64,000 bases of DNA, taken from IMG/VR virus record IMGVR_UViG_3300045988_149625. One strand, given 5' to 3'. The translations under genes were made by a program, and so were the position numbers. Below are positions 1-64,000 of this stretch, one piece after another. The stretch comes from a virus. Position 1 is the first letter of the stretch. Every line of letters begins with the position of its first letter. The notes below the pieces were generated by a model, which did no database searches, was not told the DNA's origin, and saw only the letters and a program-made list of their open reading frames with translations.

Positions 1-732
1 CTAATTAAATATTTAGAAGATAGTTTAGTTCTTTCTACGCCTTTAATTGAGAACGACCCCTCGTATCAGCAGATAAAGGATAATATTCCATCCATCATAG
101 AAATGTCTTTGATGGGTATGGGAAAGTCAGTTGATGATGAACTAACTCCAAAAGAAAAGTATCTAGTTGTGTTAAAAAGCCTTTATGTATTATACATGAG
201 GCTTGCAACAGCATCTGCCCCAGAATTTGATGTAAGTGCGGAGCAAGTAAGCTTTAAGAAAGGCGATAGGTTCTTCCATTACACTTCCTTAGCTGAAAAA
301 GCACAAGCGGATATTGAGAAAGCAGAGCAGAGTGATATAGAATGTGCAGATATTACTATAAGCATACGTAATGGAACTATTCGTAACTATAACTTATCTA
401 AAGGACAGAAAGTAAACTTACAAGTTGGTACAGTAAGTTCAACATCTGCGGAGTTAAGTTGGAATATGTTTAATCTAGGCTATGGAGAGTTTTGTAAATA
501 TGCTTTAATGTATAGCACTAAGTCTATCTATGATGAATACTCTGTGCCAATCTTACGGCAGGGGAATGATGTAGATGCAATTTCTTTTTGGGACATTAAG
601 AGGACTAAATATCGTTTAATGAATTTAAGTCCAAATACAACATACTATATAGTAATGGTATTTTATAATAGGGATGGTCATAAATCTATTGAGCAGGTTG
701 AGTTAATGACTGGGGATGCTGAAAATGGATAG
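1..732 (+). CDS. 5'-partial structural protein (head/decoration-like) with C-terminal fibronectin-III/Ig-like domain; frame is open from base 1
   Basis: No stop in frame from position 1 to 732. C-terminus has an FN3-like pattern (SAELSWN...YRLMNLSPNTTYYIVMVFYNRDG). Located upstream of head-tail joining genes. Confidence 0.4.
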   Translation, partial: LIKYLEDSLVLSTPLIENDPSYQQIKDNIPSIIEMSLMGMGKSVDDELTPKEKYLVVLKSLYVLYMRLATASAPEFDVSAEQVSFKKGDRFFHYTSLAEKAQADIEKAEQSDIECADITISIRNGTIRNYNLSKGQKVNLQVGTVSSTSAELSWNMFNLGYGEFCKYALMYSTKSIYDEYSVPILRQGNDVDAISFWDIKRTKYRLMNLSPNTTYYIVMVFYNRDGHKSIEQVELMTGDAENG

Positions 733-1204
733 TATTAGTAGGTATTTAAGTAATTCAATCGACCAAGTTTATGGTATTATAGGGAATAGGGAAATGAAAT
801 TTTATTATGTCCCTGTTCTTGAAAGAAAATACCTTGAAAGTAAGGACTTTATAGATTATGATTTTGAAAATAAAATACGCATAAATGCAACTTTAAATTC
901 TGATTTAGCCAGCGATATAGATTTAGAGCGGGCTAAGGATTATTTAACAGTTACACAGGAGTCAGCAACAATACAGTTTGCTTTAACAAGTATTAGACCA
1001 CATATTCCTAATAAATTAGACCGCATTTATATAGAGTATCCAAATGGAAAGACAGCCAATTATTTAATTGTGGGCATAGATGATGGCGTTTTACTACAAG
1101 GTATTTATGTAAGTGTGCGTGTTTTTAAGATGGATGGTGTAATTACAAATTTTCAGTGGGCTAATAATGGGGTAATGCCAAATGGTTATGAGTTACAACT
1201 CTAA
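716..1204 (+). CDS. hypothetical head-tail connector/adaptor-region protein
   Basis: 162-aa ORF in the head-tail joining module. It overlaps its neighbours in operon fashion. Confidence 0.3.
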   Translation: MLKMDSISRYLSNSIDQVYGIIGNREMKFYYVPVLERKYLESKDFIDYDFENKIRINATLNSDLASDIDLERAKDYLTVTQESATIQFALTSIRPHIPNKLDRIYIEYPNGKTANYLIVGIDDGVLLQGIYVSVRVFKMDGVITNFQWANNGVMPNGYELQL

Positions 1205-1697
1205 TGTATTTCAGCGGATTAGTAGCGAACTTATAGATAAATCTCTCCGAATGGAGGGGGCTTTAAGGGAAGCTGCTAAGCTGTGTGCAGAGGATTTATT
1301 GAGGGAGTCAGAAGTGCAAGTACCTGTTGATACAGGCGCATTGATTTTAAGTGGTGAGGTCGTAGATAATGGTAATTCCTTTGATGTTGTCTATTCTGCA
1401 ACACAGAGAGATAGGCATTTATTAGACCCCTCAAAGCCTTTGGGGAGTAACCCAGATTATAATTATGCGCTTATTCAGCATGAAGCCACATGGTTTAAAC
1501 ACCCAAATGGGGGTAAAGACCATTACTTAAGTGACCCATATAATGCAAATAAGCAGACATATATGGAGATTATGAAAGCGTCTGTAAGAGAAGCAATTCT
1601 TGAAGATGTTCCTATAAATGCTGGAAGTAGTAAATCTGTTAGGGGAAAGAAAAGCAGGCGTAAAGCTAAGCAGCGCGCGCGTAAGCATATGAAGTAG
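1182..1697 (+). CDS. HK97 gp10-family head-tail joining protein
   Basis: Motif ...VQVPVDTGALILSG... is typical of the HK97 gp10 family. Position before tail genes fits. Confidence 0.5.
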   Translation: MVMSYNSNVFQRISSELIDKSLRMEGALREAAKLCAEDLLRESEVQVPVDTGALILSGEVVDNGNSFDVVYSATQRDRHLLDPSKPLGSNPDYNYALIQHEATWFKHPNGGKDHYLSDPYNANKQTYMEIMKASVREAILEDVPINAGSSKSVRGKKSRRKAKQRARKHMK

Positions 1698-1707
1698 GTG
1701 AGGGAAA

Positions 1708-2094
1708 ATGTTCGCGGAAAGTATGGCAGGTTTTTTGGAAACAAATGAATATGGCATAGTGGATAAGAATATTTTTGTAAACCTTTTTCCTCAAAGGACA
1801 GAAATACCTGACGCAATATGTGTAACAGAAATGCAGCCTTTTAGCATTAAAGGGCGCGCTAGAAATAGTGTAAACTTTAATTGCCAGATAAGGGTAAGGA
1901 ATAGGTTTAGTTCTAAAGCGCAAGAAATTGCACTAAATATATATAATCTTTTAAATAAAGATGGTTTTATGATTGACACTAATGGAAAGCGTTTTACAGT
2001 AAGACCAATGAACCCGCCAATGTATCTTACAACGGATACTGGGGGCAGGGCGAATTGGGTACTCAATGTAACAGGGCTTTCATTGAATTATTAG
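1708..2094 (+). CDS. hypothetical tail-completion/terminator-like protein
   Basis: 128-aa ORF between the gp10-like gene and the major tail protein. Assignment is by synteny only. Confidence 0.3.
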   Translation: MFAESMAGFLETNEYGIVDKNIFVNLFPQRTEIPDAICVTEMQPFSIKGRARNSVNFNCQIRVRNRFSSKAQEIALNIYNLLNKDGFMIDTNGKRFTVRPMNPPMYLTTDTGGRANWVLNVTGLSLNY

Positions 2095-2110
2095 AAAGGA
2101 TTGAAAGCAT

Positions 2111-2695
2111 ATGGCAGGAAAGATTCTTGACACAAGAGTAGTTTTAATGGAGCTGAGTGACGTAAAAGTTGCACCTCTATTAACCGACCCAACCGAGGGC
2201 GAAACTACTTACGGTGCATTTGTAGATTTAGCAGGTGTCCTTTCTTTACAGGTTTCACCAGAAATGGTTTCTAAGACACTTTATGGTGACTCAACTGTAA
2301 TGGATAACTATGCACGTACCACAAGTATTAACTTTACTGTTACAAACAGTGTAATAAGTTATAGTGGACTAAAGTGTATCTTAGGTGGTAATGTAAGTAC
2401 CGAGGGTACAGATGGGACTGAAAAAGTTACTTATAGCATAACAGCAGCAAATGCTACCCCAGGTTACTTTAAGCTAGAGGGTAAATGGGATTATGCAAGT
2501 ACAGATGACACTGTAAAAGATGCCCATGTAGTGCTTTATAAATGTAGATTAAGTGAAGCCCCAGATTTCACCATTAACGATTCTAGTGGCGATTTTGGCG
2601 ACTGTTCTTTCAGCGGTGTAGCAATGCCTACAAACAGTGATGGAAAGTGGATGGATATGACACTTAACGCTACTGCAGCAGCTATTGGTGGTTGA
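2111..2695 (+). CDS. major tail protein (putative)
   Basis: 194-aa S/T-rich beta-type protein directly upstream of the chaperone/tape-measure genes. Has an RBS (aaaggattgaaagcatATG). Confidence 0.45.
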   Translation: MAGKILDTRVVLMELSDVKVAPLLTDPTEGETTYGAFVDLAGVLSLQVSPEMVSKTLYGDSTVMDNYARTTSINFTVTNSVISYSGLKCILGGNVSTEGTDGTEKVTYSITAANATPGYFKLEGKWDYASTDDTVKDAHVVLYKCRLSEAPDFTINDSSGDFGDCSFSGVAMPTNSDGKWMDMTLNATAAAIGG

Positions 2696-2706
2696 TAATG
2701 AATTTT

Positions 2707-2739
2707 AAGGGTGTTTTATACACCCTTATTTTATTTTTT
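2707..2739 (+). terminator. rho-independent terminator after major tail gene
   Basis: Hairpin aagggtg-ttttata-caccctt followed by a T-run (attttatttttt). Confidence 0.5.
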
Positions 2740-2746
2740 AAGGGTA

Positions 2747-2775
2747 TTGACAAAATCTTAATTATATGATATAAT
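2747..2775 (+). promoter_or_regulatory. sigma-70-like promoter (TTGACA-N17-TGnTATAAT)
   Basis: ttgaca at 2747-2752 and an extended -10 tgatataat ending at 2775. Confidence 0.45.
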
Positions 2776-2813
2776 ATAGTTAAGATATTAATACATAAAG
2801 GAGAGTAATAAAT

Positions 2814-3149
2814 ATGTCAAAATTAAGCTTATTAAAACCACAAGGAACGGTTCTTCAAATTGGAGAAAAAGATTATGAATTAGTTTATGATTTCAACGCA
2901 TTTGCAATGTTAGAGGATAAATTCGGAAGTGTGCAAAAAGCCTTTGATGCACTCACTGGAACACCTAGATTTGCTGACGTTTTAGCTATTTTACAGGCAG
3001 GGTTTGCGTCAAGTAAGGATAAAATGACGGATAAAGAATTAGGAAGTTATTTAACACCTAAAAATATTCCAGATGTAATTAGTTTGGTTAATGAAGCTTT
3101 AACTAAGGTAATGCCAGAAGTTAAAGAAACTAAGAGTTCAAAAAACTAA
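2814..3149 (+). CDS. tail assembly chaperone (gpG-like)
   Basis: 111-aa ORF immediately upstream of the tape measure. Ends at the slippery site A_AAA_AAC (3141-3147). Confidence 0.55.
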   Translation: MSKLSLLKPQGTVLQIGEKDYELVYDFNAFAMLEDKFGSVQKAFDALTGTPRFADVLAILQAGFASSKDKMTDKELGSYLTPKNIPDVISLVNEALTKVMPEVKETKSSKN

Positions 3150-3388
3150 AGAAAGCCCTTTCCCATGAAGAAGATGATTCGTGGGATTGGGTAGCTTTTT
3201 ACTATTTTGCAAAGAGAGTTTTAAAAATGTCAGATACAGAATTTTGGGAAAGCTCTCCTGCAAAAATATTTGCTTTATTGGACTATCATGTAAAGGTGGA
3301 GAACCCAGATAAGGCAAAGAATGATGTCAAGAATATGCCGAAAATGACACCAGATTTATTTAAACAGTGGGGCGGTGGTATAAAATAG
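2814..3388 (+). CDS. tail assembly chaperone G-T fusion made by -1 programmed frameshift (putative)
   Basis: X_XXY_YYZ heptamer A_AAA_AAC sits before the TAA at 3147-3149. The -1 frame is open from 3149 to a TAG at 3386-3388 (KKALSHEEDDSWDW...QWGGGIK), ending just before the tape-measure start at 3400. Confidence 0.45.
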
Positions 3389-3399
3389 CCCCAAATTGA

Positions 3400-6300
3400 T
3401 TGGAGGGAGAAAAGATGGCTAATGCAGATGTAGGTAAACTAACAGCTAGTATAGCTTTAGATGTTAGTAATCTTACAAAAGGCGTGGCAAAGGCAGACCA
3501 GCAATTAGAGCAGCTTTCTACTTCATTCCAAAAATCGCAGAAAAAAGTAAATTCATCATTAAATAGTATAGATACAAAAGTGGCAATGACTGCCAAAAAT
3601 GTTATTGCTACAATTAGGGCGCAGACTAATCAGATAAATGCGCAGATGGCAACGCAAAGAAATTTGCTGACTAAGAGCTTAAACGCACAAACAAAAACTC
3701 TTGAATCTTCTATGCAACAGCAGATAAGGGCGACACAGAAGTTATCAACTGCTGTTGGGGTAAACACTTCTCTAGTATCTGCTAGTATAATGTCAATGAA
3801 TAAGAATGTTTCAGAGGCACTTAGTCAACTGACAAGTGCTTTTGAAAGAATGTCTACACGTTCTGGACAGAGTATGACAAATGCTAGAAAAACATTATCA
3901 CAGCAAGCTGTACAGATGGCAGGGGATTTAGAGAAGTTAAAAGTAAAAGCTGAACAAACACAAGTTACTCTGAATAATAGACAGACACAAAAATTAAATT
4001 ATAAAGCTACTAAAACGGACACTGCAAAACTTGATAGTAAGCTCTCTAGAATGGATACTGTTTCATTCACACCCACCATGAACACCTCTGGGGCAGTTTC
4101 ACAAGTTAATGGCTTGGAAAGTGCTTTAGCAAAAGCAAATACGCAAGCAGTTACTTTGAGCGGAAGTTTAAGTAAGGCTTGGGAAATTTATGAAACAATA
4201 TCTTTTAGTGCTTTTAAATTAGTCTATGGTATTGACGCTATTGGACAGGCAGTAACAGCATTGGTTTCACCTGGGTGGCAACTTGCAAATTTATTGGAAA
4301 CAGAACAAATAGGTATGGCAGGTATCCTAAGCTCCATGACTTCTTTACATGGTGAGAGCTTAAAGTGGAATAGCGCAATGTCCATGTCGAAATCTATTAT
4401 GAAAGACCTTACAGTTGAGGCAGCAAAAACTGCGGCAACAAGTGAGGAATTGATTACTACTTTTAGAGCACTGCTTGGTCCAGGTTTAGGGGCAGGAATG
4501 AGCGTTGAGGAGATTAAGCAAGCCACTGTTACAGGTGTAAATGCTGTTAAATCAATGGGACTTGATGGTAGACAGCTAGTACAGGAATTAAGGGATTTAG
4601 TTCAAGGTGGTATTCAAGCTTCAAGCTCAACTTTAGCAACAGCTTTAGGTTTAACTGATAAGGATATTAAGGCAGCTAAACAAAGTAGCGAAGGTTTATT
4701 TAAATTCTTAATGAAACGCCTAGAAGGTTTTAAACAATCTTCCACAGAGTATGGCAATACTTTAAGTGGTATGCTTGCACAGGTTAAGGAAGGTTATGCA
4801 CTTGCACAGGCACAAGCTGTTGAACCTTTACGTGATGCTGCTAAGGGCATCTTAAAAGATATAAGGGATGTTCTCTATACAAAAGATATGCAAATAAATC
4901 CTGCTTTTGTGGAAGGATTTAAGGAAGTTGGAAATTACGTTTTAAAAATTTGGGAAGCTTTAAAAGAGGTAGGCAGTAGTTTTATGCCTGCTATTGAAGC
5001 AGCTTTAAATATTGCAGTTCCTTTAGTTAAGTTAATAGTAGACAATCTTAAAGAGCTTACTATAATGTTCTTGACTTGGAACATTGCTAAAAAGGTAAAC
5101 ACTTTATTTCAGATTAAAGAAGCCACTGATAGTGTAACTAGCAGTCAGATAGCACAAAATAAAGCCATTGAGGAAGCAGAAGCAAAATACAAAAAGGCAC
5201 AGAACGCTGCAATGGATTATGCTAATAGTTCTGCTTTAAAGTTTAATGCGCATGTCGAAGCAAATAATCAGAGAATAAATACAAATGCTATAGCAGGGCA
5301 GGTTAAGATGCTAGGCTCTATGTCTAATGATAAGTCCTTACAACTTTGGGGAGAGGAACTAACTAAGTTGGAAGGTAAGTATCAAAAGCTTGGAGCATCT
5401 GCAAATGAAGCCGCTAAGTATGCAAATCTTGTAGCAGAAATTACTATAAAAGGCAGTAAAGAATCTGCAAAGGAACTTGATAGAGAAATAGAAAAACGTC
5501 TAGAAGTAGCACGTGCCGCTGAAAAAGAATATCAAGGACAAATTAAGCTTGAAGGCGAAAAGAAGAAAAACTTAGAATCTACAAACAAGCTAATGGGCAA
5601 ATTTAGTGTCTTTGCTAATGTGACAGGTGGCGTTGGAGATGCTTTAATGAGCCTAGGTTTAATTTTAGGACTAACCGCAGATAAAAACGATGAATCTGCT
5701 AGACAGACCGCCGCTAATATTGAGCAATTTGGCTTTTTAATGGCAATGGCAGGAAATTTAGCATCTACACTTACAAATACCCTAGTTCCTGCGATAATGA
5801 AAGCTGTTGAATGGTTTGCAAAGCTAAAACTTGTAGCTGCAATGGGTGGTGTGGGTGCTGCCTTAGGTAAAGGTGCTTTAGTGCTTTCACCTGCTTTAAT
5901 AGCCGCAGGTGCTGCAAACTACTTTAAAAAAGACGACGACCCTACCAAGATAAAATTTGACAGTTTTGAAAGTGTTGGCGCAGGGCTTTGGCGCAATTAT
6001 ATTTATAACCCAAAAGCTGAAAAAGAAAAATTGGAGGCAGCTGCTAAAGCGGCTGCGGATAAAAAAGCTGCTGATGAAAAAGAAATGCAAGAGCAGGCAG
6101 AAAAGATTAGGCAACAATTAGCAGGTTTAGAGCTTAAATTCCCTAAGAGTCCTACTGGCGGTGGTACTAAAGGAAGCGCCGCCGCAGGTAGGGCAGCAGA
6201 TAAGGCAGCTAGAAATCAAGCTAAAAACGCCTATAAAGTTTTAGAAACTGCTTTAAAAGCGGAAAAAGAAGCAATTAAACAACAGCAGTTACAACTTGAA

Positions 6301-8304
6301 AGTGCTTATAAATTTGACTTAACTTCTACACAAGATTATATGCAGACTAAGTTTAAATACGATTCTGATATAATAGAAGCAGAAATTAAGAATTATGAAA
6401 AGCGCAGGGAGATTGCAAAATCTTTAGGACAAGATTCTGACGTAGAATCATTCACGAATAAGATAGGTGAACTTAAAGAATCTGCTATTACAAAATACAT
6501 AGAATATGTAAATGATTTAAAAGATAAGTATAAAGAATTATATGATAGATTAGATGATATAAAAGGCAAGTATGAAGATATAGTTGGTGTATCAGAAGAA
6601 GCTTTTAAAACAAATTTAGTTAAAGAGTATGCAGCAGATTTTTCAAGGGTATATGCAGAGCTTGAAACTGCGCAAAAAGGTTTAGCAAAAGCGCAAGAAG
6701 ATGGTAACACAAGTGATATAAAAGCTTGGAGTACCTTGATAAGCAAAATGCAGGTTGCTAAACAGCAATTAGAGCAGATAGTATACTTACGAAAACTAGA
6801 GCGTGATGCACAAGAGTCTATCGCTCGTGCTCAGAATGTAGGATTACAAGCACAGTCTGCAAACCTTGACTATCAGCTTTCAACAGGTGTTCATAGTGAC
6901 TTTCAGAAAGAAAGTGACTTATGGATTAGAAGCCATTCTGATATGCAGTCTGTAATAGACCAGTATAGAACTGCGATTGCTAATTACACTGCTCAACTGA
7001 GTATGGCAAATAGTGAAGAGAGAAAGAGCCAAATACTACAAAATATTGTAGACGCTAAACAAGCTATTAAAGATTTGATGGACGAAGTACATCCATTAGA
7101 ATCTTTAATTAAGGATAATTTAGTTAGTGGTTTATCAGATGCTTTTCAAAGTATTTACTGGGGAGAAAAATCAGCGAAAGAAGCCTTACAAGATTTTGCA
7201 AATACTTTCTTACAGACCTTTACTAAGAAGATGTTTGATACAGCTTTTGATGAGTTGTTTGGTAATATCTTTGACAGTATTTCTGGAAGAAATACTTTGG
7301 ATACAGATGTTGTAACAAATGTTGAATCACGTGTTACAGTTGATATGACAAAGTTTCAGCAAGATGTTACAGATGCAGGACTTACTTTACAGCAGGAGCT
7401 TAATGGTCAGTTAATACCTTCTTTCCAAGCTTTAAATTCTGTTATACAGGAAATTTTGACAAAAGCAGGTGTAACAAGCGTTGGTGTTAGCGGTGCAACA
7501 GGTATCAGCGGTGTCACAGGAAGTGTCACAGGAAGTGTCACAGGAAGTGTCACAGGACAGCCTAACACTGAAAGCACAACTATTGGAAGTGGCATAGCAA
7601 TGCCAGACTTATCTAGCTCCGTTAAGGGTTTAGAAAGATTTGACAAAGGTGTTATTTCTGCAACAGGTGCTATCGCAGAAGATACAGCGGCTACTAAGAT
7701 AAGCACTGGTGCTACTGATAATTTAAGCAGTGTTACTAAATCCACAGGAAATAGCGCAATGCCTGCTTTAATGGCAGCCGTAACCGCTGTAAGTGGTAGT
7801 TTAGGAAAATTTGGTACTGTATTACAGACTGTAATGATGATATTGCAGATTGCGCAAGCAACCCACATTCTTGGACTTGCAGATGGTGGTGCTGTTAGTG
7901 GGGCAGGTACAGGTACTAGCGATAGTATTCCTGCTAGATTGTCTAATGGGGAGTATGTAATAAAGGCAAGTTCTGCAAAGGCTTTAGGTACAAATTTCCT
8001 TGACCGCTTAAACAGTGTTGGTGATGGAAGAACAATTCGTAGTGGTAGACTTCCACGTTTTAAATACGCAGATGGTGGCGAAGTAAGAACAGAGGATAGT
8101 CAGCTAGGAAATACAATGCCTATGCAACAGGCAAATGAATTGCCCTCAACAGTAGGCGTTACTATGAATATGACATTCCAGTCACTTGACCCAGAGGCTA
8201 ATATGAAGCTGTTTAATAAGCAATATGAGAACTTTAAGAGTAAGTTAATAAATGATATTCAGAAAAATACAAGTATGCGAACAGCAATTAGAGGTGTTAC
8301 ATAA
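3400..8304 (+). CDS. tail tape measure protein
   Basis: 1634 aa, coiled-coil/Q/A/K-rich with Gly/Ala-rich hydrophobic segments. Located after the G/GT pair. RBS ggagggagaaaagATG. Confidence 0.85.
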   Translation: MEGEKMANADVGKLTASIALDVSNLTKGVAKADQQLEQLSTSFQKSQKKVNSSLNSIDTKVAMTAKNVIATIRAQTNQINAQMATQRNLLTKSLNAQTKTLESSMQQQIRATQKLSTAVGVNTSLVSASIMSMNKNVSEALSQLTSAFERMSTRSGQSMTNARKTLSQQAVQMAGDLEKLKVKAEQTQVTLNNRQTQKLNYKATKTDTAKLDSKLSRMDTVSFTPTMNTSGAVSQVNGLESALAKANTQAVTLSGSLSKAWEIYETISFSAFKLVYGIDAIGQAVTALVSPGWQLANLLETEQIGMAGILSSMTSLHGESLKWNSAMSMSKSIMKDLTVEAAKTAATSEELITTFRALLGPGLGAGMSVEEIKQATVTGVNAVKSMGLDGRQLVQELRDLVQGGIQASSSTLATALGLTDKDIKAAKQSSEGLFKFLMKRLEGFKQSSTEYGNTLSGMLAQVKEGYALAQAQAVEPLRDAAKGILKDIRDVLYTKDMQINPAFVEGFKEVGNYVLKIWEALKEVGSSFMPAIEAALNIAVPLVKLIVDNLKELTIMFLTWNIAKKVNTLFQIKEATDSVTSSQIAQNKAIEEAEAKYKKAQNAAMDYANSSALKFNAHVEANNQRINTNAIAGQVKMLGSMSNDKSLQLWGEELTKLEGKYQKLGASANEAAKYANLVAEITIKGSKESAKELDREIEKRLEVARAAEKEYQGQIKLEGEKKKNLESTNKLMGKFSVFANVTGGVGDALMSLGLILGLTADKNDESARQTAANIEQFGFLMAMAGNLASTLTNTLVPAIMKAVEWFAKLKLVAAMGGVGAALGKGALVLSPALIAAGAANYFKKDDDPTKIKFDSFESVGAGLWRNYIYNPKAEKEKLEAAAKAAADKKAADEKEMQEQAEKIRQQLAGLELKFPKSPTGGGTKGSAAAGRAADKAARNQAKNAYKVLETALKAEKEAIKQQQLQLESAYKFDLTSTQDYMQTKFKYDSDIIEAEIKNYEKRREIAKSLGQDSDVESFTNKIGELKESAITKYIEYVNDLKDKYKELYDRLDDIKGKYEDIVGVSEEAFKTNLVKEYAADFSRVYAELETAQKGLAKAQEDGNTSDIKAWSTLISKMQVAKQQLEQIVYLRKLERDAQESIARAQNVGLQAQSANLDYQLSTGVHSDFQKESDLWIRSHSDMQSVIDQYRTAIANYTAQLSMANSEERKSQILQNIVDAKQAIKDLMDEVHPLESLIKDNLVSGLSDAFQSIYWGEKSAKEALQDFANTFLQTFTKKMFDTAFDELFGNIFDSISGRNTLDTDVVTNVESRVTVDMTKFQQDVTDAGLTLQQELNGQLIPSFQALNSVIQEILTKAGVTSVGVSGATGISGVTGSVTGSVTGSVTGQPNTESTTIGSGIAMPDLSSSVKGLERFDKGVISATGAIAEDTAATKISTGATDNLSSVTKSTGNSAMPALMAAVTAVSGSLGKFGTVLQTVMMILQIAQATHILGLADGGAVSGAGTGTSDSIPARLSNGEYVIKASSAKALGTNFLDRLNSVGDGRTIRSGRLPRFKYADGGEVRTEDSQLGNTMPMQQANELPSTVGVTMNMTFQSLDPEANMKLFNKQYENFKSKLINDIQKNTSMRTAIRGVT
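7509..7556 (+). repeat. 12-bp tandem repeat x4 (aagtgtcacagg) inside the tape measure, encoding (SVTG)n
   Basis: Direct reading: cggtgtcacagg aagtgtcacagg aagtgtcacagg aagtgtcacagg. Confidence 0.8.
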
Positions 8305-8732
8305 TGTTAGGTTTAGATATAACTACAAATACTGATTATAAAGCTGCTGGCAATTTAGAAGTTTGGGGTATAACTGCTTTACAGTTATACTCCTACACCC
8401 TTGAATTTAATACACTTGTTGATGAAAAGTGGACAGGTAATGAACAGCGTAGGGCGCAGTGGTCAGAACCTAGAAGAACTTGGACACTCAAATTCCAAAA
8501 GACACCTGCGGGCGGCAGGAAGTTAGAGGAATTTTTTAAGCAAGTGAAAGGTAAATATAGAGCTTTTAAATTTAAGTGGGCAAGGATTTATGCAGATGAT
8601 GGCACTGATAATGGCGGCGACGATAATTGGTATTATGTTAGATTTGACAGTGACTCCATGCAGTTTACCATGAATTATATGGGGTACAGAGAAGTTTCTA
8701 TAAATTTAATAGAAGTAAGGAATGGTTCATAA
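8304..8732 (+). CDS. minor/distal tail protein (lambda gpM-like position)
   Basis: 142 aa. First gene after the tape measure, with an ATGA overlap. Confidence 0.4.
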   Translation: MLGLDITTNTDYKAAGNLEVWGITALQLYSYTLEFNTLVDEKWTGNEQRRAQWSEPRRTWTLKFQKTPAGGRKLEEFFKQVKGKYRAFKFKWARIYADDGTDNGGDDNWYYVRFDSDSMQFTMNYMGYREVSINLIEVRNGS

Positions 8733-9349
8733 TGACAGTAGGTATTAAACAAGACATTGCTCAATACTTAGCACAAAGCGAGATTGAAACGCGCCTATTA
8801 GTAGTTATTGAGTATGATAAAGATAACATATATAGATTTATAGCAGATGAAAGTTTAGAATCTTTTGAAATTTGTGGAAATACTTACTTATCTACACAAA
8901 TTGAGAGAGGTAGTAGGCAGGAGAACGCAGATAACTCTATTGATAGTGTTTCTTTGACACTCTCTAATCATTGGCAAGAATGGGCAGCGATTGTAGCGAA
9001 TCATGGCAACGAATTTCTGGGAAAAAGGTGTACGCTTTATGAGTGGTTTCCAGAATATCCAGAGGATGAGCCAGTACCTATGTATAGTGGCGTTTTAGAT
9101 GAAATTAAAATGTCAGCCACAAGTTTTGAAATGGAGGTTGTTAGGGTATTAGGTGACTACGACCAAGAAGCACCTTTAATGACCTACGACCCGAACTGTC
9201 AGTTTATTTATAAGGATGCTAGATGTAAGGCAAAAAATACAATTTACTATTCATGTGGTAAAACGCTGAATGACTGCATACAGCGTGGTAACGTATTAAA
9301 TTTCGGTGGGTATGTCGCCGTACCGAGAGAATATTTAGTTAAACATTAA
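8732..9349 (+). CDS. minor tail protein L-like (Cys cluster at C-terminus)
   Basis: 205 aa. C-terminal Cys cluster (CQFIYKDARCKAKNTIYYSCGKTLNDC) resembles the lambda gpL Fe-S region. Synteny M-L-K-I/J. Confidence 0.5.
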   Translation: MTVGIKQDIAQYLAQSEIETRLLVVIEYDKDNIYRFIADESLESFEICGNTYLSTQIERGSRQENADNSIDSVSLTLSNHWQEWAAIVANHGNEFLGKRCTLYEWFPEYPEDEPVPMYSGVLDEIKMSATSFEMEVVRVLGDYDQEAPLMTYDPNCQFIYKDARCKAKNTIYYSCGKTLNDCIQRGNVLNFGGYVAVPREYLVKH

Positions 9350-9350
9350 A

Positions 9351-9361
9351 GGGGGGGGGGG
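9351..9361 (+). repeat. homopolymeric G11 tract in the ribosome-binding region of the downstream NlpC/P60 gene
   Basis: aaaggggggggggg-cagg-ATG. Confidence 0.9.
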
Positions 9362-9365
9362 CAGG

Positions 9366-9755
9366 ATGATTCCCAGAGAAGATGTAAAAGATTACATAGG
9401 ATTACCTTTTGTACAGGAAAAGGACGGATACGCTTGGGGATGTCTTGCTCCTTTTTATCAAATTCACCCAGAATTTGAGCATATTAAAGCATATAGGTAT
9501 CCTGTAAGTGAGGATGCTAATATGCTAAAGCATTTTAAAAGCCATTTTAAAGAAGTTGATTTAGAAGATGCCGTTTATGGGGATGTTTTGGTTATAAAAT
9601 TACCTATGAATCAATGGCATTTAGCAGTGTATTTAGGGGACGGCAAGTTAATGCACTGTACATTACATATAGACACAGAAATTACAAGACTTGAAAATTT
9701 TTCACAAGGCAGGATAAAGGGGGTATTTAGGTGTCAGGTGCAGCAGCAGCATTAG
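9366..9755 (+). CDS. NlpC/P60-family tail tip protein (lambda gpK-like)
   Basis: Cys/His/His pattern (GCLA...HLAVYLGDGKLMHC) is typical of NlpC/P60. Position fits gpK. Confidence 0.5.
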   Translation: MIPREDVKDYIGLPFVQEKDGYAWGCLAPFYQIHPEFEHIKAYRYPVSEDANMLKHFKSHFKEVDLEDAVYGDVLVIKLPMNQWHLAVYLGDGKLMHCTLHIDTEITRLENFSQGRIKGVFRCQVQQQH

Positions 9756-12742
9756 GTTGGGTAGGTATTGGTATTGCCCTTGTCAGTATGTTTGTAAGCC
9801 TTAGACAACAAAAGAAATTGTCTAAAAAAAAGGCTTCCTATACATACGGTGAGGGCGCACTGACTACCAACGTGAGCACCACAGACCCAGTACCTATTAT
9901 ATATGGTACTGTAAAAACTGCGGGAAACATGATTTATTCTAGATTAAGTAATGATAAAAAAGTGCTCTATAAATTAGTATCTGTTGCGGATGGTAAGATT
10001 AAGGGCATAAGGGATTTGCAATTTGATGATTTAGATGCAAATAGCAGTAAGTATGAGGGCGTTAGCTATAACTATTACTATGGTGATGGCGTACAAGAAA
10101 TAGATAGCCGTGTAATCGGAGATACACAAGAAGATAAAGCAATGCTAGTTGGCGGTTTAAAGTATTTGGCATACATAGCTTTACAGGCAAAGGCGAATGA
10201 AAATTTAAGCAGTAGTTTTAATGTTACTTGTTTAGTAGACGGTTCTATTGTAAAGATATATGAGAACGCAAACGATTTGACGCAGTATCGAGAGGAATGG
10301 ACGGATAATCCTGCATGGTGTGTTTTAGATTTTATGACACGTTATAATGGATGCGGAATGAGCCTTGATGAAATTGATGTTCAAAGTTTTATAGACGGAG
10401 CTAAATTCTTTAAAGAAAAGAATTATACATTAAATTTAGCTTTAGATGAACAAAGAAGCCGTTTAGAGTGGATACAGTATATGTTAAACTGTTGCCGTTC
10501 ACTGCTTATATATAGAGCAGGTAAATATAGTTTATTCGTGGAAAAGGCAGATGAGGTAGTTCAATCATATACTCCGAATGACATACACGATTTGAGTATA
10601 TGGTTCAGTCCTTTATCAGAAGTCCCAGATATTTATAGAATTACTTATATTGACCCTAAAAATGAGTGGGTAAAAGTAAATGCAGAAGCTTCTTTAAGCC
10701 CAGATAGCTATTTAAGAAAACAGCCAATGGTTGAAACTTTGGAGCTAATGGGTGTAACAACTTTTGACCAAGCAAGTAGATTAGCATGGTTCTACTTAAA
10801 TCAAGCACTGACTTGTCAAACCTACATTTCTTTTAAAACAGATAGACGCGCTTTAAATAGAACTGTTGGCGATGTAATAGAGGTTACAGACTATGTAACA
10901 GAGTTTCAAAAGAAAAAATTTAGAATAATAAAAATTGAAGATGAGCAAAATGAAAGTATAAAGCTTACATGTAGAGAGTACAACGAATCTATTTATAGTG
11001 AGCAACGTGGAGCGAGTGACCCTGTAATAAATGTTACAGAACTCACTGACCCGCAACAAACGCCGCCAGAAATAGTATATGTAGGAAATGAGCAAGACTA
11101 TTATATACTACCAGATAAAACGGTAGTAAGTAATATAATGTTAGATGTAATTTATACAGATTGGACTTATAATAAGAGTTTCAATGTTTCGTACCGTAAG
11201 AAGGATTCAGATAAGTGGCTTTTTGGTGGAACATTTGATGATGGTACTTACAGGGCTGTTATAGAGAATATGGAAATATACGAAACCTACATTTTCAGAT
11301 TTCAGAATATGAGTAAGTACGGCAAATTTTCAGCATATACTTATTCCCCAGAGATTTACATTACAGGTAAAAATGTAGCTCCTAATATGCCTTCTAATTT
11401 TCACGGTGAAGAGGTGGTAGGAGGTTTTAAACTTTATTGGGACGCTGGTGAAAAGGATGTAGATTATTATTTGTTATATTTAGGTTCTGTATCAGAAGAA
11501 GCTAAAATAGCACAAGTATATGGAACATCTTATTACTATCCTGCAGATGTTGGTGAATATACTTTTTATTTAGTAGCTGTTGATACAGCAGGTAATCGTT
11601 CCACTCCTGCAAGACTACTTTTAGAAATTTTATGCCCCTCAGACGTAAACGGCTTTGACTGTGTACAGAATGAACGCAACATAGAGTTTCATTGGAATTT
11701 AGTGGAAGGAGCTTCTTACTATGTACTTAAAGAGGGTGAGAACTGGGAATATGGTAATACCTTAGCAACAAGTTCTGGACATTTCTTTAGTTACCCATAT
11801 GCACAAGCAACAAGCACTACTTTTTGGATGAAAGCGTATACTGAATATGGCGTGCCTAGTGTAAACCCTGCATACTGTCAATTAAGTGTAGCATCTATAC
11901 CTAATAGGAACATGATTTTAGAATATGATGCAGTAGAAGATGGTTGGAGTGGTAAGAAATATAACATGCACGTAAATGCAGGTGGTATACAATTAGATGC
12001 AGGCAAGGTTTATGGGGACTATATATATCCTATGGAGTTAGACCAAGAGTATTGCGCAAGAAACTGGACAGAGAAAACTATCAAGCCAGTAAACGCGGAG
12101 TTAGAGCTTATGTGGAAGGATGCTCATTTTACATGGGCGAGTGCGAACGCTAAACGAAGAACTTGGTTTCCATTAGGCATAGATGATATATACAATTCAT
12201 GGACGGAAATTGCAATATATAATGAAGCAAGTAAAGAGGATATAGTCGAAAGAATGTCATTGAATGAAACACTTGTTTCAGATAGTGGTAAAAAGCCTGT
12301 AGGAAATGTTGGTACACCCACATATGGTGCAGGAAGATTTGAAAAAGGTCTTGTGTTAGATGGAAAGTGCCGTCCAAAATGGAAAAATTTGCCCATTGAT
12401 GATGCTTTCTCATTCAGTTTTAATCTTTACGTGCCTTTTGACAGTGTAAATAATTACTCGATTCTTACTTTAAGGAATGATTTAGGTGATTATTTATGGC
12501 TTCATTATAGAGAAGATGATGATATGTTTGTATGTACCTTTTCAGATGGTAGAGAGTATGAGTTAAAAGATTTTTCTGGAAAGGGCGATTATCTACATTT
12601 TATAATTTCACAAGGCGCAGGATATTTTACATTTGTTATATATGACGTAGGTTATGATTCCTATGTTATAAATAGAAAGAAAATTTCTACAATGAAGCGA
12701 TACACGCAGGTAGCTTTGTACGGTGATTTCAATAGGGAATAG
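9731..12742 (+). CDS. tail tip / host-specificity protein (gpI-like N-terminus fused to gpJ-like body)
   Basis: 1003 aa. Hydrophobic N-terminus followed by FN3-like repeats. Large central fibre gene after the M-L-K homologues. Confidence 0.55.
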   Translation: MSGAAAALGWVGIGIALVSMFVSLRQQKKLSKKKASYTYGEGALTTNVSTTDPVPIIYGTVKTAGNMIYSRLSNDKKVLYKLVSVADGKIKGIRDLQFDDLDANSSKYEGVSYNYYYGDGVQEIDSRVIGDTQEDKAMLVGGLKYLAYIALQAKANENLSSSFNVTCLVDGSIVKIYENANDLTQYREEWTDNPAWCVLDFMTRYNGCGMSLDEIDVQSFIDGAKFFKEKNYTLNLALDEQRSRLEWIQYMLNCCRSLLIYRAGKYSLFVEKADEVVQSYTPNDIHDLSIWFSPLSEVPDIYRITYIDPKNEWVKVNAEASLSPDSYLRKQPMVETLELMGVTTFDQASRLAWFYLNQALTCQTYISFKTDRRALNRTVGDVIEVTDYVTEFQKKKFRIIKIEDEQNESIKLTCREYNESIYSEQRGASDPVINVTELTDPQQTPPEIVYVGNEQDYYILPDKTVVSNIMLDVIYTDWTYNKSFNVSYRKKDSDKWLFGGTFDDGTYRAVIENMEIYETYIFRFQNMSKYGKFSAYTYSPEIYITGKNVAPNMPSNFHGEEVVGGFKLYWDAGEKDVDYYLLYLGSVSEEAKIAQVYGTSYYYPADVGEYTFYLVAVDTAGNRSTPARLLLEILCPSDVNGFDCVQNERNIEFHWNLVEGASYYVLKEGENWEYGNTLATSSGHFFSYPYAQATSTTFWMKAYTEYGVPSVNPAYCQLSVASIPNRNMILEYDAVEDGWSGKKYNMHVNAGGIQLDAGKVYGDYIYPMELDQEYCARNWTEKTIKPVNAELELMWKDAHFTWASANAKRRTWFPLGIDDIYNSWTEIAIYNEASKEDIVERMSLNETLVSDSGKKPVGNVGTPTYGAGRFEKGLVLDGKCRPKWKNLPIDDAFSFSFNLYVPFDSVNNYSILTLRNDLGDYLWLHYREDDDMFVCTFSDGREYELKDFSGKGDYLHFIISQGAGYFTFVIYDVGYDSYVINRKKISTMKRYTQVALYGDFNRE

Positions 12743-12753
12743 GAGAGGATTAA

Positions 12754-13200
12754 ATGAATACAGAAATGTCAGTTGTTGTTACAGGAATACTGTATGACGA
12801 GAATAATAATATTAAACAAAAGTTTGTAAAGCATAATTTGATTACAAGTGTAGGTTTTGATTTTGTAAGTAATTGCTTGGGTTCAACAACAAGACCAAAA
12901 CCTATTAGTCAAATTGGTGTAGGAACTAATAATACTGCCCCCGCTCTAGGGGATACAAACTTGAAAGCACTTAAACTTAAAAAGGCTTGTACCTACACTC
13001 ATACAGCAGGAACTACTTCCCTTGTATTCCAGACAGTTTTTGGTGCTGGGGAGGCAACGGGCGCTTTGGTGGAAGCGGGTATTTTTACAGGGGATGGTAT
13101 TTTATTTGATAGAGTTGTATACCCAGTAATTAATAAAGAAGATGTAGATACTTATGCAATGACTTTTGAAATTATTTTGAAGGAAGTATCAGTAGTATGA
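12754..13200 (+). CDS. hypothetical tail/fibre-region protein
   Basis: 148-aa ORF with an RBS (ggagaggattaaATG). Operon context. Confidence 0.3.
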   Translation: MNTEMSVVVTGILYDENNNIKQKFVKHNLITSVGFDFVSNCLGSTTRPKPISQIGVGTNNTAPALGDTNLKALKLKKACTYTHTAGTTSLVFQTVFGAGEATGALVEAGIFTGDGILFDRVVYPVINKEDVDTYAMTFEIILKEVSVV

Positions 13201-13937
13201 GTTTTACGATTAGAGAGGAAATTCGTGGCATAAAATTAAAAGAAGTCGCATTTCCTATCAGCCATTTTAAAGGGAAACGCTTAAAAGATTTTCGAGGAAC
13301 AGCTTACATTGCAGACTGGAAAGATTTACTAAGCTTCGACCTAGATGCTACAACTGTAAATGCTTATTCTAGAAAATTTAGTACAGCATTGGGGATACAA
13401 GAGGCACATAATAAGAAAACTATAAAGCATATTAAAGAGATATTTGGAATTGGTGTATTAAAAATAAATAATGCACAACAAGTATTAAGTGATTTACGCT
13501 TCTATGATAAGGTTCTAAATGAAACAAATTTTGATGAAACATTTACACCTTTTGGTTATAGTAAGTGGAAGAAAATGATTACAGGCGATTATATATATCA
13601 AAAAGCATTATGTAAATATGTAATGCAAGCTAGTCTTAATGCAGATAGACCTAATGCAAGGGCGTATACGCATAAAGTAGATGTGCCAGACCTTTTGGCT
13701 CAAGGTACGGTAGAATTAACAGTGAGTAATCAACCACGGGAGGTACACTTTCCTAAGGATAGGACTTTCCATATTGTACCAGAAATGAATATATCTATTA
13801 AGAGTTACAGTGGCACAGGTGCAACACCTTTAGTGTTGGCTTACAATGTTACTACAAAAGGTTTTATGGTGTCTATGAAAAACGAAGATGGCGGCTATGT
13901 TGAGGGGACAATAACTTATGCAGCCCGCGGATATTGA
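13197..13937 (+). CDS. hypothetical tail/fibre-region protein
   Basis: 246-aa ORF overlapping upstream by ATGA. Confidence 0.3.
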   Translation: MSFTIREEIRGIKLKEVAFPISHFKGKRLKDFRGTAYIADWKDLLSFDLDATTVNAYSRKFSTALGIQEAHNKKTIKHIKEIFGIGVLKINNAQQVLSDLRFYDKVLNETNFDETFTPFGYSKWKKMITGDYIYQKALCKYVMQASLNADRPNARAYTHKVDVPDLLAQGTVELTVSNQPREVHFPKDRTFHIVPEMNISIKSYSGTGATPLVLAYNVTTKGFMVSMKNEDGGYVEGTITYAARGY

Positions 13938-13946
13938 GGTGAGATA

Positions 13947-14552
13947 ATGCAGAGATTAAGAAGAATAGAAGAAACTGAAACACTTGCAAACTCCTTAGAC
14001 CCTATAAATAAGAATTTTGAAAGTGTACAATCACAACATAGTGGTACAAGTTTCCCCCAAGATAATTTAGTTTTGGGACAACCTTGTTTTAGAACAGATA
14101 CAATGAGTCTTTATATCCTATCTAATGTGGAGTATAACTTATGGATAAAGGTAGCAGATTTAACATTAACACTTGTTAATAAGGAGTATGTGGATACATT
14201 CCATATCCCTCTTAGCAGGGTGGATGATATAATAGATGCTGCTACAAATAAGATTAAAATGAGCCTTATGTATACAGGCACACAAAATGGACAATTAGTA
14301 ATGGTAGGAAATAATAATAAGATAGCAACAAGCCTTATTGATACAGGGGTTAAGGCAGGACAGGTTGTGATGGTAAATGCAGATGGTAAAATACCTAATG
14401 GTATTTTAAATATAGGTTATGGTAGGGAAGAGATACCTATATTGAATGATAAAGCACTTATTCCAGATACCATTTTACCGAGTAATTTAGCGCGTTTTAA
14501 TGAGAGCGGACAAATAGTATTTCCTAATGGTACGAAAATGTGGGTGAAATAG
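13947..14552 (+). CDS. hypothetical tail/fibre-region protein
   Basis: 201-aa ORF with an RBS (gaggtgagataATG). Confidence 0.3.
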   Translation: MQRLRRIEETETLANSLDPINKNFESVQSQHSGTSFPQDNLVLGQPCFRTDTMSLYILSNVEYNLWIKVADLTLTLVNKEYVDTFHIPLSRVDDIIDAATNKIKMSLMYTGTQNGQLVMVGNNNKIATSLIDTGVKAGQVVMVNADGKIPNGILNIGYGREEIPILNDKALIPDTILPSNLARFNESGQIVFPNGTKMWVK

Positions 14553-14553
14553 T

Positions 14554-15357
14554 ATGGGTGTAACAGAGCATGTTTTAAACATACAAAGTAGTAATAATAA
14601 AAAAGTAGTTCCTTTATATGATACACCTACTTGTAGCTATACAGGAAGGTCTTTACCAATTAAATTAGCTAATGGTTCAACTGTGTATGCACCTCTAGGT
14701 GTTACAGATGATTTGTATGGAACACAGCTTTGGGTAGAAATTGATGGAGCGTCTTATAGAGTGGTTGAGCAAAGTGTGCAAGGTATTCAAGGTGTAAACT
14801 TTGATAAGACTGTAAAAATAGAATTTAGTGGTAGCGGTGAGCGCACAGCTAAATATGATACTTTTTATTTTGTAGCACCAAGAAGAACCAAGTTTCATTA
14901 TAAAAGTATGGTTAATTACGGACAAACTGGTTGGGGATACAGCTCTGATAGGTGGCAACGTAGTGATATATGGATAAACTTAGATGGAAATCTACTTGTT
15001 AAGAAAACTTTTAGACGCAGTGCAGGCATTAATTGGAAAACTCTATATGATGGGGACATTGAATTAGATGCAGGAACACATCGAATGGAACTTTGGCTTT
15101 TGGGGCAAGGCTCTAGTAAAGATAGTCATTTAACTGTTTGTTATGCTTGGAACAATGATTTGTTAATGTCTGGACAACAATTTGTCCAATATTCAAGTCC
15201 AGGTACGTATGACTTCACAGTTCCTAAGGGTGTGGAAAGCATTACCATCGTGACTGTTGGTGGTGGCGGTGGTGGAGCAGGGTATGGATACACCCCCCAA
15301 GAAGATAGTGGTAGCGGCCCCAGTCAAGGTGAAGGTAGTGGAGGCGAAGGAGCATGA
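14554..15357 (+). CDS. glycine-rich tail fibre protein (N-terminal part)
   Basis: ...FTVPKGVESITIVTVGGGGGGAGYGY... is a typical phage-fibre Gly-rich motif. Ends GEGSGGEGA*. Confidence 0.45.
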   Translation: MGVTEHVLNIQSSNNKKVVPLYDTPTCSYTGRSLPIKLANGSTVYAPLGVTDDLYGTQLWVEIDGASYRVVEQSVQGIQGVNFDKTVKIEFSGSGERTAKYDTFYFVAPRRTKFHYKSMVNYGQTGWGYSSDRWQRSDIWINLDGNLLVKKTFRRSAGINWKTLYDGDIELDAGTHRMELWLLGQGSSKDSHLTVCYAWNNDLLMSGQQFVQYSSPGTYDFTVPKGVESITIVTVGGGGGGAGYGYTPQEDSGSGPSQGEGSGGEGA

Positions 15358-15836
15358 GTAGTTATCCTTATACACAAGTTATTGTAGATGCTAAAGGCAC
15401 AGATGGTGGAAATTCTAAGGCTTCTTTAAATGGAGCAGATATAATTCTTGCAACTGGGGGCAGTGGTGCAAAATATAAAAGAACTCGTACCCATGTTAAT
15501 TGGCACAGCTCTACTGAGTCCGAAGAAAAGCAGGTAGGTAGGGGTGGTACACCAAATGGCATAGATGGCACTTATTCAGTATCTGGCACAAAGGGGTATG
15601 ATATTCGTCCAGAGGTTACTAGAGGTTCTTATGGTAGCGGGGGAGGTTGTTCAAATACTAATACAGTTGTATATCCTGTATCTGGGGGCAGTGGTGGTAT
15701 TAATATTGTCACCATTCCTGTTAAGGAAGGGGATAGATTACAAATCACTGTTGGAAGCGCGGGTGCAGGTGGTGGAATTGGTTTAGCAGGAAATGCAGGA
15801 GCGGTAGCATTATGGTATTACAAATTGGGAAACTAA
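15354..15836 (+). CDS. glycine-rich tail fibre protein (second part; possibly same gene as 14554-15357 via frameshift)
   Basis: GGSGAKY...SYGSGGGCSN...VSGGSGGINIVTIPV...VGSAGAGGGIGLAGNAG. ATGA overlap with the preceding Gly-rich ORF. Confidence 0.4.
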   Translation: MSSYPYTQVIVDAKGTDGGNSKASLNGADIILATGGSGAKYKRTRTHVNWHSSTESEEKQVGRGGTPNGIDGTYSVSGTKGYDIRPEVTRGSYGSGGGCSNTNTVVYPVSGGSGGINIVTIPVKEGDRLQITVGSAGAGGGIGLAGNAGAVALWYYKLGN

Positions 15837-17035
15837 TAGATAATATATTAGTGGCAAAATTTATAACAAATAATACATTAAAAGAGTTTAAAGATTTAGT
15901 TGGGGAAGGAGATTATGTGGATATTACAGGGGTCGACATTCAAGAGGGTGACAAATTTGTTAATGGGGATGCTATTCATTGTGAGGGCGATTCATTATCC
16001 AAGGAAGGTGTAAAAGCACTTTATCTGATGCTAGGCAGTGCGTGTAATATGTCTTGCAGACATTGTACACAAACTCCTATTAAAGGTAATGTTGCTTTTC
16101 CTACTACTGAGTTAAGTAAGGATGTACTAGATTTTATAGTAAATTGGGATAAAAATGGCGGTGGAAGGTTATATTTTTGGGGCGGTGAACCTTTACTTTA
16201 TTGGAATACAATAAAGAAACTTATAGAAGAGTTTGAAAAAATGGGAATGAGAAATACTTCTTATCGCATTTTCACCAATGGTCTATTACTTTCAAATTCC
16301 ATTGTAGACTTTTGTAACAAACATAATATATGGGTAATTATGAGTTATGATGCACCTAACCCCTTAGCTGCAAGAAACGCCATGCCGTCAGAGAGAAATA
16401 TAGAAGCTTTCTTGTTGGCAGAAAAAAGAACAGTAAATGGTGTATACAATGCCTTAAACTGTGATATGGTAGCTGCTTTTAAATACTTGGAGTCAAAATT
16501 TCCTAATACTGAGGTAACTCTAGGGTTTATAAATGTATTATGGGATATACCAAAAGACTTATACGCTTTTGGAAAAGGCGAAGTAAGAAAGGCGGTAAAA
16601 GATTTATTTGAATATTATAAAGAAACAAGGGATTCAAATGTACACAGGTGGTTTGAAACTAAACTTAGAAGAGGGAATTACTTTTCCATTGAAGAATTTA
16701 TGCTTTCCCCATTTCCTCCCTGTGCACCTGGGCGTATCTCTTTATCTATAGATTTTGCAGGTAATATAATAAGATGCCACAATGACGATAAAGTGGTTGC
16801 AAATATTAAAGATGATTATTCAGATATATTAAAAGCACATGAAATGGAGTGGCTAAAGTTATTGCCAAGAAATTGTGCAGAATGTGAATGTCTACCTTTG
16901 TGCAGGTCAATTTGTCCAATAGCCTATAAGAAAGAAAACAAAGAAGAATTTGTACAATGTGATTATATAAGGGAGTTTTTTAGCGCGGTGCAGGAATGTG
17001 CCGATGATTTTTGGAGAATGGAAGGTGAGATGTAA
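15812..17035 (+). CDS. radical SAM enzyme with C-terminal SPASM domain (peptide/protein-modifying maturase-like)
   Basis: CNMSCRHC (CxxxCxxC) at about residue 78 and GGEPLL (SAM-binding). C-terminal Gx4C (GNIIRC) plus CAECECLPLCRSIC (Cx2Cx5Cx3C) plus a final Cys form a SPASM signature. An ~75-aa N-terminal extension precedes the cluster, as in RRE-containing sactisynthases. Confidence 0.7.
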   Translation: MVLQIGKLIDNILVAKFITNNTLKEFKDLVGEGDYVDITGVDIQEGDKFVNGDAIHCEGDSLSKEGVKALYLMLGSACNMSCRHCTQTPIKGNVAFPTTELSKDVLDFIVNWDKNGGGRLYFWGGEPLLYWNTIKKLIEEFEKMGMRNTSYRIFTNGLLLSNSIVDFCNKHNIWVIMSYDAPNPLAARNAMPSERNIEAFLLAEKRTVNGVYNALNCDMVAAFKYLESKFPNTEVTLGFINVLWDIPKDLYAFGKGEVRKAVKDLFEYYKETRDSNVHRWFETKLRRGNYFSIEEFMLSPFPPCAPGRISLSIDFAGNIIRCHNDDKVVANIKDDYSDILKAHEMEWLKLLPRNCAECECLPLCRSICPIAYKKENKEEFVQCDYIREFFSAVQECADDFWRMEGEM

Positions 17036-18970
17036 ATGGCAAGCTTTCATAACTGGACAGGTGATGAATTAATTGATACACAAGTCCCACAGTTTTTAAA
17101 TGAAGATAATGCAGCAACACAGGAGAAATTAGACACTAAATTTAATAAATCCTTAGATATAGCAGAAGCCTCAGACTTAAACAATTTTAAGGATGAGGGG
17201 TTCTACTGCTGTAATTCTAATTCTCGTGCTGAAACTATTTTAAATTGTCCTACTAATTATGCTTTCGGTTTAATGGTATGGGGTAAAGGCGAAATAGTCT
17301 ATCAAGAAGTGCGCGAATTTAACAGAGGCTCTAACCAAGATTACAATAACTGTTGGAGAAGAAGTTATTCTGGGGGCGGACAAGGTGTGTGGTCTAACTG
17401 GCAGAAAGTGGCTTATGCAGCTACTACTTTAGCAGAATACGGAATAACAGACGGTATGGGCAAGAACGCCACAAACAGTGTGGGTGTGACAGATATTATT
17501 AAAAGAAGTATTAATACGTCGTACTTGCGTTTAACAGGTGGCAATACATTTGATAAAAGTGCAACTCTTCAACTCTGCGGAGGTACTTATGCAACAAACG
17601 CAGGACAGTTTTTATTAAAAGCAGCAGATTCAGCACACTCAGCAACTCTTTCAGGTAATCCTTCTGGGCTACTTAAATGGAATGATAAAAATATAGTACG
17701 TTCAGTAAATAATTCTGTTGCAGATGAACATGGTAATGTAACTTTACTGTTCCCCGACTCAGATGTAACGCAGGAAGGCGCGGGGTACTGGAAGCCTAAT
17801 GAATCAGTACAAGAAGGGGATATACGTTATGTGTATGGTAGAGGAAACACAGGTGTTGTTTTAAAATGTGTGAAAGCAGGAATAACAGGAGCAGAATTAC
17901 CAGATTTAGAGGCTGCTTCAAATGCTGTGCAATTAGTAACAGAAACTACTACTGAGGTAAAACCTTTTGATATATTGGATTATGTATCACAAGTACCAGA
18001 ATATTACACACGCCCTAGTTTGTATACAGTTTCAAAAAAATCTATAACTATACCTAAGGGGTTACGTGTAAGAATTGGTGATAAAGGTTATGAGAGTGTT
18101 AGTACAACTACATTAAGCACTACATCTTTGGGAAGTTTGGCAGCAAAAGATGTTTATATATATGCTTGTGCTCCTATTACTTTATCTACTGAGCCAATAT
18201 TTGTACTTTCATTAAATAGTACAGTACCTAGTGGGTATACCGCAGAAAACAGTCGCAAGATTGGCGGTTTTCATTGCTTATGTGCAGATGTTGGTACAAT
18301 AAGTGGACATACTTTAAGTGGTTATGTAGCAGGTGACATACTTCCTGCTTCTGCATGGGATTTAATTCATCGTCCACGATGTTCCCCCGAAGCAATGGTG
18401 TATTGTGATACGGTGGACTTTTGGGTCGATATATATTTGGATAGTTGGGATGGTAACAAATTAGTATCTGTATACAAAGGTGTTACAGCAGACGGAACTT
18501 CCACTAAAAAGTTTCATGGTGAGCTTTTTGTAGATGAGCTTGCAAAATTGAATAAAAGACTACCTCCAAGAAGAGTATTTCAAGCAATAATGAAAGGCTC
18601 AAATGAACGCACCAATGTTAAAGGTTCGAAAGACGTAAATACTACTGGTGGTAATGTAGATACAGCAGGTCGAAGAATGATAAGTAATTATGGTTGTGAA
18701 GATGGCTGCGGTTTCTTGTGGCAATGGTCTGATGAACTAGGTTTTGCAGGTGGTAGTGCATGGACAGATTCAGTATATAATTCAAGTGTCGATTCTGAAA
18801 GAATTGGACAAACTTATGGAACTTTGTATAGAGCTGCGCTGGGCGGTTGCTGGGTTCACGGCGGTTCTTGTGGTTCGCGGTCGGTGTTTTGCAGCCATTC
18901 CTCGGCTCTTGTCAGTGCTTATTTTGGCGGTCGCGGCGCTTGCGAGCCGAAGGTCGCAAAGTTCTATTAG
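17036..18970 (+). CDS. DGR target protein: tail fibre/receptor-binding protein with C-terminal C-type-lectin-fold variable region
   Basis: 644 aa. Its C-terminus (…GGCWVHGGSCGSRSVFCSHSSALVSAYFGGRGACEPKVAKFY) is encoded by the variable repeat (VR), which matches the downstream template repeat (TR) except at TR adenines. ATGG overlap with the rSAM gene. Confidence 0.75.
   Translation: MASFHNWTGDELIDTQVPQFLNEDNAATQEKLDTKFNKSLDIAEASDLNNFKDEGFYCCNSNSRAETILNCPTNYAFGLMVWGKGEIVYQEVREFNRGSNQDYNNCWRRSYSGGGQGVWSNWQKVAYAATTLAEYGITDGMGKNATNSVGVTDIIKRSINTSYLRLTGGNTFDKSATLQLCGGTYATNAGQFLLKAADSAHSATLSGNPSGLLKWNDKNIVRSVNNSVADEHGNVTLLFPDSDVTQEGAGYWKPNESVQEGDIRYVYGRGNTGVVLKCVKAGITGAELPDLEAASNAVQLVTETTTEVKPFDILDYVSQVPEYYTRPSLYTVSKKSITIPKGLRVRIGDKGYESVSTTTLSTTSLGSLAAKDVYIYACAPITLSTEPIFVLSLNSTVPSGYTAENSRKIGGFHCLCADVGTISGHTLSGYVAGDILPASAWDLIHRPRCSPEAMVYCDTVDFWVDIYLDSWDGNKLVSVYKGVTADGTSTKKFHGELFVDELAKLNKRLPPRRVFQAIMKGSNERTNVKGSKDVNTTGGNVDTAGRRMISNYGCEDGCGFLWQWSDELGFAGGSAWTDSVYNSSVDSERIGQTYGTLYRAALGGCWVHGGSCGSRSVFCSHSSALVSAYFGGRGACEPKVAKFY
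18831..18945 (+). repeat. DGR variable repeat (VR), ~115 bp, with GC-rich IMH at its 3' end
   Basis: Aligns base-for-base with 19047-19161. About 24 mismatches, every one at a TR adenine. Ends in a shared ggcggtcgcggcgcttgcga; downstream gcgagccgaaggtcgca forms an imperfect GC hairpin. Confidence 0.8.
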
Positions 18971-19046
18971 AACTAGGTATACGGCTACATGAAGTTGTTA
19001 AGGAACACGAAGTAGTCTTGAATATACTGGGTTGTGGTTGTTAAAA

Positions 19047-19161
19047 GAGCTAAACTAGGCGGTAACTGGGATAACAGCAGTTCTTGTAGTTCGCAGTCAG
19101 TGAATTGCAACAATTCCTCAGCTAATGTCAATGCTAATTATGGCGGTCGCGGCGCTTGCGA
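19047..19161 (+). repeat. DGR template repeat (TR), A-rich (AAC/AAT codons)
   Basis: gagctaaactaggcggtaactgggataacagcagttcttgtagttcgcagtcagtgaattgcaacaattcctcagctaatgtcaatgctaattatggcggtcgcggcgcttgcga. Identical to the VR except where the TR has A. Confidence 0.8.
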
Positions 19162-19416
19162 TACGGAGAGAGCTATTCCTTCGGCTGAACCACAATCCAT
19201 TCTAGCAGAGAAATACTGTATAGAAAAACACACAACAGGAGTATAGAAGGGCTAGTAGTGTAAACGAACGTCATTCTATAAAACTCCGTATCTTTAAATA
19301 AAGGAGAAATAAACTTGAAAAGAATTGGGAATTTATGAACTAAAATTATAGATAAAGAAAATATTAAGGAGAGTATTTTAAGCGCTGCAAAACATAAGAA
19401 AAAGCGCCCTGCGGTA

Positions 19417-20709
19417 ATGAAGGTACTCAATAATATAGACGAATATGTAGAAAAGATTCACAAATTGTTAGTAAACAAGGAGTATAAAGTTTCGGAATAT
19501 TATATAAAAGCAATTTATGAGCCTAAGCTAAGGCTTATTTACATATTACCCTTTTATCCAGATAATATAATATTTCACTGCATAATGAGGGTATTAGAGC
19601 CTATATGGGACAGTAGGTTTATTTATGATACTTATTCATGCAGGAAGGGTAAGGGGCAACATAAAGGAATGTTAAAGAGCACTATATACGTAAAGAATTA
19701 CAAATACTGCTTAAAATGTGATATAAGTCAGTTTTACCCAAGCCTTAATCATAGAATACTAAAGGAAAGTTTCCGTTGGAAAATCAAAGATAAGGACGTA
19801 TTGGAGCTACTTGACTTAATAGTAGATAGTGTTTCTGTGCGGGAAAGGAATCTAGATTTTTTAAAGTGCTGCAAGGCAAGTGATAAACATATGATGGAAC
19901 AGAAGCTTCAAACATTAAAAGAAGAGTTCCCAGAAGGAGATTTCGGTGTGCCTATTGGTAATTATCCTTCACAATGGTTCGGAAACCTTTATATGAACCC
20001 TTTAGATAACCTTATTAAGTACTGTTTCCATGCAAAAGCATATGTAAGATACTGCGACGATTTTGTTGTTTACAGTAATGATAAAAAGTGGTTACATAGT
20101 GTAGCTGCGGAGATAGAGAACTTTTGTAAGGAAAGATTAAAATTAAAGATGAGTAAGTGTCGGGTATTTCCTACGAAGTGTGGAGTAGATTTCTTAGGGT
20201 ATAAAGCATTTCCCAGTGGTAAGATTCTTTTGCGTAAAAGGACAGCAAAAAGAGTCCATAAACAAATAAAAGCATTATGGAAAGAGCTATCTTATGGGAA
20301 CTATGAACAAATGCTTTCTAAAGTGGGAAGCAGAATGGGGTATTTAAGGTACGCTAAAAGTTATAATTTTAGATTACAAATAAAGATTAAAGAGTTGGAA
20401 AGGGAACTAAAAAGGAGGATTAGTATGGTAGGTTATCCAAAAAATTTAAGCACAAAAGAAGATTATGAGTACGTGAGAACACATTTCCCTAAAAGTGATT
20501 GGCAGAAAGACTTTGAAAGTCTTTTACCTCGCAAGGAATGGTTCTTCATTGAAGAAACTAAGGTTAATAAAAAAGAAGATGCTACTCATAAAACAGAACC
20601 CTCTGACGATGAAGGGGTATTCTATCGTTATGAATTGAGGGGGGTAAGTAAGGCAGCAGAAATTGGATATACGGTAGAAGAAGTAGAGAAGATTCTAAGG
20701 AGTGAATAA
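19417..20709 (+). CDS. DGR reverse transcriptase
   Basis: YCDDFVV (YxDD) and IGNYPSQWFGNLYMNP (DGR-type SQ motif). N-terminal YEPKLRLI is typical of DGR RTs. The conserved sequence continues in frame upstream to 19339 and the RBS-linked TTG at 19315, but an in-frame TGA lies at 19336-19338. Confidence 0.85.
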   Translation: MKVLNNIDEYVEKIHKLLVNKEYKVSEYYIKAIYEPKLRLIYILPFYPDNIIFHCIMRVLEPIWDSRFIYDTYSCRKGKGQHKGMLKSTIYVKNYKYCLKCDISQFYPSLNHRILKESFRWKIKDKDVLELLDLIVDSVSVRERNLDFLKCCKASDKHMMEQKLQTLKEEFPEGDFGVPIGNYPSQWFGNLYMNPLDNLIKYCFHAKAYVRYCDDFVVYSNDKKWLHSVAAEIENFCKERLKLKMSKCRVFPTKCGVDFLGYKAFPSGKILLRKRTAKRVHKQIKALWKELSYGNYEQMLSKVGSRMGYLRYAKSYNFRLQIKIKELERELKRRISMVGYPKNLSTKEDYEYVRTHFPKSDWQKDFESLLPRKEWFFIEETKVNKKEDATHKTEPSDDEGVFYRYELRGVSKAAEIGYTVEEVEKILRSE

Positions 20710-20711
20710 TA

Positions 20712-21719
20712 ATGGTAGTAGATAATACAGTACAGTGGTTACAGCTTAATTTAAAAGAAACAGGTTTGCCAGTAGGGTTTGAATACTTTACAATGAACCC
20801 AAACATACCCGCAGGAAGTTTGCCGCTACAAGGTGGTCTTTATAGCAGATTAGCATATTCAGACCTTTGGGAATGGGTACAGAAACAGACAGGATATTTA
20901 AAGGCTGAGTCAGAGTGGCAGGAACTTGCGGTCAGTAATAGTGGAAATGTGCCGTTTTACAGTAGCGGTGATGGTAGCACTACATTTAGAGTTCCTGCGC
21001 TGAAATGCTGGGTGCGGGGTGCTAGTAGCATTAGTGAGGTTGGTGGCTATTTGACTGCTGGATTGCCGAATATTACAGGAAGTATGGGACTAGCTGGTGC
21101 TCCTATATCAAATGCTAATAATAGAAACTTATATCCAAGCATTCTAAATGGTGTGTTTGAGATACAAGAAGGGCAAGAAGAACATTGGGCGGGTGAGCAT
21201 AAGGCAAATACTTTTTCAAAAGATGCGATTATATTTAACGCTTTTCTTTCTAATCCCATCTACGGTGCATCCGATACTGTACAACCACCATCCATCGTAG
21301 GCTTATGGTGTGTAAAGGCTTATGGCACTGTTACAAATGTTGGTAGCACGGATGTGGCTAATTTAGCACAAGGACTAACACAAACTGAAACACGTATAAG
21401 TGCATTGGAAACAAACAAGGTTGACAAGGCTGGTAATGCATGGGTGGTAGAATCTTACCGCAACGGCACTGAATGGTATAGAGTATGGTCAGATGGTTGG
21501 GTAGAACAAGGTGGATATTTTGAAAAGAAAAGAGACACGGCTTTAACTGTTACATTTTTGAAGCCTTACGTAGATAATGAATATACGTTTGCTTGTATGC
21601 TAGCTAGAGAAAATGGTTCTACACCAAAACTAACCACAAAGACTACAACAGGTTTTTCTATGTACACTGCCTCATGGGACTATGATATGTATTGGCGCAC
21701 AGAAGGTAAGGGGGCTTAA
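20712..21719 (+). CDS. tail fibre protein with phage tail-collar domain
   Basis: NIPAGSLPLQGGLYSRLAYSDLWEWV matches the tail-collar motif (iPaGw..cdG...Yp.Lw). Confidence 0.5.
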   Translation: MVVDNTVQWLQLNLKETGLPVGFEYFTMNPNIPAGSLPLQGGLYSRLAYSDLWEWVQKQTGYLKAESEWQELAVSNSGNVPFYSSGDGSTTFRVPALKCWVRGASSISEVGGYLTAGLPNITGSMGLAGAPISNANNRNLYPSILNGVFEIQEGQEEHWAGEHKANTFSKDAIIFNAFLSNPIYGASDTVQPPSIVGLWCVKAYGTVTNVGSTDVANLAQGLTQTETRISALETNKVDKAGNAWVVESYRNGTEWYRVWSDGWVEQGGYFEKKRDTALTVTFLKPYVDNEYTFACMLARENGSTPKLTTKTTTGFSMYTASWDYDMYWRTEGKGA

Positions 21720-21725
21720 TTTATT

Positions 21726-22205
21726 ATGTTAGGCACAAAAATCTATAAAACTGATATGAGCAATTACACTGATTGTGCTATTTGGTGTAATCAAAACAAA
21801 GCAACTATTGAGGATAGGGGCACTTATTACGAAGTGGTAACTTTACCACTCCCGACGCTGCAAGAAATTAAGGTTGCCAAAATCGCAGAGCTTAAAGCCG
21901 AGAGGGATGCAAAAGAGGTTGAGCCGATTACCTACAACGGCAACAGCTATGATTACGATGACAAGGCACGTGACCGCATTAATGCAGCTATTGTTGCCCT
22001 GTCTGTACAAGGCACTGGTGCTGACTTAATGTGGACTACCGCTGACAACAAAGAAGTCCCTGTGACTGCCGACGATTTACGTATGGTAATCGCTGCTGTG
22101 GCGGTACGTAGCAATGCTTTGCATACTGCCTACCGTATAGCGAAAGAAAAAGTTGAAGCAGCGCAGAATAAAGAAGAAGTTGAAGCTATAATATTAAATG
22201 TGTAA
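21726..22205 (+). CDS. hypothetical protein (fibre-associated; locally higher GC)
   Basis: 159-aa ORF after the fibre gene. Its sequence looks visibly more GC-rich than its flanks. Confidence 0.25.
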   Translation: MLGTKIYKTDMSNYTDCAIWCNQNKATIEDRGTYYEVVTLPLPTLQEIKVAKIAELKAERDAKEVEPITYNGNSYDYDDKARDRINAAIVALSVQGTGADLMWTTADNKEVPVTADDLRMVIAAVAVRSNALHTAYRIAKEKVEAAQNKEEVEAIILNV

Positions 22206-22223
22206 TATTGAGAGGGTGGACTA

Positions 22224-22514
22224 ATGGATGGAAGAAATTTTGCAAATAGATTAAATAAAATGTCAAAGAATGTACTTAAACCTTTAATACCTGCACTTGG
22301 TTTACACAAGCGGGTTGAAAGGGTATTATATTTGAGGTACATTGAAGAGCAAAGTATTTATGATATAGCAGAGGATGCAGGAATGTCCTTTGATTCTCTT
22401 AATAATTATCTTAGTTTTGCAAGACATGAAATGCTTTCTACAATGCAACGAGATTTTGAGATATTACCAGATGATATTAAAAAGTTGATTAACATTGTAT
22501 TATCAGACTGTTAA
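22224..22514 (+). CDS. small HTH protein resembling sigma-70 region 4
   Basis: ...RVERVLYLRYIEEQSIYDIAEDAGMSFDSLNNYLSFARHEM... has a region-4-like pattern. Confidence 0.3.
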   Translation: MDGRNFANRLNKMSKNVLKPLIPALGLHKRVERVLYLRYIEEQSIYDIAEDAGMSFDSLNNYLSFARHEMLSTMQRDFEILPDDIKKLINIVLSDC

Positions 22515-22579
22515 AAGTTAGTTATTCACCCTTTAAAATATATGCTATAATTAAAATGTAAGTTGAGGAGGGGTGTGAA

Positions 22580-22990
22580 ATGTATCCTAATAATAATTAC
22601 TTTGGGCAAGGTTATATGAATTACCCATATTTTAATATGAATCAATCTGGGCAGCAAGGTTTTCAGCAGGGACAACAAGTAATGCCCCCAAATAAACCTC
22701 AAATGCCAAAAACCGCATTTGTAGCAAGTTTTGATGAGGTTAAATCTGCCGCTGTAGATTATGATGGAAGCCTTAAGGTTTTTGTAGATACGCAGCAGGA
22801 CAGAATTTATACAAAACAGTTTACAAATGAGGGTAAAGTTGATTATAAAGTATTTATTTTAAGTAAGGATGAACCGAGGGAAATAAGCCCTGCAAATTTT
22901 GCAACTAAAGACGACTTAGAGGTGTTGCTAAGTGAAGTTGCAGAATTAAAGGATAGTTTGAATAGGTTGGAAGGGGGAGCTACTAAATGA
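22580..22990 (+). CDS. hypothetical protein with Q/N/Y-rich low-complexity N-terminus
   Basis: MYPNNNYFGQGYMNYPYFNMNQSGQQGFQQGQQ... RBS ggaggggtgtgaaATG. Confidence 0.3.
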   Translation: MYPNNNYFGQGYMNYPYFNMNQSGQQGFQQGQQVMPPNKPQMPKTAFVASFDEVKSAAVDYDGSLKVFVDTQQDRIYTKQFTNEGKVDYKVFILSKDEPREISPANFATKDDLEVLLSEVAELKDSLNRLEGGATK

Positions 22991-23214
22991 TGAATCCGAT
23001 GCAGTTAATGGGAATGGTACAGGGGTCACAAAATCCCATGCAGTTAATGCAACAAATGTTTGGTGGCAATCCCCTATTTAACCAAGCTATGCAAATGGGA
23101 CGGGGGAAAAGCCCTGAACAGTTGCAACAAATAGTTAGAAATATTGCGCATACAAAAGGTATGAGTGATAATGATTTAAATAATTTTCTTTCACAATTTA
23201 ACCTAAGATTTTAG
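22987..23214 (+). CDS. hypothetical M/Q-rich small protein
   Basis: Repeated NPMQLM units. ATGA overlap with the upstream gene. Confidence 0.3.
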   Translation: MMNPMQLMGMVQGSQNPMQLMQQMFGGNPLFNQAMQMGRGKSPEQLQQIVRNIAHTKGMSDNDLNNFLSQFNLRF

Positions 23215-23271
23215 CAGACGCGCGGGCTAGAAGATTGGGCTGAAAATAAATCAATATAGGAGGTACTTACT

Positions 23272-23946
23272 ATGGAAGGTACTGGTGTTGTTCCTGTAAT
23301 GAATATGAACCGTGGATATGACAACGATTGGAGTAATGGTTGTGGTATGTGGTTCATGTGGATTATTGTTATCTTTGCCTTAATGGGCGGATGGGGAAAT
23401 GGTTTCGGTAATAACAGGGGTTTAAACGAAGCCTTAACTAGAAGCGACCTGCAAGCAGGTTTTGATAACCAATCTGTTCAAAGAGGTATAGCAGGTATTC
23501 AAAATGGTCTGTGTGACGGCTTTTATGCACAGAACACAACTATGTTAAACGGTTTCAATGGAGTACAGCGTGATTTAATGGCGAATGGTTATCAGTTAGG
23601 TAATCAAATCGCAGAAAACCGCTTTGCTGCACAAGATTGTTGCTGCACCACAAATCGCAACATAGATTCTGTAAGAGCTGAAAACTATAAGAATACTTGT
23701 GAAATTGTGAACGCAATTAATGCGGATGGTGAAAAGACACGTGCAGTAATGGTAGCTAATACCATTCAAGAACTTCGTGATAAACTTGCTGACAGAGATA
23801 GAGATTTGCAGACTGCTAATTTCCAGCTTAGTCAACAAGCGCAAAGTGCAGCCTTAATTGGTGCGCTTAGACCCTTCCCGCAGCCTGCATTTTTAACCTG
23901 CTCTCCTTATCAGAGCGCAGCAAATAATGTTTGTGGTTGTGTTTAA
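23272..23946 (+). CDS. hypothetical membrane protein
   Basis: N-terminal TM segment (MWFMWIIVIFALMGGWG). C-terminus is Cys-rich. RBS ggaggtacttactATG. Confidence 0.3.
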   Translation: MEGTGVVPVMNMNRGYDNDWSNGCGMWFMWIIVIFALMGGWGNGFGNNRGLNEALTRSDLQAGFDNQSVQRGIAGIQNGLCDGFYAQNTTMLNGFNGVQRDLMANGYQLGNQIAENRFAAQDCCCTTNRNIDSVRAENYKNTCEIVNAINADGEKTRAVMVANTIQELRDKLADRDRDLQTANFQLSQQAQSAALIGALRPFPQPAFLTCSPYQSAANNVCGCV

Positions 23947-23994
23947 ATAACTTGGGGTGTTAGTTCACCCCTTTATTTAAAGGAGGGATAAGGA

Positions 23995-24420
23995 ATGGCT
24001 TACTTAAATGCTATTAACTCTGTCACTCAGACAGTGGTAGCTGATGGGTATTTAGTATACGACACAAAAGCTGTAAGCGGTTGCAATAGTTGTTGCAATC
24101 AAGGAATTTTATTTACAGCAGGTAGTAATACAATTACTTTACGTAAAGCAGGAACTTACTTAGTCACTGTTAATGCGAATGTTACACCTACTGCGGCGGG
24201 GGATATTTCCCTACGCTTGGTTAAGAACGGTGTAGCAGTCCCTGGTGCTAGTGCTACTGCGACAGGTGTGGTAGCTACTACATTCCCTGCAAGTTTTACC
24301 ACTTTGATTACGGTTCTACCTTCTTGCAAAGCTATCAATAATGTAGCTTCACTGCAAGTACAGTTGACAGCTGCGGGAACGGTAACAAGCACTTCTTTCA
24401 CCGCTGTAAAAATTGCGTAG
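23995..24420 (+). CDS. hypothetical beta-rich protein (possible TNF-like/BclA-C-like fold)
   Basis: 141 aa, T/A/V-rich. RBS aaggagggataaggaATG. Confidence 0.3.
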   Translation: MAYLNAINSVTQTVVADGYLVYDTKAVSGCNSCCNQGILFTAGSNTITLRKAGTYLVTVNANVTPTAAGDISLRLVKNGVAVPGASATATGVVATTFPASFTTLITVLPSCKAINNVASLQVQLTAAGTVTSTSFTAVKIA

Positions 24421-24432
24421 AAGGGTGATTGA

Positions 24433-24762
24433 ATGGATAAAGAGGATAAATTACTAGAAGCTTTATTGAAGTCCACTAGCGATTGTGCTGAAATCAAGCA
24501 TAGTCAAGAAAGAGATATGAAAGAGATAGATGCAGTTAGAGAAAAGCTTGAACTGCAAGGCAAAAATATTGCCTTTCTTGAAGCCTCTTTGAAAGGTTTA
24601 GGGGAGTCCTTAGACCAAGAACGTAAACTTAATAGAGATAGACAGTTGGATTTTTCAAAATTATTGGAAGATAAGATAGGCACTCTGTATAAAGGAGTGT
24701 CTATTCTTACTGCTATAATATCTTTAGTTATAAGTTTAATTCATAATTTCTTTTCAAAGTAA
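24433..24762 (+). CDS. xhlA: XhlA-like lysis-associated protein
   Basis: Coiled-coil N-terminus plus a C-terminal TM (ILTAIISLVISLIH). Lies immediately upstream of holin and endolysin, as in PBSX. Confidence 0.5.
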   Translation: MDKEDKLLEALLKSTSDCAEIKHSQERDMKEIDAVREKLELQGKNIAFLEASLKGLGESLDQERKLNRDRQLDFSKLLEDKIGTLYKGVSILTAIISLVISLIHNFFSK

Positions 24763-24765
24763 GGA

Positions 24766-25029
24766 GTGCATTATATGAAAAGTTGGCTAGAAGTTTTTAA
24801 AGAGGGTGGAATCCTCAGTTTAACAAGGATATTAATAACACTTGGTTATGTAACATTTTTAGTGCTTTCTTGTATTCTTGCATTAACAGGACATTTTTGG
24901 GGCAATTATGCAGAATTTGCGTTTGCTACTGGTGGTGCGGTACTCGTACAGCTTGGTAATAAATACATTAATTCTCGTTATAATACGCCAGAAGGTTGTT
25001 TAGGCAAGGAAGTGAAACGTGATGTATAA
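24766..25029 (+). CDS. holin (two transmembrane domains)
   Basis: 87 aa, two hydrophobic helices with a charged C-terminus, between the XhlA-like gene and the endolysin. Confidence 0.5.
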   Translation: MHYMKSWLEVFKEGGILSLTRILITLGYVTFLVLSCILALTGHFWGNYAEFAFATGGAVLVQLGNKYINSRYNTPEGCLGKEVKRDV

Positions 25030-25447
25030 AAGTAAACATTGGACAGTAAATGAATGGGACTGCTTACAACGCAGCGAAAATCCATTTGCTTGGACAGAAG
25101 GTGGTAGACTTTGTACAGATGATGAGAGAACTGCAAATCTCTTTAAGATATTGGATATGCTAAGGGATTGGAATCCAAACTGGGTAGTTAATACTACAAA
25201 TGCAGGATATAAAAGCGGTTATCGTACAGAGTATATTAACGCCCTAGTTGGTGGTACAGGGGGAAGCTTGCATACACAAGGCTGTGCTGCTGACATACAT
25301 ATAGCAGGGCAAGACGATACAGATACAGCATTAGCAGATACAGTGTTGGTAGCTGCGGATGCTTGGGGCTTAAAAGATAAGCTAGGTATTGGATACTATG
25401 GTGATTGGATTCACATAGACTGCCGTGGGTATACATCAAGATGGTAA
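25019..25447 (+). CDS. endolysin, peptidase M15 (L-Ala-D-Glu/VanY-like) family
   Basis: SLHTQGCAADIH...DWIHIDCR has the M15 Zn-binding H/D/H pattern. Confidence 0.6.
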   Translation: MMYKSKHWTVNEWDCLQRSENPFAWTEGGRLCTDDERTANLFKILDMLRDWNPNWVVNTTNAGYKSGYRTEYINALVGGTGGSLHTQGCAADIHIAGQDDTDTALADTVLVAADAWGLKDKLGIGYYGDWIHIDCRGYTSRW

Positions 25448-25451
25448 TTTA

Positions 25452-25480
25452 GGGGTACAAAAGTACCCCTTATTTTTTAT
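25452..25480 (+). terminator. rho-independent terminator ending the late/lysis operon
   Basis: ggggtac-aaaa-gtacccc followed by ttattttttatt. Confidence 0.55.
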
Positions 25481-25482
25481 TC

Positions 25483-25511
25483 TTGACAGATGTTGTGTAA
25501 TATGTTATACT
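25483..25511 (+). promoter_or_regulatory. sigma-70-like promoter (TTGACA-N17-TATACT), start of early region
   Basis: ttgaca at 25483-25488 and tatact at 25506-25511. Confidence 0.45.
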
Positions 25512-25544
25512 AACCATAGTTTAAAAATGAAAGGAGTCTTAGAG

Positions 25545-25880
25545 ATGAAAGTAGTAGATTTGATTAAAATATTGCAGGGGCATCCAATGGACGCTTCTGT
25601 TTCTATTGAAGGTGATATGCTTAGAGTAGCAGGTTACGATAGCTGCATCTGTTCCACCGCTTACATATCTTTAAAAGATATTGTAAGCAAAAAGTTTCCT
25701 TTATCTAAAGAAAAAAGAGATGCAGTTTTAGAAGCATTGAATTTATTACATAATACATGCAAAGGTACAGACTGCTCGGACTGTGTTTTAGCTAGTGATT
25801 CTGGTGATTGTATCCTACTATTAAATTCGCCTGATAGGTGGGGTTTGAAAATAGTGGAACAGAATTGTAAGGAGGAATAA
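25545..25880 (+). CDS. hypothetical early protein
   Basis: RBS aaaggag 8 nt before the ATG at 25545. The six-frame track's 25425 start would overlap the endolysin and the terminator. Confidence 0.4.
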   Translation: MKVVDLIKILQGHPMDASVSIEGDMLRVAGYDSCICSTAYISLKDIVSKKFPLSKEKRDAVLEALNLLHNTCKGTDCSDCVLASDSGDCILLLNSPDRWGLKIVEQNCKEE

Positions 25881-26063
25881 ATGAAAGTATCAGAGTTTTG
25901 TGAAAGATTGTTAAGGCTCAGTGATGCGGACGGTGAATTGGTGTTTGTAACAGATACAGGTAGATTATATCATGCAGAGGATTGTGACATTTACCTAAAA
26001 GTTTTCGGAGCAAATACAGATAGGCTAATAATTGCCTTAGATGGTGATTTGGAGGGACATTAA
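25881..26063 (+). CDS. hypothetical small protein
   Basis: 60 aa. RBS aaggaggaataaATG. Confidence 0.35.
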   Translation: MKVSEFCERLLRLSDADGELVFVTDTGRLYHAEDCDIYLKVFGANTDRLIIALDGDLEGH

Positions 26064-26065
26064 AA

Positions 26066-26254
26066 ATGTTAGTAGGCGTTAATTCAGATGAGAGAATTGT
26101 CATTAAGAAGGATAATCATATTGAAATTGCTTATTTAGATGATGCAGGAATCCCACACATTACATTAAATTTTTTTAAGTTAAACAGTAAAGAAGTGCAG
26201 GCGTTTTGGGAGTTGGTTAATAAATTTAGGGGAGATATAAATGATAACTTATGA
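26066..26254 (+). CDS. hypothetical small protein
   Basis: 62 aa. RBS ggagggacattaaaaATG. Confidence 0.35.
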   Translation: MLVGVNSDERIVIKKDNHIEIAYLDDAGIPHITLNFFKLNSKEVQAFWELVNKFRGDINDNL

Positions 26255-27728
26255 AGAAAAACAGGGGCAGAAGTTGTTTAAAGGATTAACTCTTGAACAG
26301 CTTTCTAAGATTAAAGAAGATTTAACTTTTGATAACCCACAATATCAGAGTGCTATCCATTACAGTAAGTGGGGAAGTGTGCGTATTCCTTCAAAATTAA
26401 GATACTATAAACTAATTTCAAATGATATTTTAGTTCCTTTGGGGTACGAGGCACGTCCTTGTGCGGTTTTTGTTAAGAGCGACGCAAAGGATGATGTTGT
26501 CGAATACCCCCCTTTTCAATTAGAATTACGTGATATTCAAAAGAAAGCAGTTTCTACTTTTAGGGGCTTAGGAACACTTGTTTTACCAACAGGTACTGGA
26601 AAGAGTATTTGCGGTCTTTATTTGGCAGGTAAATTAGGTAAGAAAACTTTAATCGTGGTAAATAAAGATGATTTAGTAGATGGCTGGATTCAAGATGCAA
26701 AACTAGCCTATAATGATGCTTTGGATATTGGTTTGGTTAAAGGTAAGGTATTCAAAATTGGTGAACATATTACACTTACTACAATACAAACACTTTCTCG
26801 TTTAGGTGCGGATAAGCTTAAAAAATTGCATAATGAAATTTCCATGCTGATTGTAGATGAGGTACATCGTGCAGGTGCAGTTAGTTATCAAGTTCTTAAT
26901 GAGTTCCCTGCATACATTAGGTTAGGTCTGACAGCTACTAAAATGCGTAATGATGGCTTAGTAGATGTTATTGACTTACTCTGCGGCAGAACCTTATTTG
27001 ATGGGACAATGTGTGAAACAGATGCAATAATTCCTGCTGAGAACATTCATGTCATAAGCAGGAAAAGCAATATTTTTTGGCGGCCTAAAAAGGCGTATTA
27101 TAGTGTACACACAAAGAGAACTATAGAAGATTATGTCTGCAATCACAAAACTTATAAACGTGGTACTATTGAATGGGTATTAAAAATGGAAGAGCTTGTA
27201 TCAGAAGGTCTTGTGAAGCCATATCCATTACGTTTGCATGATGCTTATGATAAAATTGCAACAGATGAGGAATTTAATAACTTAGTTTGTGAGGATATTA
27301 AAAATGCTTATATGCAGAACAAGTCTTGCATAGTTTTCTGTAAAACTATTGAGCAGCTAGAACTTCTTTATAATAAGTTAATTCCTACCTGCCCTAAAAT
27401 TCAGAAATTTTATGGGAATATGTCTGATTCAAAGGCAGATATTAAAGCACGTGCTGAAAGTAAGGAAGTTCTTGTAACATTAGCAACGCTTTCCATTGCG
27501 TGTGAGGGTACAAATGTTAAAGCTTGGGAATATGGGTTTTTGGTAGCAGATATTGCAAATGACAAAGACTTGATACAAGCACTTGGAAGGTTGCGGAGAA
27601 CAGTTGAGGGAAAGACTGATGTTTATATTTTTGACTACCAACATCCTTTAATGGTAGCCATTAAAAACCATTGGTCTAAGCGTGTAGAATGTTATAAATC
27701 TCTTGGAATACCTATTGACAACTTTTAA
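26241..27728 (+). CDS. superfamily-2 DNA/RNA helicase (DEAD/DEAH-like)
   Basis: Walker A LPTGTGKS and DEVH box (LIVDEVHRAG). 495 aa. Confidence 0.6.
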   Translation: MITYEEKQGQKLFKGLTLEQLSKIKEDLTFDNPQYQSAIHYSKWGSVRIPSKLRYYKLISNDILVPLGYEARPCAVFVKSDAKDDVVEYPPFQLELRDIQKKAVSTFRGLGTLVLPTGTGKSICGLYLAGKLGKKTLIVVNKDDLVDGWIQDAKLAYNDALDIGLVKGKVFKIGEHITLTTIQTLSRLGADKLKKLHNEISMLIVDEVHRAGAVSYQVLNEFPAYIRLGLTATKMRNDGLVDVIDLLCGRTLFDGTMCETDAIIPAENIHVISRKSNIFWRPKKAYYSVHTKRTIEDYVCNHKTYKRGTIEWVLKMEELVSEGLVKPYPLRLHDAYDKIATDEEFNNLVCEDIKNAYMQNKSCIVFCKTIEQLELLYNKLIPTCPKIQKFYGNMSDSKADIKARAESKEVLVTLATLSIACEGTNVKAWEYGFLVADIANDKDLIQALGRLRRTVEGKTDVYIFDYQHPLMVAIKNHWSKRVECYKSLGIPIDNF

Positions 27729-27743
27729 AGTGTGTGGTATAAT
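27715..27743 (+). promoter_or_regulatory. sigma-70-like promoter
   Basis: ttgaca at 27715-27720 and tggtataat ending at 27743. Confidence 0.4.
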
Positions 27744-27797
27744 TAGTTACAGACATTGAGAAATGTTTATTTAAAGATTATTTGGAGGTTTTAAGAA

Positions 27798-27932
27798 TGG
27801 ACGAAAAACAATTTAAGGATTTTAAAAGACGTATTCCAATGTGCACAAAGAGCCGTAAATGGTTGCCCAATAATGCAGTAGAACGCCGTTTGTGGACAAA
27901 AATGCGCAAGGAGAATAAGAATGAAAATTAAT
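27798..27932 (+). CDS. small basic protein (44 aa), not in the ORF track
   Basis: RBS tttggaggtttt then ATG. Translates MDEKQFKDFKRRIPMCTKSRKWLPNNAVERRLWTKMRKENKNEN. ATGA overlap with the next gene. Confidence 0.35.
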
Positions 27933-28391
27933 ATTCCAACCAAAGAGAAGCAAATTGTTGATTTAAATGAAGCACCAAAAGAAACAACATTGACTGAGCT
28001 TTATGATGCGTATGCCTTATTCAGTAAAGTAGAAAATGATGCTAAAAAGAAAAAGGCAGAGATTAAGAAGCAGTTAGATGAATATTTTGACACGCAAGGT
28101 GTTAAAGATACTATGGGTAATGTTTGGCTTAACACACCGAACGGAAGCTTTAAAAAGCAGCAAAGGGTATCTCTTGGAATTAATGAAGAACTTGCAACAC
28201 AGGTATTAAGACGCTTAGATTTATTTGATAAGGTTGTTTCCTATGAACCAGTCTTTGATGTAGATGCGATTCAAGGATTTATTGCAGACGGCGTTATTTC
28301 CGATGAAGATATGAATAAGATATTTGAAAGGAAGATTACATATGCCCTTACCACGCAAAAAGGGAAGAAAGCGGAAGAAGTTTCCGAATAA
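27921..28391 (+). CDS. hypothetical protein
   Basis: 156-aa ORF. Confidence 0.35.
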   Translation: MKINIPTKEKQIVDLNEAPKETTLTELYDAYALFSKVENDAKKKKAEIKKQLDEYFDTQGVKDTMGNVWLNTPNGSFKKQQRVSLGINEELATQVLRRLDLFDKVVSYEPVFDVDAIQGFIADGVISDEDMNKIFERKITYALTTQKGKKAEEVSE

Positions 28392-28737
28392 GCGCAGATG
28401 TTCTGCCCACTTTAAAGAGTGGGCGACAAATGGCAGGAAGATGATTATAAACGGAAAAGAAATGACTGTTTATACAAGTGGTAAATTGGTAGAAGCATTT
28501 GCCAATGTAGGAATACCCAGAACTTATATGTGCTTTCATTTGTGGATTAAAAATGGTTATATGCCAGAGTCCCCAATTAAAACAAAGAATAGGTCATGGT
28601 ACACTAGAGGTATGATTGAGTGTCTTGCAATGACGGCACTCGAATGTGGTATGACAAAGACTACACCTAACATGGAATTTATGAAAGTACGTTGGTTTGA
28701 GGAATTTGATAAAGTAGTTAGAAAGGAGTTAATGTAA
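28342..28737 (+). CDS. hypothetical protein with highly basic N-terminus
   Basis: MPLPRKKGRKRKKFPNKRR... RBS aaaggaag 7 nt before the ATG at 28342. Confidence 0.3.
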   Translation: MPLPRKKGRKRKKFPNKRRCSAHFKEWATNGRKMIINGKEMTVYTSGKLVEAFANVGIPRTYMCFHLWIKNGYMPESPIKTKNRSWYTRGMIECLAMTALECGMTKTTPNMEFMKVRWFEEFDKVVRKELM

Positions 28738-28940
28738 TGGAAAAGGGTGAAACTTTAGTTAGAGTTGTTAAAAGCTTTACAAAAAATTTAGGTAACTATG
28801 AGAGTGCTAGGATTGAGCTTGGCATGGAGAGAATTGTAGAGGACTCTAAAATTGAGTTTACTAAACAACAATTAAGCGCAGAAATTGATGAATTTATCAA
28901 CGCTGAAATTACAGATTTGGTTTCTGATAATGCACATTAA
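28737..28940 (+). CDS. hypothetical small protein
   Basis: 67 aa. ATGG overlap with the upstream gene. Confidence 0.3.
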   Translation: MEKGETLVRVVKSFTKNLGNYESARIELGMERIVEDSKIEFTKQQLSAEIDEFINAEITDLVSDNAH

Positions 28941-29376
28941 TAAAGCAATGAGTGCTGCCCTCTTTGGTAGGGCAGTAGTCACACCGAAAGCAAGTGGCAT
29001 TATTAAATCAGATGTAGATGTTTCTGTCTTTACTCCTACTGATTTTCTGCGTTATTGGAAGGATAAAGCGAAACAGCGTGACATAAAGTATGTCACAGTT
29101 CAATATAAGGATAATGCCATTTTGAAGTCAGTAATGAAGTCCTATACTAATACAGAGGTTAAATTAATGATAGACTATCTTTGGGATAGTGGAGAGCGCA
29201 TTTCTAGTAATGATAAAGAAATCCCCTATACAGATTACGGTATTTACTTACTTTCGTCTGGTTGGGCAAATTCCATTTATAATCGTGCTAACTTTTGGAA
29301 GAAGCACTTTAAGGATAAGGAATTGCGCGGTTGGGAAAATACAAGAGGTGAGAATGTTGCCGAAATTGAGTTCTAG
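28885..29376 (+). CDS. hypothetical protein (start uncertain)
   Basis: 163-aa ORF. An internal start at MHINKAMSAALFGR... is possible. Confidence 0.3.
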   Translation: MMNLSTLKLQIWFLIMHINKAMSAALFGRAVVTPKASGIIKSDVDVSVFTPTDFLRYWKDKAKQRDIKYVTVQYKDNAILKSVMKSYTNTEVKLMIDYLWDSGERISSNDKEIPYTDYGIYLLSSGWANSIYNRANFWKKHFKDKELRGWENTRGENVAEIEF

Positions 29377-29965
29377 GAGAACATTTTTAAGCAGAGAAGC
29401 CTTATCTTTAATGGGCATCCCTATTATGTACCAAGGTCTTTCTTGGAAAGATTATCGGTTTCCCAACGAACAAATGGAACATCTGTTACGTGGTTATACA
29501 ACGCATTGTGATGAAATGTTGCGGGACTGTGTTGGACTTCTTTTTATAGGGCAGAATGGTTGTGGTAAATCATTCGTATCTAGTATTATACTGCAATATT
29601 GTTATTCTTATTACCATACATGCAGAATGACAACTTTTAAAGAACTTATTTCCAAGGCTTTCAGTAAGGATGATTCTTATAACGAGTTTCTTGGGGCAGA
29701 GTTCTTAGTAATTGATGAACTTGGTGCAGAAGTAAGTTTGAAGTCAGATGCTGAAAAGTCGCTCTTAGAGGATATTCTAAAGCAGAGATTTACGAAAGGA
29801 TACCCAACGATTATTTGTAGTAATTTAGATACTGTGCAGTTAAAAGAGCGTTATGGAAATACTTTCTATTCTATGCTTTCAGAATTTGTTAAGGTTAAGC
29901 TTTTAGGTGAGGATGGCAGAAAGCAGGCTTTTCGTAATAAAAAAGCCTTGGAGTTTTTAAAGTAA
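29354..29965 (+). CDS. DnaC/IstB-like AAA+ ATPase (helicase loader)
   Basis: Walker A GQNGCGKSF and Walker B FLVIDELG. RBS aagaggtga before the ATG at 29354. Confidence 0.55.
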   Translation: MLPKLSSRRTFLSREALSLMGIPIMYQGLSWKDYRFPNEQMEHLLRGYTTHCDEMLRDCVGLLFIGQNGCGKSFVSSIILQYCYSYYHTCRMTTFKELISKAFSKDDSYNEFLGAEFLVIDELGAEVSLKSDAEKSLLEDILKQRFTKGYPTIICSNLDTVQLKERYGNTFYSMLSEFVKVKLLGEDGRKQAFRNKKALEFLK

Positions 29966-29977
29966 GGAAGTGATTAT

Positions 29978-30139
29978 ATGATTAAAAAAGATGAGTGCTT
30001 TAATTGCGGAAGCAAAGATGTTACAGGTTTTGCAGGAAAACAAGAATTTCCTTTATGCACAGCTTGCTGGCAAAAGCTTTTGGCTAAAGAATTGACCTTA
30101 GAATCTTTGGAGAATAAGCTAAATGAACAGAAAAGGTGA
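29978..30139 (+). CDS. small zinc-ribbon protein (53 aa), not in the ORF track
   Basis: RBS aaggaag then ATG. MIKKDECFNCGSKDVTGFAGKQEFPLCTACWQKLL... has CxxC...CxxC. Confidence 0.35.
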   Translation: MIKKDECFNCGSKDVTGFAGKQEFPLCTACWQKLLAKELTLESLENKLNEQKR

Positions 30140-30518
30140 ACTTTCTAATAGAGTAGCGGCCATCGTAGCTATCGATTACGATACAATTTTTAGTAAAAAA
30201 CCTTCTTTAAAGGATTTTTTTACGAAAAGTAAGTTACAACGCACCTTTAAGCAGGAATATAGGGATTTAACCCTAAAGTTGTATTCTGCTGGGTTTAGTA
30301 TTTATATTATAAGTAAGGATTTAAAAAAGACAAAATCAGAGCTTGACGACTTGTATTTTGGTAGGTATATATTCTATACAGACTTTATACAGTATGAGAA
30401 TCTTAATGATTTAGCAGTAGATTGTAGGTCACTTTTTAAATATTTTATTTGCGAAACCCCAAAAGGTGCGTTTTTAGATAATGTGTATTCCTTAGAGTCT
30501 TTCAAGGAGTTGTTATAA
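30123..30518 (+). CDS. hypothetical protein
   Basis: 131-aa ORF. Confidence 0.35.
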   Translation: MNRKGELSNRVAAIVAIDYDTIFSKKPSLKDFFTKSKLQRTFKQEYRDLTLKLYSAGFSIYIISKDLKKTKSELDDLYFGRYIFYTDFIQYENLNDLAVDCRSLFKYFICETPKGAFLDNVYSLESFKELL

Positions 30519-31774
30519 TGTCAGTAGAAAATAAGTTAATTTTAAAACTCCTAGAGAGTAAGGATTGGGACGTTGTAGTTGATAAAGGTATTACACAGAA
30601 CTACTTTACAGGCTCTAACAAACGTGCCTTTAAGTGGATAAGTAACTTCAAACTTAACTATGGTACATTACCAGACCTAGATACTTTTAAGAAACACTTC
30701 CCTGAAGTAAATCTTCTAGTAGATGCTAGAGAATGTACTGCTTACTATTGCGACGAGGTTCGTAAGAAGATTAGGCAGAATAAGTTGGTGTCTGTACTAG
30801 AGGGGGCTGCGGATAAAATAAATGCAGGTAATGTAGATTCTGTCTATACAGATTTAACGAAGTTACTCATGGAAGTCAACACAGAGTTCACTTTTGCCGA
30901 GAAAGTGGATATTGGTAGACAGACTGAGGAACGCTTTAAAGAGTACGAGCTTAATAAGATAACAGGCGGTATGACAGGTATTCCATTAGGTATTTTACCA
31001 ATAGATAAGCAAACTGGCGGTGTAAAGGATATGGACTTGTACACTTTCCTCGGAAAATCTGGTTCTGGCAAGAGTTGGATGCTTTGTATTTTAGCTGCCA
31101 ATCTTATTAAGGCAGGGTATAAAGTAATGCTACTTACTAAAGAAATGTCCCCTAAACAGCTCTTAAAGCGTATGGATGCTATCATGGCGTGTGTTAGTTA
31201 TAATGCTTTGAAGAATGGTAAATTACCTGCAAATGAAGAAGCACAGTACAAAACATACTTAGAACAATACGCTCCTAAATACAAGGACAAACTTAGTATT
31301 GAGCTTGTTACAAATGGTGTTGATGAAGCTATCAGTAAAATAGATAACTTTCAACCAGACATTGCTTTGGTAGATGGCGGTTATCTGTTGAGTGAGGGCG
31401 CAGACCCAGAAGATTGGAAAGCAGTTATTGGTGTATGGAAAGCTTTCAAAGTATTTGCTTTAAGCAGAAAAATACCAGTCATTCTTACATCACAATTAAC
31501 TGATAAGAATACTGTTGCATACTCAACTGGTTTAAAGCAATATTGTGACGGTATTTGGGCTATGAAGCAGGACGATGTACAAAGGGCAGCCAAAGAGATT
31601 CAAATAGAGAACATTAAGATTCGTGACGGTGAACATTTATTACCCTTTACAATGTCTTGGGACTTTTCAAGCTCACCAATGAATTATGAAGTAGTGCATC
31701 AAGCATATAACTCTGAAACAAATAAAGGCTTTTTAGTGAAAGATGAGCCAATAAGCTTAAAGAAGGTAGAATAG
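30518..31774 (+). CDS. DnaB-like replicative DNA helicase
   Basis: Walker A FLGKSGSGKSWML in a DnaB-C-like RecA fold. 418 aa. Confidence 0.65.
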   Translation: MSVENKLILKLLESKDWDVVVDKGITQNYFTGSNKRAFKWISNFKLNYGTLPDLDTFKKHFPEVNLLVDARECTAYYCDEVRKKIRQNKLVSVLEGAADKINAGNVDSVYTDLTKLLMEVNTEFTFAEKVDIGRQTEERFKEYELNKITGGMTGIPLGILPIDKQTGGVKDMDLYTFLGKSGSGKSWMLCILAANLIKAGYKVMLLTKEMSPKQLLKRMDAIMACVSYNALKNGKLPANEEAQYKTYLEQYAPKYKDKLSIELVTNGVDEAISKIDNFQPDIALVDGGYLLSEGADPEDWKAVIGVWKAFKVFALSRKIPVILTSQLTDKNTVAYSTGLKQYCDGIWAMKQDDVQRAAKEIQIENIKIRDGEHLLPFTMSWDFSSSPMNYEVVHQAYNSETNKGFLVKDEPISLKKVE

Positions 31775-31945
31775 ATGAATTGTGATAAATGTAAATATTC
31801 TCAAAAGTTTAATGGTATGTGTATGTGCCATAAGTTTAAAAAGATAGTCGCTAATGAAACAGGTGACAAACCTTGTTTTGAACCTAGAAATTCTGGTGAG
31901 TTTTTAAAAGATTTTTTTAATTTAGTAGGTGGGTATTGACACGCT
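31775..31945 (+). CDS. small Cys-rich protein (56 aa), not in the ORF track
   Basis: MNCDKCKYSQKFNGMCMCHKF...KPCFEP. RBS aagaagg. Start overlaps the DnaB stop. Confidence 0.3.
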
Positions 31946-31964
31946 TATAAAAGTGTGTTATAAT
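31936..31964 (+). promoter_or_regulatory. sigma-70-like promoter
   Basis: ttgaca at 31936-31941 and tgttataat ending at 31964. Confidence 0.45.
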
Positions 31965-31985
31965 AGATACATGAGGTGTTAAGAA

Positions 31986-32960
31986 ATGTTAGCAGACGAA
32001 ATGGTTTCTTTGTGTAGAGAGCTAGGTTTGGAAAAAATCAAAGTACGTGGAGATAATGTTACGTTTTGTTGTCCTTCACATGGCGAGAATAATCCTTCCT
32101 GTGGAATCTCTATTACAAAAGAAATTGGAGGTTGTTTTGCTTGTGGATGGCACTTCAATTTAATTCAGTTAGTAGCTTTTTGTAAGCAGATTCAAGAATG
32201 GGAAGCTATTGAATATCTCAACAGTTATTTTAATCGCGATTTTCGTAAAGTTGATTGTGCAGGGAAGTTCCCACTTTATAGTGAGGATAAGGCAAGCGTT
32301 TCAAGCTTTCTTCCGCACACAGCACTTGCCCCTTTTCGGAGCGGCGAAATTTCGCACCCATACTTGATAAAGCGTGGTTTTAGTGAGCAAGATTTTATAA
32401 ATTTTAAGTTAGGGTGGGATAGTAATTTAAAACGTATTACAATTCCTTTCTACGATACTAAGGGGAATTTACTAGGTTTTAGCGGTAGAGCGGTTCTAAA
32501 TGAATCTAATCCGAATTATGGAGTTGTTTATGGTAATTCCCCTAAGTATCTAATTTATAATAATTTTAAAGCTAAAGACACGTTGTTTCCCCTAAATCTA
32601 TATAAAAAGTCAGACACGCTTATTTTAGTTGAGGGCTTGTTAGATGCCTTGTGGCTGCATAAAATGCAGTTTACTAATACGCTTTCCGTTATAAGCGCGC
32701 AGATAAGTAGGGCGCAGCTAGAGATTTTAAAATCACTAGACGTTAAAACAATTATTCTTTGTCTTGACAATGATAAGTATGGGGAAGCAGGTTGTAAAAA
32801 GCTATATGACAATTTAAAAGGCAATTTTGTATTTAAGAAAGTGATTTTTCCAGAAGGTAAAAAAGACGTTCAAGAATGTACAAAAGAAGAATTAGATTTC
32901 ATGTTTAAGAATTTGATTAATTATCCAGTGAGAAATTTTAAGTTTTATGAAGGAGAATGA
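31986..32960 (+). CDS. DNA primase (zinc-binding CHC2 + TOPRIM, DnaG-like)
   Basis: CCPSHGENNPSCGI...CFACGWH forms the Zn finger. ILVEGLLDALWL...ILCLDNDKYGEAG is the TOPRIM motif. Confidence 0.65.
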   Translation: MLADEMVSLCRELGLEKIKVRGDNVTFCCPSHGENNPSCGISITKEIGGCFACGWHFNLIQLVAFCKQIQEWEAIEYLNSYFNRDFRKVDCAGKFPLYSEDKASVSSFLPHTALAPFRSGEISHPYLIKRGFSEQDFINFKLGWDSNLKRITIPFYDTKGNLLGFSGRAVLNESNPNYGVVYGNSPKYLIYNNFKAKDTLFPLNLYKKSDTLILVEGLLDALWLHKMQFTNTLSVISAQISRAQLEILKSLDVKTIILCLDNDKYGEAGCKKLYDNLKGNFVFKKVIFPEGKKDVQECTKEELDFMFKNLINYPVRNFKFYEGE

Positions 32961-33709
32961 TAATAATGAAAATGGGATTTTTTAACAGAGGTATTGAAGC
33001 AACACAAAAATTGGCAGATGCACATAAAGCATCTTTTTCAAGTAATGGTATTTATGATTTCTATGTAAAAGACGGACAAGAAGCACTCATGCGTTTCTTA
33101 ACAGATGAACCTGTTTCTTTTATGGCACATAATATTAAGGTAGGCAAAGCACCAAGAACCTTTGTTTGTACTGGTGACGCAGATTGCCAAGGTTGTAAAC
33201 AAGCAGATAGTTTCGACCCGACTAAACCGAACAAGCCTGTTGTACGTGCAGCATATCTTGTATTGGATGGCACTGTTACTGAAAAGGATGAAATGCAGGA
33301 CGGAAAGCCTACTGGCAAAAAGGTACAATACACTGACCAGATTAAGGTAATGGTACGTGGTACAAGTGATATTGCAGCTATTGAGCGTTGTAAAGAGAAA
33401 TACGGCTTGCTGGGACGTGCTTATTATGTAAGTAAAAATGGTAAAAAGAATCCTTATGCTTTTGACCGTGCAGATGGTTGCCCACATGGTAAAGATGAAG
33501 AGTTTTGGGGACAGCATGAACTTTCTGCTGAGGCTATTGAAAAGCTTATTGAGAAGCTTCCAGAAAAGTACAGAGATTTGGCGCGTCAAGAAGGTGGCTT
33601 CTATAATGTAATTGAAGCACTGTTTACACCTTATGGTGTTTCTAGTGATTCTGAGGAAATTCCCTTTGCTACGTCAGTAGAAGAACCACAGAGCTTGAAT
33701 AGAATGTAA
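32957..33709 (+). CDS. hypothetical protein, possible ssDNA-binding protein (acidic ...EEIPF... near C-terminus)
   Basis: C-terminal SSDSEEIPF resembles the SSB acidic tail motif. Weak evidence. Confidence 0.3.
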   Translation: MIIMKMGFFNRGIEATQKLADAHKASFSSNGIYDFYVKDGQEALMRFLTDEPVSFMAHNIKVGKAPRTFVCTGDADCQGCKQADSFDPTKPNKPVVRAAYLVLDGTVTEKDEMQDGKPTGKKVQYTDQIKVMVRGTSDIAAIERCKEKYGLLGRAYYVSKNGKKNPYAFDRADGCPHGKDEEFWGQHELSAEAIEKLIEKLPEKYRDLARQEGGFYNVIEALFTPYGVSSDSEEIPFATSVEEPQSLNRM

Positions 33710-33759
33710 TTTATTAGGGAGGGGGCATTAGCTCCCTTTCTTTTTAAGGAGATATAAAC

Positions 33760-34065
33760 ATGAGAGTAAACGGTGAAATATTTGCAAGGCATATCGCAAG
33801 GGTTAATAATGTTTCTATCAAAGAAGGTTGGCGTATCTATAAAGCTTTTATGACAGCTTTTTCAGAAACAGTGTCTGAGGGCTGCGACACTTTTGACTTT
33901 ATAAACTATTTTAGAATCGAGTTTAAAGCTTATAAGGCTAAGGGAATGGATTTAGTTCGCCAAGAAACTGTTGAAAGGCAGATTGTGCGTGGAAAGGTAA
34001 AGCCATATTCTAAATTACGTAAGCGCATTTTGGAGGCACAAAATGTATCACCAAAAGTATTTTAA
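33760..34065 (+). CDS. HU/IHF-like DNA-binding protein (putative)
   Basis: ~100 aa with a basic arm (...RQIVRGKVKPYSKLRKR...). Pattern similarity to HU only. Confidence 0.35.
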   Translation: MRVNGEIFARHIARVNNVSIKEGWRIYKAFMTAFSETVSEGCDTFDFINYFRIEFKAYKAKGMDLVRQETVERQIVRGKVKPYSKLRKRILEAQNVSPKVF

Positions 34066-35803
34066 ATTACATATTGTTCAAGAAGATACCTTAAATGACT
34101 TTTTAAATCTTTTTAAAAAAGCAAAGCAAGTCTTTTGGGACACTGAAACATCTGGGTTAAATGTACGTGCTGTAGGTAAAGATTATACAGTAGGCTTTAC
34201 GTATGCTTTTGATGATACTACATCTAAAGACGTTTTTTACGTTCCTGTAAGACATGTGTTCGAGGGAAAATATGAGGATAATGGCAGATTCTCTTTCTTG
34301 AAGAAATCACAGCTTGAAAAGTTTCCAGATTTTTGCCCAGAAAAATTTGAAGGAACTTATTATAATGTAGATTCTTTTAAGTTTGCAGCAGAGCTTAAAA
34401 CTATTATGGAGCGTGGCGGTAAAGAGTATATCGCACATAATCAAGATTATGATTTACATTTACTAGCTAATGAAGGAATTGATATTTATAAAGTCTTTGA
34501 CGTAAACACTTTTCAAGATACACAAATAATGGTGCATACACTAGATGAGAATGTAGAAAAGAATCTTGAAAGTGTTACTAAGATGATTTTTAAAGTTGAA
34601 AAGTCGCATTATAGTGATACCATTAAAACTGTTACTAAAGAAGAAAAGCTTTCACAGGGTTTAAAGGCTACTAATAATGCAAGCTTTCAGCATGTTCAAA
34701 TTCCAATAGGTGCACAGTATTCAGCAGAGGACGTTTGGTTTATGAAGCAAATGTATCCAATGCTTGAAAAAGGTTTAAAAGAAGATGATTCTTATGACAT
34801 ATATCTTAAATGCCGTATGCCTTTTATGAAAGCCCTTTGGAAAATGGAAAGAAAAGGTGTAAGTGTAGATATTGCTGCCCTGGATAAGATGCAGGAACTT
34901 GCGGAGAAAGAATTAGAAAACTCTAAATATAAAATGTTTTCTTTGGCAGGAGTGGAGTTCAATCCCGATAGTGGACAACATCTTTATGAAATCCTTTTTG
35001 GCTTTAAAAAGAAAGTTATGAGGCTTACTCCAAGCGCACAAAATGCTTTTGAAATGGAAAGTGCTGGATACACTACGACTGAAAAAACTAAGCTTAAAAA
35101 CTTGTATATGAATGAGCCGTCACATGTAATGTTCGTAGAATCTTGCAATAATAATTTAGTAGATGTAAACTTTGGCTTTAAACCAATAGAGTTTACAACA
35201 GGCGGTAAGTATGGCTATGAAGAGTTACAAACGCCGAAAACAGGTGGAGATATTTTAAAAGCATTGTTAAAGCAGAAAAATGTTGATGCAAAAGCGCATG
35301 ATTTTATTACAGAGCTTGTAACTTATAAAAAACTCTCTAAACTTATTAGTGCATTTATGATAGGGTTAAGAGAGAATATTTATAGTGATGGCAAAGTGCA
35401 TTGTAGCTTGAATTTAACAGGAACAGATTCGTGGCGAATTAGTAGTCAGATGCCGAATCTCCAGCAGCTACCGCACCCACTAGAAGAGCCGAAAGCGGGG
35501 GAAGATAGAACCTACTTTGATTTTTGGGAACGGTTTGAAATAAGAAAACTGTTTATAGCCGATGAAGGTTATAGTGTAATAGCTTGCGACTATCATGCTT
35601 TGGAGAAATACTTAACGGCGCATTTGTCACAAGATAAGATGCTTTTAAAGATGTTGAGGGAGAATTTAGACCCGCACGGTACAGTTGCAACTATCGTTTT
35701 TCCAGAACTTGCAAACATGAATCCAAATGACGTAAAGAAGCGTGAGCCTGCTAAAAGGCAAATTGCAAAAAAAATAGGCTTCGCTAAAGGTATGGTGAAG
35801 TAA
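34043..35803 (+). CDS. DNA polymerase I (family A), exon 1: 3'-5' exonuclease plus N-terminal polymerase domain through motif A and start of motif B
   Basis: Exo I VFWDTETSGL. Motif A CDYHALEKYLTAHLSQDKML (DYSQIELR-like). Start of motif B REPAKRQIAK... Frame closes at 35803 inside motif B. Confidence 0.75.
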   Translation: MYHQKYFKLHIVQEDTLNDFLNLFKKAKQVFWDTETSGLNVRAVGKDYTVGFTYAFDDTTSKDVFYVPVRHVFEGKYEDNGRFSFLKKSQLEKFPDFCPEKFEGTYYNVDSFKFAAELKTIMERGGKEYIAHNQDYDLHLLANEGIDIYKVFDVNTFQDTQIMVHTLDENVEKNLESVTKMIFKVEKSHYSDTIKTVTKEEKLSQGLKATNNASFQHVQIPIGAQYSAEDVWFMKQMYPMLEKGLKEDDSYDIYLKCRMPFMKALWKMERKGVSVDIAALDKMQELAEKELENSKYKMFSLAGVEFNPDSGQHLYEILFGFKKKVMRLTPSAQNAFEMESAGYTTTEKTKLKNLYMNEPSHVMFVESCNNNLVDVNFGFKPIEFTTGGKYGYEELQTPKTGGDILKALLKQKNVDAKAHDFITELVTYKKLSKLISAFMIGLRENIYSDGKVHCSLNLTGTDSWRISSQMPNLQQLPHPLEEPKAGEDRTYFDFWERFEIRKLFIADEGYSVIACDYHALEKYLTAHLSQDKMLLKMLRENLDPHGTVATIVFPELANMNPNDVKKREPAKRQIAKKIGFAKGMVK

Positions 35804-36199
35804 AATTCCTCTCATAACGGTGAAAGCCATTAAGATTGCCATAACTTAATGGTCAACGCCGTGCCGAACTTCTTTGTAAAAAGACGGTGTAACGACTTAT
35901 AATGTATCGCTATACTTTAAGTATAAATCTTACGAATACATTTAATGGGGAACATGAACTATGTAAGAAGTGCCATCAAAAAGAGCATCATGCAGTTACC
36001 TATTTACTTTGTGATTGCGATGGCAATGTATTACATACGTTGATTAGTAAAAAGAGTGTGTTAAAGTTTTTAAATAGCCTTGGTTACTTTCCTAAAGATA
36101 CAAGTGGTATTAGAGGGGTTATTAGAAATAAAACTAAAATATATGGTTTTTACTGGCAGCGAGTTCTAAAGGCATAGTCTGACACCAGTAGTAATACTG
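35804..36199 (+). mobile_element. group I intron (IA-like) interrupting DNA polymerase motif B; boundaries approximate
   Basis: R-like element gtgtaacgactt (35887-35898) and S-like element aaggcatagtctgaca (~36170-36185, AUAGUC) bracket an HNH-like ORF. The downstream exon frame encodes ILDNGLVDYGGTS (motif B NFGxxYG) upstream of any start codon, so an RNA-level join is needed. Confidence 0.5.
35902..36177 (+). CDS. intron-encoded HNH/AP2-like homing endonuclease (putative)
   Basis: 91 aa. CKKCHQKEHH...CDCDGN (Cys/His zinc-finger/HNH-like) and SGIRGV...KIYGFYW (AP2-like). Sits inside the pol intervening sequence. Confidence 0.4.
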   Translation: MYRYTLSINLTNTFNGEHELCKKCHQKEHHAVTYLLCDCDGNVLHTLISKKSVLKFLNSLGYFPKDTSGIRGVIRNKTKIYGFYWQRVLKA

Positions 36200-36724
36200 G
36201 ACAACGGACTGGTAGATTATGGCGGCACTTCTGTTGCGGTAAGTAAGAATTTGGATGTAGACCAAAAGACAGCACAGAAATACATTGACCGTTATTTTGA
36301 AGGTTTCTATGGTTTGCATACTTATGATAAAGCTGTAATACGTTTTGCACAGTCAAATGGGTTTGTAAAGACGCTTGGTGGACATAAAAGGCATTTATGG
36401 GATATTAACAGCAGTGATAAGAAAGTATCTTCTTACTTAGAGCGTGTTGCAGTAAATGTAATGAGCCAGGGTGCAGGTGGGGACGTAGCAATGTTTGCTA
36501 CATTAGATGTTGACCGCGACCCAGTGCTTAAAGCAATAGGTGCATACTTATTTTTAAATGTACACGATGAGTTAGGCTTAATGTGTCCAACTAAATACGT
36601 GGAGCTTGGAATGGAGCGTTTACAATATCATATGGAACATTGTTTACAGAACCGTGGAATTAATCTGACAATTCCTTTGGAGGCAGTCCCAGATTATGGG
36701 CATAGCTATTATGATGCAAAATAA
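36200..36724 (+). CDS. DNA polymerase I (family A), exon 2: rest of motif B through motif C
   Basis: ...DNGLVDYGGTSVAVSKNLDVDQKTAQKYIDRYF (compare E. coli [17 protein letters not shown]...EAQKYIDLYF). Motif C VHDELGL. The 5' boundary is a guess. Confidence 0.6.
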   Translation, partial: DNGLVDYGGTSVAVSKNLDVDQKTAQKYIDRYFEGFYGLHTYDKAVIRFAQSNGFVKTLGGHKRHLWDINSSDKKVSSYLERVAVNVMSQGAGGDVAMFATLDVDRDPVLKAIGAYLFLNVHDELGLMCPTKYVELGMERLQYHMEHCLQNRGINLTIPLEAVPDYGHSYYDAK

Positions 36725-36736
36725 GAGGTGAAAATA

Positions 36737-37798
36737 GTGGTAGAAATTGATAAATTAGTTAAAGATATTAATAAGAAGTTTGGTACAAATGCAATAAGAT
36801 TGGGACGAAATATTAGAGAGGATATGAATTTTAAAATCCCCTTAGGCAGTGTTGGTTTAAATGACGCATTGGGCGGTGGACTTCCGAGTGGGCGTTATAT
36901 CACACTTGCAGGGCAGGAAAGCAGCGGTAAAAGCTTACTTGCTTATAAAGCTATTGCTGCTGTGCAGAATCTGCGCAAAAAATTGGTTGGGGAAGGTGCA
37001 GATGCCTATGAGGTTGTTGCAGATGATGGTGACACTCCTTTAACCGCAGCACTTATTCAGCTTGAATGTGGTAGTTATTCCCCAGATTGGGGCGAAGTCC
37101 ACGGTATTGACAATGATAGATTAATATTTGTACAGCCAGAGGGTATGGAACAGGCTTTAGACCTTGCCTGTGCTCTCCAACGTGCTGGGGTTGAATTTAT
37201 TGTCATTGATAGTATTGCAGCAATGCTGCCTACTAAAGAGATTGAAACAGACCAAGAGGACACTGTACAAATGGGACTTAGGGCAAAGGCTTTAAATGTT
37301 TTTCATGGCAAGTTTCAAAGTATTAACAACTCCTTAGAAAGAAATGGTAAATTGCCTACTACTTTATTGGCAATTAATCAGTTACGTGAAAAGATTGGTG
37401 CTTATGGTAATCCATTGTACGCACCTGGGGGTAGTAGCCAAAAATTCACCAATGCTATTGAAATTCGTACACGTGTAGGTGATATTATTCGTGAGGGTAC
37501 TGGCGTAAACGCTAGAACCGTGGGAAGGATTATTAAGTGGAAGATTGAGAAAAATAAAACAGGTAAGGCTTTTAGTGACGGAGAATATGACCTTTATGTA
37601 GATGATGCACTACTTCCAAGAGGAAGCATTGATACAGGCAAAGAGTTGGTTATTCTTGCAATGTCTAAAGGCTTGATTGAGCGCCGTGGTGGTTGGTTCT
37701 ATTATAATGGTGAGCAGCTGGGGCAAGGACAGGACAATGTAGTTGCTAAATTAAGAGAGAACCAAGAACTGTTCATGGAGATTGTTGAGAAGTTATAG
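36737..37798 (+). CDS. RecA-like recombinase
   Basis: ALGGGLPSGRYITLAGQESSGKSLLA is the RecA P-loop context. GTG at 36737 with RBS AAGAGGTG; the ORF track uses GTG at 36728. Confidence 0.65.
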   Translation: MVEIDKLVKDINKKFGTNAIRLGRNIREDMNFKIPLGSVGLNDALGGGLPSGRYITLAGQESSGKSLLAYKAIAAVQNLRKKLVGEGADAYEVVADDGDTPLTAALIQLECGSYSPDWGEVHGIDNDRLIFVQPEGMEQALDLACALQRAGVEFIVIDSIAAMLPTKEIETDQEDTVQMGLRAKALNVFHGKFQSINNSLERNGKLPTTLLAINQLREKIGAYGNPLYAPGGSSQKFTNAIEIRTRVGDIIREGTGVNARTVGRIIKWKIEKNKTGKAFSDGEYDLYVDDALLPRGSIDTGKELVILAMSKGLIERRGGWFYYNGEQLGQGQDNVVAKLRENQELFMEIVEKL

Positions 37799-37801
37799 GA
37801 G

Positions 37802-38008
37802 TTGATTAATATTTTTAAGAGGGGATATACTAAAGAATTGGCACAAAGAATAAAAAAGGGTGCTAAATTTATCGCAAGGTGTGAAAGTTGTAAATATTAT
37901 GATGAGTTTAAGAGCTGTACAAATTGTAATGTTACAGAGTTTGACCTTGTTACTGAGGGTGACAGACATTTCTGTCTTTTATGGAGTCCCGAAGATGGTA
38001 CAAACTGA
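37802..38008 (+). CDS. small Cys-rich (zinc-ribbon-like) protein
   Basis: CESCKYYDEFKSCTNCN...HFC. Confidence 0.3.
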   Translation: MINIFKRGYTKELAQRIKKGAKFIARCESCKYYDEFKSCTNCNVTEFDLVTEGDRHFCLLWSPEDGTN

Positions 38009-38480
38009 AAATAAGAAGATGAGTGAAGCCCATGAGAGATTCATTGCAGAATCTCTCAACGGCAAAACCACGATTGCTAGTGGAGCACTTTGGATGGCAA
38101 AATCAGATGTAGTTACTTCCCTTTATCAGATAGAGTGCAAAGCTACTCGGAAAAATTACTATATCTTAAAATCAAAAATTGTAGAGAAGATTAGAGGGGA
38201 GGCATTGAAAAGTGGTAGGATTCCTTTACTCGCTATTCGGTGTTCTCTTGGTGACTTTATACTTTTTAGGGTTTATGATTTCTTTACAGAAATTACGGAA
38301 ACATCTTTAAAGTGTAGTAGCTCTTTAAAGATTACACAGGATATTTTTGAAGGTTTGTTTGAAGGTTTTAGAGAGATTGATGTAAATGGCAATGTTTGGG
38401 GTTTAATAAGATTAACGGATTTTCAATTTTATATAGACGGAGGTACGGATGAAGATAAAAGGAAGCTTAAAAAATATTAA
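37996..38480 (+). CDS. PD-(D/E)XK-family nuclease (possible Holliday-junction resolvase)
   Basis: ...SDVVTSLYQIECKAT... fits D-x(n)-E-x-K. The start is chosen downstream of the overlap with the zinc-ribbon ORF. Confidence 0.35.
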
Positions 38481-39330
38481 TAAAATTTCCAATGATACAG
38501 CGGATAAGTTACTTATTCCTGCTATTGAAGAAACTTTGCGTAATTTAAAAGCAGGTGTTGATAGAGGACATGGTTGGAACAGTCCTAGTAGCGTTGGTTA
38601 TTGTAGTAGAAGTGTTTACTTTGGACGTATAGGTTTACCGCCAGACTTTCCTAGTAACGAACCACGTTTACAGCGAATCTTTGACAATGGTACTTATACA
38701 CATATTCGCTTACAGAATTATCTTCTGCAAAGTGGTGTTCTTTTAGCAGATGAAGCCCCTTTATATGATAAAGCTTATCAAATTATGGGAACAACAGATG
38801 GTTTGCTTTTAGATAAAGATAGGTCTATTGCAGTGCTTGAAATTAAAAGCATTAATTCTATGGGATTTGCGGGGCTTAAAGATGCAAAACCAGAACATAA
38901 GATGCAGGCAAGTATCTACATGTATTGTTTAAATACTATGCGTAATTTAATCTTATTAGGAAAGCGCAAAGAGTTAGAACAAGAGTATCTATATAAACTA
39001 GATTCTTTTTTGGAAGATACTACCTCTTTAGACGGAAAAGTGCATTTCAAAAAGGATAAGGTAAACAGCAGGTTTAAAGATTTTAAGAACACCCTTGACT
39101 TTTTAGAACAATACCCAAAACCTATAAAAAAAGTTATATTTCTTTATGAGAATAAGGATACACAAGAGTTGAAAGAGTTTGCTTATACAGATAAGGCAGC
39201 CACTACTAAAGCTCTTAAAAAGTTCTCGGCTATAAACGACGCTGTTAGGGGGCGAAAAGTTCCAGCAGCAGAAAAGACATTTATGTGTAATGGCTGCCAT
39301 TATAGAAAGGTGTGTGCTAATTATGATTGA
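38449..39330 (+). CDS. Cas4/RecB-like PD-(D/E)XK exonuclease with 4-Cys Fe-S signature
   Basis: DGLLLDKDRSIAVLEIKS (D...ExK) and QASIYMY (QhxxY). Cysteines at GYCSRS (N-terminal) and CNGCHYRKVC (C-terminal). Confidence 0.55.
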   Translation: MKIKGSLKNINKISNDTADKLLIPAIEETLRNLKAGVDRGHGWNSPSSVGYCSRSVYFGRIGLPPDFPSNEPRLQRIFDNGTYTHIRLQNYLLQSGVLLADEAPLYDKAYQIMGTTDGLLLDKDRSIAVLEIKSINSMGFAGLKDAKPEHKMQASIYMYCLNTMRNLILLGKRKELEQEYLYKLDSFLEDTTSLDGKVHFKKDKVNSRFKDFKNTLDFLEQYPKPIKKVIFLYENKDTQELKEFAYTDKAATTKALKKFSAINDAVRGRKVPAAEKTFMCNGCHYRKVCANYD

Positions 39331-39544
39331 AAAGTTACTAGATGTTTTTGCAGTTCTTATTATTTTTCTGACCTTGGTATTAGGTGCATTAGTCTTTATT
39401 TTAAGTTTGATGTATATTGGGGCTTGGGGAGCTTCTTTCTTCACAGGAGTAGCTAATATTGTTTTTTGGGTATTATGGACATTTGTTACAGTAGGTGCTT
39501 TAAATGGTATTTCCACAGTTATCAGTAAAAGAGTTTCTAATTAG
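39290..39544 (+). CDS. small membrane protein (two transmembrane segments)
   Basis: 84 aa, mostly hydrophobic. Confidence 0.3.
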   Translation: MAAIIERCVLIMIEKLLDVFAVLIIFLTLVLGALVFILSLMYIGAWGASFFTGVANIVFWVLWTFVTVGALNGISTVISKRVSN

Positions 39545-40022
39545 TCTGTTGGTTTTAGCCCTATTTGGGGGATGTGTATATTTCTACACACACCCCAAAA
39601 TAAAAGAGGTTGAAAAGGTTAGAGAGAAGCCAGTAATACATGAGGTTGTACAAAAAGAAACGATTAATACAATCACTGCAAAAGAGAAAGTCAGCCCTAA
39701 AGACGCAGACTTGGTTGTAAATACTAAAGATACAGTAAAGGTCAGTATTAATGGTAAAGAGGCAGAAATTAAGCCAAAAACAAGTTCTAAATATGAGTAT
39801 GGTAAAGATTATTTAGAATTTAATCAGAAGAGTATTTATACTTTAGATGTAAAGACTAAAGCTCTTGAACCTGCGTGGGGGGTAGGTATGGGATACACAA
39901 GTAATAACAAACCTGCGGGATTTTTTCAAGTACGTGTAAAGAAAACACCTGCTCATGTATGGGTAATGTCAGACGGAAAGACACATGCCGCAGGTGTAAT
40001 GTTCAGCACGAATTATCATTAA
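39504..40022 (+). CDS. hypothetical protein with N-terminal transmembrane/signal anchor
   Basis: 172-aa ORF. Confidence 0.3.
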   Translation: MVFPQLSVKEFLISLLVLALFGGCVYFYTHPKIKEVEKVREKPVIHEVVQKETINTITAKEKVSPKDADLVVNTKDTVKVSINGKEAEIKPKTSSKYEYGKDYLEFNQKSIYTLDVKTKALEPAWGVGMGYTSNNKPAGFFQVRVKKTPAHVWVMSDGKTHAAGVMFSTNYH

Positions 40023-40037
40023 GGAGGATACTCAAAT

Positions 40038-40517
40038 ATGGAAACAAATTTAGATAGAATTAAAGAATTTTTAAAAGAAACAGGGGTAAACACTTTTGAC
40101 AATCAGAATGTAGATGCAGAGTATTTAAAACTTCCTAAAGATTTAACAGAATTGCCTACTAATGAGATTAGCAAATACTTAAATGCAATTACGCAGCAGA
40201 GAATGTATGTACGTACCTTAGCAAGTCAGGCTAGAGCAATTTATAGGGAAGCAAAGTCCGCATATGATAGAGAAAAATGTAGAGTTTTCTCGCTTGCTCC
40301 AGCAAAGATGAGTGTTACAGAAAAAGAACTGCGTGTTTATCAAGATGAGCAGGCAAGTGAGATTCGTGCAACTATGGAGTATTCCTTAGAACGCTTTGAC
40401 TTTTTAAAAGACATTATGGATAGCTTGGACGATGGCACTTTCCTTGTAAGTAGGGAACTTACACGTCGTTTAAAAGATTTTGACGATAATAGTAGAAATG
40501 GGCGATTTAATGCGTAA
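40038..40517 (+). CDS. hypothetical protein
   Basis: 159 aa. RBS aaggaggatactcaaatATG. Confidence 0.3.
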   Translation: METNLDRIKEFLKETGVNTFDNQNVDAEYLKLPKDLTELPTNEISKYLNAITQQRMYVRTLASQARAIYREAKSAYDREKCRVFSLAPAKMSVTEKELRVYQDEQASEIRATMEYSLERFDFLKDIMDSLDDGTFLVSRELTRRLKDFDDNSRNGRFNA

Positions 40518-41031
40518 CAGTGATTTATTAAGAGATAAAATTGCTTTCCTTGAAGAACACGCTCCGCAGAGTGAAGAAATTGCGCTTTTAAAAAAGAAAT
40601 TAGGATATAGTAAGAGGGGAAGAAGTTCCAAAACAAAAGGTGCTACTTATGAACGTAAGATAGTAAAGTTTTTAAAGGAACAATTCCCTGCCCTAACTTT
40701 TGGGCGCACACCTTCAAGCGGCGGGTATAAAAAAGAATTAGAAAGCAATACATTGCGTGGTGACGTTGTGTGTTTAGATGATAATGTAGATTTTGCACTT
40801 CATTTAGAGCTTAAAAATAGGAAAGCGGGTTGGAAAGTAGTGCAAGATTGGTTTAAGCAGGCAGAGGATGATTGTATTAAAGGTAAATACCCTTGCTTAG
40901 TTATGCACCAATCACAAGAAAAGGGAAAATATAGGTCAGAGGACTTTATTATGTTGAAACTGAAAGACTTTTTTAATCTTGTGGATAAAAAACTTTTAGT
41001 AAGGGGTATTGACAAAACAAGAATTTTGTGA
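40498..41031 (+). CDS. VRR-NUC domain nuclease
   Basis: KGATYERKIVKFL...GRTPSSGGYKK...GDVVCLDD...LELKNR matches the VRR-NUC pattern (PD-(D/E)XK). Start chosen at ATG 40498. Confidence 0.5.
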   Translation: MGDLMRNSDLLRDKIAFLEEHAPQSEEIALLKKKLGYSKRGRSSKTKGATYERKIVKFLKEQFPALTFGRTPSSGGYKKELESNTLRGDVVCLDDNVDFALHLELKNRKAGWKVVQDWFKQAEDDCIKGKYPCLVMHQSQEKGKYRSEDFIMLKLKDFFNLVDKKLLVRGIDKTRIL

Positions 41032-41038
41032 TATAATA
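41009..41038 (+). promoter_or_regulatory. sigma-70-like promoter upstream of spoVS-like gene
   Basis: ttgaca at 41009-41014 and tgtgatataat ending at 41038. Confidence 0.45.
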
Positions 41039-41129
41039 ATAAAGTAGAACTATAATTGAATAATTACGGCTATAATCTTAGAAAAATCATTGTATAAACG
41101 TGTAGAAATTATGGGAAGGAATTTTAGTT

Positions 41130-41411
41130 ATGAAGGAAGTAATTTTCAGAGTAAGCAGCATTAGCAATGTTAAAAAGCTTGCAGGAAGTATTGCACACAC
41201 TGTAAAAGGTGACGGAGAAACCGTAGCAGCAAATGTTGTGCTGAATTGCTGTGGTGCATCAGCAGTGAGTCAAGCAGTTAAAGCAGTTGCAGTTGCTCGT
41301 GGATTTCTAGCCTCTAATGGTAGGGATTTGGTTGTAAGACCTGGGTTCGATACCGCTTTTATAGAGGGTGAAGAAAGAACAGTTATCAAACTTTTTATAA
41401 GTTTGAATTGA
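41130..41411 (+). CDS. spoVS: SpoVS (stage V sporulation protein S) homologue
   Basis: ...SQAVKAVAVARGFLASNGRDLVVRPGFDTAFIEGEERTVIKL... versus B. subtilis SpoVS ...NQAVKAVAIARGFVAPSGVDLICIPAFTDIQIDGEERTAIKL.... Confidence 0.75.
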   Translation: MKEVIFRVSSISNVKKLAGSIAHTVKGDGETVAANVVLNCCGASAVSQAVKAVAVARGFLASNGRDLVVRPGFDTAFIEGEERTVIKLFISLN

Positions 41412-41414
41412 TTA

Positions 41415-41441
41415 TAGCCCCTATATAGGGGCTATTTTTAT
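41415..41441 (+). terminator. rho-independent terminator after spoVS-like gene
   Basis: tagcccct-atat-aggggcta then tttta. Confidence 0.55.
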
Positions 41442-41454
41442 TAGGAGGAGTCAG

Positions 41455-41853
41455 ATGTACAATAATTTTTTTACTACTGTACGTGGTGGTTCAAGGTATG
41501 TAATTTTAATAGGAAATCTTGCTATTAAATTCCCATACCTACGTTTTCCATATCACGGACGTAAGCAAAACTTGAAGGAGTGGGAATACAGGAATAAAAG
41601 CAAGTATTTAGCTAAATTATATATTTCATTCCCTTTTGGTTGGTGCAATGTAATGGAGAGGGTGCAGCCCTTAGCTAAGTCTTTAAGCAGTGTGGATTGC
41701 ACCAATTTGATAAGAGCTTATTTTAAGAATAAAGTTACAGGTGATGAGCTTGCTTTTTTATTGGAGGATAGCACCTTGGAAAACTTTGGTACTAAAAACG
41801 GTAGGATAGTTAAGCTTGACTGGGGAGGTTTTGGGCGAAGTGAAAGTATGTGA
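41455..41853 (+). CDS. hypothetical protein
   Basis: 132 aa. RBS ggaggagtcagATG. Confidence 0.3.
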   Translation: MYNNFFTTVRGGSRYVILIGNLAIKFPYLRFPYHGRKQNLKEWEYRNKSKYLAKLYISFPFGWCNVMERVQPLAKSLSSVDCTNLIRAYFKNKVTGDELAFLLEDSTLENFGTKNGRIVKLDWGGFGRSESM

Positions 41854-42400
41854 AATTTATTCGGCTTTACAGGGGGAGGGCAGGTATACAGGATATGCAA
41901 CGACTTTTATACAAGAGCCTATTGATTTAGCCAAAGGCACAGATTGGTCAATAGATAGGATTCTCTCAAAAGTAAATAAATTAGGGAACAGGCATGTTTG
42001 TATAAAAGGTGAAACGCTTTTGCAGGAAGATAGTTATACACTTGTATATGAGTTGTTAGCCTACTCATATATTGTAACTATGGAAACGTCTTGTAGAATC
42101 CCTTTAGAAGATTGTTTATATGACAGAACTTATGCTTACAATGTAATTATAAACTGTGCTAATGAAAATATCTTAAATAATTTAAGATTATTGCACAGTA
42201 ATGATGAAGTTAAATTCGTAATAAAAGATGATTCTGATTTTGATTATGTAAAGAAAGCTTTAAAGAAATACCCAACGTCTGCTATGGTTACACTTTATCC
42301 TTTTAAAAATGATTTAAATATCTTTAAAAAAATAGAAGATTTCTTAATGAAAAACCGTTTAAATGCAAGAGCAGGTTTAAAGTTACATAAATTGATTTAG
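41816..42400 (+). CDS. QueE-like (7-carboxy-7-deazaguanine synthase family) protein lacking the radical-SAM cysteine triad
   Basis: N-terminal EIYSALQGEGRYTGYATTFIQ (QueE EIFxSIQGEG...FIR) and RHVCIKGETLLQ (QueE HVVxTGGEPLLQ). No CxxxCxxC between them. TTG start. Confidence 0.4.
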   Translation: MTGEVLGEVKVCEIYSALQGEGRYTGYATTFIQEPIDLAKGTDWSIDRILSKVNKLGNRHVCIKGETLLQEDSYTLVYELLAYSYIVTMETSCRIPLEDCLYDRTYAYNVIINCANENILNNLRLLHSNDEVKFVIKDDSDFDYVKKALKKYPTSAMVTLYPFKNDLNIFKKIEDFLMKNRLNARAGLKLHKLI

Positions 42401-42407
42401 AAAAGTG

Positions 42408-42436
42408 TTGACAATACCTTTAAGGTGTGCTATAAT
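42408..42436 (+). promoter_or_regulatory. sigma-70-like promoter
   Basis: ttgaca at 42408-42413 and tgctataat ending at 42436. Confidence 0.45.
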
Positions 42437-42457
42437 ATACACATAAGGAGGTAGGTT

Positions 42458-42856
42458 ATGGAATACACTAAAGAAAACGTAGTAAAAATTGTAGAAGATT
42501 TTAAAGACCTAATTTTAGCCATTGAAATGGAACGCAGAATCCGTTATGATGCTGTACATGAGAATGATTGCGCTTTAGGGGATATTCGACATTTTTGTGA
42601 GCTGGAATATCCTACGGAGCGCAGTATGCGCACTAAAATTTGTCAATTAATGCGTGATATCAGCAAGAAAAGGCGTGAGGACAAAGACTTCTTAGATGTC
42701 ACACAGCCTTTGGCAGAATTTCTTTCTGGCTCACCTAATTTAAAGGTAAATTTAGGCAAAACAACTAATAACATGAAAAAAGCGTTGGTTAAAACACAGG
42801 GGGAACGTGTTTACGTTCCCAGAGTGCTTAATGATTTATTTAAAAAGGAGATTTAA
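42458..42856 (+). CDS. hypothetical protein
   Basis: 132 aa. RBS aaggaggtaggttATG. Confidence 0.3.
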   Translation: MEYTKENVVKIVEDFKDLILAIEMERRIRYDAVHENDCALGDIRHFCELEYPTERSMRTKICQLMRDISKKRREDKDFLDVTQPLAEFLSGSPNLKVNLGKTTNNMKKALVKTQGERVYVPRVLNDLFKKEI

Positions 42857-42980
42857 AAATGCAAAAAAGATTACACACTAAAAATTGGAACACTAAACCT
42901 AAAAATAGAGAATTACCCGCTATTTTTCAAGCTTTTAATCTAAGACAGTTTCAGAAAGCATTTATCGGAGGTTCTAAAAA

Positions 42981-43328
42981 TTGTTAATTACCAATATTAA
43001 AATTTATGGACTAGAAGAATCCATTTATGCAAGTGGGTATCCAATGCTTTCAAAACCACCTACTAAAGAAGAGTTTGAGAGTGGGGTATCTGATGTAACA
43101 ACGAATATTTTTATGCGTGAAACTGTAGGAGCAAAAGCAGCAGGTGCACATATTAAAAGGGCTTTAAAGCTTGGCAGTGCAGCCGCAGGAACTGGGCACA
43201 ATAACTTTTTAAAGGGAATTATTGTGCAAATGGATGTTAATGCACCGCAGTATTGGTGGCAACAGGCACAGCGTTATCACTGGTTCGATTTCGTTAGCTC
43301 GAAGGGCGTTTTAGTAGGTAACTATTAA
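42981..43328 (+). CDS. ThyX-like (flavin-dependent thymidylate synthase fold) protein, exon 1; divergent (RHR motif replaced)
   Basis: ...GHNNFLKGIIVQMDVNAPQYWWQQAQRYHWFDFVSS... versus ThyX ...[35 protein letters not shown].... Frame closes just before an intron-like structured region. Confidence 0.35.
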   Translation: MLITNIKIYGLEESIYASGYPMLSKPPTKEEFESGVSDVTTNIFMRETVGAKAAGAHIKRALKLGSAAAGTGHNNFLKGIIVQMDVNAPQYWWQQAQRYHWFDFVSSKGVLVGNY

Positions 43329-43329
43329 A

Positions 43330-43685
43330 ATTATGAATTGGTGAACCTAGAAATCTAGGGTGTGCGACTTATGTCGTGCTAACGGTAAGAGTTAAATAAG
43401 ACTGGGAATATGACAATTATTCTCTTTAGCCATAGGCGAATACGCTCTCTAAGAGAAGCTAAGGACTTTCGTAAGTTAGCTTGCTAATACCGTGCTAAGT
43501 TTTTCTATTCTCATGTAATTTGAGAATAGATTAAAAAGTGTAACGACTAACCGAAGTATTAACATACTTCAAGAGGTTTAAGGTGAAATTCCTTATTCCG
43601 TAGCGCCAATTACCCTATAAGGGTAAAGAGATAGTCTAATCCCACTATTAAATTAGTGTTAAAGTACGCCGAAAGGCGGGGTAGA
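43330..43685 (+). mobile_element. ORF-less group I intron (IA-like); boundaries approximate
   Basis: R element gtgtaacgactaacc (P7 5'). P7.1 hairpin gaagtat-taac-atacttc. P8 hairpin taccct-ata-agggta. J8/7 plus P7 3' aagagatagtct (S element). P9-like cgcc-gaaa-ggcg (GNRA loop). About 330 bp without an ORF between two halves of one reading frame. Confidence 0.5.
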
Positions 43686-44000
43686 AATGCAATGAGTAAG
43701 GTACATTGCCTTACAAAAATGGATATTGACAGTATGTGTGACAGCACTGTAACGGAAACAGCGAAGCTCAATTTAGTTGGGGCAATTCAAGATTACACTG
43801 AGGGCAAGATTGACTTTGACACTATGATGTGTAATGTTCCTATGGGATTGCATTTAACTGCAAGAATGACAACAAATTATTTGCAGCTTAAAACGATGTA
43901 TGCACAAAGACAGCATCACAAATCTAAAGAGTGGCAGGAGTTCTGTAAGTGGGTAACATATTTACCTATGAGCTATTTAATTACAGGAGGTACTATGTAA
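43686..44000 (+). CDS. ThyX-like protein, exon 2 (putative)
   Basis: Frame open from 43635. Continues NAMSKVHCLTKMD...; exons 1 and 2 together give about 218 aa, a small-ThyX length. Confidence 0.3.
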   Translation, partial: NAMSKVHCLTKMDIDSMCDSTVTETAKLNLVGAIQDYTEGKIDFDTMMCNVPMGLHLTARMTTNYLQLKTMYAQRQHHKSKEWQEFCKWVTYLPMSYLITGGTM

Positions 44001-44317
44001 TGAGTAATTCTAAGGAGTTTATACAATTTCAAAAGGATTACATCTTGTTTCCTTGGGGAGAGCAAGAAGTTATTGGGTATTTTAAATGCCCCGTTTGTGG
44101 TAAGCCAATTTATGTTTTAGAGTTTTTTGGCGGTGAGGAAGAGCACTATTACTATCTTTATCATTTTAATTCTTGGGATGATAAGAAATTATGTCCTATT
44201 GCGCAGGATGACTGTTCCACACCTTTCACTATCCTAGGTGGTATTACCTACGATAATTTTGAAGAAATTGTAGATACATGGGCGTATGGTATCCGTACAG
44301 TGGAGTGTACAGAATGA
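44000..44317 (+). CDS. Cys-rich small protein (zinc-finger-like)
   Basis: RBS aggagg then an ATG at 44000 overlapping the upstream stop (TAATG). CPVCGKP...C. Confidence 0.35.
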   Translation: MSNSKEFIQFQKDYILFPWGEQEVIGYFKCPVCGKPIYVLEFFGGEEEHYYYLYHFNSWDDKKLCPIAQDDCSTPFTILGGITYDNFEEIVDTWAYGIRTVECTE

Positions 44318-44727
44318 TTTATGCAATAGATTTTGATGGTACGCTAGTTAAAAATCAATATCCCTATATAGGGGAAGAGCAAAAGATTTCTACACACATG
44401 CTTGACAAGACAAAAATTGAGAAGTTTATTCCTGCCACAGACTTTTGCAAGGAATTGCAACGTGAGGGACATAAACTTATTTTGTGGACTTGCAGAGAGG
44501 GTGAGCTTTTACAAGAGGCATTACGCTGGTGCCTTTATAGAGGGTTAATCTTTGATGCAGTAAATGATGATTTGCCACAAGTAAAGCAATGTTTTCCAGA
44601 TGAACTTAAATCGTGGGAAGGTTCAGAACGTGCAAGAAAAATCCATGCAGATGTGTATATTGATGATAAAGCAGTTGTACCGATTTGTGAGGATAAAGAT
44701 AAAAATGTACGTTATCGCGAGTTTTGA
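44314..44727 (+). CDS. HAD-superfamily phosphatase/hydrolase
   Basis: MIYAIDFDGTLVK is the HAD motif I (DxDGT). RBS ggagtg. Confidence 0.5.
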   Translation: MIYAIDFDGTLVKNQYPYIGEEQKISTHMLDKTKIEKFIPATDFCKELQREGHKLILWTCREGELLQEALRWCLYRGLIFDAVNDDLPQVKQCFPDELKSWEGSERARKIHADVYIDDKAVVPICEDKDKNVRYREF

Positions 44728-45016
44728 AAATTTTAAAGGAACAAGTTATCATGTGCTAGATGTTTTATCTTTTCATTTTAATGGTTCTAAAGGAACTTGC
44801 GTTATCGTGGGGGGTATTCCCCCCATTTTAGAACCATTTTTAAAGGATTGGGCAGATAAGAATGATATACATTTAGTACAGTGTACTAAAGACGATTTTA
44901 AAGACTTAGATATGCTTTTTGGAGATATTTCAGTCATTATCTTTGGCATGAACACATTTCTTCTAAAGAAAAGTTTAGAATTAAGTCTTAGATATTATAT
45001 TATAAAAGAGGAATAA
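44705..45016 (+). CDS. hypothetical protein
   Basis: 103 aa from the ATG at 44705. Confidence 0.3.
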   Translation: MYVIASFENFKGTSYHVLDVLSFHFNGSKGTCVIVGGIPPILEPFLKDWADKNDIHLVQCTKDDFKDLDMLFGDISVIIFGMNTFLLKKSLELSLRYYIIKEE

Positions 45017-45017
45017 A

Positions 45018-45614
45018 ATGACTAATATTATATGTATGAGTGGCGGTTATGACAGTACCGTACTTTATGATTATCTGAAAAAAGATGAACATTTAGATTT
45101 AAAGGTTTACCATGCGCTTTATACTAAAGTTGAAGGTGGCACATATAATTTAAATGAGTTTAAACGTCTTTCACAAAAGTTTAATAATGAAATAGATTAT
45201 TTAGCGCACTTTAACTTACATTTATTAGGTGAGGATTACATTCCGAACAGAAACACTCTATTTGTAATGGATATCATTGCAAAGCTTTATGTTGGAGAGC
45301 CTTTAAATATTTACCTGGGAATTATTAAGAATTTTCCTAGATACCCAGACTGTACACATGAATGGTTGGAGGCTCTTAATTCATTTTTAAGCATTGAATT
45401 TCCAAATGTTAAAGTTTTAGCACCCTTTATAGACCTTACAAAAGACGATGTTTTCAAGATTGGATGCAAGCTTGGCGTAAAATTAGAGGATACTTTTTCA
45501 TGTAACTTTTCTGATAATGGTGAGCCTTGCGGTGTTTGTGAGAATTGTAAATGGCGCGCAGCGCATATGTACCCTAGTTATTTTTTGAAGGAGGGGAATG
45601 AAATTGGCAAATAA
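45018..45614 (+). CDS. queC: QueC-like 7-cyano-7-deazaguanine synthase
   Basis: PP-loop ICMSGGYDST and a C-terminal Zn-binding Cys cluster (CNFSDNGEPCGVCENCKW). Confidence 0.6.
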   Translation: MTNIICMSGGYDSTVLYDYLKKDEHLDLKVYHALYTKVEGGTYNLNEFKRLSQKFNNEIDYLAHFNLHLLGEDYIPNRNTLFVMDIIAKLYVGEPLNIYLGIIKNFPRYPDCTHEWLEALNSFLSIEFPNVKVLAPFIDLTKDDVFKIGCKLGVKLEDTFSCNFSDNGEPCGVCENCKWRAAHMYPSYFLKEGNEIGK

Positions 45615-45822
45615 ATCTAATTCGGAGAAGAAAAATTCTGTTCCGCAGATTAAAATTGCAGCAAGAAGTGTTGAAAAGACTAAAGGTGGATTTTTAAGTA
45701 TTAAGCAGGGAAGAACAGGCGACACAAATAACTTACAGACTAATCCATATTATAGATTTATGAATAGAACTTCTTGGAAAACTAAGAATAAAAAAGGCAT
45801 TACACCTTGGGGGCGTATTTAA
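45598..45822 (+). CDS. hypothetical small basic protein
   Basis: 74-aa ORF. Confidence 0.25.
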   Translation: MKLANKSNSEKKNSVPQIKIAARSVEKTKGGFLSIKQGRTGDTNNLQTNPYYRFMNRTSWKTKNKKGITPWGRI

Positions 45823-47717
45823 AAATGAAAGGTGATTTTACGCTTTTATTATCTGGTGTTGAGCCTAAGGAAAACTGGGAAGTAGCATCTTCTGTAACAA
45901 AGAATGTGCTACTTTCCTATAAGTATATTCGTAAACGTGGATTAGATGAAATTGTAAAGCGTTTAAAGTCCCATAGGGGAATGAAAGTTTTAATTGATAG
46001 TGGTGCTTATACATTCTTTAATGATAAAGAGTTTAATAATAAGACTATTGAATGGTGGGAAGATTATTTAGTAAAGTATATTAACTTTATACGTGAGTAC
46101 CGTGACTATATCTTTGCCTGCGTGGAACTAGATATTGATAGTATTGTTGGCGAGGATATTGTAGAAGGTTGGCGTGAAAAGTATTTCTACCCATTAGAAA
46201 GAGAAGGAATAAATGTTATTTATCTTTATCATTTAGATAAAGATTTATCGCATTTTGAAAAGCTTTGTAAGCAGCATCCTTATGTTGGATTTTCGTACAT
46301 GGAGATAAAGCATACTATTGAGGATATGGGGGAAAGAGAAAATCTCATTTCACAACTATTCCAAATAGCTAAAAGGTATAAATCTGCTATTCATGGTTTT
46401 GCAATTACAGGTAATAAGCTACTATTGAGTTATCCATTCTTTTCCGCAGATTCTACTACGTATTTAACAGGTGCGCAATTTGGTACAATTACCTACTTTG
46501 AAGCAGGTCAAATGAAGCATCTTGAAAAAACACAGTGGAAAACAGAATATATGGAAAAACTAAAGGCGTTGGGGTTAAAGGAGAAATTGCTTGAAATAGA
46601 ATCTCCTTATGAGCTTATAAGAGCAAATGCCATTAGCTATAAGAAATTTGAAGAATACGTTAAAAATGTTATGCGGCCACAAAAATATTGGGAAGCACGT
46701 TCAAACACTAAATACTCTATTCCAGATGCATCATGGTTTGAAGGGGATATGCAAGATTGGCAGGAACGCTTAGAACTAGCAGGAATTGATACAAACATTC
46801 CTCAAACAGCGGGTGAAACAATTTTACATGATGCTTATATTTTTCTAAATGAGCCTAAAGAAGCCAAGAATTATGAACTTGACGACCTTGTGGGTTTATG
46901 TGCAATGTTTGGTGCAACAGGTGCAAACTATAATACAAAAGATAAGTGTATAAAGTTTTTGCAGGAAGCTTTCAAAGAACATGTTGACGGTATGCGAAAC
47001 GAGTTGTCAAATTTGCAGAATCCAGAAGAGGGGCAGCGTATAGCACTTGAACGTGAGGACTATATTACAGAGAAAGAGTATTTAGAGGTTGAAATGAGTA
47101 GGGAAGAATGTGGAGAACTTCTACCTGCATTATTAACTTCTGGATATGATAAAGATGATGTTGAAAAATCTTTAATAGAACAAGGTATTAAACCAATCTA
47201 TGATAAAAATGGTAATATCTTAAAAGGTATCAAAAAGGTTAAGCGACAGAAAAAGCTTTCCACAAGGGCTTTGCCTAGACTTTCTTGTGATAGATGCGTA
47301 ATGGCAGCAAACTGTACAGAGTACCAAGCAGGATATATTTGTGCATACGATAAAATGTTCCGCAGATTTAACACCAGGGAACAAGAAGATGTTATACAGG
47401 GAATGACAGCTATTGCTGATTTAGCAATAGAACGTGCTCAAAAAGCCTTTATGCTTGAAACAGCTATGGGTGGGACACCTACAAAGGCTACTTCACAGGC
47501 AATGCAGGATGCTTTTGGATATTTAACTAAGTTAAAAGAATTGCAAGATGAAGTAAAAGGACGACCAGTTATGGTTTCACAAACAAAAATCAAGGGCGGC
47601 AGTATCGAACAAACTGTTGTTCATGGTGCTAATCCTCAATCTGGCGGCATTTTAGAGCGAATTTTTATGGAAGATACAGACGATGAAAAAACAGTAGAAG
47701 CGGAGGTAGTTAAATGA
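45807..47717 (+). CDS. DpdA/TGT-like (tRNA-guanine transglycosylase superfamily) protein, putative DNA 7-deazaguanine transglycosylase
   Basis: VLIDSGAYTF resembles TGT LTDSGGFQ. C-terminal Cys cluster (SCDRC...NC...C). Lies next to the QueC and QueE-like genes. 636 aa. Confidence 0.4.
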   Translation: MGAYLKMKGDFTLLLSGVEPKENWEVASSVTKNVLLSYKYIRKRGLDEIVKRLKSHRGMKVLIDSGAYTFFNDKEFNNKTIEWWEDYLVKYINFIREYRDYIFACVELDIDSIVGEDIVEGWREKYFYPLEREGINVIYLYHLDKDLSHFEKLCKQHPYVGFSYMEIKHTIEDMGERENLISQLFQIAKRYKSAIHGFAITGNKLLLSYPFFSADSTTYLTGAQFGTITYFEAGQMKHLEKTQWKTEYMEKLKALGLKEKLLEIESPYELIRANAISYKKFEEYVKNVMRPQKYWEARSNTKYSIPDASWFEGDMQDWQERLELAGIDTNIPQTAGETILHDAYIFLNEPKEAKNYELDDLVGLCAMFGATGANYNTKDKCIKFLQEAFKEHVDGMRNELSNLQNPEEGQRIALEREDYITEKEYLEVEMSREECGELLPALLTSGYDKDDVEKSLIEQGIKPIYDKNGNILKGIKKVKRQKKLSTRALPRLSCDRCVMAANCTEYQAGYICAYDKMFRRFNTREQEDVIQGMTAIADLAIERAQKAFMLETAMGGTPTKATSQAMQDAFGYLTKLKELQDEVKGRPVMVSQTKIKGGSIEQTVVHGANPQSGGILERIFMEDTDDEKTVEAEVVK

Positions 47718-49873
47718 GAAAATTAGCAAGTGTAGAAATTATAGATAAATTAGAGCCTATCCCAAATGCTGATAGAATTTTAAAAGCAACTGTAAAAGGT
47801 TGGGAATGTGTTGTAAGTAAGAGTGACAACTTTCAGCAAGGCGATAAAGTAGTGTATATTGAAGTAGATTCTGTTCTCCCTGCAAGACCAGAATTTGCCT
47901 TCCTTAAAGACAGAAAGTACCGCATTAAGACTATTAAGTTGCGTAAACAGATTTCACAAGGTTTGATTCTGCCTTTAAGTTACTTGCCAAACAAAGAATA
48001 CGCTGTTGGGGAAGATGTAACTAAAATATTGAATATTAAGAAATTTGACCCGCAGCTTGAAGCAGAGAATAAAATCATGGCAGTTGCTGCCCCAAAAGGA
48101 AGATTCACATTCTTATGGAAGCCTTTAATGCGTTTCCGTTGGTTTAGACGCTTATATGCAAAATTCCATGTACAGAATGAAAAGTTCCCTACTTACATTG
48201 CAAGCAAGACTGATGAAGAACGCTGGCAGAATATTACTGACAAGCTTGAACAATGGAGAGATACAAATGTCCCCCTGATTTGTACAGAGAAGGTCGACGG
48301 CTGCCATTCATACAGAAGTAGTGTAATTACAAATAAGGGGTTCTTGCCAATAGGTAAAATTGTAAATGAAAAACTTGATGTGGAAGTTCTTACTTATAAT
48401 GAAGAATCCAAATGTTGTGAGTTTAAACCTATTATAGATTATCATAAAATCTTATGTACAAAGCCTACATACCGCATTGGTGTAGGAAGTCGTGGTAAGG
48501 GAAATAAGCCTAAATATATTGAGTGTACCTCTAACCATGAATTTTTAACACAAGACGGCTGGAAGCAAGCGGATGAGCTTACTTTAGATGATACTCTAAT
48601 GCACTATTTTTCTGTTATTAACTATGATATTCAAAGTATTATCTTAGGCTGCTTACTAGGGGATAGCAGCATTAATGGCAATAGAAAAGGTACATCTTAC
48701 TTAACTGTACTGTTTGGGCACTCTGAAAAACAAGTAGAATATTTTAATTATAAGAAGCAGCTTTTTGGAAATCTTTTTATTGAACAAAAGGATACTTTAA
48801 GTGGATATGGCAGTGTAATTAAACATGGTATTTTACGTTCCAATGAGGGTGTTCGTAGACTTATTGAGGAGTATTGTTTGGTAGATGATAAATTTGCGGT
48901 AACACAAAAATATTGCGATGCTTTAACACCTATGTCATTGGCATTTTGGTATATGGACGACGGAAGCCTTTTAACAGGTACTTTACGACCAAAAGCAATT
49001 TTAAATACGCAAGCATATGATTTAAATACTATCAAAATGCTTGTAGAAACCTTACGTAACCGCTTTGGTTTAGAGGCATTTATTGGAGATAAAGAAGTTT
49101 ATAAAGGATACGTTATTTATTTCTCTGTGGAATCTACCCTTAAATTTGCACAATTAATTGCCCCCTATGTATGCGAAAGTATGAGATATAAATTACCAGA
49201 ACAGTATAGAAGTTATGGATGTGCTTTAAATAGTGTAAATACAGAAGTGCAAGATATTTTACCCACAAAAATTCTCTCCATTGAAGAGTTTGAAGCAGGT
49301 CATTTTGGCAAGCATATGTATGATTTAACTATTCAAGATAATCATAATTATTTTGTACATAGTATTTTAACTCATAATTGTTCCTCAACCTTCTTTTTAG
49401 ACGGCGGCACTTTTGGGGTTTGCAGTAGAAATATTTGGCTACGTAAGGAAGATAATTCGCCCTATTGGGAAATTGCAAGACGCTTTCAGATTGAGGAAGC
49501 TTTAAAGGAGATTCAAAAGTGCTTTGGTTTTAGAAAAATTGTTTTACAAGGTGAGATTATTGGGCAAAATATCCAAGCTAATAAATATAAGATTAGCGGG
49601 TATGATTTTTATGCCTATAATTTAATCCTTGACGGCATTAAAGTTTCACAAGTAAAAATGGAAGAGCTTCTTAAAGAATTTCGCATTAAAACAGTGCCTG
49701 TAGTTTATAAGCATATCAATGTGCCAAGTGACTTACAGACCTTAAACAATCTTGCGAGTGGTAAAAGTGTATTACTTGATACACAAGAGCGTGAAGGTAT
49801 CGTTTGCAGAAATTATGAGCAGGGGATTTCTTTTAAAGCGATTTCCCCAACTTTCTTGCTAAAAGAAGAATAA
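47714..49873 (+). CDS. RNA ligase (N-terminal tRNA-binding-like OB domain plus nucleotidyltransferase domain, Rnl5/DraRnl-like) interrupted by an intein
   Basis: N-terminus SVEII...PNADRIL...VGDKVVYIEVDSVLP is tRNA-binding-domain-like. Motif I TEKVDG is followed immediately by the intein Cys. C-extein has EGIVCRN (motif IV). Confidence 0.6.
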   Translation: MRKLASVEIIDKLEPIPNADRILKATVKGWECVVSKSDNFQQGDKVVYIEVDSVLPARPEFAFLKDRKYRIKTIKLRKQISQGLILPLSYLPNKEYAVGEDVTKILNIKKFDPQLEAENKIMAVAAPKGRFTFLWKPLMRFRWFRRLYAKFHVQNEKFPTYIASKTDEERWQNITDKLEQWRDTNVPLICTEKVDGCHSYRSSVITNKGFLPIGKIVNEKLDVEVLTYNEESKCCEFKPIIDYHKILCTKPTYRIGVGSRGKGNKPKYIECTSNHEFLTQDGWKQADELTLDDTLMHYFSVINYDIQSIILGCLLGDSSINGNRKGTSYLTVLFGHSEKQVEYFNYKKQLFGNLFIEQKDTLSGYGSVIKHGILRSNEGVRRLIEEYCLVDDKFAVTQKYCDALTPMSLAFWYMDDGSLLTGTLRPKAILNTQAYDLNTIKMLVETLRNRFGLEAFIGDKEVYKGYVIYFSVESTLKFAQLIAPYVCESMRYKLPEQYRSYGCALNSVNTEVQDILPTKILSIEEFEAGHFGKHMYDLTIQDNHNYFVHSILTHNCSSTFFLDGGTFGVCSRNIWLRKEDNSPYWEIARRFQIEEALKEIQKCFGFRKIVLQGEIIGQNIQANKYKISGYDFYAYNLILDGIKVSQVKMEELLKEFRIKTVPVVYKHINVPSDLQTLNNLASGKSVLLDTQEREGIVCRNYEQGISFKAISPTFLLKEE
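48302..49378 (+). mobile_element. intein (359 aa) with LAGLIDADG homing-endonuclease domain, inserted after ligase motif I (KVDG|C...HN|C)
   Basis: Starts at Cys197 right after KVDG and ends ...SILTHN before the +1 Cys. LAGLIDADG-type blocks ILGCLLGDSSI and LAFWYMDDGSL. In-frame, length is a multiple of 3. Confidence 0.7.
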
Positions 49874-49878
49874 AGTAG

Positions 49879-49907
49879 TTGACAAGCCTTTTTGATTGTG
49901 TTATAAT
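49879..49907 (+). promoter_or_regulatory. sigma-70-like promoter
   Basis: ttgaca at 49879-49884 and tgtgttataat ending at 49907. Confidence 0.45.
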
Positions 49908-49942
49908 AAAGACACATTCAGAAAGGCTTTTATTATAGGTGG

Positions 49943-50296
49943 TTGAAAATGAAAATCTCGGTAACTGAAATTAAACGTAAAAAAGAGTTTCCTAAATACA
50001 TACTTACAGAGTCAAGTGATAAATTGGTAGTAAATACTGGCAATTTAAAATTCCTAGCAAGCTGTATTTATGCGTCAAATCATTATCCTGTCCGCATTGT
50101 TATTGATGAGGGGGGTGAGGATTTTACCTATGGTTTTGTAGTCTATATTTCAAAGGAATTTCTTATATGTATTGATACAAGTTCTGAGAATGAAAATTTT
50201 CAATCAATCTTTAAAATTCCTGTTGACAGCTTTTCAAAGCTGTGTTATAATGGATGTAGATTCAAGATATACATTAAAGAATCATTATGTAAATAA
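49943..50296 (+). CDS. hypothetical protein
   Basis: 117 aa. RBS aggtggttgaaaATG. Confidence 0.35.
   Translation: MKMKISVTEIKRKKEFPKYILTESSDKLVVNTGNLKFLASCIYASNHYPVRIVIDEGGEDFTYGFVVYISKEFLICIDTSSENENFQSIFKIPVDSFSKLCYNGCRFKIYIKESLCK
50223..50251 (+). promoter_or_regulatory. sigma-70-like promoter embedded in 3' end of preceding ORF
   Basis: ttgaca at 50223-50228 and tgtgttataat ending at 50251. Confidence 0.35.
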
Positions 50297-50307
50297 GGAG
50301 TGTCAAA

Positions 50308-50733
50308 ATGAAGCAACCAATTATGCGTTTTAAAGATGAGAAAGATTTGCAGCAAGCTACTCGGAAATGGCAAGGAATTTTGCAGCTAAATGATTGGCTG
50401 ATTAAAACAAACCTTGTAGATGATGCTATTAAAGATGGTAACGATACTTGTGACGGCATTAATAATGTTACTCATTCAACTAAAACAGCCATAATTACAA
50501 TCTCGCATTGTAATGATGTAGACTTTGTTTTTAAACATTGTGAAGAACTTGTTTTAATTCACGAGTTACTTCACTGTACTATTATGGCTGTGGGGAACAC
50601 GCAGAGAAGTATTGAAGCCTGTGTCTATGAAGAGGTAATGCACCAGCCTATTGATACTATTGCACGTGCATTACTTATGACAGAGTACAATTTAACATTT
50701 GAGTGGTTTATGGAGGATGAAATTAAGGAATAA
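50308..50733 (+). CDS. hypothetical protein
   Basis: 141 aa. RBS aaggagtgtcaaaATG. Confidence 0.35.
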   Translation: MKQPIMRFKDEKDLQQATRKWQGILQLNDWLIKTNLVDDAIKDGNDTCDGINNVTHSTKTAIITISHCNDVDFVFKHCEELVLIHELLHCTIMAVGNTQRSIEACVYEEVMHQPIDTIARALLMTEYNLTFEWFMEDEIKE

Positions 50734-50817
50734 GAGGTGTCTTATGTTAATTCGTTCACCGCCGATTTAAAAACTCTTAAAGTCTACAAACTCCTTTAAA
50801 ATAAAGGAGAATTTAAA

Positions 50818-51048
50818 TTGGTACTTATTATTACAGGAATTATTATCTTATTTGCACCTATGGTTATTTTTACAAAGGGTTATTTTAAAATCCCTACTGA
50901 TATGGCGCAAGTTTTTGATACTATGAAATCCGCTACTGGCGTAGACTTGAAAGCTATTGCAGACGCAAATACCATTGATGCAAAAGTTAATAAGAATGTT
51001 GCTATTAAAGGAGCAATTCCTGTTAAAAATGCAGCTAAAAAGTCTTAA
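50818..51048 (+). CDS. small membrane protein
   Basis: TTG start after aaaggagaatttaaa. N-terminal TM helix. Confidence 0.35.
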   Translation: MVLIITGIIILFAPMVIFTKGYFKIPTDMAQVFDTMKSATGVDLKAIADANTIDAKVNKNVAIKGAIPVKNAAKKS

Positions 51049-51054
51049 TTAGCA

Positions 51055-51086
51055 AGGGTGCTCCTAATGGAGCACTCTTTATTTAT
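51055..51086 (+). terminator. rho-independent terminator
   Basis: agggtgctcc-taat-ggagcactct then ttatttat. Confidence 0.5.
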
Positions 51087-51091
51087 ATACC

Positions 51092-51150
51092 CCAGACGCA
51101 CAGATTTGGCTTGTATGCGTTCCAAAGTGAAGATAGGTATAAATTTACCT
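51092..51150 (+). repeat. conserved ~60-bp intergenic element, copy A (cagatttggcttgtatgcgt...ataggtataaat)
   Basis: About 85% identical to 61651-61712. Both copies follow a terminator and precede a TTGACA promoter. Confidence 0.6.
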
Positions 51151-51174
51151 AACCTATAAATTTAAAAATAGTGC

Positions 51175-51203
51175 TTGACAATGCTTAGAAAATGTGGTAC
51201 TAT
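51175..51203 (+). promoter_or_regulatory. sigma-70-like promoter
   Basis: ttgaca at 51175-51180 and tggtactat ending at 51203. Confidence 0.45.
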
Positions 51204-51230
51204 ATAGGTAACAAAGAAAAGGAGGTTACT

Positions 51231-51584
51231 ATGAAACGATATCATAAAGATGTATATTTTCCAGTATTTTTAGACTTAGACGGCTTTTTGAAGAATTTGC
51301 CACAACTGACGTATTCAAAACACTTTTTGCAGCAGCTTGGCAAAAAGGGAAGAACAAAAATTCCCCAAATAAATGCAGCTATTGCAAGGACAAGGGGTAA
51401 TATTTTCGAGGTTTATGTTGAAAATGGTGTAATTGAAAAAGCCTGCATAAGCATAAGAGTTGATAGATTTAAGTCTTATGTCTATGTTATTGCAAAGAGC
51501 GGATATGTCGTTACTGCATGGGTAACACGTAAAGAGGGAATACTTTGCAATATGAATAAGTCTTTATATGAAAGGGGCAATTAA
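51231..51584 (+). CDS. hypothetical protein
   Basis: RBS aaaggaggtt then ATG at 51231 (MKRYHKDVYF...). Confidence 0.4.
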   Translation: MKRYHKDVYFPVFLDLDGFLKNLPQLTYSKHFLQQLGKKGRTKIPQINAAIARTRGNIFEVYVENGVIEKACISIRVDRFKSYVYVIAKSGYVVTAWVTRKEGILCNMNKSLYERGN

Positions 51585-51585
51585 A

Positions 51586-51798
51586 ATGTTTATATTTCGT
51601 TGTAATAATACGATTTTTATGAATGTTATAAGTGTATCTTTAGGTATGGATGCTAACCATACACCTGTATTAAAGGTAAAAACATCAGATTTAGATACAG
51701 CCATAATTAAAACATATAAAACATCAGAAGATGCTTTGGCAGCCTTTAATAGAATTTGCAATGAGCTTAAAATTGGCAAGACTTATATTGAGGTGTAA
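51586..51798 (+). CDS. hypothetical small protein
   Basis: RBS gaaagggg then ATG at 51586. Confidence 0.35.
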   Translation: MFIFRCNNTIFMNVISVSLGMDANHTPVLKVKTSDLDTAIIKTYKTSEDALAAFNRICNELKIGKTYIEV

Positions 51799-51901
51799 TA
51801 ATGGACGAAAGTTACGTATTTTGCTTTTTCACGATTTGTTCCTTCACTTTTGCGTGTGTCACATTGTATTTTATGTATTTAATGGAAAGAGGTGATAAAT
51901 A

Positions 51902-52096
51902 ATGTATACTCCAACTAAAACGCCAAACACTTTAAGTGTTAAAATTGTGCAAGATTTTTTTAAAGATATTAACAAGAAGGGTGCGCCTGTTTTAGTAGTG
52001 ATTGATAATAAAGAATATGTCTTAGAATGTTTATTAGAGCAAAAAGACAGTGTTTGTTTATATGCAGGTGAAGTTTATACACGTAAGGGGGTATAA
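51902..52096 (+). CDS. hypothetical small protein
   Basis: RBS ggaaagaggtgataaataATG. Confidence 0.35.
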   Translation: MYTPTKTPNTLSVKIVQDFFKDINKKGAPVLVVIDNKEYVLECLLEQKDSVCLYAGEVYTRKGV

Positions 52097-52098
52097 AT

Positions 52099-52545
52099 AT
52101 GGAAACTTTAAAACTTTTTAATACTATTATGGACGAATTTTCTAATAAAACTGAACAAGAAAATTTCTTTAAAAAATTTGAGGAAGTTGTTGGAAAGCCT
52201 GTTATGCAAAAAGCTTTTTATCCAATGTATACATATCTTTACGGCGAGCATTTTAATAGTGAGCTTGCAACAGAGGCTGTACAGGGTATGGATAATATAA
52301 ACGGCACTAAAGGGGAAACTTATACATTCACTGCTTGTGTAGATGCAGCTGAAAAACTTGGTTTAAGTTGGGAAAAATATAATAAATTTGATTGGTACTT
52401 TACACTTAATATGATTGCAAGCGATTATGCAGGTATTGTAGAGGATGTAAAATTTGTTGAAATTGCAAAAGCTTGGCTTGAAGATAAAGACGTTCCAGAA
52501 GGGAAAGCTTTACGATATTGGTGGAAGGTGGTGAAGTGTAATTGA
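52099..52545 (+). CDS. hypothetical protein
   Basis: 148 aa. RBS gggggtataaatATG. Confidence 0.35.
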   Translation: METLKLFNTIMDEFSNKTEQENFFKKFEEVVGKPVMQKAFYPMYTYLYGEHFNSELATEAVQGMDNINGTKGETYTFTACVDAAEKLGLSWEKYNKFDWYFTLNMIASDYAGIVEDVKFVEIAKAWLEDKDVPEGKALRYWWKVVKCN

Positions 52546-52835
52546 TTACAGAGTTTCCTTATGATAATACCTTCGATACTATATTTAATAAGATTAAGAA
52601 TGGGGATACTATTCTAATTACAGATATTGAGGGCAAATTATTTTGGAACACAGTACAAGCACATGCACTAGAAAAAGGAGATTCCTATTTAAACGCAAGT
52701 AAAGCTAGTTATACTATTTTTGTTTATAAAGACATTACTTGGGGCGCAACTTTAAATAAGAATGATTCTACAATTAAATTATGCAAGGTGCGGAAAGTAG
52801 AATATGTTTATCATGCTTGGGAAGAAGTAGAATAA
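52542..52835 (+). CDS. hypothetical protein
   Basis: 97 aa. TTG start overlapping the upstream stop. Confidence 0.3.
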   Translation: MITEFPYDNTFDTIFNKIKNGDTILITDIEGKLFWNTVQAHALEKGDSYLNASKASYTIFVYKDITWGATLNKNDSTIKLCKVRKVEYVYHAWEEVE

Positions 52836-52837
52836 TA

Positions 52838-52866
52838 AAGCGCACTTGACATGGTGCGCTTTTTCT
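52838..52866 (+). terminator. rho-independent terminator whose loop carries the -35 of the next promoter
   Basis: aagcgcac-ttgacatg-gtgcgctt then ttttt. TTGACA lies at 52846-52851 and tgttataat ends at 52874. Confidence 0.45.
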
Positions 52867-52896
52867 GTTATAATAAGCGCATAAGGAGGTATTCAT

Positions 52897-53397
52897 ATGA
52901 GCGCAGAAGATTATATGTTTGAAAGTGGCGATTGGGCTGATTGGTCATATACATATAGCGGATACCATAAGCGCAGACGTTATAAACAATATGATAGTTT
53001 TGATTACAGTTTTTACAACAAGTCTTATACTACCAGTGAGCGTAGAGCTTATGGGTATAGAAAAGTACGTGCTTTTTATAGGGAGTTTTTAAAAGCACTC
53101 CCCTTAGCATTAAAGGAAAAAGCTTTTTATAAGCTTTTTAAACGTAATTTGCAGTATAGGGCACTTTCCTATACGGAAGATGTGCCAGAACAGTATGAAA
53201 ATGTTTTTACACGTCTGGTAATTAATTTGGCAACTACAGAAGATTTAACAAATGCTTGGTTAAATATGAATGTCTATGAATATTTTAGGAAACTTCCTAG
53301 AGTGTTGCAGGAAAGTTTGTTAAAAGGTTTTGTAGATAATTACAACTTAGATTTAAGCAAGCTGTCGCATATAAAGGAATATAATATTAATGCTTGA
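52897..53397 (+). CDS. hypothetical protein (Y/R-rich)
   Basis: 166 aa. RBS aaggaggtattcatATG. Confidence 0.35.
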   Translation: MSAEDYMFESGDWADWSYTYSGYHKRRRYKQYDSFDYSFYNKSYTTSERRAYGYRKVRAFYREFLKALPLALKEKAFYKLFKRNLQYRALSYTEDVPEQYENVFTRLVINLATTEDLTNAWLNMNVYEYFRKLPRVLQESLLKGFVDNYNLDLSKLSHIKEYNINA

Positions 53398-53422
53398 CAT
53401 TCTGTGAGGATTGCGTTATACT
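53394..53422 (+). promoter_or_regulatory. sigma-70-like promoter
   Basis: ttgaca at 53394-53399 and tatact at 53417-53422. Confidence 0.4.
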
Positions 53423-53449
53423 TAATATATCAAAGAAAGGGGCAATAAC

Positions 53450-53635
53450 ATGATTACTGTAAAAGTAACAACTACTAAACAACTATATTCCTTAATTAAC
53501 TGTTTATTCGAGCTACATAGGAATGAGCTTGAAACGGAGGAAAAGAAGCAGCTAACGGCTGTGACACTACTCCCATACAATCAATCTATCTATATGCCTG
53601 TAGAGCTTTATTTGAAGATAAGGGGGATATTATGA
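53450..53635 (+). CDS. hypothetical small protein
   Basis: RBS aaaggggcaataacATG. Confidence 0.35.
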   Translation: MITVKVTTTKQLYSLINCLFELHRNELETEEKKQLTAVTLLPYNQSIYMPVELYLKIRGIL

Positions 53636-54117
53636 TTTATCTTGTAGCCGACACACACTTCAACCATGATATGATGATTGAGAGTGGTTTGCGCCCAAAA
53701 GAGTATGAACGAAAGCTTATTAGAAATTGGAATAAGCAGGTAAAAGATGAAGATATTGTCATTCTCTTAGGGGATATTTCTTGGCGAAATGATTATAGTG
53801 TTCTTGAAAAATTGCATGGAAGAAAGATTCTTGTAAGAGGTAATCATGATAAACATTCCTGCGAGGCTTTTATGAAAGTCTTTGACTTTGCGTGTGATTC
53901 GTTTACAATGGACTACAAGGGAATTAATATCATTTTTACGCATAAACCATTAAAGCGTTTTTCACAAGATGTAAATATTCATGGACATTTACATGATAAA
54001 CCTGCTTTAAGAGATAAAAGACACATTCTTATTTCCCTGGAAAAAATGGGATACTGTGTGTTCCCTTTAAAGGGAATTATTAAGAAGTGGAAAAAGCTTA
54101 ATATGGAGGGATGCTAA
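53632..54117 (+). CDS. calcineurin-like metallophosphoesterase
   Basis: DTHFNH, GDISW, GNHD and GHLH metal-binding motifs. Confidence 0.55.
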   Translation: MIYLVADTHFNHDMMIESGLRPKEYERKLIRNWNKQVKDEDIVILLGDISWRNDYSVLEKLHGRKILVRGNHDKHSCEAFMKVFDFACDSFTMDYKGINIIFTHKPLKRFSQDVNIHGHLHDKPALRDKRHILISLEKMGYCVFPLKGIIKKWKKLNMEGC

Positions 54118-54846
54118 TTGATTTATATTACAGGTGATATTCACCAAAATTTTGATACTTGGAAGTTTGACGGAATTGATTTTAAATCAGAAGATTTCCT
54201 AATTATATGCGGAGATTTTGGTTGGGTATGGGCACATTCTTCTTTAAAGAAGCAAGTCTTAGATGAGAAGAAAAGACTACGTGCTTTTGTTCAAAAGCTG
54301 AAATGTACAGTGCTTTTCTGTGACGGAAACCACGAAAACTTTGCAAGATTGAATGATTATAAAGAATTTCCAGTTACAAAGCGTTGGGGTGGTAAGGTAC
54401 AAAAACTATGTAATAAATGTTATCATTTAGTACGTGGTGAAAGCTTCCTCATTGACGGCAAAAAATTCCTTGCTTTAGGTGGAGCGGAGTCACATGATAA
54501 ATTTCTTAGAACGCCAAATTTATCATGGTGGGAACAAGAAACGATTGAGGATGCAGAAGTTGAAAACGCTATAAAAAATTCTGACAATGTAGATTGTGTT
54601 ATAACACATTGTTGTCCTACATCTATTCTTACAGATTTATATGCAGCAAGGTGTATTGACAGTGTGCAGCCTACACTTTCCACGGAACAATTAGAAAAGT
54701 TGTATAAACATTTATGTACTAAAAATCATAAATTTAAATGGTTCTTTGGACATTATCATTTTGATAGGAATTTTACAAAGGGAGCAGGAGATTTCTATTT
54801 ACTGTATGATGCAATTTATTGTTTAGATACAGACAGCCATTTTTAA
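54118..54846 (+). CDS. calcineurin-like metallophosphoesterase (second, paralogous-type)
   Basis: GDIHQN, CGDFGW, DGNHENF and GHYHFD motifs. TTG start after ggaggg. Confidence 0.5.
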   Translation: MIYITGDIHQNFDTWKFDGIDFKSEDFLIICGDFGWVWAHSSLKKQVLDEKKRLRAFVQKLKCTVLFCDGNHENFARLNDYKEFPVTKRWGGKVQKLCNKCYHLVRGESFLIDGKKFLALGGAESHDKFLRTPNLSWWEQETIEDAEVENAIKNSDNVDCVITHCCPTSILTDLYAARCIDSVQPTLSTEQLEKLYKHLCTKNHKFKWFFGHYHFDRNFTKGAGDFYLLYDAIYCLDTDSHF

Positions 54847-54904
54847 TTGACAATCCCCCTTTGACGTGTTAGACTGATAAGGGGAATTTTTATAGGAGGT
54901 TAGA

Positions 54905-55090
54905 ATGAATTACGTTATCTTTATTTTAATTCTATGTATGGCAGCTATTGTTATTCTTACATTTAAAGCGCACCTTTTTATAAGCGGCGTTTTTGCAGCA
55001 ATATGTTTGTATCGAATAATTTTTGAAGCTTTTTCAAAAATAAGTGTTGACAAACAGTTTGTAAGATGCTATAATAAACACATCAAATGA
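54905..55090 (+). CDS. small membrane protein
   Basis: 61 aa with two hydrophobic segments. RBS ataggaggttagaATG. Confidence 0.35.
   Translation: MNYVIFILILCMAAIVILTFKAHLFISGVFAAICLYRIIFEAFSKISVDKQFVRCYNKHIK
55047..55075 (+). promoter_or_regulatory. sigma-70-like promoter inside 3' end of preceding small ORF
   Basis: ttgaca at 55047-55052 and tgctataat ending at 55075. Confidence 0.4.
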
Positions 55091-55108
55091 AAGCGAGGTA
55101 ATTTAACA

Positions 55109-55576
55109 ATGAGAGCAGACACATTTATTATTGTAGATATTACTTTTAACGGAGCGCATGAAAGCCTTGACCTGCTTGATTATCTTGATTGGGATGAGTT
55201 GAAAGTAGACTTGAAACACATCTTTAATGTTAAGAATGTAGACGGAGTTGAAGGAGTTATTACAAAGACTTCCTTCGGCGATATGGGTGGTAATGTAACT
55301 CTTGAAAACGCTATGAACTTCTTGGAATATGCTTATGATAATTATGATACAGACCTTATCGACGCATTATTTTATGCGACACCTTATAACTTCCTTTGTT
55401 GGAGCTGCAATGACTTAGATTACGAGGTAAGACATTGCAAGTTTTATGGCAAAGATTTAATCTCTTATGTTTACGATGATGAAGCAAGAGTAAGTAGTAG
55501 CTTGCGTAATAAGGTGTACAATGAAATTGCTGAAAACGTAGAGGAAACGCCTTGGGGGTACATTGATATTGAATAA
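55109..55576 (+). CDS. hypothetical acidic protein
   Basis: 155 aa, D/E-rich. RBS gaggtaatttaacaATG. Confidence 0.4.
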   Translation: MRADTFIIVDITFNGAHESLDLLDYLDWDELKVDLKHIFNVKNVDGVEGVITKTSFGDMGGNVTLENAMNFLEYAYDNYDTDLIDALFYATPYNFLCWSCNDLDYEVRHCKFYGKDLISYVYDDEARVSSSLRNKVYNEIAENVEETPWGYIDIE

Positions 55577-55729
55577 ATTATTGTTGGCTATATACTTTGT
55601 GTTTATTTTATTGACTTCCCAAATCTCTCTGTGGATGATTTACCACGGAGAGTATTTGGTAGGAGCATTTTATATACCTTTTATCCTTTTCGGTATTTAT
55701 GATTTTGTAGAAGAATTGGGGGAATTAAA

Positions 55730-55969
55730 TTGAAAAACGACGTTAAAGAGAAAGCATTTTTGAAACTTCATCATAGCTTGCTTGCTTTAGAACGTGCTTA
55801 CCAGGTGCGCAGGAACTATAAAGCAGCTGGAAAGACTGATACACCCATGTATAGAGGAAATGAAGCAGCAATCTCCAAAAGACTTATTGAAATTAATTGT
55901 TTAATGGAACTTTTTGATTTAAACCTTAAAAATCATTTGGAGTTGTTATACGATATGTACAATGATTAG
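55730..55969 (+). CDS. hypothetical small protein
   Basis: TTG start after ttgggggaattaaa. Confidence 0.3.
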   Translation: MKNDVKEKAFLKLHHSLLALERAYQVRRNYKAAGKTDTPMYRGNEAAISKRLIEINCLMELFDLNLKNHLELLYDMYND

Positions 55970-56025
55970 AACTTATGCGGTAATTATTTTACCGCATTTT
56001 TTCTTGCAAATTTATAAAAAAGTGC

Positions 56026-56054
56026 TTGACAGTATGCAAAAACTATGGTATTAT
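56026..56054 (+). promoter_or_regulatory. sigma-70-like promoter (AAAAGTGCTTGACA-N17-TATTAT)
   Basis: ttgaca at 56026-56031 and tattat at 56049-56054. Confidence 0.45.
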
Positions 56055-56112
56055 ATAGTCAAGGTAGTTAAAGGAAATAAACGTGCTACCAATTACATAA
56101 GGAGGCTATTAA

Positions 56113-56340
56113 ATGAAAACGAAGCAGAACAAAAAGCACATTGTAAACGTGCAGAGTGAAAGACAGATGATTCCAATTAAATCTAAAATTGAGAACGAAT
56201 TGCACAGTTATGTACTAATAGATAAAAGCAATGCAATTATTGTAAGAGGACGTGAGGACAAAATAGAATACACTATTATTGATAGCGGAAGAATTGCTTA
56301 CACACAATCAAGATATAGAGAAGTATGGGATAATGAATGA
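56113..56340 (+). CDS. hypothetical small protein (paralogue of 56428-56640)
   Basis: MKTKQNKKHIVN... versus MKRRQTKKHIVE.... RBS aaggaggctattaaATG. Confidence 0.4.
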   Translation: MKTKQNKKHIVNVQSERQMIPIKSKIENELHSYVLIDKSNAIIVRGREDKIEYTIIDSGRIAYTQSRYREVWDNE

Positions 56341-56427
56341 ACTTTTATCGGTACTACCGCTTCGGCGGTGGTACTCATTAAGAGCTTATTAAACTCTTAA
56401 ACTTAATAATTAGGAGGCGCAAAACAA

Positions 56428-56640
56428 ATGAAAAGACGACAAACTAAAAAGCACATTGTAGAACCAGAAAAAATAGGCTACAAAAAACAAAGTAGCAGCA
56501 GCGGCTATATTATCAAAAAGTACACACGCATGTATAACTGCTATCGAGGGGATTATACAGTAATAGTTAGTAACTACGCTACACTTAATGTCCTGCATTT
56601 ATACGGCAATCATGCAGATGTACATTTATACCGCTATTAA
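56428..56640 (+). CDS. hypothetical small protein (paralogue of 56113-56340)
   Basis: RBS ttaggaggcgcaaaacaaATG. Shared N-terminus. Confidence 0.4.
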   Translation: MKRRQTKKHIVEPEKIGYKKQSSSSGYIIKKYTRMYNCYRGDYTVIVSNYATLNVLHLYGNHADVHLYRY

Positions 56641-56660
56641 AGGAGGGGAGGCTATAAGAA

Positions 56661-56828
56661 ATGAAAGTAGTTTTAATGAAGGGTAATAGAGCTGTAATAA
56701 GTTATAAAGTATCTATGCTAAAGTCTATTAAATTTGATAATGATAACTTAATGTACATAGTGGAATTTAATGACGGCAGGAAACACCTTATTTCCGCATA
56801 TAACCATTATTTTGATTTTGTGGATTGA
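56661..56828 (+). CDS. small protein (55 aa), not in the ORF track
   Basis: RBS aaaggaggggagg then ATG. MKVVLMKGNRAVISYKVSMLKSIKFDNDNLMYIVEFNDGRKHLISAYNHYFDFVD. Confidence 0.35.
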   Translation: MKVVLMKGNRAVISYKVSMLKSIKFDNDNLMYIVEFNDGRKHLISAYNHYFDFVD

Positions 56829-56864
56829 CAAGCAGCGAAAAGTATTGTATAATCATTGTATAAT
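56825..56864 (+). promoter_or_regulatory. sigma-70-like promoter with tandemly duplicated -10 (cattgtataat x2)
   Basis: ttgaca at 56825-56830. tgtataat at 56846-56853 and again at 56857-56864. Confidence 0.4.
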
Positions 56865-56884
56865 CATTTTAGGAGGTATGAAAC

Positions 56885-57148
56885 ATGGCAAGACCAATTA
56901 ACAGTAAGAACAAAACACAAGGAAAGAAAATCTTTTTAACCCTGGCTGACGGCTCTAATTTATGGCAAGTTAGCATGACTTATACAGGAGGACACTTCTG
57001 TGTAACACACTACTTTGACGGCTTTCCAGATAAGCAGGAACGTTTGAAGCAAGCAGAAGCTTTAAAGCTTTTGCAAGACTTTTCAGATTTTGGAATTAAG
57101 GATATTCCTACACTGAAAAATTTCTTCAAAGTACGTGAAAAATGCTAA
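56885..57148 (+). CDS. hypothetical small protein
   Basis: RBS taggaggtatgaaacATG. Confidence 0.4.
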   Translation: MARPINSKNKTQGKKIFLTLADGSNLWQVSMTYTGGHFCVTHYFDGFPDKQERLKQAEALKLLQDFSDFGIKDIPTLKNFFKVREKC

Positions 57149-57212
57149 TTGTGTTTTTGGGGGCGCATTGAAATTTTGAAAAAAAAAATTGCTAGAATCA
57201 TAAATAAGTCAT

Positions 57213-57240
57213 TGACAAGTGTGTCAATTACTGTTATAAT
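57213..57240 (+). promoter_or_regulatory. sigma-70-like promoter
   Basis: ttgaca at 57213-57218 and tgttataat ending at 57240. Confidence 0.45.
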
Positions 57241-57286
57241 ATAGTCAAGTTAAGGGAATAAACTGAATACAGAGGAGGAAACAACG

Positions 57287-57514
57287 ATGTTGCAATAAAT
57301 TAAAAATAATGTTTATAATGCGGAAATAGTAGTAAGCGACGGCGAAAATCGCTACGCAGTATTCGAGCCAGATTGGAACGGCGAATATTGGGAAGCAATA
57401 CTTTGCACGGAAAGCGGCAACATTGTCAAAGGTAAAACTGTAAGATTGTTCCCAGTGCAGGAGTACAATGAAGAACATGATGTATGGGAAATAGTTGGTT
57501 ATGAAGTTAGATAA
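57287..57514 (+). pseudogene. small early ORF with in-frame TAA at codon 4 (ATG TTG CAA TAA then 72 open codons)
   Basis: Strong promoter and RBS (agaggagga) then ATG at 57287. In-frame TAA at 57296-57298. The frame stays open to a TAA at 57512-57514 (IKNNVYNAEIVVSDGENRYAVFEPDWNGEYWEAILCTESGNIVKGKTVRLFPVQEYNEEHDVWEIVGYEVR). No alternative canonical start in frame. Confidence 0.4.
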
Positions 57515-57578
57515 TGCCTAGCTATAAACCACCACCACCACAGCGCAAGCAGTGCTATTACGAAAGGAGAGAGAAAAC

Positions 57579-57800
57579 ATGAAATATTATTATATTGAAC
57601 GTATCAACACACAGGACGGCAGCCGTAATGGGTTCTATATCCAAAAGGCAGCTAATCTAGAAAAAGTCCTTTTTGCCTTTGACGAGGGCGAAAGCGACGG
57701 CGGCTTATACGCACCGCATATTGCCGAAATCACTGAAGCAGAATTTAATAATTTTCCGCATTTTATTCCCCAAAATTGGGTATATGGAATGGAGAACTGA
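57579..57800 (+). CDS. hypothetical small protein
   Basis: RBS gaaaggagagagaaaacATG (MKYYYIERINTQDG...). Confidence 0.4.
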   Translation: MKYYYIERINTQDGSRNGFYIQKAANLEKVLFAFDEGESDGGLYAPHIAEITEAEFNNFPHFIPQNWVYGMEN

Positions 57801-57818
57801 TATTTTATATAAAAAGTG

Positions 57819-57848
57819 CTTGACTTATTCATGGAAGTATGCTACAAT
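57819..57848 (+). promoter_or_regulatory. sigma-70-like promoter
   Basis: aaaaagtgcttgact and tacaat at 57843-57848. Confidence 0.4.
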
Positions 57849-57897
57849 ATAATCAAGGTTAGAGATAACCTACAATAAAGAAAAGGGGTAATTTAAC

Positions 57898-58449
57898 ATG
57901 AAAAACGATTACAAGAAAATTCAAGAGAAAATTGAGAAGGCTGTTGTAAAGCATCTTGATAGCGTAGTGACAAACACTGTTGAGCGCAATTCAATCTTAT
58001 ACAGTGATTATAATGAGTATGTACTTATGACCGCTTTTAACCACCAGGAATATTTCATTCCGAAAGATGAAGTGGTAGATTCAACAGTAATTGCTTATGG
58101 ACAGAAGGACATTGATTCTATGGTCGGCTTGACTGATAGGGTTATGAAGCAAGCAACGTGTGTATTGAAATACTTAGGTGTATATAAAGGCTACAAAAAA
58201 GAATACGTTCTGTTTGAAGGCGAAAATGATAATGGTTCTTACATGGTAGCTATTGACAAGAAAAACATTGCAGCTATTAAATATGATACAGTTTATGGCA
58301 GCGGTTCTAAACAGCCTGCATTATTTTATAATGAAGGTATTCCAGTGCTTTTGCAAGCTCCGTGTGTTTTGTCAAAAGAGAACTTAGAGGATATTAATGA
58401 AGATTTAAAGCATCTTAGAGCTATTAAACATTTCAAAATTAAACTGTAA
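57898..58449 (+). CDS. hypothetical protein
   Basis: 183 aa. RBS aaaaggggtaatttaacATG. Confidence 0.4.
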   Translation: MKNDYKKIQEKIEKAVVKHLDSVVTNTVERNSILYSDYNEYVLMTAFNHQEYFIPKDEVVDSTVIAYGQKDIDSMVGLTDRVMKQATCVLKYLGVYKGYKKEYVLFEGENDNGSYMVAIDKKNIAAIKYDTVYGSGSKQPALFYNEGIPVLLQAPCVLSKENLEDINEDLKHLRAIKHFKIKL

Positions 58450-58528
58450 TATTATTGGAGAGTAGTATATACTACTCTCTTTTCTTTTTGGGGCGATATT
58501 TTCAGAATATTAAATCACGAAAAAGTAG

Positions 58529-58557
58529 TTGACAGTGCTCTTATAGCATGGTATAAT
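58529..58557 (+). promoter_or_regulatory. sigma-70-like promoter
   Basis: ttgaca at 58529-58534 and tggtataat ending at 58557. Confidence 0.45.
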
Positions 58558-58591
58558 ATAACCAACAAAGGGGCAAGGGGGTAAATTAGAA

Positions 58592-58834
58592 ATGAAAACT
58601 TTTAAATTAAACAATCGTAGGCCTTTGGCAACGCTTTCCTTATCTGCATTTTATGCTTTAGGAATCTTTGACACAAATGATGTACAGTGTGACGAAGTAT
58701 TAGTTGCATTTTATAATGATGAAGAACGTGGGAAGCTGACATGGTGTAAGCTTTACGAAAATGCGGAAGGTGATGTCTTTTTTAAAAAATTCGGAAAAAG
58801 ATATTACTTAAAAGATTTTTTAAAAACACCTTGA
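58592..58834 (+). CDS. hypothetical small protein
   Basis: RBS aaggggcaagggggtaaattagaaATG. Confidence 0.4.
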   Translation: MKTFKLNNRRPLATLSLSAFYALGIFDTNDVQCDEVLVAFYNDEERGKLTWCKLYENAEGDVFFKKFGKRYYLKDFLKTP

Positions 58835-58859
58835 CAGTTATCAAAAACTATGCTATAAT
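58831..58859 (+). promoter_or_regulatory. sigma-70-like promoter
   Basis: ttgaca at 58831-58836 and tgctataat ending at 58859. Confidence 0.45.
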
Positions 58860-58891
58860 GAATACAACAAATGAAAGTGAGGTACTTAAAC

Positions 58892-59248
58892 ATGAATGAA
58901 AAAGAGATTTTAAAGATTTTGCAAGAAACACAAGATTTTGATTATGAAAATCTTGTAAAAGTATGGAACTCATATTGTGAGGAAAGAGGTTATCTTGAAA
59001 ACAAAATCTATAAGAACACTGTAGAAAATCTTGTAGCTTTGCTGCCCGAAAATCCGTTAGATGCGTTCTTAATGGGGCAATATGTAGGCGATACATATTT
59101 TCAAACTGATATGTGGTTGGCTGTTGACGAAAATAACAATGTATTCTCATTAACAGATGATATGTTGCTGGATAGTGCAATAAATATTTATAATTTGGCA
59201 ATCTATATTGCTAATTTTAATGCGGATAAACAGAGAGAGAAATTTTAG
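58892..59248 (+). CDS. hypothetical protein
   Basis: RBS aagtgaggtacttaaacATG. Internal start relative to the ORF track. Confidence 0.4.
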   Translation: MNEKEILKILQETQDFDYENLVKVWNSYCEERGYLENKIYKNTVENLVALLPENPLDAFLMGQYVGDTYFQTDMWLAVDENNNVFSLTDDMLLDSAINIYNLAIYIANFNADKQREKF

Positions 59249-59274
59249 ACGAATTATTTTAAGGAGGCTGTATT

Positions 59275-59709
59275 ATGTGGTTTGAAGTAATTGTGAAAGA
59301 TGCTGAAAAGGAAATTAAGCTTTCCTTGCCGTGTGATGAGCAGGAATTAAAAGACAGCTATACTATTGTAAGCTGTGAAAATAGCTGGGATTATGAGAAT
59401 GCGGATTTGACTTTGAAAGAGCTGAATAATCTTGCGCAAGATTTGCAAGATATTGAGGATAACGGCGATGAAGATTGGCTTGAAGCTTATATTGAAGCTA
59501 CTGGCTGTGATTTAAATATTGCCGTTGATAAATATGATACATCGACTTTTTATCATGATATGAGCTTGGTAGACGTTGCATATGATATTGTAGAAGAGTG
59601 TTACAACCTGCCAGAGAACTTAGAGCGTTATTTTGATTATGAAGCTTTTGCAAGAGATTTGGAGATTGAAGGTTATACAGAAACATACTATGGAACTATT
59701 TTAGTTTAA
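59275..59709 (+). CDS. hypothetical highly acidic protein (possible DNA-mimic/anti-defence candidate)
   Basis: 144 aa, D/E-rich throughout. RBS aaggaggctgtattATG. Confidence 0.4.
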   Translation: MWFEVIVKDAEKEIKLSLPCDEQELKDSYTIVSCENSWDYENADLTLKELNNLAQDLQDIEDNGDEDWLEAYIEATGCDLNIAVDKYDTSTFYHDMSLVDVAYDIVEECYNLPENLERYFDYEAFARDLEIEGYTETYYGTILV

Positions 59710-59781
59710 TAACTTGTGTATATTTGCAGGGTACAAATTTTGTGCCTTGCAGAAGTTATATAAATTATTTATGAAAAACAC

Positions 59782-59810
59782 TTGACAGTGTGTTGTTTAT
59801 ATGGTAATAT
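59782..59810 (+). promoter_or_regulatory. sigma-70-like promoter
   Basis: ttgaca at 59782-59787 and tggtaatat ending at 59810. Confidence 0.45.
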
Positions 59811-59841
59811 ATAACTAACGAAAGGTAAGGAGGTAATAATC

Positions 59842-60228
59842 ATGTTATTCGATTTTTATTATGGTGAAGCAGAAAAAATGTCACCTACTGTTTATGAAGG
59901 TTTACCTATTTACAGTGAATCTGACTTAATTTCCCTCATTAGAGAGAAGTGCGATGATGATTTGGCAGAAGCTGTACAGCGTTATGTAGACTCTTTGAAG
60001 GCACAAGCAGCACCTGCACCGCAACAAAAAGACAGTGATGAGGACGCTTATTTGGCAATGTTGGAAAGTCGCTGCACACAATTACAAGATGTAGAAGAGG
60101 AAATTAGAGATATAGAAGATATTCTCTTTGACCAACTTTATAATCAAAAACGTACTAATAGAAAAGCTTTAGAAAAAGCTTGCGATAGCCTGGGCGACTT
60201 GCGGGAAAGTATTCACGAAAGTTTATAA
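59842..60228 (+). CDS. hypothetical acidic protein
   Basis: 128 aa. RBS aaggtaaggaggtaataatcATG. Confidence 0.4.
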   Translation: MLFDFYYGEAEKMSPTVYEGLPIYSESDLISLIREKCDDDLAEAVQRYVDSLKAQAAPAPQQKDSDEDAYLAMLESRCTQLQDVEEEIRDIEDILFDQLYNQKRTNRKALEKACDSLGDLRESIHESL

Positions 60229-60237
60229 AAAAAATAG

Positions 60238-60266
60238 TTGACAAACAATTCATTGTATAGTAAAAT
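60238..60266 (+). promoter_or_regulatory. sigma-70-like promoter
   Basis: ttgaca at 60238-60243 and taaaat at 60261-60266. Confidence 0.4.
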
Positions 60267-60298
60267 ATAAACAACGAAAGACAAGGAGGACAATAAAC

Positions 60299-60580
60299 AT
60301 GACAATTTTTGAAGAAAGATTAATGGGTTTTGTGCTTGAAGGTGTTTCCTTTGAAGATTTCCCGCTTAGCGATATTAAGGTAATTTGTACCGATGTTTAT
60401 GGAAATCGTACAATCGTGCTTGTTGGCGATTATGGTAAATCTACATTTGCTTGCAAGCCTGCTTTTTCGGACATATGGTTAATTTCGTATGACTGTATGG
60501 AAGGTGAAACAGAAAATTATGTAGAAGCTGTTCTTCACAGGATTTTGGCTACACACGGAAAAACTTTTAAATATCTGTAA
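60299..60580 (+). CDS. hypothetical small protein
   Basis: RBS aaggaggacaataaacATG. Confidence 0.4.
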   Translation: MTIFEERLMGFVLEGVSFEDFPLSDIKVICTDVYGNRTIVLVGDYGKSTFACKPAFSDIWLISYDCMEGETENYVEAVLHRILATHGKTFKYL

Positions 60581-60588
60581 AAAAGTGC

Positions 60589-60617
60589 TTGACAACTTGT
60601 TGGCTATATGTTATTAT
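60589..60617 (+). promoter_or_regulatory. sigma-70-like promoter (AAAAGTGCTTGACAA...)
   Basis: ttgaca at 60589-60594 and tgttattat ending at 60617. Confidence 0.45.
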
Positions 60618-60648
60618 ATAGCCAACAAGATAAAAGGGGGTACTAAAC

Positions 60649-60942
60649 ATGTACACAAGAAGAATAATTATAGTCGACAACGGATTTGCCCATGCACTTA
60701 TGGGCAAGGATATTGACAAAGTTGTTGCAGGCTTGCAGGAGGCTGCAAAACAAATCGGCTTTGCAGCAAGCTTTGATGCAAGCTTTGCAAAGGTCAATTT
60801 CTGGGGGCAACACTACTCTAAAGAGCGTCAAGTGCTTTATCCCTTTGACGTTAGATTTTTCAATGGTGTTGAGAATATCCGTATCTATGGAAAAAGCAAT
60901 GAAAAAAACATCATTGAAGAAGTAAAAATTATAACTTTTTAG
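60649..60942 (+). CDS. hypothetical small protein
   Basis: RBS aaagggggtactaaacATG. Confidence 0.4.
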   Translation: MYTRRIIIVDNGFAHALMGKDIDKVVAGLQEAAKQIGFAASFDASFAKVNFWGQHYSKERQVLYPFDVRFFNGVENIRIYGKSNEKNIIEEVKIITF

Positions 60943-60971
60943 TTGACATTGCCTAAAAAGTATGATATTAT
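60943..60971 (+). promoter_or_regulatory. sigma-70-like promoter
   Basis: ttgaca at 60943-60948 and tgatattat ending at 60971. Confidence 0.4.
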
Positions 60972-60996
60972 AGATACAACAAAGGGAGGTAATAAA

Positions 60997-61287
60997 ATGA
61001 AAATTTTCGATTGGCAAGATATTCCGATGATTGGTAAGAACGTATATGACGTGTTTGATGAGCTTTTTTACCGCTCCGAAAAAGCAGGTATGGAAACACA
61101 AGATAACAACGTCATTATGGACGTTGCAATTTTAAATACATACCTTTGGAATTGTCTTTACACTGAAGCTCCAAAGGATAAATTGGTAGACTTCCAGATT
61201 GACTTTTTTGACGGCGAACAAGGTGTTATCCTTTATGGAAAATGTCATTATGTTGGCGGCAAGATTGAATCGGTAAAAATTGGATAA
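60997..61287 (+). CDS. hypothetical small protein
   Basis: RBS aaagggaggtaataaaATG (MKIFDWQDIPMIGK...). Confidence 0.4.
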   Translation: MKIFDWQDIPMIGKNVYDVFDELFYRSEKAGMETQDNNVIMDVAILNTYLWNCLYTEAPKDKLVDFQIDFFDGEQGVILYGKCHYVGGKIESVKIG

Positions 61288-61295
61288 AAAAGTGC

Positions 61296-61324
61296 TTGAC
61301 AATTAATTAAGCATGTGTTATAAT
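61296..61324 (+). promoter_or_regulatory. sigma-70-like promoter (AAAAGTGCTTGACAA...)
   Basis: ttgaca at 61296-61301 and tgtgttataat ending at 61324. Confidence 0.45.
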
Positions 61325-61357
61325 ATGTACAACAAAAGAAATTGGAGGTAATTTAAC

Positions 61358-61600
61358 ATGATTAAAGATTTTAATTACAAAGGTGCTGCAAAGTTGGCGG
61401 TATGCGAATTTCTTGGCAATGACATTAACGGCAATGGTCGTTACAGAGTTGTTGTTATCATTGATAACAAGGTGTACACGGCAAGCGGTAAAGGTTATTA
61501 CCGCAGTTATGAAACATCTAACGGCGATACCTTGCGTGATGTAAAAGTTGCAATCCGCCGCATGAAGGGCGGCAATTATCGCCTGGACGATTTAGAATAA
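61358..61600 (+). CDS. hypothetical small protein
   Basis: RBS ggaggtaatttaacATG. Confidence 0.4.
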   Translation: MIKDFNYKGAAKLAVCEFLGNDINGNGRYRVVVIIDNKVYTASGKGYYRSYETSNGDTLRDVKVAIRRMKGGNYRLDDLE

Positions 61601-61607
61601 AATTTTG

Positions 61608-61637
61608 AACTCCCCGTTATGGGGAGTTTTCTTTTTG
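61608..61637 (+). terminator. rho-independent terminator
   Basis: aactcccc-gttat-ggggagtt then ttctttttg. Confidence 0.55.
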
Positions 61638-61650
61638 TTAAAGATATTGC

Positions 61651-61712
61651 CAGCGCGCCCAGATTTGGCTTATAAGCGTCTGAAATGTAAAATAGGTATA
61701 AATATATGCGTA
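61651..61712 (+). repeat. conserved ~60-bp intergenic element, copy B (cagatttggcttataagcgt...ataggtataaat)
   Basis: See copy A at 51092-51150. Same context: after a terminator and before a promoter. Confidence 0.6.
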
Positions 61713-61792
61713 AACGAAAAAAGCTGCTTAGAACGCAAATATGGACGTGTGACAAGGTTTTCAATTTTTTTAAAAAATTTGGGGAAAAGTAG

Positions 61793-61821
61793 TTGACAAC
61801 TTATGTATGTTATGGTACTAT
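61793..61821 (+). promoter_or_regulatory. sigma-70-like promoter
   Basis: ttgaca at 61793-61798 and tggtactat ending at 61821. Confidence 0.45.
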
Positions 61822-61867
61822 ATACATGTAGCAAGGATAGAGCTACAAACAAAGGAGGTAACAATCA

Positions 61868-62104
61868 ATGGAACAAAATGTAAAAATCTTTATGCAAGAT
61901 AATTGCACAAAAGCAGAAGCTGAACACTATATCAAGAATGGCAGCGAAGTAGTCAATGTTGCCGATTGGGAACAGTATGCAAAAGATAATGACGTGCGCA
62001 ATGAGGATGGCGAATACATCACGCTTGATGATTTGCGTGGGGAAAGAGATATTTCCTTTGTCCAATTTGAGGGGCAAGAATACATCTTGTTGTATGTTTT
62101 GTAA
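61868..62104 (+). CDS. hypothetical small protein
   Basis: RBS aaggaggtaacaatcaATG. Confidence 0.4.
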   Translation: MEQNVKIFMQDNCTKAEAEHYIKNGSEVVNVADWEQYAKDNDVRNEDGEYITLDDLRGERDISFVQFEGQEYILLYVL

Positions 62105-62116
62105 GGAGGTAATAAA

Positions 62117-62407
62117 ATGTTTGTAACGTGTGAAGAACTGAATAAGAGCTTGACTGTAAGTGTTCGTTTTTTCAAGGAGGGAAATTGGACACCAGATGAG
62201 AGTAACGATTTGCTTTCCGACATGTCTACTTATGACGGAGCGGACATTTCCGCAGAATATTTTGAAAACTTAAAAGTGTTCTTGGAATCTGAAGAAGATA
62301 CTCTCCAACGTGGCGGCCGCTCTGATGATTGGTTGAGTAACATGACTTTGGATGAACTAGGTTTTGAAGGCATTAATATTGATATTGTAGAAGATGAGCT
62401 TGAATAA
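62117..62407 (+). CDS. hypothetical highly acidic small protein
   Basis: 96 aa, D/E-rich. RBS aaggaggtaataaaATG. Confidence 0.4.
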   Translation: MFVTCEELNKSLTVSVRFFKEGNWTPDESNDLLSDMSTYDGADISAEYFENLKVFLESEEDTLQRGGRSDDWLSNMTLDELGFEGINIDIVEDELE

Positions 62408-62433
62408 TTTTTCCATAAAACTTCAAAAAGTAT

Positions 62434-62462
62434 TTGACAACTTGCAAGGTAAATGCTATAAT
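62434..62462 (+). promoter_or_regulatory. sigma-70-like promoter
   Basis: ttgaca at 62434-62439 and gctataat ending at 62462. Confidence 0.45.
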
Positions 62463-62525
62463 ATAATCAAAGAGCAGGGGAAAACAAAATTTCCCCTGCC
62501 AAACAAAACAAAGGAGTTGTATAAC

Positions 62526-62924
62526 ATGCAAGTAAACATTGTAAAAACTATTGAAAAAATTGAAGGTCTGAAATTTCGTTCTACCTGGCAAAAAGCCGTA
62601 AAAGAGGACGCAAGCTGGTTGCTTTGGGAACTCATGGACGGACGCTATGATGATATTGTAGAGGATGTTATGACTTTTAAAAACATTGAAGGCTTTGAAC
62701 GTGCTTTGCGTAACGGCGCTGAAACATGGAAAGACTTCTCTGAAGGCGGCAGCGCACTTATCTCTGATGAAGATATTGCTAAACATTATTGCACGGCAAG
62801 CGAATTGAAAAAGACTCACAACGGCGAAAAAGCTCCAAATAGTAGAGAGAACTGGCTTGATGTACAAGCAAGAGCATTTTGGCAAGCTGCTTTACTGGTC
62901 AAACAAAATTTAGTAACTGAATAA
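62526..62924 (+). CDS. hypothetical protein
   Basis: RBS aaaggag then ATG at 62526 (MQVNIVKTIEK...). Confidence 0.4.
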   Translation: MQVNIVKTIEKIEGLKFRSTWQKAVKEDASWLLWELMDGRYDDIVEDVMTFKNIEGFERALRNGAETWKDFSEGGSALISDEDIAKHYCTASELKKTHNGEKAPNSRENWLDVQARAFWQAALLVKQNLVTE

Positions 62925-62928
62925 TCCT

Positions 62929-62961
62929 AAAGCTCCTCCTTGTTGTGGAGCTTTTCTTTTT
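62929..62961 (+). terminator. rho-independent terminator
   Basis: aaagctcc-tccttgttgt-ggagcttt then tctttttcc. Confidence 0.5.
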
Positions 62962-63022
62962 CCGGCGGCAGGATGTTCCACGTGAAACATTAGAAAAAAC
63001 TTGCAATTTTTATAAAAAAGTG

Positions 63023-63051
63023 TTGACAAAGTGCGGTAAAGCTGCTATAAT
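63023..63051 (+). promoter_or_regulatory. sigma-70-like promoter
   Basis: ttgaca at 63023-63028 and gctataat ending at 63051. Confidence 0.45.
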
Positions 63052-63100
63052 AAAAGCATAGACAAACAGTCTAATAAATAAGGAAAGAGGTAATTTAACA

Positions 63101-63370
63101 ATGAAAAAAGCAACTGAAATTAAGGAACATTATTTTGAGGTGTTGGCTAAAGCGCAGCCGTTTATGTGGGGCTTGCCTATGGAGATTGAGCAAAATCTCA
63201 AAAAATTTAACGAACAATTTGACAAGCTTGTAGAAAAAGAACTTGCTGCTGAATGTGAAAGATACTATTGGAAAGATTGGGTACAAGAGGCAAAAACGCT
63301 CGCATGGGTACTTAATAGGGACGTATACAAAGATTGTGAAAAACTTTATCAAGAGAGTCACAAGGAATAA
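63101..63370 (+). CDS. hypothetical small protein
   Basis: RBS aaagaggtaatttaacaATG. Confidence 0.4.
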   Translation: MKKATEIKEHYFEVLAKAQPFMWGLPMEIEQNLKKFNEQFDKLVEKELAAECERYYWKDWVQEAKTLAWVLNRDVYKDCEKLYQESHKE

Positions 63371-63376
63371 AAAATA

Positions 63377-63409
63377 ATGCGCTTACTTTTGTAGGCGCAT
63401 TTTCTTTTT
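63377..63409 (+). terminator. rho-independent terminator
   Basis: atgcgc-ttacttttgtag-gcgcat then tttcttttt. Confidence 0.5.
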
Positions 63410-63432
63410 ACCGCAATTTTTGAAAAAAGATG

Positions 63433-63461
63433 TTGACTTTGCGGAAAAGGTATGCTATAAT
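63433..63461 (+). promoter_or_regulatory. sigma-70-like promoter
   Basis: ttgact at 63433-63438 and tgctataat ending at 63461. Confidence 0.4.
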
Positions 63462-63494
63462 ATAGTCAAGTTAAAGTTAGGAGGTAACAAAAGC

Positions 63495-63626
63495 ATGGAT
63501 GATTATGGTTACGATATTCCAGAACGCTTTAAAGCGGCACTAGAGGAATGGAAAAGAGATAATCCTGATATTCAGAAGCTTTGTGAAGAGCTTGACAACA
63601 AAGTTATTATTAAGGAGGTAATGTAA
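63495..63626 (+). CDS. hypothetical very small protein (43 aa)
   Basis: RBS aggaggtaacaaaagcATG. Confidence 0.3.
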   Translation: MDDYGYDIPERFKAALEEWKRDNPDIQKLCEELDNKVIIKEVM

Positions 63627-63627
63627 C

Positions 63628-63978
63628 ATGAAAAAAAGATATTATGTACTTTGGGACAATGACGAATTGCAAGGCTGTACAGCGGAAAGCAAGGCGGCGG
63701 CAATGAAAGCAGCAAGAGCTTATAAACGTGCCTGGTGTACCGCTGATAAGCCGCTGAAGGCGTTTACAGAGGATGAAGCAATAGCTTACAGAAAACATAA
63801 ATGCTTGCAAAACATAGCGGACATGAAGGAAAGTTGCAGCTATTGGGACGATTTGAAAAAGTACGTTCCGCTGTATGAAAGAGGTTACAAAGTGCTTGAA
63901 AAGCTTTTAAAGCATAACCATGATATTGACAAGTCTAATCATTTAATTCTTGCGATATTATCCAACATGCCAAGGTAA
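63628..63978 (+). CDS. hypothetical protein
   Basis: 116 aa. RBS aaggaggtaatgtaacATG. Confidence 0.4.
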   Translation: MKKRYYVLWDNDELQGCTAESKAAAMKAARAYKRAWCTADKPLKAFTEDEAIAYRKHKCLQNIADMKESCSYWDDLKKYVPLYERGYKVLEKLLKHNHDIDKSNHLILAILSNMPR

Positions 63979-64000
63979 ATTGTTCCCTGCTTCGGCAGGG

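Follow-up and report, generated by a model that had tools for sequence, protein, structure and literature searches.

Among radical SAM (rSAM) enzymes with a SPASM domain, several characterized maturases resemble the enzyme described here. PapB, of the freyrasin system, and the other ranthipeptide (SCIFF-type) maturases, including CteB (PDB 5WGG), act on small exported peptides, and in PapA the donor Cys lies N-terminal to an acidic acceptor in the spacing C-x3-D (PMC12373016). In sacti- and ranthisynthases the auxiliary cluster is incompletely ligated, and QhpD, a SPASM rSAM of quinohemoprotein amine dehydrogenase maturation, joins Cys through thioether bonds to the C-beta of Asp and the C-gamma of Glu inside a protein subunit, QhpC, that stays in a larger assembly (PMC8326336). 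The anaerobic sulfatase-maturating enzyme anSME (PDB 4K36-4K39) acts on a full-length protein, takes Ser or Cys at the target position and carries eight Cys with full ligation of its auxiliary clusters (PMC8326336). For TqqB, rSAM-dependent ether formation from a hydroxyl oxygen to an sp3 carbon has been reported (PMC11851443); there, the acceptor is the alpha-carbon of a Gln in a short streptococcal peptide linked to quorum sensing. Neither the searchable literature nor NCBIfam yielded a description of phage fibres matured by an rSAM, and the nearest remark is that host-recognition clusters of pelagimyophages differ by radical SAM gene cassettes (PMC7029224).

In the window (the whole 64-kb stretch of viral DNA analysed), an enzyme of this kind is encoded with the following features:

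15812..17035, + strand: radical SAM/SPASM maturase ORF, 407 aa
15812..15976, + strand: N-terminal beta-rich module (residues 1-55), clade-specific, from the AF2 model
16043..16066, + strand: CxxxCxxC motif (C78-N-M-S-C82-R-H-C85), ligands of the radical SAM [4Fe-4S] cluster
16181..16189, + strand: GGE SAM-binding motif (G124-G125-E126, in FWGGEPLL), invariant in 78 homologues
16721..16960, + strand: SPASM cysteines C304, C322, C355, C358, C364, C368 and C383, seven Cys ligands of two auxiliary Fe-S clusters

The earlier note had taken this ORF for a genuine radical SAM/SPASM enzyme of the peptide- or protein-maturase kind, and both assignments are upheld, the first by the presence of CxxxCxxC, GGE and all seven SPASM cysteines, the second by motifs, profile matches and fold matches. 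C78, C82 and C85 (CNMSCRHC) are invariant among the 78 homologues, in which all rSAM and SPASM motif positions are either invariant or at least 90% conserved. The SPASM subfamily (TIGR04085) is defined by the pattern Cx9-15Gx4C ... Cx2Cx5Cx3C ... C together with an HMM score above the cutoff; the ORF carries C304-x12-G317-x4-C322 ... C355-x2-C358-x5-C364-x3-C368 ... C383 and reaches 31.5 bits (cutoff 27). It also passes Pfam Radical_SAM PF04055 (37.2 bits; gathering cutoff 29.5) and matches phrog_1802 (E=1.3e-32), and about 850 clusters at 50% identity match it at E<=1e-30. The AF2 model (pLDDT 92.8) finds its best PDB fold matches in anSME, CteB, ChlB, TigE and SuiB, and its sequence-profile matches to the PDB are best for TigE (6e-35) and CteB (2.7e-31), against 1e-19 for anSME, and include YydG.

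PapB is the best NCBIfam match and a full-length one (residues 67-371 on positions 2-319 of the 330 of NF047865), but the enzyme scores far under the family cutoffs of the PapB type (67.3 bits vs 340) and of the SCIFF maturases (TIGR03974, 64.4 vs 425), as it does under those of RumMC (34.9 vs 720), QhpD (TIGR03906, 49.9 vs 453) and anSME (TIGR03942, 42.3 vs 349.45). With PapB, CteB and related enzymes it shares the SPASM fold and the seven auxiliary-cluster cysteines, and the putative substrate resembles that of PapB in its repeated motifs and in having the donor N-terminal to an acidic acceptor, here as [C/S]-x2-E. It differs from these systems in its viral context, in lacking an N-terminal RRE and in that it would act on the C-terminal end of a structural protein of the phage; moreover, the donor in the window clade would be Ser (S-G-G-E), in contrast to the Cys of PapB, with Cys in the sister clades represented by loci L010, L030 and L036 (C-G-G-E / C-G-A-E / C-G-S-E). 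By function, QhpD/QhpC is the closest analogy in which the target is a structural protein and not a natural-product peptide, although QhpD has a different substrate family, is bacterial and periplasmic rather than concerned with a virion protein, and uses only Cys donors.

An N-terminal substrate-recognition element of the kind found in AlbA, SkfB and ThnB had been proposed from the residues preceding the cysteine motif, and this proposal had to be abandoned. The region is predicted by AF2 to be a small beta-beta-alpha-beta-beta-beta module (strands 3-9, 12-19, 34-37, 48-50 and 53-55; helix 23-30; pLDDT 83-92), no PqqD/RRE match was found in the ORF with Pfam, and the module is restricted to homologues of at least 60% identity and missing in most of the family, which together rule out an N-terminal RRE. 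The alignments of CteB and TigE to the enzyme likewise start after their RRE, at residues ~90-103. In loci whose rSAM bears the module, the gene order is N-fragment, C-fragment (of the Gly-rich domain described below), rSAM, and the module may serve to attach the enzyme to the fibre complex.

The placement of the rSAM gene within a tail-fibre operon, between two Gly-rich ORFs upstream (14554-15357 and 15354-15836) and a DGR target downstream (17036-18970, Mtd-like, PF21916), holds as first described. The neighbouring features are:

14554..15357, + strand: fibre-associated protein, putative substrate, 267 aa
15328..15354, + strand: tail core G-E-G-S-G-G-E-G-A with the conserved [S/C]-G-G-[E/D] unit; the stop codon (15355-15357) follows directly
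15354..15836, + strand: second Gly-rich ORF, 160 aa, C-fragment of a split Gly_rich_2-like domain, ending in INIVTIPVKEGDRLQITVGSAGAGGGIGLAGNAGAVALWYYKLGN before the stop codon
19417-20709: DGR reverse transcriptase (RT)

The junctions are not those reported before. Upstream, the rSAM gene overlaps its neighbour by 25 nt, with AGGAG ~10 nt before the ATG, and the ATGA overlap belongs instead to the junction of the two Gly-rich ORFs; downstream, the next gene begins at the base right after the rSAM stop codon. The 160-aa ORF separates the tail-bearing ORF from the rSAM gene in the window, so that the two are not directly adjacent.

The DGR has a genuine VR/TR pair at 18830-18952 / 19046-19168 whose mismatches fall at TR adenines, and its target gene directly adjoins the rSAM gene. 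The earlier note had raised, among other options, a modification of this diversified receptor-binding protein of C-type-lectin fold, a fold shared with FGE, through chemistry related to anSME. A DGR also lies near a 63%-identical homologue in L245, but its target there is a different protein (DUF6273). Conservation of the rSAM-fibre-DGR synteny had been set beforehand as a check, and the DGR is not kept: it and the Mtd-like target are missing beside the 95%-identical rSAM of L001 and the 84%-identical one of L246, as well as in L003, L007, L008 and L010. Furthermore, relatives share just the N-terminal shaft of 17036-18970, their C-terminal domains being different. Synteny rules out the DGR/CLec protein as a conserved partner, and the proposed FGE/CLec/anSME link is not supported, given L001 and the other loci without a DGR, the anSME score and the count of seven rather than eight cysteines. 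As far as these comparisons reach, modification of the DGR target is already largely refuted and must be considered extremely improbable.

The fibre-associated protein two genes upstream of the rSAM comprises a beta-rich body (residues 1-205), a Gly_rich_2-like start (first strands and Gly run, residues ~206-242) ending in YDFTVPKGVESITIVTVGGGGGG, and a C-terminal tail (residues 243-267), YGYTPQEDSGSGPSQGEGSGGEGA, which closes with SQGEGSGGEGA before the stop codon. Its AF2 model is poor (pLDDT 47, from a shallow alignment); body residues 86-204 are all-beta in it, and no independent fold is predicted for the final 60 residues. Within the 64-kb window, searched on both strands, the tail motif occurs in this ORF only. 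The core is invariant in close relatives, and the preceding linker is variable (TPQEDSGSGPSQ / TPKEDTDDSGPSQ / TPQEDSGGGSS). No NCBIfam model matched any of ten tail-bearing proteins scanned.

Because a GGAGG stands in the tail DNA of the window 9 nt ahead of the following ATG, the motif could be a Shine-Dalgarno or low-complexity sequence, with the enzyme acting on a nucleotide or sugar and its position among fibre genes incidental; partial matches of its N-terminal core to viperin-type models (50 bits) would fit such a role. However, the Gly codons of the tails are varied (GGT 75, GGC 55, GGA 47, GGG 8), the motif Ser is encoded by both AGY and TCN codons, an SD-like sequence is missing in half of the loci, and at least 45 nt separate the L008 motif from the start that follows it. 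Owing to this extensive synonymous variation and the loci without an SD-like sequence, the tail appears to be under peptide-level selection and is, on the codon evidence, conserved as peptide and not as DNA, which rules out the artefact. The specificity of the tail to family loci, the SPASM domain with full-length matches to peptide maturases, and the joint loss of tail and rSAM described below also speak against a tail that is not the substrate, which we regard as very unlikely.

Across 42 loci with a family rSAM (at least 34% identity), a tail-bearing ORF lay just upstream of the enzyme gene (ending -80 to 600 nt from it) in all but two, with 18 distinct tails. The background rate was 6 in ~11,600, comprising 1 of 2906 other ORFs in the same loci and 5 of 8663 in the 129 loci that served as controls, whose rSAMs are more distant; the resulting Fisher p of ~1e-77 overstates independence, as the loci are phylogenetically related. 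The rSAM is the only element common to all of 11 representative loci. In principle, descent of a single cassette could explain the co-occurrence without any enzyme-substrate relationship, but this is argued against by the finding of the tail on three or more unrelated bodies, among them the Gly_rich_2 start and Ig-like-repeat fibres. In the syntenic phage L241, the body homologue P0098 (42% identity) ends at residue ~206, and the Gly-rich part, the tail and the rSAM are all absent, so this locus can be read as a natural knock-out in which tail and enzyme are missing together.

The tail type (Ser, Cys or NCNC) follows the rSAM clade. Enzymes of at least 47% identity accompany GEG-S-GGE tails and those of 34-40% (L010, L030 and L036) C-GGE / C-G-[AS]-E tails, and NCNCxCxC...D/E tails adjoin those of 23-32%. 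In comparative terms, the loci display what characterizes a RiPP system, namely a genetically linked candidate precursor whose core co-varies with the maturase. As the tails sit on fibre-like proteins that range from 62 to ~670 aa, proteolytic release of a small mature peptide seems unlikely, and no conserved peptidase or exporter was found in the loci. One tail-bearing protein, of 441 aa, is encoded in a prophage of Succiniclasticum ruminis DSM 9236 (L094; NZ_FONL01000010.1, region 5865-18887). A reverse search for the GEGSGGEG DNA pattern in IMG/VR gave 70 noisy hits, mostly out-of-frame AAEKAA-type repeats of high-GC phages or internal repeats; among the in-frame fibre C-termini, an rSAM was present in all whose locus reached far enough.

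A Ser/Cys exchange at one motif position is a hallmark of anSME substrates, since anSME accepts both residues (PMC8326336), and it raises the alternative of an anSME-like oxidation, in which the tail Ser (Cys in sister clades) would become formylglycine and leave a reactive aldehyde at the fibre tip without any crosslink. anSME is also the top Foldseek match of the model (TM 0.59-0.66), and an RRE is missing in both. The NCBIfam score, far under the cutoff as given above, and the profile E-value, weaker than those of TigE and CteB, speak against it. So do the auxiliary-cluster cysteines, of which the family has seven, the same number as CteB and TigE: at the position of the two anSME ligand cysteines ('SSCGMNGTCTC'), a single Cys ('PPC') is found here, and CteB and TigE likewise have one. 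The substrates of anSME carry the sulfatase motif C/S-x-P/A-x-R, which was not found in the tail or in the neighbouring proteins, and an oxidation of this kind would leave the invariant Glu at +3 unexplained. Taken together, this alternative appears unlikely.

The Gly-rich ORFs themselves appear to be pieces of one domain. Residues 215-255 of 14554-15357 weakly match positions 2-38 of Pfam Gly_rich_2 (PF21722; E=0.034, 14.6 bits), and when the tail-less N-fragment was joined in silico to 15354-15836 the match widened to positions 2-146 (E=0.005, 17.3 bits), still below the Pfam cutoff of 24.3 bits. Homologous pieces in L003 and L007 score 23.8, 35.7 and 46.4 bits over complementary profile ranges; there, the equivalent of the C-fragment is encoded after the rSAM, and its match begins at profile position 41-43, exactly where that of the small upstream ORF (3-40) stops. 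In L246 the domain is spread over three ORFs, and both non-terminal fragments end in SSGEGSGGEG[AS]. Both ORFs upstream of the rSAM in the window (below the cutoff) and the rSAM-flanking ORFs of L003 and L007 thus resemble the Gly-rich phage adhesin domain PF21722, but here it would consist of two or three separately translated pieces, with a tail on each non-terminal piece. Judging from these matches, the split in the Gly-rich gene falls exactly where the tail occurs.

This arrangement, with the domain broken precisely at the tails, would also suit other radical chemistry on this tail that forms no Ser/Cys-Glu ring: a crosslink between chains or fragments, an epimerisation (YydG/EpeE-like) or an alpha-carbon modification of Gly or Ser (a GggB-like sactionine in Cys-type clades). 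The tail is rich in glycine alpha-carbons, GggB links Cys-S to the alpha-carbon of Ser or Gly (PMC11851443), YydG is among the PDB matches, and in distant clades HxH motifs, typical of trimeric fibre tips, stand just before the Cys tails. In the crosslink version, covalent bonds would hold together the pieces of the split Gly-rich domain or the chains of the fibre trimer. Nevertheless, the invariant [S/C]-x-x-E spacing favours a donor-acceptor pair within the tail, and L008, L016, L093 and L030 carry the tail on proteins without a split Gly-rich partner; modifications of this group seem improbable.

The general idea that the fibre is modified post-translationally, already put forward in the earlier note, is strongly supported by the comparative evidence, whereas its specific links to an RRE and to the DGR/CLec protein are not. 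We consider it reasonably probable that the rSAM of 15812-17035 is dedicated to maturing the C-terminal tail carried by the fibre protein 14554-15357. We infer that the tail is its substrate, that a free C-terminus is required and that the product has a structural role. By analogy, the reaction would be a RiPP-like maturation of the fibre C-terminus, probably closing a Ser/Cys-to-Glu (thio)ether ring.

In the proposed scheme, the fibre protein would be made late in an anaerobic gut host, exposing a flexible Gly-rich tail with a free C-terminus, which the enzyme would bind without a classical RRE. Cleavage of SAM would yield the 5'-deoxyadenosyl radical, and hydrogen would then be abstracted from the tail, most likely at the Glu side-chain carbon next to the carboxylate, while auxiliary cluster I would hold the donor residue or a carboxylate at its open iron site. 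A small ring would be closed from the Ser, which is a Cys in sister clades, to the Glu at +3. In the Cys-type clades this would be a thioether, by analogy with PapB and QhpD, and in the window clade an ether. The thioether precedent is not literally applicable in the window because the tail there contains no Cys. We know of no direct precedent for a Ser-to-Glu ether of the proposed type. TqqB offers a precedent in chemistry, the Ser-type tail calling for an ether formation of that sort. The stapled tail may finally join or cap a Gly-rich (Gly_rich_2-like) receptor-binding module assembled from the two Gly-rich ORFs.

A broader and more speculative proposal, which we hold only tentatively, is that phages of anaerobic gut bacteria apply a RiPP-like pathway to the virion itself, a large family of RRE-less SPASM enzymes crosslinking free C-termini of fibres or adhesins, the split genes supplying such termini and the Ser clade producing, by chemistry that would be new, either a Ser-O-Glu-carbon ether or rejoined Gly-rich fragments. 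If so, the product of the Ser-type clade would be an enzymatically stapled receptor-binding tip.

The pairing of tail and rSAM suggests that phages may chemically modify their own fibre proteins much as bacteria mature peptide natural products. If this is correct, radical-SAM peptide-maturation chemistry would serve virion proteins as well as secreted natural products, and an enzymatic, non-genetic layer would be added to the making of phage receptor-binding structures, which could account for fibre stability in the protease-rich, reducing gut. Phage engineering and heterologous production would be affected, as fibres might turn out defective if the maturase were missing or the host aerobic. 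The 62-69-aa ORFs of L003 and L007 would then be very small natural substrates for a perhaps new rSAM chemistry on a Cys-free Ser/Gly/Glu peptide, and the tail motif together with a SPASM gene would offer a predictive rule for annotating hundreds of currently unannotated phage genes.

Among sequenced phages, no match to the region was found in GenBank phage DNA, and tblastn returned nothing closer than rSAMs of at most 25% identity. The cultured phage JWF has a distant rSAM homologue in its fibre module, with no tail visible, and in the cultured phage RSP15 the side tail fibre two genes upstream of the rSAM ends in NTNCQCGN, a parallel to the tails that is suggestive only.

The gene at 15812-17035 encodes a genuine radical SAM/SPASM protein (hereafter rSAM), and its position corresponds to a siphovirus-type tail module. 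The earlier note had recognized both this identity and the placement within a fibre operon, with glycine-rich ORFs 5' and a CLec-fold target of a diversity-generating retroelement (DGR) 3', and both readings were borne out.

3400-8304, tape measure
9731-12742, J-like protein, followed by small fibre-module ORFs up to the Gly-rich ORFs
14554-15357, first Gly-rich ORF: residues 1-205, beta-rich body; residues ~206-242, Gly_rich_2-like start (first strands and Gly run); residues 243-267, C-terminal tail
15354-15836, second Gly-rich ORF (160 aa)
15812-17035, + strand, rSAM (407 aa): C78-x3-C82-x2-C85 (CxxxCxxC) and G124-G125-E126 (GGE), invariant across 78 homologues; SPASM signature C304-x12-G317-x4-C322 ... 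C355-x2-C358-x5-C364-x3-C368 ... C383, invariant or at least 90% conserved
17036-18970, Mtd-like DGR target with C-terminal variable repeat (VR)
18830-18952, VR; 19046-19168, template repeat (TR); 19417-20709, reverse transcriptase (RT), followed by further fibre genes

In addition to these motifs, the protein passes the cutoffs of Pfam Radical_SAM (37.2 bits against 29.5) and NCBIfam TIGR04085 (31.5 against 27), matches phrog_1802 (E = 1.3e-32), and is modelled by AF2 from the 78-sequence alignment with a mean pLDDT of 92.8. The closest PDB folds are anSME, CteB, ChlB, TigE and SuiB (TM ~0.5-0.66). The family profile matches TigE (6e-35) and CteB (2.7e-31) better than anSME (1e-19), in agreement with the pattern of seven conserved SPASM cysteines, in which the first position holds a single cysteine ('PPC'), as in CteB ('TGCGSG') and TigE ('KTCSAT'), and not the pair of ligand cysteines of anSME ('SSCGMNGTCTC'). 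Full Cys ligation is a hallmark of anSME, SuiB and PqqE, and sacti- and ranthisynthases retain an open site capable of binding substrate (PMC8326336). Membership in any equivalog family was rejected, as every such NCBIfam model scored far below its cutoff (PapB, 67 against 340; SCIFF maturase, 64 against 425; QhpD, 50 against 453; anSME, 42 against 349; RumMC, 35 against 720). Four longer homologues (P0080, P0084, P0099 and P0100; 663-800 aa) are apparently fusions, perhaps of rSAM domains in tandem; each has two matched stretches, and the rSAM/SPASM unit takes up only its C-terminal half.

Two proposals, on how the enzyme recognizes its partner and on which protein that is, did not survive comparison with relatives. 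The N-terminal domain had been taken for a substrate-recognition element, but residues 1-55 are modelled as a small beta-rich module rather than a PqqD-like RRE, no Pfam RRE match was obtained, and the module is restricted to relatives at least 60% identical; in clades at ~50% identity and lower, the N-terminus extends only about 10-20 residues ahead of CxxxCxxC. The CLec-fold DGR target had been proposed as the partner. The DGR of the window (17036-20709) is complete and genuine, with a TR 79% identical to the VR, differences at TR adenines and the RT adjacent. However, the close relatives L001 (rSAM 95% identical) and L246 (84%) carry other fibre proteins instead of a DGR, the DGR of L245 (63%) has a different target, and most loci of divergent homologues lack one, so that the expected rSAM-fibre-DGR synteny is not kept and the DGR is a swappable fibre module. 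The downstream fibre proteins of L001 (9225-10592) and L246 (6240-7361) resemble the DGR target only in its N-terminal shaft (MASFHNWTGDE.IDTQVPQFLNEDN...; 17036-17900), and such differing C-terminal domains on a common N-terminus are a classic modular exchange of receptor-binding tips 3' of the rSAM.

The conserved partner lies on the other side of the gene. Divergent homologues are encoded within tail or baseplate modules in a range of unrelated phages and prophages, including myovirus-like and P2-like ones, and when neighbours at these loci were read, the product of the gene just 5' of the rSAM was in every case found to end in the same kind of [S/C]-G-G-[E/D]-rich tail.

Window, 14554-15357: ...SQGEGSGGEGA
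L003: ...HGEGSGGEGSASGGEA
L007: ...SAGEGSGGEGN
L008: ...GSGGEGSGGEGADSGGDGG...
L010, two tails: ...SGCGAEGCGGESSS and ...YGCGGEGAQ

We then scanned every ORF for this tail in 160 further loci of IMG/VR and GTDB genomes that had been chosen for the similarity of their rSAM. An upstream tail ORF, ending within -80 to 600 nt of the rSAM, is present in 40 of the 42 family loci (rSAM at least 34% identical); of the other two, L015 lies at a contig edge and L036 (...SSGCGGEGG) fell short of the threshold. Elsewhere in these 42 loci the tail occurs in one of 2906 ORFs, a second tail protein beside the L010 block of four rSAMs, and in 129 control loci, where the rSAM is more distant, it occurs in 5 of 8663; in the window, exactly one ORF carries it, both strands taken together. 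Altogether, 18 distinct tails were counted. When the neighbours at 11 representative loci were compared all against all by BLAST, the rSAM proved to be the only protein common to all, and the tail was seen on bodies of at least three unrelated families; none of ten tail-bearing proteins scanned is recognized by an NCBIfam model. At L010 (5186-14295), four tandem rSAM paralogues and a Sel1-repeat protein lie between two large Ig-like-repeat proteins, both with Cys-type tails.

As the tail DNA of the window contains GGAGG 9 nt ahead of the next start codon, a ribosome-binding-site origin of the motif was considered. Over 20 loci, the tail Gly codons are varied (GGT 75, GGC 55, GGA 47, GGG 8), the motif Ser codons alternate between AGY and TCN, and an SD-like sequence is missing from the tail at half of the loci; at L008 the next gene begins well 3' of the motif. 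These observations rule out a ribosome-binding site and indicate conservation at the peptide level. A natural knock-out is provided by contig L241, which has the same tail module and gene order, but whose fibre-body homologue (P0098, 42% identity) ends at residue ~206 and which lacks the Gly-rich segment, the C-terminal tail, the second Gly-rich ORF and the rSAM.

In the window, the Gly-rich domain begun in 14554-15357 appears to be carried on in the next ORF, although the Gly_rich_2 match is weak (N-fragment E=0.034, joined pieces E=0.005, both below the Pfam cutoff). The split is clearest in L003 and L007, in which Gly_rich_2 positions 3-40 are covered by the upstream ORF (62-69 aa) and the ORF 3' of the rSAM takes up the profile at position 41-43. 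In L246 (3657-5010; Logan SRR26064558_913), the domain is spread over a run of three ORFs (288, 55 and 107 aa), of which the two non-terminal ones end in ...SSGEGSGGEG[AS], and the rSAM follows directly 3'. The gene is thus interrupted wherever the tail is present, a hint that modification may need a free C-terminus. Six loci (L008, L016, L093, L030, L036 and L010) bear the tail on fibre proteins, Ig-like-repeat or otherwise, that lack a Gly-rich partner, so what the loci have in common is the tail and not the Gly-rich domain. Usually 8-20 residues N-terminal of the core lies an aromatic/acidic patch (YGY..ED, YDEYE, PYDD, PWDD, FYYE), which may serve recognition.

In the model with the best support, the SPASM enzyme matures, in RiPP-like fashion, the ...GEGSGGEGA tail that ends the product of 14554-15357. 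Post-translational modification of a fibre protein, as the earlier note had supposed, is very probable, and genomic association makes this tail the probable rSAM substrate. The tail core changes with the enzyme clade.

rSAM at least 47% identical to that of the window: G-E-G-S-G-G-E-G
rSAM 34-40% identical (L010, L030, L036): C-G-G-E, C-G-A-E, C-G-S-E
rSAM 23-32% identical: many fibre-like proteins end in ...HxH...NCNCxCxCDC...D/E-rich, or small ORFs in Cys repeats, with 1-5 rSAM genes alongside

At its smallest, the conserved motif reads [S/C]-x-x-[E/D], the donor preceding the acid. QhpD forms Cys-Asp and Cys-Glu links within a protein subunit (PMC8326336), and TqqB is a known case of O-to-C bond formation by an rSAM (PMC11851443). 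A ranthipeptide-like thioether would be the natural prediction for the Cys-type clades, and an ether analogue the most economical extension to the Ser-type tail of the window; a Ser/Cys-to-Glu (thio)ether ring specifically is offered only tentatively. The main alternative, anSME-like oxidation of the tail Ser/Cys to formylglycine, would suit the Ser/Cys switch and the fold similarity to anSME, but is at odds with the seven-Cys architecture and sequence affinities of the family, and leaves the invariant tail Glu unexplained.

IMG/VR contigs (L037-L048, L050, L053, L055, L063-L069, L079, L084, L086) carry an apparent Cys-type sister system of much greater size, in which fibre-like proteins or small ORFs end in Cys-X-Cys-X repeats with acidic residues (e.g., ...HWHTVNSTNCNCKCACNCTDNDEE, ...NCKCQCNCDCDCGDDNCSE). 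The fibre-like proteins often have an HxH motif 15-25 residues from the end; 1-5 distantly related SPASM rSAM genes adjoin, in some loci with a conserved ~235-257-aa protein.

Close rSAM homologues were found on IMG/VR contigs of about 100 kb (L001/L002) and many metagenomic contigs, and a profile search of 1.84 billion representatives returned 850 clusters at E<=1e-30. The GTDB hosts of the ~50% clade (Segatella copri, Succiniclasticum ruminis DSM 9236, Phascolarctobacterium, Bacteroides sp. CAG:545 and a Tenericutes MAG) are all anaerobic, consistent with an oxygen-sensitive enzyme. Distant (~25% identity), longer (446-454 aa) rSAM genes lie directly 3' of tail-fibre genes in two cultured phages of aerobic hosts, Ralstonia phage RSP15 (NC_030948, 2251-6161), whose side tail fibre ends in ...SMSNTNCQCGN, and Achromobacter phage JWF (NC_029075, 2664-6185), with no obvious tail.

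Full-text literature, incompletely covered, yielded no account of phage fibre proteins matured by an rSAM, and an earlier report is possible; the closest statement found is that radical SAM gene cassettes are what differs between host-recognition clusters of pelagimyophages (PMC7029224). Distant phage homologues in GenBank are labelled only 'radical SAM domain-containing protein' or 'anaerobic sulfatase-maturating enzyme'. A SPASM maturase with a linked C-terminal core is a known type of system; virion fibre proteins would be a new substrate class, the split-gene architecture is unusual, and the Cys-free core hints at unexplored chemistry.

Elsewhere in the window, 23272-23946, not adjacent to the rSAM gene, encodes a Gly/Asn-rich 224-aa protein of unknown function (phrog_16490), conserved in L001, that contains a CCC triplet (...AAQDCCCTTNRN...) and has Cys residues in its C-terminus (...NNVCGCV). 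The 636-aa product of 45807-47717 matches a phage queuine tRNA-ribosyltransferase family (phrog_887, E=1e-66) and may be a sign of 7-deazaguanine DNA modification. In the 719-aa ORF at 47714-49873, a LAGLIDADG homing-endonuclease match (residues 308-497) lies between RNA-ligase matches (residues 1-280 and 561-702), which points to an intein or to insertion of an endonuclease domain.

Follow-up and report, generated by a model that had tools for sequence, protein, structure and literature searches.

The element at 17036-20709 of the window (the whole 64,000-nucleotide stretch analysed here) is, with a probability that we put at about 0.9, a functional diversity-generating retroelement (DGR) of the BPP-1 type. 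Its carrier is a siphovirus-like phage of about 100 kb from the human gut. The DGR is of a well-known kind; new in its details are a conserved early stop codon in the reverse transcriptase (RT) gene and a small protein fused to the RT. A first-pass annotation had described a complete, compact DGR in a low-GC phage. All testable elements of that interpretation held, the GC content (35.9%) included, and it was incomplete rather than wrong. Neither of the two outcomes that it had named as refuting it, mismatches away from TR adenines and an RT grouped with group II intron or retron RTs, materialised. Target, template repeat (TR) and RT are all there, but the element is complete in that sense only. 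The TGA at codon 8 of the RT, the fused C-terminal module and the structured spacer RNA had been overlooked. Features are listed in Table 1.

Table 1. Coordinates of the DGR and of the neighbouring fibre genes in the window.
Feature	Position	Strand	Remarks
J-like central tail fibre gene	9731-12742		Upstream of target; phrog_31, E = 8e-58
Target gene, 644-aa Mtd-like receptor-binding tail protein	17036-18970	+	Pfam, PDB and PHROG matches
Variable repeat (VR)	18827-18945	+	Target codons ~598-637; conservative core 18831-18945
GC-rich IMH-like block TGGCGGTCGCGGCGCTTGCGA	18925-18945	+	Identical in VR and TR
Imperfect hairpin TTGCGA-G-C[CGAA]G-G-TCGCAA	18940-18959	+	Begins in last 6 nt of VR, enters VR-specific flank
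Template repeat (TR)	19043-19161	+	34 adenines, 28 at codon positions 1 or 2 of VR frame
TR-to-RT spacer	19162-19314	+	Predicted conserved structured RNA
Spacer helix 1	19164-19168 with 19179-19183
GGCTGA	19183-19188		Spacer
Spacer helix 2	~19199-19207 with 19215-19225
A-rich AAAAACAC	19224-19231		Spacer
Spacer helix 3	19244-19248 with 19274-19278		Encloses GGCTAGTAG (19250-19258) and CGAACG (19265-19270)
SD AGGAG	19302-19306		Spacer
DGR RT core, 370 codons	19315-20424	+	TTG start 19315
In-frame TGA, RT codon 8	19336-19338	+	Context TTA-TGA-A
Acidic 94-aa module, pI 5.1	20425-20709	+	In frame at RT C-terminus; own SD (AAAGGAGGA, 20411-20419) and ATG kept
Further fibre gene	20712-21719		Other side of target from J-like gene

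The order of the molecular steps can be proposed from the biochemistry of BPP-1. An RNA carrying the TR and the structured spacer would be reverse-transcribed by the adjacent RT of the DGR clade, with misincorporation at template adenines, and the mutagenised cDNA would replace the VR. This would rewrite about 20 codons of the tail protein, those for the ligand-binding face of its C-type-lectin fold, and, we propose, change host range as a result. Translation of the RT would start at the TTG behind a strong SD and pass the conserved UGA, most likely through near-cognate decoding as Trp at a low level; this would restore the ancestral residue and keep the RT scarce.

VR and TR were compared ungapped at an offset of 216. 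In the core (18831-18945 against 19047-19161) 23 of 115 positions mismatched and the TR base was A at all 23 (A>G 12, A>T 7, A>C 4), where about 24 such differences had been annotated. The differences occupy 23 of the 30 core TR adenines (hypergeometric P = 2.2e-18 for all 23 falling on adenines) and none lies elsewhere. The repeat reaches 5' to 18827/19043 with two further A>T differences, giving 25 mismatches in the extended repeat, all at TR adenines; the first mismatch at another base is at 18826. The VR extends at least to 18828 because that position varies between strains. A repeat search recovered the same pair independently, and the TR written with N for A matched only VR and TR in the whole window, with 0 matches expected by chance; the window holds a single VR. 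The TR, annotated as dense in AAC/AAT, contains eight AAY codons and two AAA, for a theoretical repertoire of 4^33-34 DNA sequences or about 2e16 peptide sequences. The ORF at 19034-19246 only reflects, in the TR, the frame in which the VR is read. As first reported, the VR lies at the C-terminal end of the target and encodes a Cys/Gly-rich tail (GGCWVHGGSCGS...GGRGAC). Contigs of the window's phage end at VR/TR in two independent assemblies.

The GC-rich stretch said to end both repeats is indeed shared, without a mismatch over the final 21 nt (18925-18945 and 19141-19161, ...GGCGGTCGCGGCGCTTGCGA). Homology stops after ...GA, where GCCG follows in the VR and TACG in the TR. Most of the related loci that were examined keep this junction, L011 and L019 being exceptions. 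In BPP-1 the IMH and IMH* differ and thereby set directionality, whereas the two are identical in the window strain, which counts against the DGR reading. In two related strains, L023 (~92% identical) and L020, the TR copy of the block carries extra substitutions that the VR lacks, an asymmetry resembling that of IMH and IMH*. The imperfect hairpin annotated after the VR was also found (fold of 18925-18985, -13.7 kcal/mol, z = -2.5; 3 of 200 shuffles equally stable). It is listed as terminator-like as well, the TR copy had no matching hairpin, and relatives showed no clear conservation of it. It misfits the published DGR consensus of a 7-10 bp stem with a GRNA loop (PMC3240598), a further point against the DGR reading: its loop is CGAA, in contrast to the GRNA of BPP-1, and its stem overlaps the VR end.

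The fibre-like target, first assigned to the C-type-lectin (CLec) class, matched Mtd itself. Residues 329-442 hit Pfam PF21916 mtd_2nd (E = 7.2e-22), residues 338-638 aligned with Mtd 76-377 (PDB 1yu0/2iou, E = 4e-18) and, with E = 1.3e-57, the protein matched phrog_11262 'tail protein'. Homology to the intermediate and C-type-lectin domains of BPP-1 Mtd thus covers residues ~338-638 (nt ~18047-18949). The window VR aligns with the Mtd VR and, as in BPP-1, occupies the final ~40 codons of the lectin domain. These alignments indicate direct homology of the C-terminal 300 aa to Mtd, beyond a generic CLec resemblance. The N-terminal ~330 aa, in contrast, are unrelated to Mtd and take the place of the Mtd N-domain. 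The J-like fibre gene upstream agrees with the lambda-like tail tip of the first-pass annotation.

The best PDB match of the RT was BPP-1 bRT (8ub7_A, E = 3.6e-34); numbering of I181, Q187, D215 and D216 in this entry agrees with PMC7826257 and with the bioRxiv structure paper, an agreement that identifies it as bRT. The best group II intron RT gave 4e-15 and the best retron-type RT 5e-11, so the RT is 19 orders of magnitude nearer bRT than the best group II intron RT and belongs, as annotated, with DGR RTs. It also matched phrog_1423 (E = 8e-91) and RVT_1. Both motifs noted earlier, YCDDF and the DGR-specific one, are present (IGNYPSQWFGNLY). The DGR RT signature [I/V/L]GxxxSQ (PMC7826257) reads IGNYPSQ, and EPKLR supplies the equivalent of bRT R74. 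The window RT thus shares IGxxxSQ, R74 and YxDD with bRT and differs from it by the UGA, a ~30-aa insertion before IGxxxSQ and the fused module. dN/dS of the RT core was 0.075 against L023 and 0.144 against L020, values that indicate purifying selection.

Neither Avd nor HRDC was found among the 82 small ORFs of the window, and 76 nt separate the target stop from the TR, both in line with the first-pass annotation. The absence is not unusual because about 26-29% of DGRs lack Avd (PMC5758913). Against a functional DGR stands the finding that bRT depends on Avd for its activity (bioRxiv 10.1101/2023.10.23.563531). The likeness to the Bordetella BPP-1 Mtd system (mtd-avd-TR-brt) holds for target and RT by homology and extends to the succession of target, TR and RT along one strand, adenine-specific mutagenesis, an AAY-rich TR and a GC-rich 3' end common to VR and TR, whereas of the two only BPP-1 has avd. 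Wu et al. 2018 (PMC5758913) describe DGRs that resemble the element in lacking an avd homologue and in their order target-TR-RT: 'Architecture A', a TR-RT without accessory gene that accounts for 75 of 372 DGRs, and 'Lineage 3'. Avd-less DGRs known from Faecalibacterium phages, Epona among them (PMC5883640), are alike in both respects. With the Epona type it also shares a gut Firmicutes phage setting and an Mtd/FGE-type target. Avd-independent homing or 'another small protein' has already been proposed for Avd-less DGRs (PMC5758913, PMC5883640); no description of the conserved pair of orfA and acidic module, of fusions between RT and module or of a conserved in-frame RT stop was found in these two papers.

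The last 94 aa of the RT as first annotated are a distinct protein family fused in frame. The module matched nothing in Pfam or PHROG, and its AF2 model (pLDDT 84.8) had no fold match in PDB or BFVD. The family comprises ~100-aa proteins of Mtd-type DGR cassettes (322 clusters at 90% identity, 468 representatives at 50%), mostly encoded by a free-standing gene downstream of the RT. CH1 accessory genes are also acidic (pI 4.7), encode 160-169 aa and occur only in DGRs without avd, HRDC or MSL (PMC5758913). The module is likewise small, acidic (pI 4.8-5.1), devoid of an identifiable motif and confined to Avd-less cassettes, but is shorter (94-113 aa). It may be an RT accessory factor or a partner of the Mtd-type fibre. 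On the latter view the module, and orfA of relatives, would act outside the retroelement machinery, for example in fibre assembly or as a chaperone, and its fusion to the RT would be an accident of tight packing. Its gene would then be one that normally follows the fibre gene, with the TR-RT unit in between; among 11 species genomes sampled without bias it adjoined an Mtd-like gene in all 11 and an RT in 10. Three loci (L034, L045, L004) keep the module after loss of TR/RT, the first two with orfA as well; every fusion retains the module's own Met, the window also its SD; and the DGRs of L013-L017 look active without the module. Yet fusion to the RT C-terminus arose at least six times in separate RT lineages, among them the triple RT-orfA-module fusion P0122, whereas no module-fibre fusion was seen. 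The fusion of the window lineage was retained over a dS of ~0.5 with a module dN/dS of 0.079 (against L023), and each cassette examined carried at least one of orfA and module, and Avd in no case. We consider a role confined to the fibre quite possible.

The start of the RT also had to be moved, from ATG 19417 to the TTG that precedes the in-frame TGA. A strong SD, kept in L020 and L023, lies 8 nt before this TTG, and the encoded KRIGNL*TKIIDKENI can be aligned with the MKRxGNLWxKI... at the N-terminus of related RTs; codon 8 is Trp (TGG) in nine RT lineages and Tyr or Phe in others. TGA is a normal stop in 23 of 100 window genes. Neither the window nor the 4.6 kb past its 3' end yielded a tRNA, and no suppressor tRNA or stimulatory RNA structure was identified for read-through. 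UGA read-through is known from the A1 protein of Qbeta. UGA is known to be leaky: bacteria can decode it as Trp, and in wild-type B. subtilis read-through is about 6% (PMC7918605). The window likewise has UGA at an ancestral Trp with downstream codons under purifying selection. Near-cognate Trp decoding of the UGA is most likely how the RT is made. Given the TGA, however, the RT could exist only in a form truncated from ATG 19417, or scarcely at all.

Internal initiation at ATG 19417 (Met35) would give an active RT without its first 34 residues and turn TTG...TGA into a 7-codon upstream mini-ORF that throttles expression. Gene callers chose this ATG, and codons 9-34 (three synonymous and four non-synonymous codon changes against L023) evolve faster than the RT core, a sign of relaxed constraint. 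The N-terminal extension of the BPP-1 RT contacts Avd (bioRxiv 10.1101/2023.10.23.563531), and could be dispensable here because that partner is absent. The ATG has no SD, however, in contrast to the TTG; codons 9-34 stay open in three strains and are still homologous to the N-termini of Avd-less relatives, and the stop falls precisely on the conserved Trp codon. We hold internal initiation to be the less likely account, and read-through the better one.

It is much less probable that the element is a recently inactivated relic, its RT killed by the TGA and its VR a frozen record of past diversification. A stop seven codons past a strong SD and start codon invites this reading, and related RTs do decay: L002 has TGA at codon 63 and L038 TAG at codon 290, the RTs of L004 and L018 are truncated, and L034 and L045 have lost TR/RT. 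All contigs with the exact target have an identical VR, too; these are probably re-assemblies of one sample. Against it, the window, L020 and L023 share the TGA amid differing synonymous and non-synonymous flanking changes, at a dS between strains of 0.09-0.46 (also put at up to 0.42), with no further RT stops or frameshifts and with the constrained RT core described above, and the TGA sits exactly where near-cognate decoding would insert the ancestral Trp. The TGA is older than the split of these strains because all three have it. Comparison of related genomes, suggested earlier as a check that VR polymorphism is restricted to TR adenines, bore this out in L023 apart from one site that tracks its own TR: the VRs of L023 and the window differ at 19 sites, 18 of them at TR adenines, and the nineteenth (18899, T/G) follows each strain's own TR base (19115, T/G). 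The TR repeat itself is nearly invariant, with three differing sites. Since the L023 VR mirrors a substitution in its own TR, TR-to-VR transfer took place after the two strains diverged, and since the TGA predates the split, retrohoming happened in a genome that already bore it. Related Avd-less cassettes also appear active from their sequences. Four Sutterella prophages (L039-L042) show 10-16 differences in 145 nt of VR and 0-1 in the TR, at a divergence of ~1.5-8% elsewhere, and all 12 VR differences between L039 and L040 are at TR-A sites.

An ordinary segmental duplication under diversifying selection, beside an RT from another retroelement (group II intron, retron or defence RT), is effectively refuted: NCBIfam and PADLOC, both without a DGR model, returned sub-threshold or generic group II intron, retron and DRT matches, but neither the group II score (104.8; cutoff 300) nor the retron score (53.9; cutoff 235) was high enough, no intron or retron RNA family was found, the RT matches bRT best and has the DGR signature, every mismatch is on a TR adenine, and between strains the TR is constant and the VR variable.

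The spacer between TR and RT appears to be a conserved, covarying structured RNA. When 11 spacers from RTs just 37-47% identical were aligned, RNAalifold gave three helices with compensatory changes in 10 of 15 pairs. Paired cells amounted to 88.5%, compared to 65% in shuffles (0/500) and 32-52% in slid controls, and the covariation score was 0.583 versus 0.219. Helix 2 of the window was taken from a single-sequence fold because the alignment register is off there. Rfam RT-14 matched weakly at 19179-19280, below threshold (24 bits against a gathering score of 48, E = 0.65). The BPP-1 Sp (140 nt) and the window spacer (~150 nt), the latter predicted to be structured, both lie between TR and RT.

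Two 115-nt repeats, a variable repeat (VR) at the end of a coding sequence and a template repeat (TR) downstream of it, were compared without gaps at their fixed offset of 216 nt (coordinates in the table). The copies are identical at 92 of 115 positions, and at each of the 23 core mismatches the TR base is A. The VR carries G at 12 of these sites, T at 7 and C at 4; in all, 23 of the 30 core TR adenines are altered. Extending the repeat at its 5' end adds two further A to T changes, for a total of 25 of 25 mismatches at TR adenines, and the first mismatch that is not at an adenine lies at 18826. The probability that every mismatch would fall on an adenine by chance is 2e-18 (hypergeometric). 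An independent repeat search reported the same pair. When the TR was written with each A as N, its only two matches in the 64 kb of the window were the VR and the TR themselves, with 0 expected by chance; there is thus a single target, and no second one for this TR was found in the window.

The VR makes up codons ~598-637 of the 644-aa target, and 76 nt separate the stop of this gene from the TR. Read in the frame of the VR, the TR has its adenines at first, second and third codon positions in a 14:14:6 ratio and contains eight AAY and two AAA codons. The amino acid is changed in 18 of the 21 altered codons and the theoretical repertoire is ~2e16 peptides. By function and by membership criteria the element is a DGR of the type found in Bordetella phage BPP-1, in which the variable tail protein is Mtd.

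Features of the DGR locus, its surroundings and related loci
Feature	Locus	Coordinates	Remarks
Same-frame ORF pair	window	13197-13937/13947-14552	split by TGA and a few codons
Gly-rich proteins (two)	window	14554-15357, 15354-15836	precede radical SAM gene
Radical SAM/SPASM enzyme	window	15812-17035 (+)	abuts target start
Target gene	window	17036-18970	644 aa, Cys-rich, Mtd-like
VR	window	18831-18945	extended 18827-18945
VR-specific hairpin	window	18940-18959	6+1 bp stem, G.G mismatch, CGAA loop; overlaps VR end; z -2.5; not clearly conserved in relatives
TR	window	19047-19161	extended 19043-19161
RT	window	19315-20424	from TTG; called start ATG 19417
Fused acidic module	window	20425-20709	94 aa, in frame with RT
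Downstream fibre gene	window	20712-21719	N-terminal domain repeated in several fibre genes of same loci
Same-frame ORF pair	window	54905-55090/55109-55576	split by TGA and a few codons
orfA	L007	8471-8749
orfA	L024	4708-4989
orfA	L034	4196-4483
Locus without TR and RT	L034 (GCA_965307425.1)	2794-4806	Mtd-like gene with VR-like C-terminus
70-nt direct repeat	L003/L006	5898-5967, 9562-9631	brackets whole DGR cassette
Stretch without called genes or tRNA	L035	11399-13767	2.4 kb; 1.0-3.4 kb past window 3' end

The target matched PF21916, the second domain of Mtd (E 7e-22; 78.3 bits versus a cutoff of 24.6), and its residues 338-638 aligned with Mtd residues 76-377 of the crystallised BPP-1 variants (phmmer, 1yu0_A, E 4e-18). 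The protein is therefore a true Mtd homologue with another N-terminal region of 330 aa. No match to Mtd residues 1-75 was found in the target, and its N-terminal 330 aa matched only phrog_3971, a family whose function is not known. The VR region could be aligned, position by position, to the CLec domain and VR in crystal structures of Mtd, and the VR probably lies within a C-type-lectin fold at the 3' end of the coding target. The gene belongs to a siphovirus tail module, in which it follows the tape measure, a J-like central fibre gene (phrog_31, E 8e-58) and other fibre genes.

Among solved structures the best relative of the reverse transcriptase (RT) was 8ub7_A (E 3.6e-34, 122 bits), which is the BPP-1 enzyme (bRT), since the numbers of the aligned residues I181, Q187, D215 and D216 fit. 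The best RT of a group II intron (GsI-IIC) and the best retron-type RT gave E values of 4e-15 and 5e-11, respectively. The RT matched phrog_1423 (E 8e-91) and contains the DGR signature IGNYPSQ as well as EPKLR (R74 equivalent) and YCDD; DGR RTs have [I/V/L]GxxxSQ in place of QGxxxSP (PMC7826257). On its signature motif and closeness to bRT, the predicted enzyme belongs to the DGR clade. A group II intron RT or maturase was rejected (TIGR04416, 104.8 bits versus a cutoff of 300), and no intron RNA families were found at 18700-19500 or in the relatives. Retron and defence RTs were rejected too (Retron St85, 53.9 versus 235; Drt2, 44 versus 390; Drt3a, 40 versus 200), and the top PADLOC matches, a generic RT (111 bits) and RT_UG17 (95 bits), scored below the single-sequence match to bRT.

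The first-pass annotation had described this repeat pair with mismatches at TR adenines only, a CLec-type VR at the end of a fibre protein and a DGR-type RT. Its account of the pair agreed with the offset comparison, the repeat search, the VR codons and the 76-nt gap. The search that it had proposed of the target C-terminus against known folds returned the Mtd second domain and CLec region, and the RT was closest to bRT. The outcome named there as contrary, an RT nearer to those of group II introns or retrons, did not occur; both sets of models scored far under their curated cutoffs.

The phage was seen in human-gut metagenome assemblies as ~100-kb contigs, with copies identical to the window by exact-sequence look-ups (L021 and L022 among them), and the 90% cluster of the target has a single member. 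GenBank phages gave no DNA match, and their nearest RT was at most 41% identical. Scanning for the invariant sequence that follows the VR on its 3' side brought up a ~92% identical strain, L023. In L023 all 23 differences between the VR and its own TR lie at TR adenines. The VRs of the two strains differ at 19 positions, at 18 of which both TRs have A, much as the first-pass annotation had anticipated for a comparison of related genomes. At the nineteenth (18899, T versus G) the TRs differ too (19115, T versus G) and each VR fits its own TR. Since the VR differences track TR adenines or the strain's own TR, and the TRs are near-constant (just three differing sites within the repeat), transfer from TR to VR has been unidirectional since the strains split, a result that for this lineage comes from one informative strain pair.

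Consistent behaviour was found in Sutterella prophages with Avd-less cassettes, in which the VRs diverge by 7-11% (10-16 of 145 sites), the TRs differ at 0-1 sites and divergence elsewhere is ~1.5-8%. Between two of these prophages (L039 and L040), all 12 VR differences lie at TR-A sites. Such sequence comparisons demonstrate natural activity of the related Avd-less cassettes. Contigs of the window's phage lineage break exactly in the VR/TR region, at the end of L001, at the start of L020 (IMGVR_UViG_3300045988_143506) and at the start of L022, which corresponds to window position 19143. Breaks there in two independent assemblies are consistent with a repeat-induced effect or with VR micro-heterogeneity in the population.

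The accessory protein Avd is poorly conserved. Neither Avd (PF05635) nor HRDC was found among 82 ORFs of 60-230 aa in the 64-kb window (E <= 0.01) of this ~100-kb genome, and there is no room for Avd between target and TR; its reported absence from that gap thus extends to the rest of the window. Avd is carried by ~74% of DGRs and does not count as a feature that defines them all (PMC5758913). Avd-less DGRs are known as Architecture A, Lineage 3 (PMC5758913) and from Faecalibacterium phages, including the Mtd-type Epona (PMC5883640), and an Avd-independent mechanism has been proposed for them (PMC5758913, PMC5883640). The core finding is ordinary: DGRs with an Mtd-like tail protein as target are the founding example of the class and occur widely in human-gut phages, and roughly one DGR in four is without Avd. 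Its details bear on the question of how Avd-less DGRs work, given that bRT needs Avd and is inactive without it (bioRxiv 10.1101/2023.10.23.563531).

One cassette, consisting of an Mtd-like target, TR, RT, a small gene termed orfA and an acidic module, and never Avd, was found in at least 18 independent loci (Veillonellaceae, Megasphaera, Faecalibacterium, Lachnospiraceae, Clostridiales and Sutterella prophages). In the window the RT ORF extends 94 aa past the end of related RTs. The first-pass annotation, right in reading this ORF as a DGR RT, had missed the fused C-terminal module. The module has its own SD and ATG and is acidic (pI 5.1), and relatives carry it as a free-standing gene of ~100 aa. 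It matched no Pfam or PHROG family, and its confident AF2 model (pLDDT 84.8) had no fold relative in PDB or BFVD. The family forms 322 clusters when grouped at 90% identity; at 50% identity, 468 representatives were counted in a set of 1.84 billion proteins. It is absent from 50,697 deposited phage genomes.

The RT C-terminus is fused to the module in at least six separate lineages, including a triple RT-orfA-module fusion in the related protein P0122, and the window lineage has kept the fusion, with a module dN/dS of 0.079 versus L023 (the ungapped value of 0.77 is an artefact of a 3-nt indel). The recurrence and maintenance of the fusion suggest that the module may work with the RT, and we put a role as RT accessory slightly below an even chance. 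That the module belongs instead with the Mtd-type fibre is also possible, at somewhat below even odds. Three loci without TR and RT (L004, L034 and L045) still carry it, and in an unbiased sample it adjoined the Mtd-like gene in 11 of 11 cases versus the RT in 10 of 11. The two small genes also occur apart, the L013-L017 lineage having orfA without the module, and the window lineage and L011/L019 the module without orfA. A second candidate accessory protein is orfA. Its product is ~95 aa and basic (pI ~8.8; phrog_19665, with weak OB-fold-like Pfam hints), and the gene lies between RT and module in most Mtd-type Avd-less cassettes.

Having lost TR and RT, these three loci have the look of former DGR targets that are now 'frozen'. 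The C-terminus of their Mtd-like gene is still VR-like and contains the ...SEPRV junction motif, and orfA also persists in L034 and L045. Recombination at the 70-nt repeat of L003/L006 may allow the cassette to be swapped or lost.

The DGR-type RT had been recognised correctly from the outset, but its start was missed. Upstream of the called ATG the frame reads TTG-KRIGNL-TGA-TKIIDKENIKESILSAAKHKKKRPAV-M, with a strong SD (AGGAG) 8 nt before the TTG. The RTs of relatives begin MKRxGNLWxKIxxxxNL..., i.e. the TTG start of the window fits the usual form. At position 8, nine related lineages have Trp (TGG) and the others Tyr or Phe. The TGA at codon 8 is common to the window, L020 and L023, three strains of one lineage (dS 0.09-0.46) in which neighbouring substitutions differ, and is therefore ancestral to them. 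The RT core has a dN/dS of 0.075-0.144 among these strains and no other lesion. Since the TGA is ancestral and homing took place after the strain split, the RT is made despite it.

Near-cognate decoding is the most economical explanation of this synthesis: the UGA would be read as Trp at a low level, so that the ancestral residue is restored. Among stop codons UGA is classically leaky, and its read-through is ~6% in wild-type B. subtilis (PMC7918605). The main alternative is internal initiation at Met35, the called ATG; codons 9-34 are under less constraint, yet no SD precedes Met35. Recoding of TGA (code 4 or 25) was rejected because ORFs of the + strand gain little length when TGA is read through and 23 of 100 genes of the window end in TGA, in keeping with the standard code; a search of the window and of the 4.6 kb past its 3' end gave no tRNA genes, suppressors included. 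A +1/-1 frameshift at TTA-TGA-A was rejected as well, TAA lying two codons on in the +1 frame.

The UGA is conserved at a Trp codon of an RT that is under strong purifying selection, which makes it a clean natural candidate for read-through expression control in a bacterial retroelement. Related RTs have AT-rich leaders without an SD, and low expression may be a common theme of these RTs. Sporadic in-frame stops in two other RTs (L002, TGA at codon 63, where the sister contig L005 has CGA; L038, TAG at codon 290) are single-contig events, unlike the TGA of the window, and look like decay or unverified read-through. The two same-frame ORF pairs of the window that are split by TGA are probably coincidence.

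The 153-nt spacer between TR and RT shares the blocks GA/UACG, GGCUG, AAAAUAC, GGYUAGUAG and CGAAMG with spacers of RTs only 37-47% identical. Three helices show compensatory changes (10 of 15 pairs), and 88.5% of spacer cells were paired versus 65% after shuffling (0/500) and 32-52% with partners slid. The spacer corresponds in position to the BPP-1 Sp RNA, which primes and positions cDNA synthesis (bioRxiv 10.1101/2023.10.23.563531). The structure is absent from Rfam; the window gave no more than a sub-threshold RT-14 match, and 11 related loci had none at gathering thresholds. The predicted structure is family-specific. The compact DGR of the first-pass annotation stands, with this structured RNA as an element that it had overlooked.

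At the 3' end, the last 21 nt, an IMH-like block, are the same in VR and TR of the window, whereas IMH (VR) and IMH* (TR) differ in BPP-1; the copies part directly after ...TTGCGA. The TR copy in L023 and L020 carries 2-6 substitutions. In most of the related loci examined, GCCG follows ...GA in the VR and TACG follows it in the TR; L011 and L019 are exceptions. Phage DGRs have a GC-rich hairpin or cruciform with a 4-nt GRNA loop 4-34 bp 3' of the VR (PMC3240598), whereas the hairpin of the window has a CGAA loop.

A broader reading, to which we give roughly one chance in five (0.22), is that Mtd-type Avd-less gut-phage DGRs are a mechanistic class of their own, in which Avd's role would fall to the acidic ~100-aa module (here joined to the RT), the basic ~95-aa orfA product (absent here) or both. 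In the lineage of this phage, RT-module synthesis would be deliberately throttled by the conserved leaky UGA at Trp8 behind a strong SD; relatives have SD-less, AT-rich leaders in its place. If so, the window would be a minimal, reconstitutable two-protein DGR (target and RT-module). In the literature searched, neither the conserved orfA/module pair nor the recurrent RT-module fusion was found described, and the same goes for a UGA conserved at Trp8 and for covariation in the spacer structure. The window and ~40 related loci define a conserved cassette of Mtd-like target, TR, structured spacer RNA, RT, and orfA and/or module; the last two supply candidates for an Avd-independent mechanism, and the module, fused to the RT at least six times, may yet prove fibre-associated. 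The compact fusion could simplify engineered DGR mutagenesis systems. The first-pass annotation was correct and described well a system of known kind, with variant-level features of moderate interest.

Directly upstream of the target is a radical SAM/SPASM gene, with a CxxxCxxC motif, a Pfam Radical_SAM match and an NCBIfam SPASM match above cutoff. Its best full-length likeness is to PapB/SCIFF-type thioether peptide maturases (below cutoff), an enzyme type unusual in a tail-fibre module. The sister strain (L001) has the gene at 95% aa identity, and no other Mtd-DGR locus has it; because it is confined to this phage lineage, it was rejected as part of the DGR cassette. Past the 3' end of the window, the gene-free stretch of L035 interrupts an otherwise densely coding genome. 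Other genes spread over the window (e.g. at 23995-24420) encode QueC (7-deazaguanine pathway), SpoVS, ArdA anti-restriction protein, a DNA polymerase of family A and a protein with a BclA_C domain. QueC suggests DNA modification, and SpoVS together with BclA_C points to a spore-forming Firmicute as the probable host.

Follow-up and report, generated by a model that had tools for sequence, protein, structure and literature searches.

A clade-fixed in-frame TGA at codon 8 of a phage DGR RT gene and its candidate low-level readthrough

In the RNA phage Q-beta, a leaky UGA is decoded by tRNA-Trp in a minor fraction of ribosomes to give the A1 readthrough protein, and stop-codon-recoded phages and hosts are known in which TGA stands for Trp (genetic code 4). 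Basal stop-codon readthrough in bacteria lies between 1e-3 and 1e-2 and reaches up to ~10% under stress (PMC10057733), and in E. coli the endogenous tRNA-Trp(CCA) causes some background UGA readthrough (PMC13092985). Among DGRs, RTs with a premature stop are filtered out as inactive (PMC5758913), and the RT of the Ruminococcus gnavus ATCC 29149 DGR, which has a nonsense/frameshift lesion, has been classed as inactivated (PMC3521204). In the cryo-EM structure of the Bordetella enzyme, bRT, residue K29 touches the initiating template nucleotide at its 5′ phosphate, and Avd, the template:primer duplex and the Sp stem-loop are further contacts of the N-terminal extension (NTE) (bioRxiv 10.1101/2023.10.23.563531).

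Here we analyze a DGR found in a 64,000-nucleotide stretch of viral DNA (IMG/VR record IMGVR_UViG_3300045988_149625, hereafter the window), in which a TGA interrupts the RT frame at codon 8, within the NTE. An initial annotation of this DNA had offered three explanations for the stop: low-level readthrough or recoding that throttles RT expression, a nonsense mutation that leaves the DGR inactive or attenuated, or a sequencing error.

The DGR cassette and the start of its RT gene

The DGR is located in a phage tail module comprising a tape-measure gene, a J-like fibre gene, a radical-SAM gene and the gene of an Mtd-like tail protein, which is the DGR target and has the radical-SAM gene directly upstream of it (Table 1). 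The PF21916 Mtd_2nd match spans residues 329–442 of the target protein, and the variable region (VR) ends 18 nt from the stop codon of the gene. Of the 26 mismatches between the template region (TR) and the VR in the window, 25 are at TR adenines, and the lone non-A mismatch sits at the repeat edge. The RT matched Pfam RVT_1 (E=1e-14), its best PDB relative being bRT (8ub7). The locus has the features by which a DGR is recognized, namely a DGR-clade RT, TR/VR mismatches at adenines, a C-terminal VR in an Mtd-like target and ongoing retrohoming (see below). No Avd-like Pfam match (Avd/HRDC accessory) was obtained among the neighbouring ORFs, and the gap between VR and TR is too short for an ORF. 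The 70-aa ORF listed at 19034–19246 is the TR read as protein. In the spacer between TR and RT, positions 19179–19280 gave only a sub-threshold Rfam RT-14 match (24 bits, E=0.81), and the spacers of 11 related loci gave no Rfam match. The phage had no DNA match in INPHARED and no close relative among the GTDB genomes. The RT family occurs in so many phyla that it does not point to a host.

Table 1 Features of the DGR cassette and of the RT start region in the 64-kb window.
Feature	Position	Strand	Remark
DGR target gene, Mtd-like tail protein, 644 aa, VR at C-terminus	17036–18970	+	PF21916 Mtd_2nd E=7e-22; PHROG tail protein E=1e-57
Variable region (VR)	18830–18952	+	123-nt direct repeat of TR
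Template region (TR)	19046–19168	+	123-nt repeat; 33 adenines
TR-to-RT spacer, probably the DGR 'Sp' RNA segment	19169–19299	+	146 nt from TR end to TTG; highly conserved in relatives
Shine-Dalgarno AAAGGAG	19300–19306	+	Direct reading; 8-nt spacer, then TTG
TTG, putative initiation codon of full-length RT	19315–19317	+	Invariant in clade; homologous TTG in sister clade (L005)
Codons 2–7, KRIGNL, extreme N-terminus of DGR RTs	19318–19335	+	Matches MKR.GNL of homologues
In-frame TGA, codon 8, conserved aromatic position (usually Trp)	19336–19338	+	
Codons 9–34, rest of N-terminal extension (NTE), including K28	19339–19416	+	26 open codons past TGA
ATG, Met35, start picked by gene callers	19417–19419	+	Clade-specific; no SD
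Whole RT reading frame	19315–20709	+	464 codons counting TGA; TAA end; RVT_1
Tail-fibre gene	20712–21719		Within tail module, downstream of RT

Read directly, the RT frame runs from the TTG through codons 2–7 (AAA AGA ATT GGG AAT TTA) into the TGA and is open from there on, so that the translation from the TTG is LKRIGNL*TKIIDKENIKESILSAAKHKKKRPAVMKVL.... This bears out the initial annotation, in which the TGA splits the Shine-Dalgarno (SD) motif and TTG start from the open RT frame. The AAAGGAG motif that it had named before the TTG is present, one base downstream of the coordinates given at the time (19299–19305). It had also been right that the ATG at 19417 has no SD: direct reading of the bases upstream of this ATG (CATAAGAAAAAGCGCCCTGCGGTAATG) revealed no SD-like motif, the stretch preceding it being A-rich and unstructured. 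Strong SDs of the AAGGAGG type precede many genes of the phage. Trp is encoded by TGG at its seven other positions in the RT, so that only one of the eight is TGA. A frameshift around the stop was considered and dropped as unnecessary because the TTG and the RT share a frame; an ATG at 19335 in the −1 frame opens only ATG-AAC-TAA.

The TGA among relatives and homologues

To place the stop among relatives, we gathered 28 contigs from 28 different samples or assemblies in ENA, Logan and IMG/VR, mostly from human gut and representing genomes of ~100 kb. All 28 carry the TGA together with the TTG and an SD, which reads AAAGGAG, AAGGGAG or AGGGGAG. The neighbouring bases vary among them, giving 8 distinct leaders and 11 leader-plus-RT haplotypes, and two subclades could be told apart whose RT proteins are ~84% identical (dS ~0.45–0.5). 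A sequencing or assembly error in the window, for which prior plausibility alone would speak, is refuted by the recurrence of the same TGA in contigs from different projects and assemblers with differing nearby bases, and we regard its likelihood as negligible. Hence, this option of the initial annotation falls away, and the stop is real, old and fixed in the clade.

The initial annotation had proposed comparing related phages for a sense codon at this position. Within the clade, TGA is found throughout; a TGG is found in the sister clade, in the nearest stop-free relative (L005, 59% identical), which reads TTG AAG CGT TAC GGA AAT CTT TGG. As both the TTG and the TGG are at homologous sites there, the TTG is ancestral and the stop would most simply be a single TGG-to-TGA transition. 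Met35 is specific to the TGA clade, the sister clade having ATT (Ile) at that site.

A wider search retrieved 1,951 RT homologues, many of them adjoining Mtd-like genes. About 100 of the 120 best homologues start with MKR[HYI]GNL[WYF].KI..EN[LI], and MKR..L is invariant throughout the family alignment, which indicates that this motif matters. When intact homologues were searched against the window by tblastn, the alignment began at 19315 and went straight through the TGA, and a 20-sequence family profile aligned with Bordetella bRT (PDB 8ub7) from bRT residue 3 (E=5e-68). These results bear out the earlier claim that the leader is homologous to the N-termini of DGR RTs, and the bRT sequence quoted in its favour matches the PDB 8ub7 entry. 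At residue 8, 63 genome-borne homologues have W (50), F (10), Y (2) or, in one case, another residue. In a survey of ~140 homologues, the position of codon 8 was W, F or Y, with a stop in no other lineage. Because the homologues begin MKR.GNL[W/Y/F]..I..EN[L/I], the TGA replaces a conserved aromatic residue.

We also surveyed the family at 80 viral and 80 genomic loci. ATG is the initiator in 72 of 77 viral and 51 of 63 genomic loci, so weak starts are not a family-wide rule. TTG starts were found in the TGA clade, its sister clade and a few other lineages, and an ATA start behind a good SD was found at four loci (L031, L032, L034 and L035), where gene callers truncate the protein. Sporadic premature stops in the RT were seen in single contigs, at codons 30, 30, 63, 147, 225 and 312. 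Given the last three, a clustering of premature stops at the N-terminus of DGR RTs was rejected. Such single-contig stops agree with published work, in which many DGR RTs are regarded as inactivated (PMC5758913, PMC3521204).

Hypermutation, selection and the route to an active RT

Six loci of the clade match exactly in TR and in RT nucleotide sequence and carry five different VRs, and all 16 variable columns (16/16) correspond to TR adenines. In two further groups, the variable VR columns are at TR adenines in 9 of 10 and 15 of 16 cases. Between L027 and L029, 16 of 118 VR sites differ and none of ~2,870 flanking sites does; for L008 and L012, the counts are 5 of 118 in the VR and 0 of ~3,700 in the flanks. 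The TGA is older than these VR changes, since it is common to far more divergent genomes. The VR comparisons thus show a DGR that is currently active and hypermutating its VR with the TGA present, which argues that the stop is most likely read through at a low level rather than killing the enzyme.

Selection was assessed by tree-based parsimony over the 11 haplotypes. The RT body accumulated 237 synonymous and 172 non-synonymous changes (omega ~0.16). In the leader, with its 33 sense codons, 9 changes were synonymous and 10 non-synonymous, and there was no nonsense change and no indel (omega ~0.27); leader and body do not differ significantly (Fisher P=0.48). Against neutrality, the synonymous to non-synonymous ratio of the leader gave P=0.006 with equal rates and P=0.009–0.09 with a transition bias, with which this test alone is only suggestive. 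Counted per segment, codons 2–7, upstream of the TGA, show 0 non-synonymous changes where 6.8–14 would be expected if neutral (P≤1e-3), and codons 9–34 show 8 synonymous and 10 non-synonymous changes, without nonsense changes or indels, where 30–62 non-synonymous changes would be expected (P≤3e-5); this rate-based test cannot fully separate amino-acid from nucleotide-level constraint, the leader pS (0.47) being lower than that of the body (1.0). With this reservation, the counts show purifying selection on the codons on either side of the stop and on the RT body. Constraint on both sides is expected of a continuous translated N-terminus, not of a throw-away uORF followed by an internal start.

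The option of a nonsense mutation that had inactivated the DGR is refuted by these data. DGR RTs often contain premature stops, which are usually interpreted as inactivating (PMC5758913, PMC3521204), and sporadic examples were found here as well. A dead RT, with VR diversity supplied by a trans-acting RT or by recombination with older variants, is nevertheless very improbable: the RT body has kept an omega of ~0.16 over a dS of ~0.5, neither relaxed selection nor an accumulation of further disabling mutations was seen (a second stop, at codon 382, is present in one haplotype only, L002), and tblastn found no second RT in the 64-kb window. Recombination would not give VR changes confined to TR-adenine columns between thousands of identical flanking bases. 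The other half of that option, a nonsense mutation that attenuates the DGR, remains likely.

The best-supported mechanism, as far as comparative sequence data can tell, is low-level UGA readthrough, probably by tRNA-Trp, yielding the full-length RT; to this reading we give about half of our confidence. Translation would start at the TTG behind the only good SD, and the TGA would derive from an ancestral TGG at Trp8, the allele having become fixed in a widespread clade of ~100-kb human-gut phages. The majority of ribosomes would stop after seven codons. A minor fraction would decode the UGA, most likely through a near-cognate host tRNA-Trp, thereby restoring the ancestral Trp, and would go on to produce a full-length RT of 464 aa with an intact NTE. 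The UGA and the TTG start together would keep RT output very low, and, by the VR data, this scant full-length RT would suffice for adenine-specific mutagenic retrohoming of the tail-protein VR. The route to an active enzyme, the insertion of Trp and the lowered expression are thus all deduced from the pattern described above. Among the hallmarks of readthrough, conservation of the stop in diverged relatives and coding constraint on its flanks were found, and a stimulatory context or structure was not. There is no significant fold by the TGA (z=−0.78), and Rfam gave no readthrough or SECIS element, its sole match being the sub-threshold one in the spacer. The +4 base is an A, which also follows 5 of 19 genuine TGA stops of the phage, so a special +4 context was rejected. 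Without stimulatory context or structure, the stop looks like a case of basal leakiness rather than an elaborated recoding signal. Selenocysteine was discarded as well (no SECIS structure, no Rfam match, and homologues that have W, F or Y there).

The main rival to readthrough is that the active enzyme is a truncated RT starting at Met35, either by independent initiation at the ATG at 19417 or by reinitiation 78 nt past the seven-codon uORF, the leader then lying outside the protein. We consider this unlikely. Met35 is clade-specific and co-occurs with the TGA, as a compensatory start would, it is the choice of the gene callers, the region before it is A-rich and unstructured, and the SD and TTG could have been kept merely as a ribosome loader. 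Against these points, the ATG lacks an SD in a phage that relies on them, and a reinitiation distance of 78 nt is unusually long for bacteria. An internal start also leaves the purifying selection on codons 2–7 and 9–34, with no indels or stops over 11 haplotypes, to be explained. Judged from an AlphaFold model (pLDDT 90) of the relative with 59% identity, a start at Met35 would cost the RT most of its NTE: two of the four helices and the loop with K28, the residue that pairs with bRT K29 in the profile alignment. A start closer to the stop, by reinitiation at the non-canonical ATT 19345 or ATA 19348, would remove only ~10 residues from the RT and account for the constraint on codons 12–34, and ATA is tolerated as an initiator in related RTs. 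Such a start leaves unexplained the zero amino-acid change in codons 2–7 and the family-wide invariance of MKR..L, and the ATT at 19345 is GTT in L001 and L019–L021; its probability is therefore slight.

Next after the internal start comes dedicated suppression, in which a specialized tRNA (a phage tRNA(UCA), a host suppressor or a tRNA-Trp with a 4-bp anticodon stem) would decode the UGA efficiently and give substantial RT, perhaps at a specific stage. Recoded phages exist, the tRNA scan covered ~80 kb of the ~100-kb phage genome, and tRNAs of this kind occur in standard-code bacteria (PMC13092985). Nevertheless, ARAGORN found no tRNA gene in the 64-kb window, 4.6 kb to its right and ~11 kb to its left, the flanks being taken from relatives (L115, L116 and L117), and TGG stands for Trp everywhere else in the RT. 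TGA also ends ~19 tightly packed genes of the window, including ATGA stop/start overlaps, and it interrupts none of the other conserved genes there. We judge suppression of this kind improbable. Genome-wide reassignment of TGA (code 4 or code 25) was rejected on the same grounds, and in ORF statistics with four stop sets, treating TGA as sense brought little gain in ORF length.

Low-level readthrough, the reading that we favour, was tied in the initial annotation to a throttle on RT and mutagenesis. The readthrough part is favoured by the two-sided constraint and by the loss of NTE that a Met35 start would entail, and an adaptive throttle is a further step that goes beyond these observations. 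We find it possible, though rather doubtful, that the UGA is under selection as a programmed leaky stop and, jointly with the weak TTG, sets the dose of RT and hence the rate of hypermutation. The retention of the TGA over a tree of about one synonymous change per site, when one A-to-G change restores TGG, is compatible with selection for very low RT expression, and so are the ATA and TTG initiators in sister lineages. As bacterial readthrough rises with acid, metabolic or starvation stress, a programmed leaky stop could make tail-fibre diversification depend on host physiology.

Implications and comparison with described systems

In DGR surveys, a premature stop in the RT is routinely taken as a sign of inactivity, and the element is dropped (PMC5758913, PMC3521204). 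The stop-bearing RT described here belongs to a hypermutating DGR, so live elements can be lost through such a filter. Automatic annotation also gives this RT a wrong start, Met35, in the examined members of its 90%-identity cluster (52 members), all 15 listed ones (15/15) being 430 aa long, that is, called from Met35. The control of RT level and mutation rate in DGRs is poorly understood, and the clade offers a simple natural handle on it in a single codon (TGA versus TGG versus TAA). If readthrough is the true mechanism, this would be a rare bacterial-virus enzyme whose sole functional product needs a stop codon to be read through.

The DGR of Bordetella phage BPP-1 belongs to the same RT family as the one described here (8ub7, E=5e-68), and both have adenine-specific TR/VR mutagenesis and an Mtd-like tail target with a C-terminal VR. 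The Sp of BPP-1 (140 nt) is also comparable in length and position to the ~146-nt spacer (bioRxiv 10.1101/2023.10.23.563531). However, the phage studied here has a UGA at codon 8 and a TTG start, it has no avd between VR and TR or beside the RT, and a radical-SAM gene lies directly upstream of its target. Its RT is also longer than bRT (464 versus 328 aa), with an extra ~100–120 aa at the C-terminus.

Other stop-bearing DGR RTs, such as that of R. gnavus, likewise combine a premature stop with an otherwise intact TR and VR. Those are found in single genomes and are read as recent inactivation, whereas the stop here is fixed in a clade, with ongoing hypermutation and purifying selection on both of its sides. 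Recoded phages and hosts (PMC13092985) share the in-frame TGA where relatives have Trp, but TGA here is the ordinary stop of ~19 genes, and no suppressor tRNA was found in the ~80 kb scanned.

In Q-beta, as is proposed here from sequence alone, a phage UGA is occasionally decoded by tRNA-Trp to give a longer minor product. The two cases differ in what termination leaves behind. The Q-beta stop ends a functional coat protein, to which readthrough adds a domain, whereas the stop here is at codon 8; the terminated product would therefore be a 7-residue peptide, and only the readthrough product could be the enzyme.

Variation of the TR among near-identical genomes

The TR (window 19046-19168) is not constant, differing between otherwise near-identical genomes when the related loci L007/L009/L011/L013/L002 and L020/L021 are compared with L008 and L019. 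All of these differences fall on adenines (7/7 and 11/11 sites), and the replacement base is the one carried by the VR of the same genome in 7/7 and 9/11 cases. This agreement between a TR and its own VR suggests that information passed from VR to TR by conversion or that cDNA homed into the TR. The differences could possibly also reflect assembly chimeras formed between the TR and VR repeats.

The TR is itself open as a reading frame, and in several homologous RT proteins (P0004-P0006, P0019, P0047, P0053 and P0058) the TR-encoded peptide was joined onto the RT by gene callers. Such fusions yield artificially long 'RT' proteins that start with ...NWDN..SCSS...N.N....

In the spacer between TR and RT, the Rfam RNA model RT-14 matched window 19179-19280 over its full length but scored below threshold, with 24 bits where the gathering cut-off is 48 (E=0.81), and an Rfam search of the TR-RT spacers of 11 related loci gave no match.

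Starts, stops and C-termini of the related RTs

In the DGR RTs of four related loci (L031, L032, L034 and L035), the initiator position is occupied by ATA behind a good SD (AGGGAGGG-N10-ATA), and the MKR.GNLW-type N-terminus that follows is intact. Because of this ATA, gene callers truncate the RTs, as in P0014, which stands for 251 cluster members, and P0015. Some other DGR RTs in the family carry sporadic premature stops, at scattered codons; in two of these cases the residue lost to the stop is, as in the window RT, a conserved Trp, here within KSWQ.

The window RT (19315-20709) also carries a C-terminal extension of ~100-120 aa that just some of its homologues share; these measure 427-553 aa, compared with the usual ~340 aa. 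No avd-like accessory gene was found within or adjoining the cassette (window 18953-19045 and 19315-20709).

Features of the window and of related loci
Feature	Location	Remark
TR-encoded ORF	window 19034-19246	70 aa
Radical-SAM protein gene	window 15812-17035	directly upstream of DGR target gene, abutting
Tail-fibre gene	window 20712-21719	immediately downstream of RT
Queuine tRNA-ribosyltransferase-like gene	window 45792-47717	PHROG 887
RNA ligase gene	window 47714-49873	next after the preceding gene
ATA-start RT	L031 ~1300-1330	SD + N10 + ATA
ATA-start RT	L032 ~330-360	SD + N10 + ATA
ATA-start RT	L034	SD + N10 + ATA
ATA-start RT	L035	SD + N10 + ATA
Premature stop	L054, RT codon 30	TAG
Premature stop	L057, RT codon 30	TGA
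Premature stop	L040, RT codon 63	TGA
Premature stop	L035, RT codon 147	
Premature stop	L086/L121, RT codon 225	
Premature stop	L061, RT codon 312	
Second stop	L002, RT codon 382	

Neighbouring and distant genes

The radical-SAM gene keeps its position before the DGR target in all relatives examined. On the other side of the cassette, the tail-fibre gene 3' of the RT is exchanged among otherwise near-identical phages (the window and the same slot in L001, L007, L008, L019, L022 and L027), the swapped versions measuring 288, 325-340, 386 or 428 aa and some bearing a Collar domain. The slot looks like a second host-range cassette, driven by recombination and adjoining the DGR.

L115, a relative that reaches past the window's right-hand end, has a segment of 2.4 kb (11400-13767) with no called genes or tRNA; the segment begins about 1.4 kb and ends about 3.8 kb past that end. 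Within the window, the middle part of the RNA ligase matches a LAGLIDADG homing endonuclease and could represent either an intein or an endonuclease insertion.
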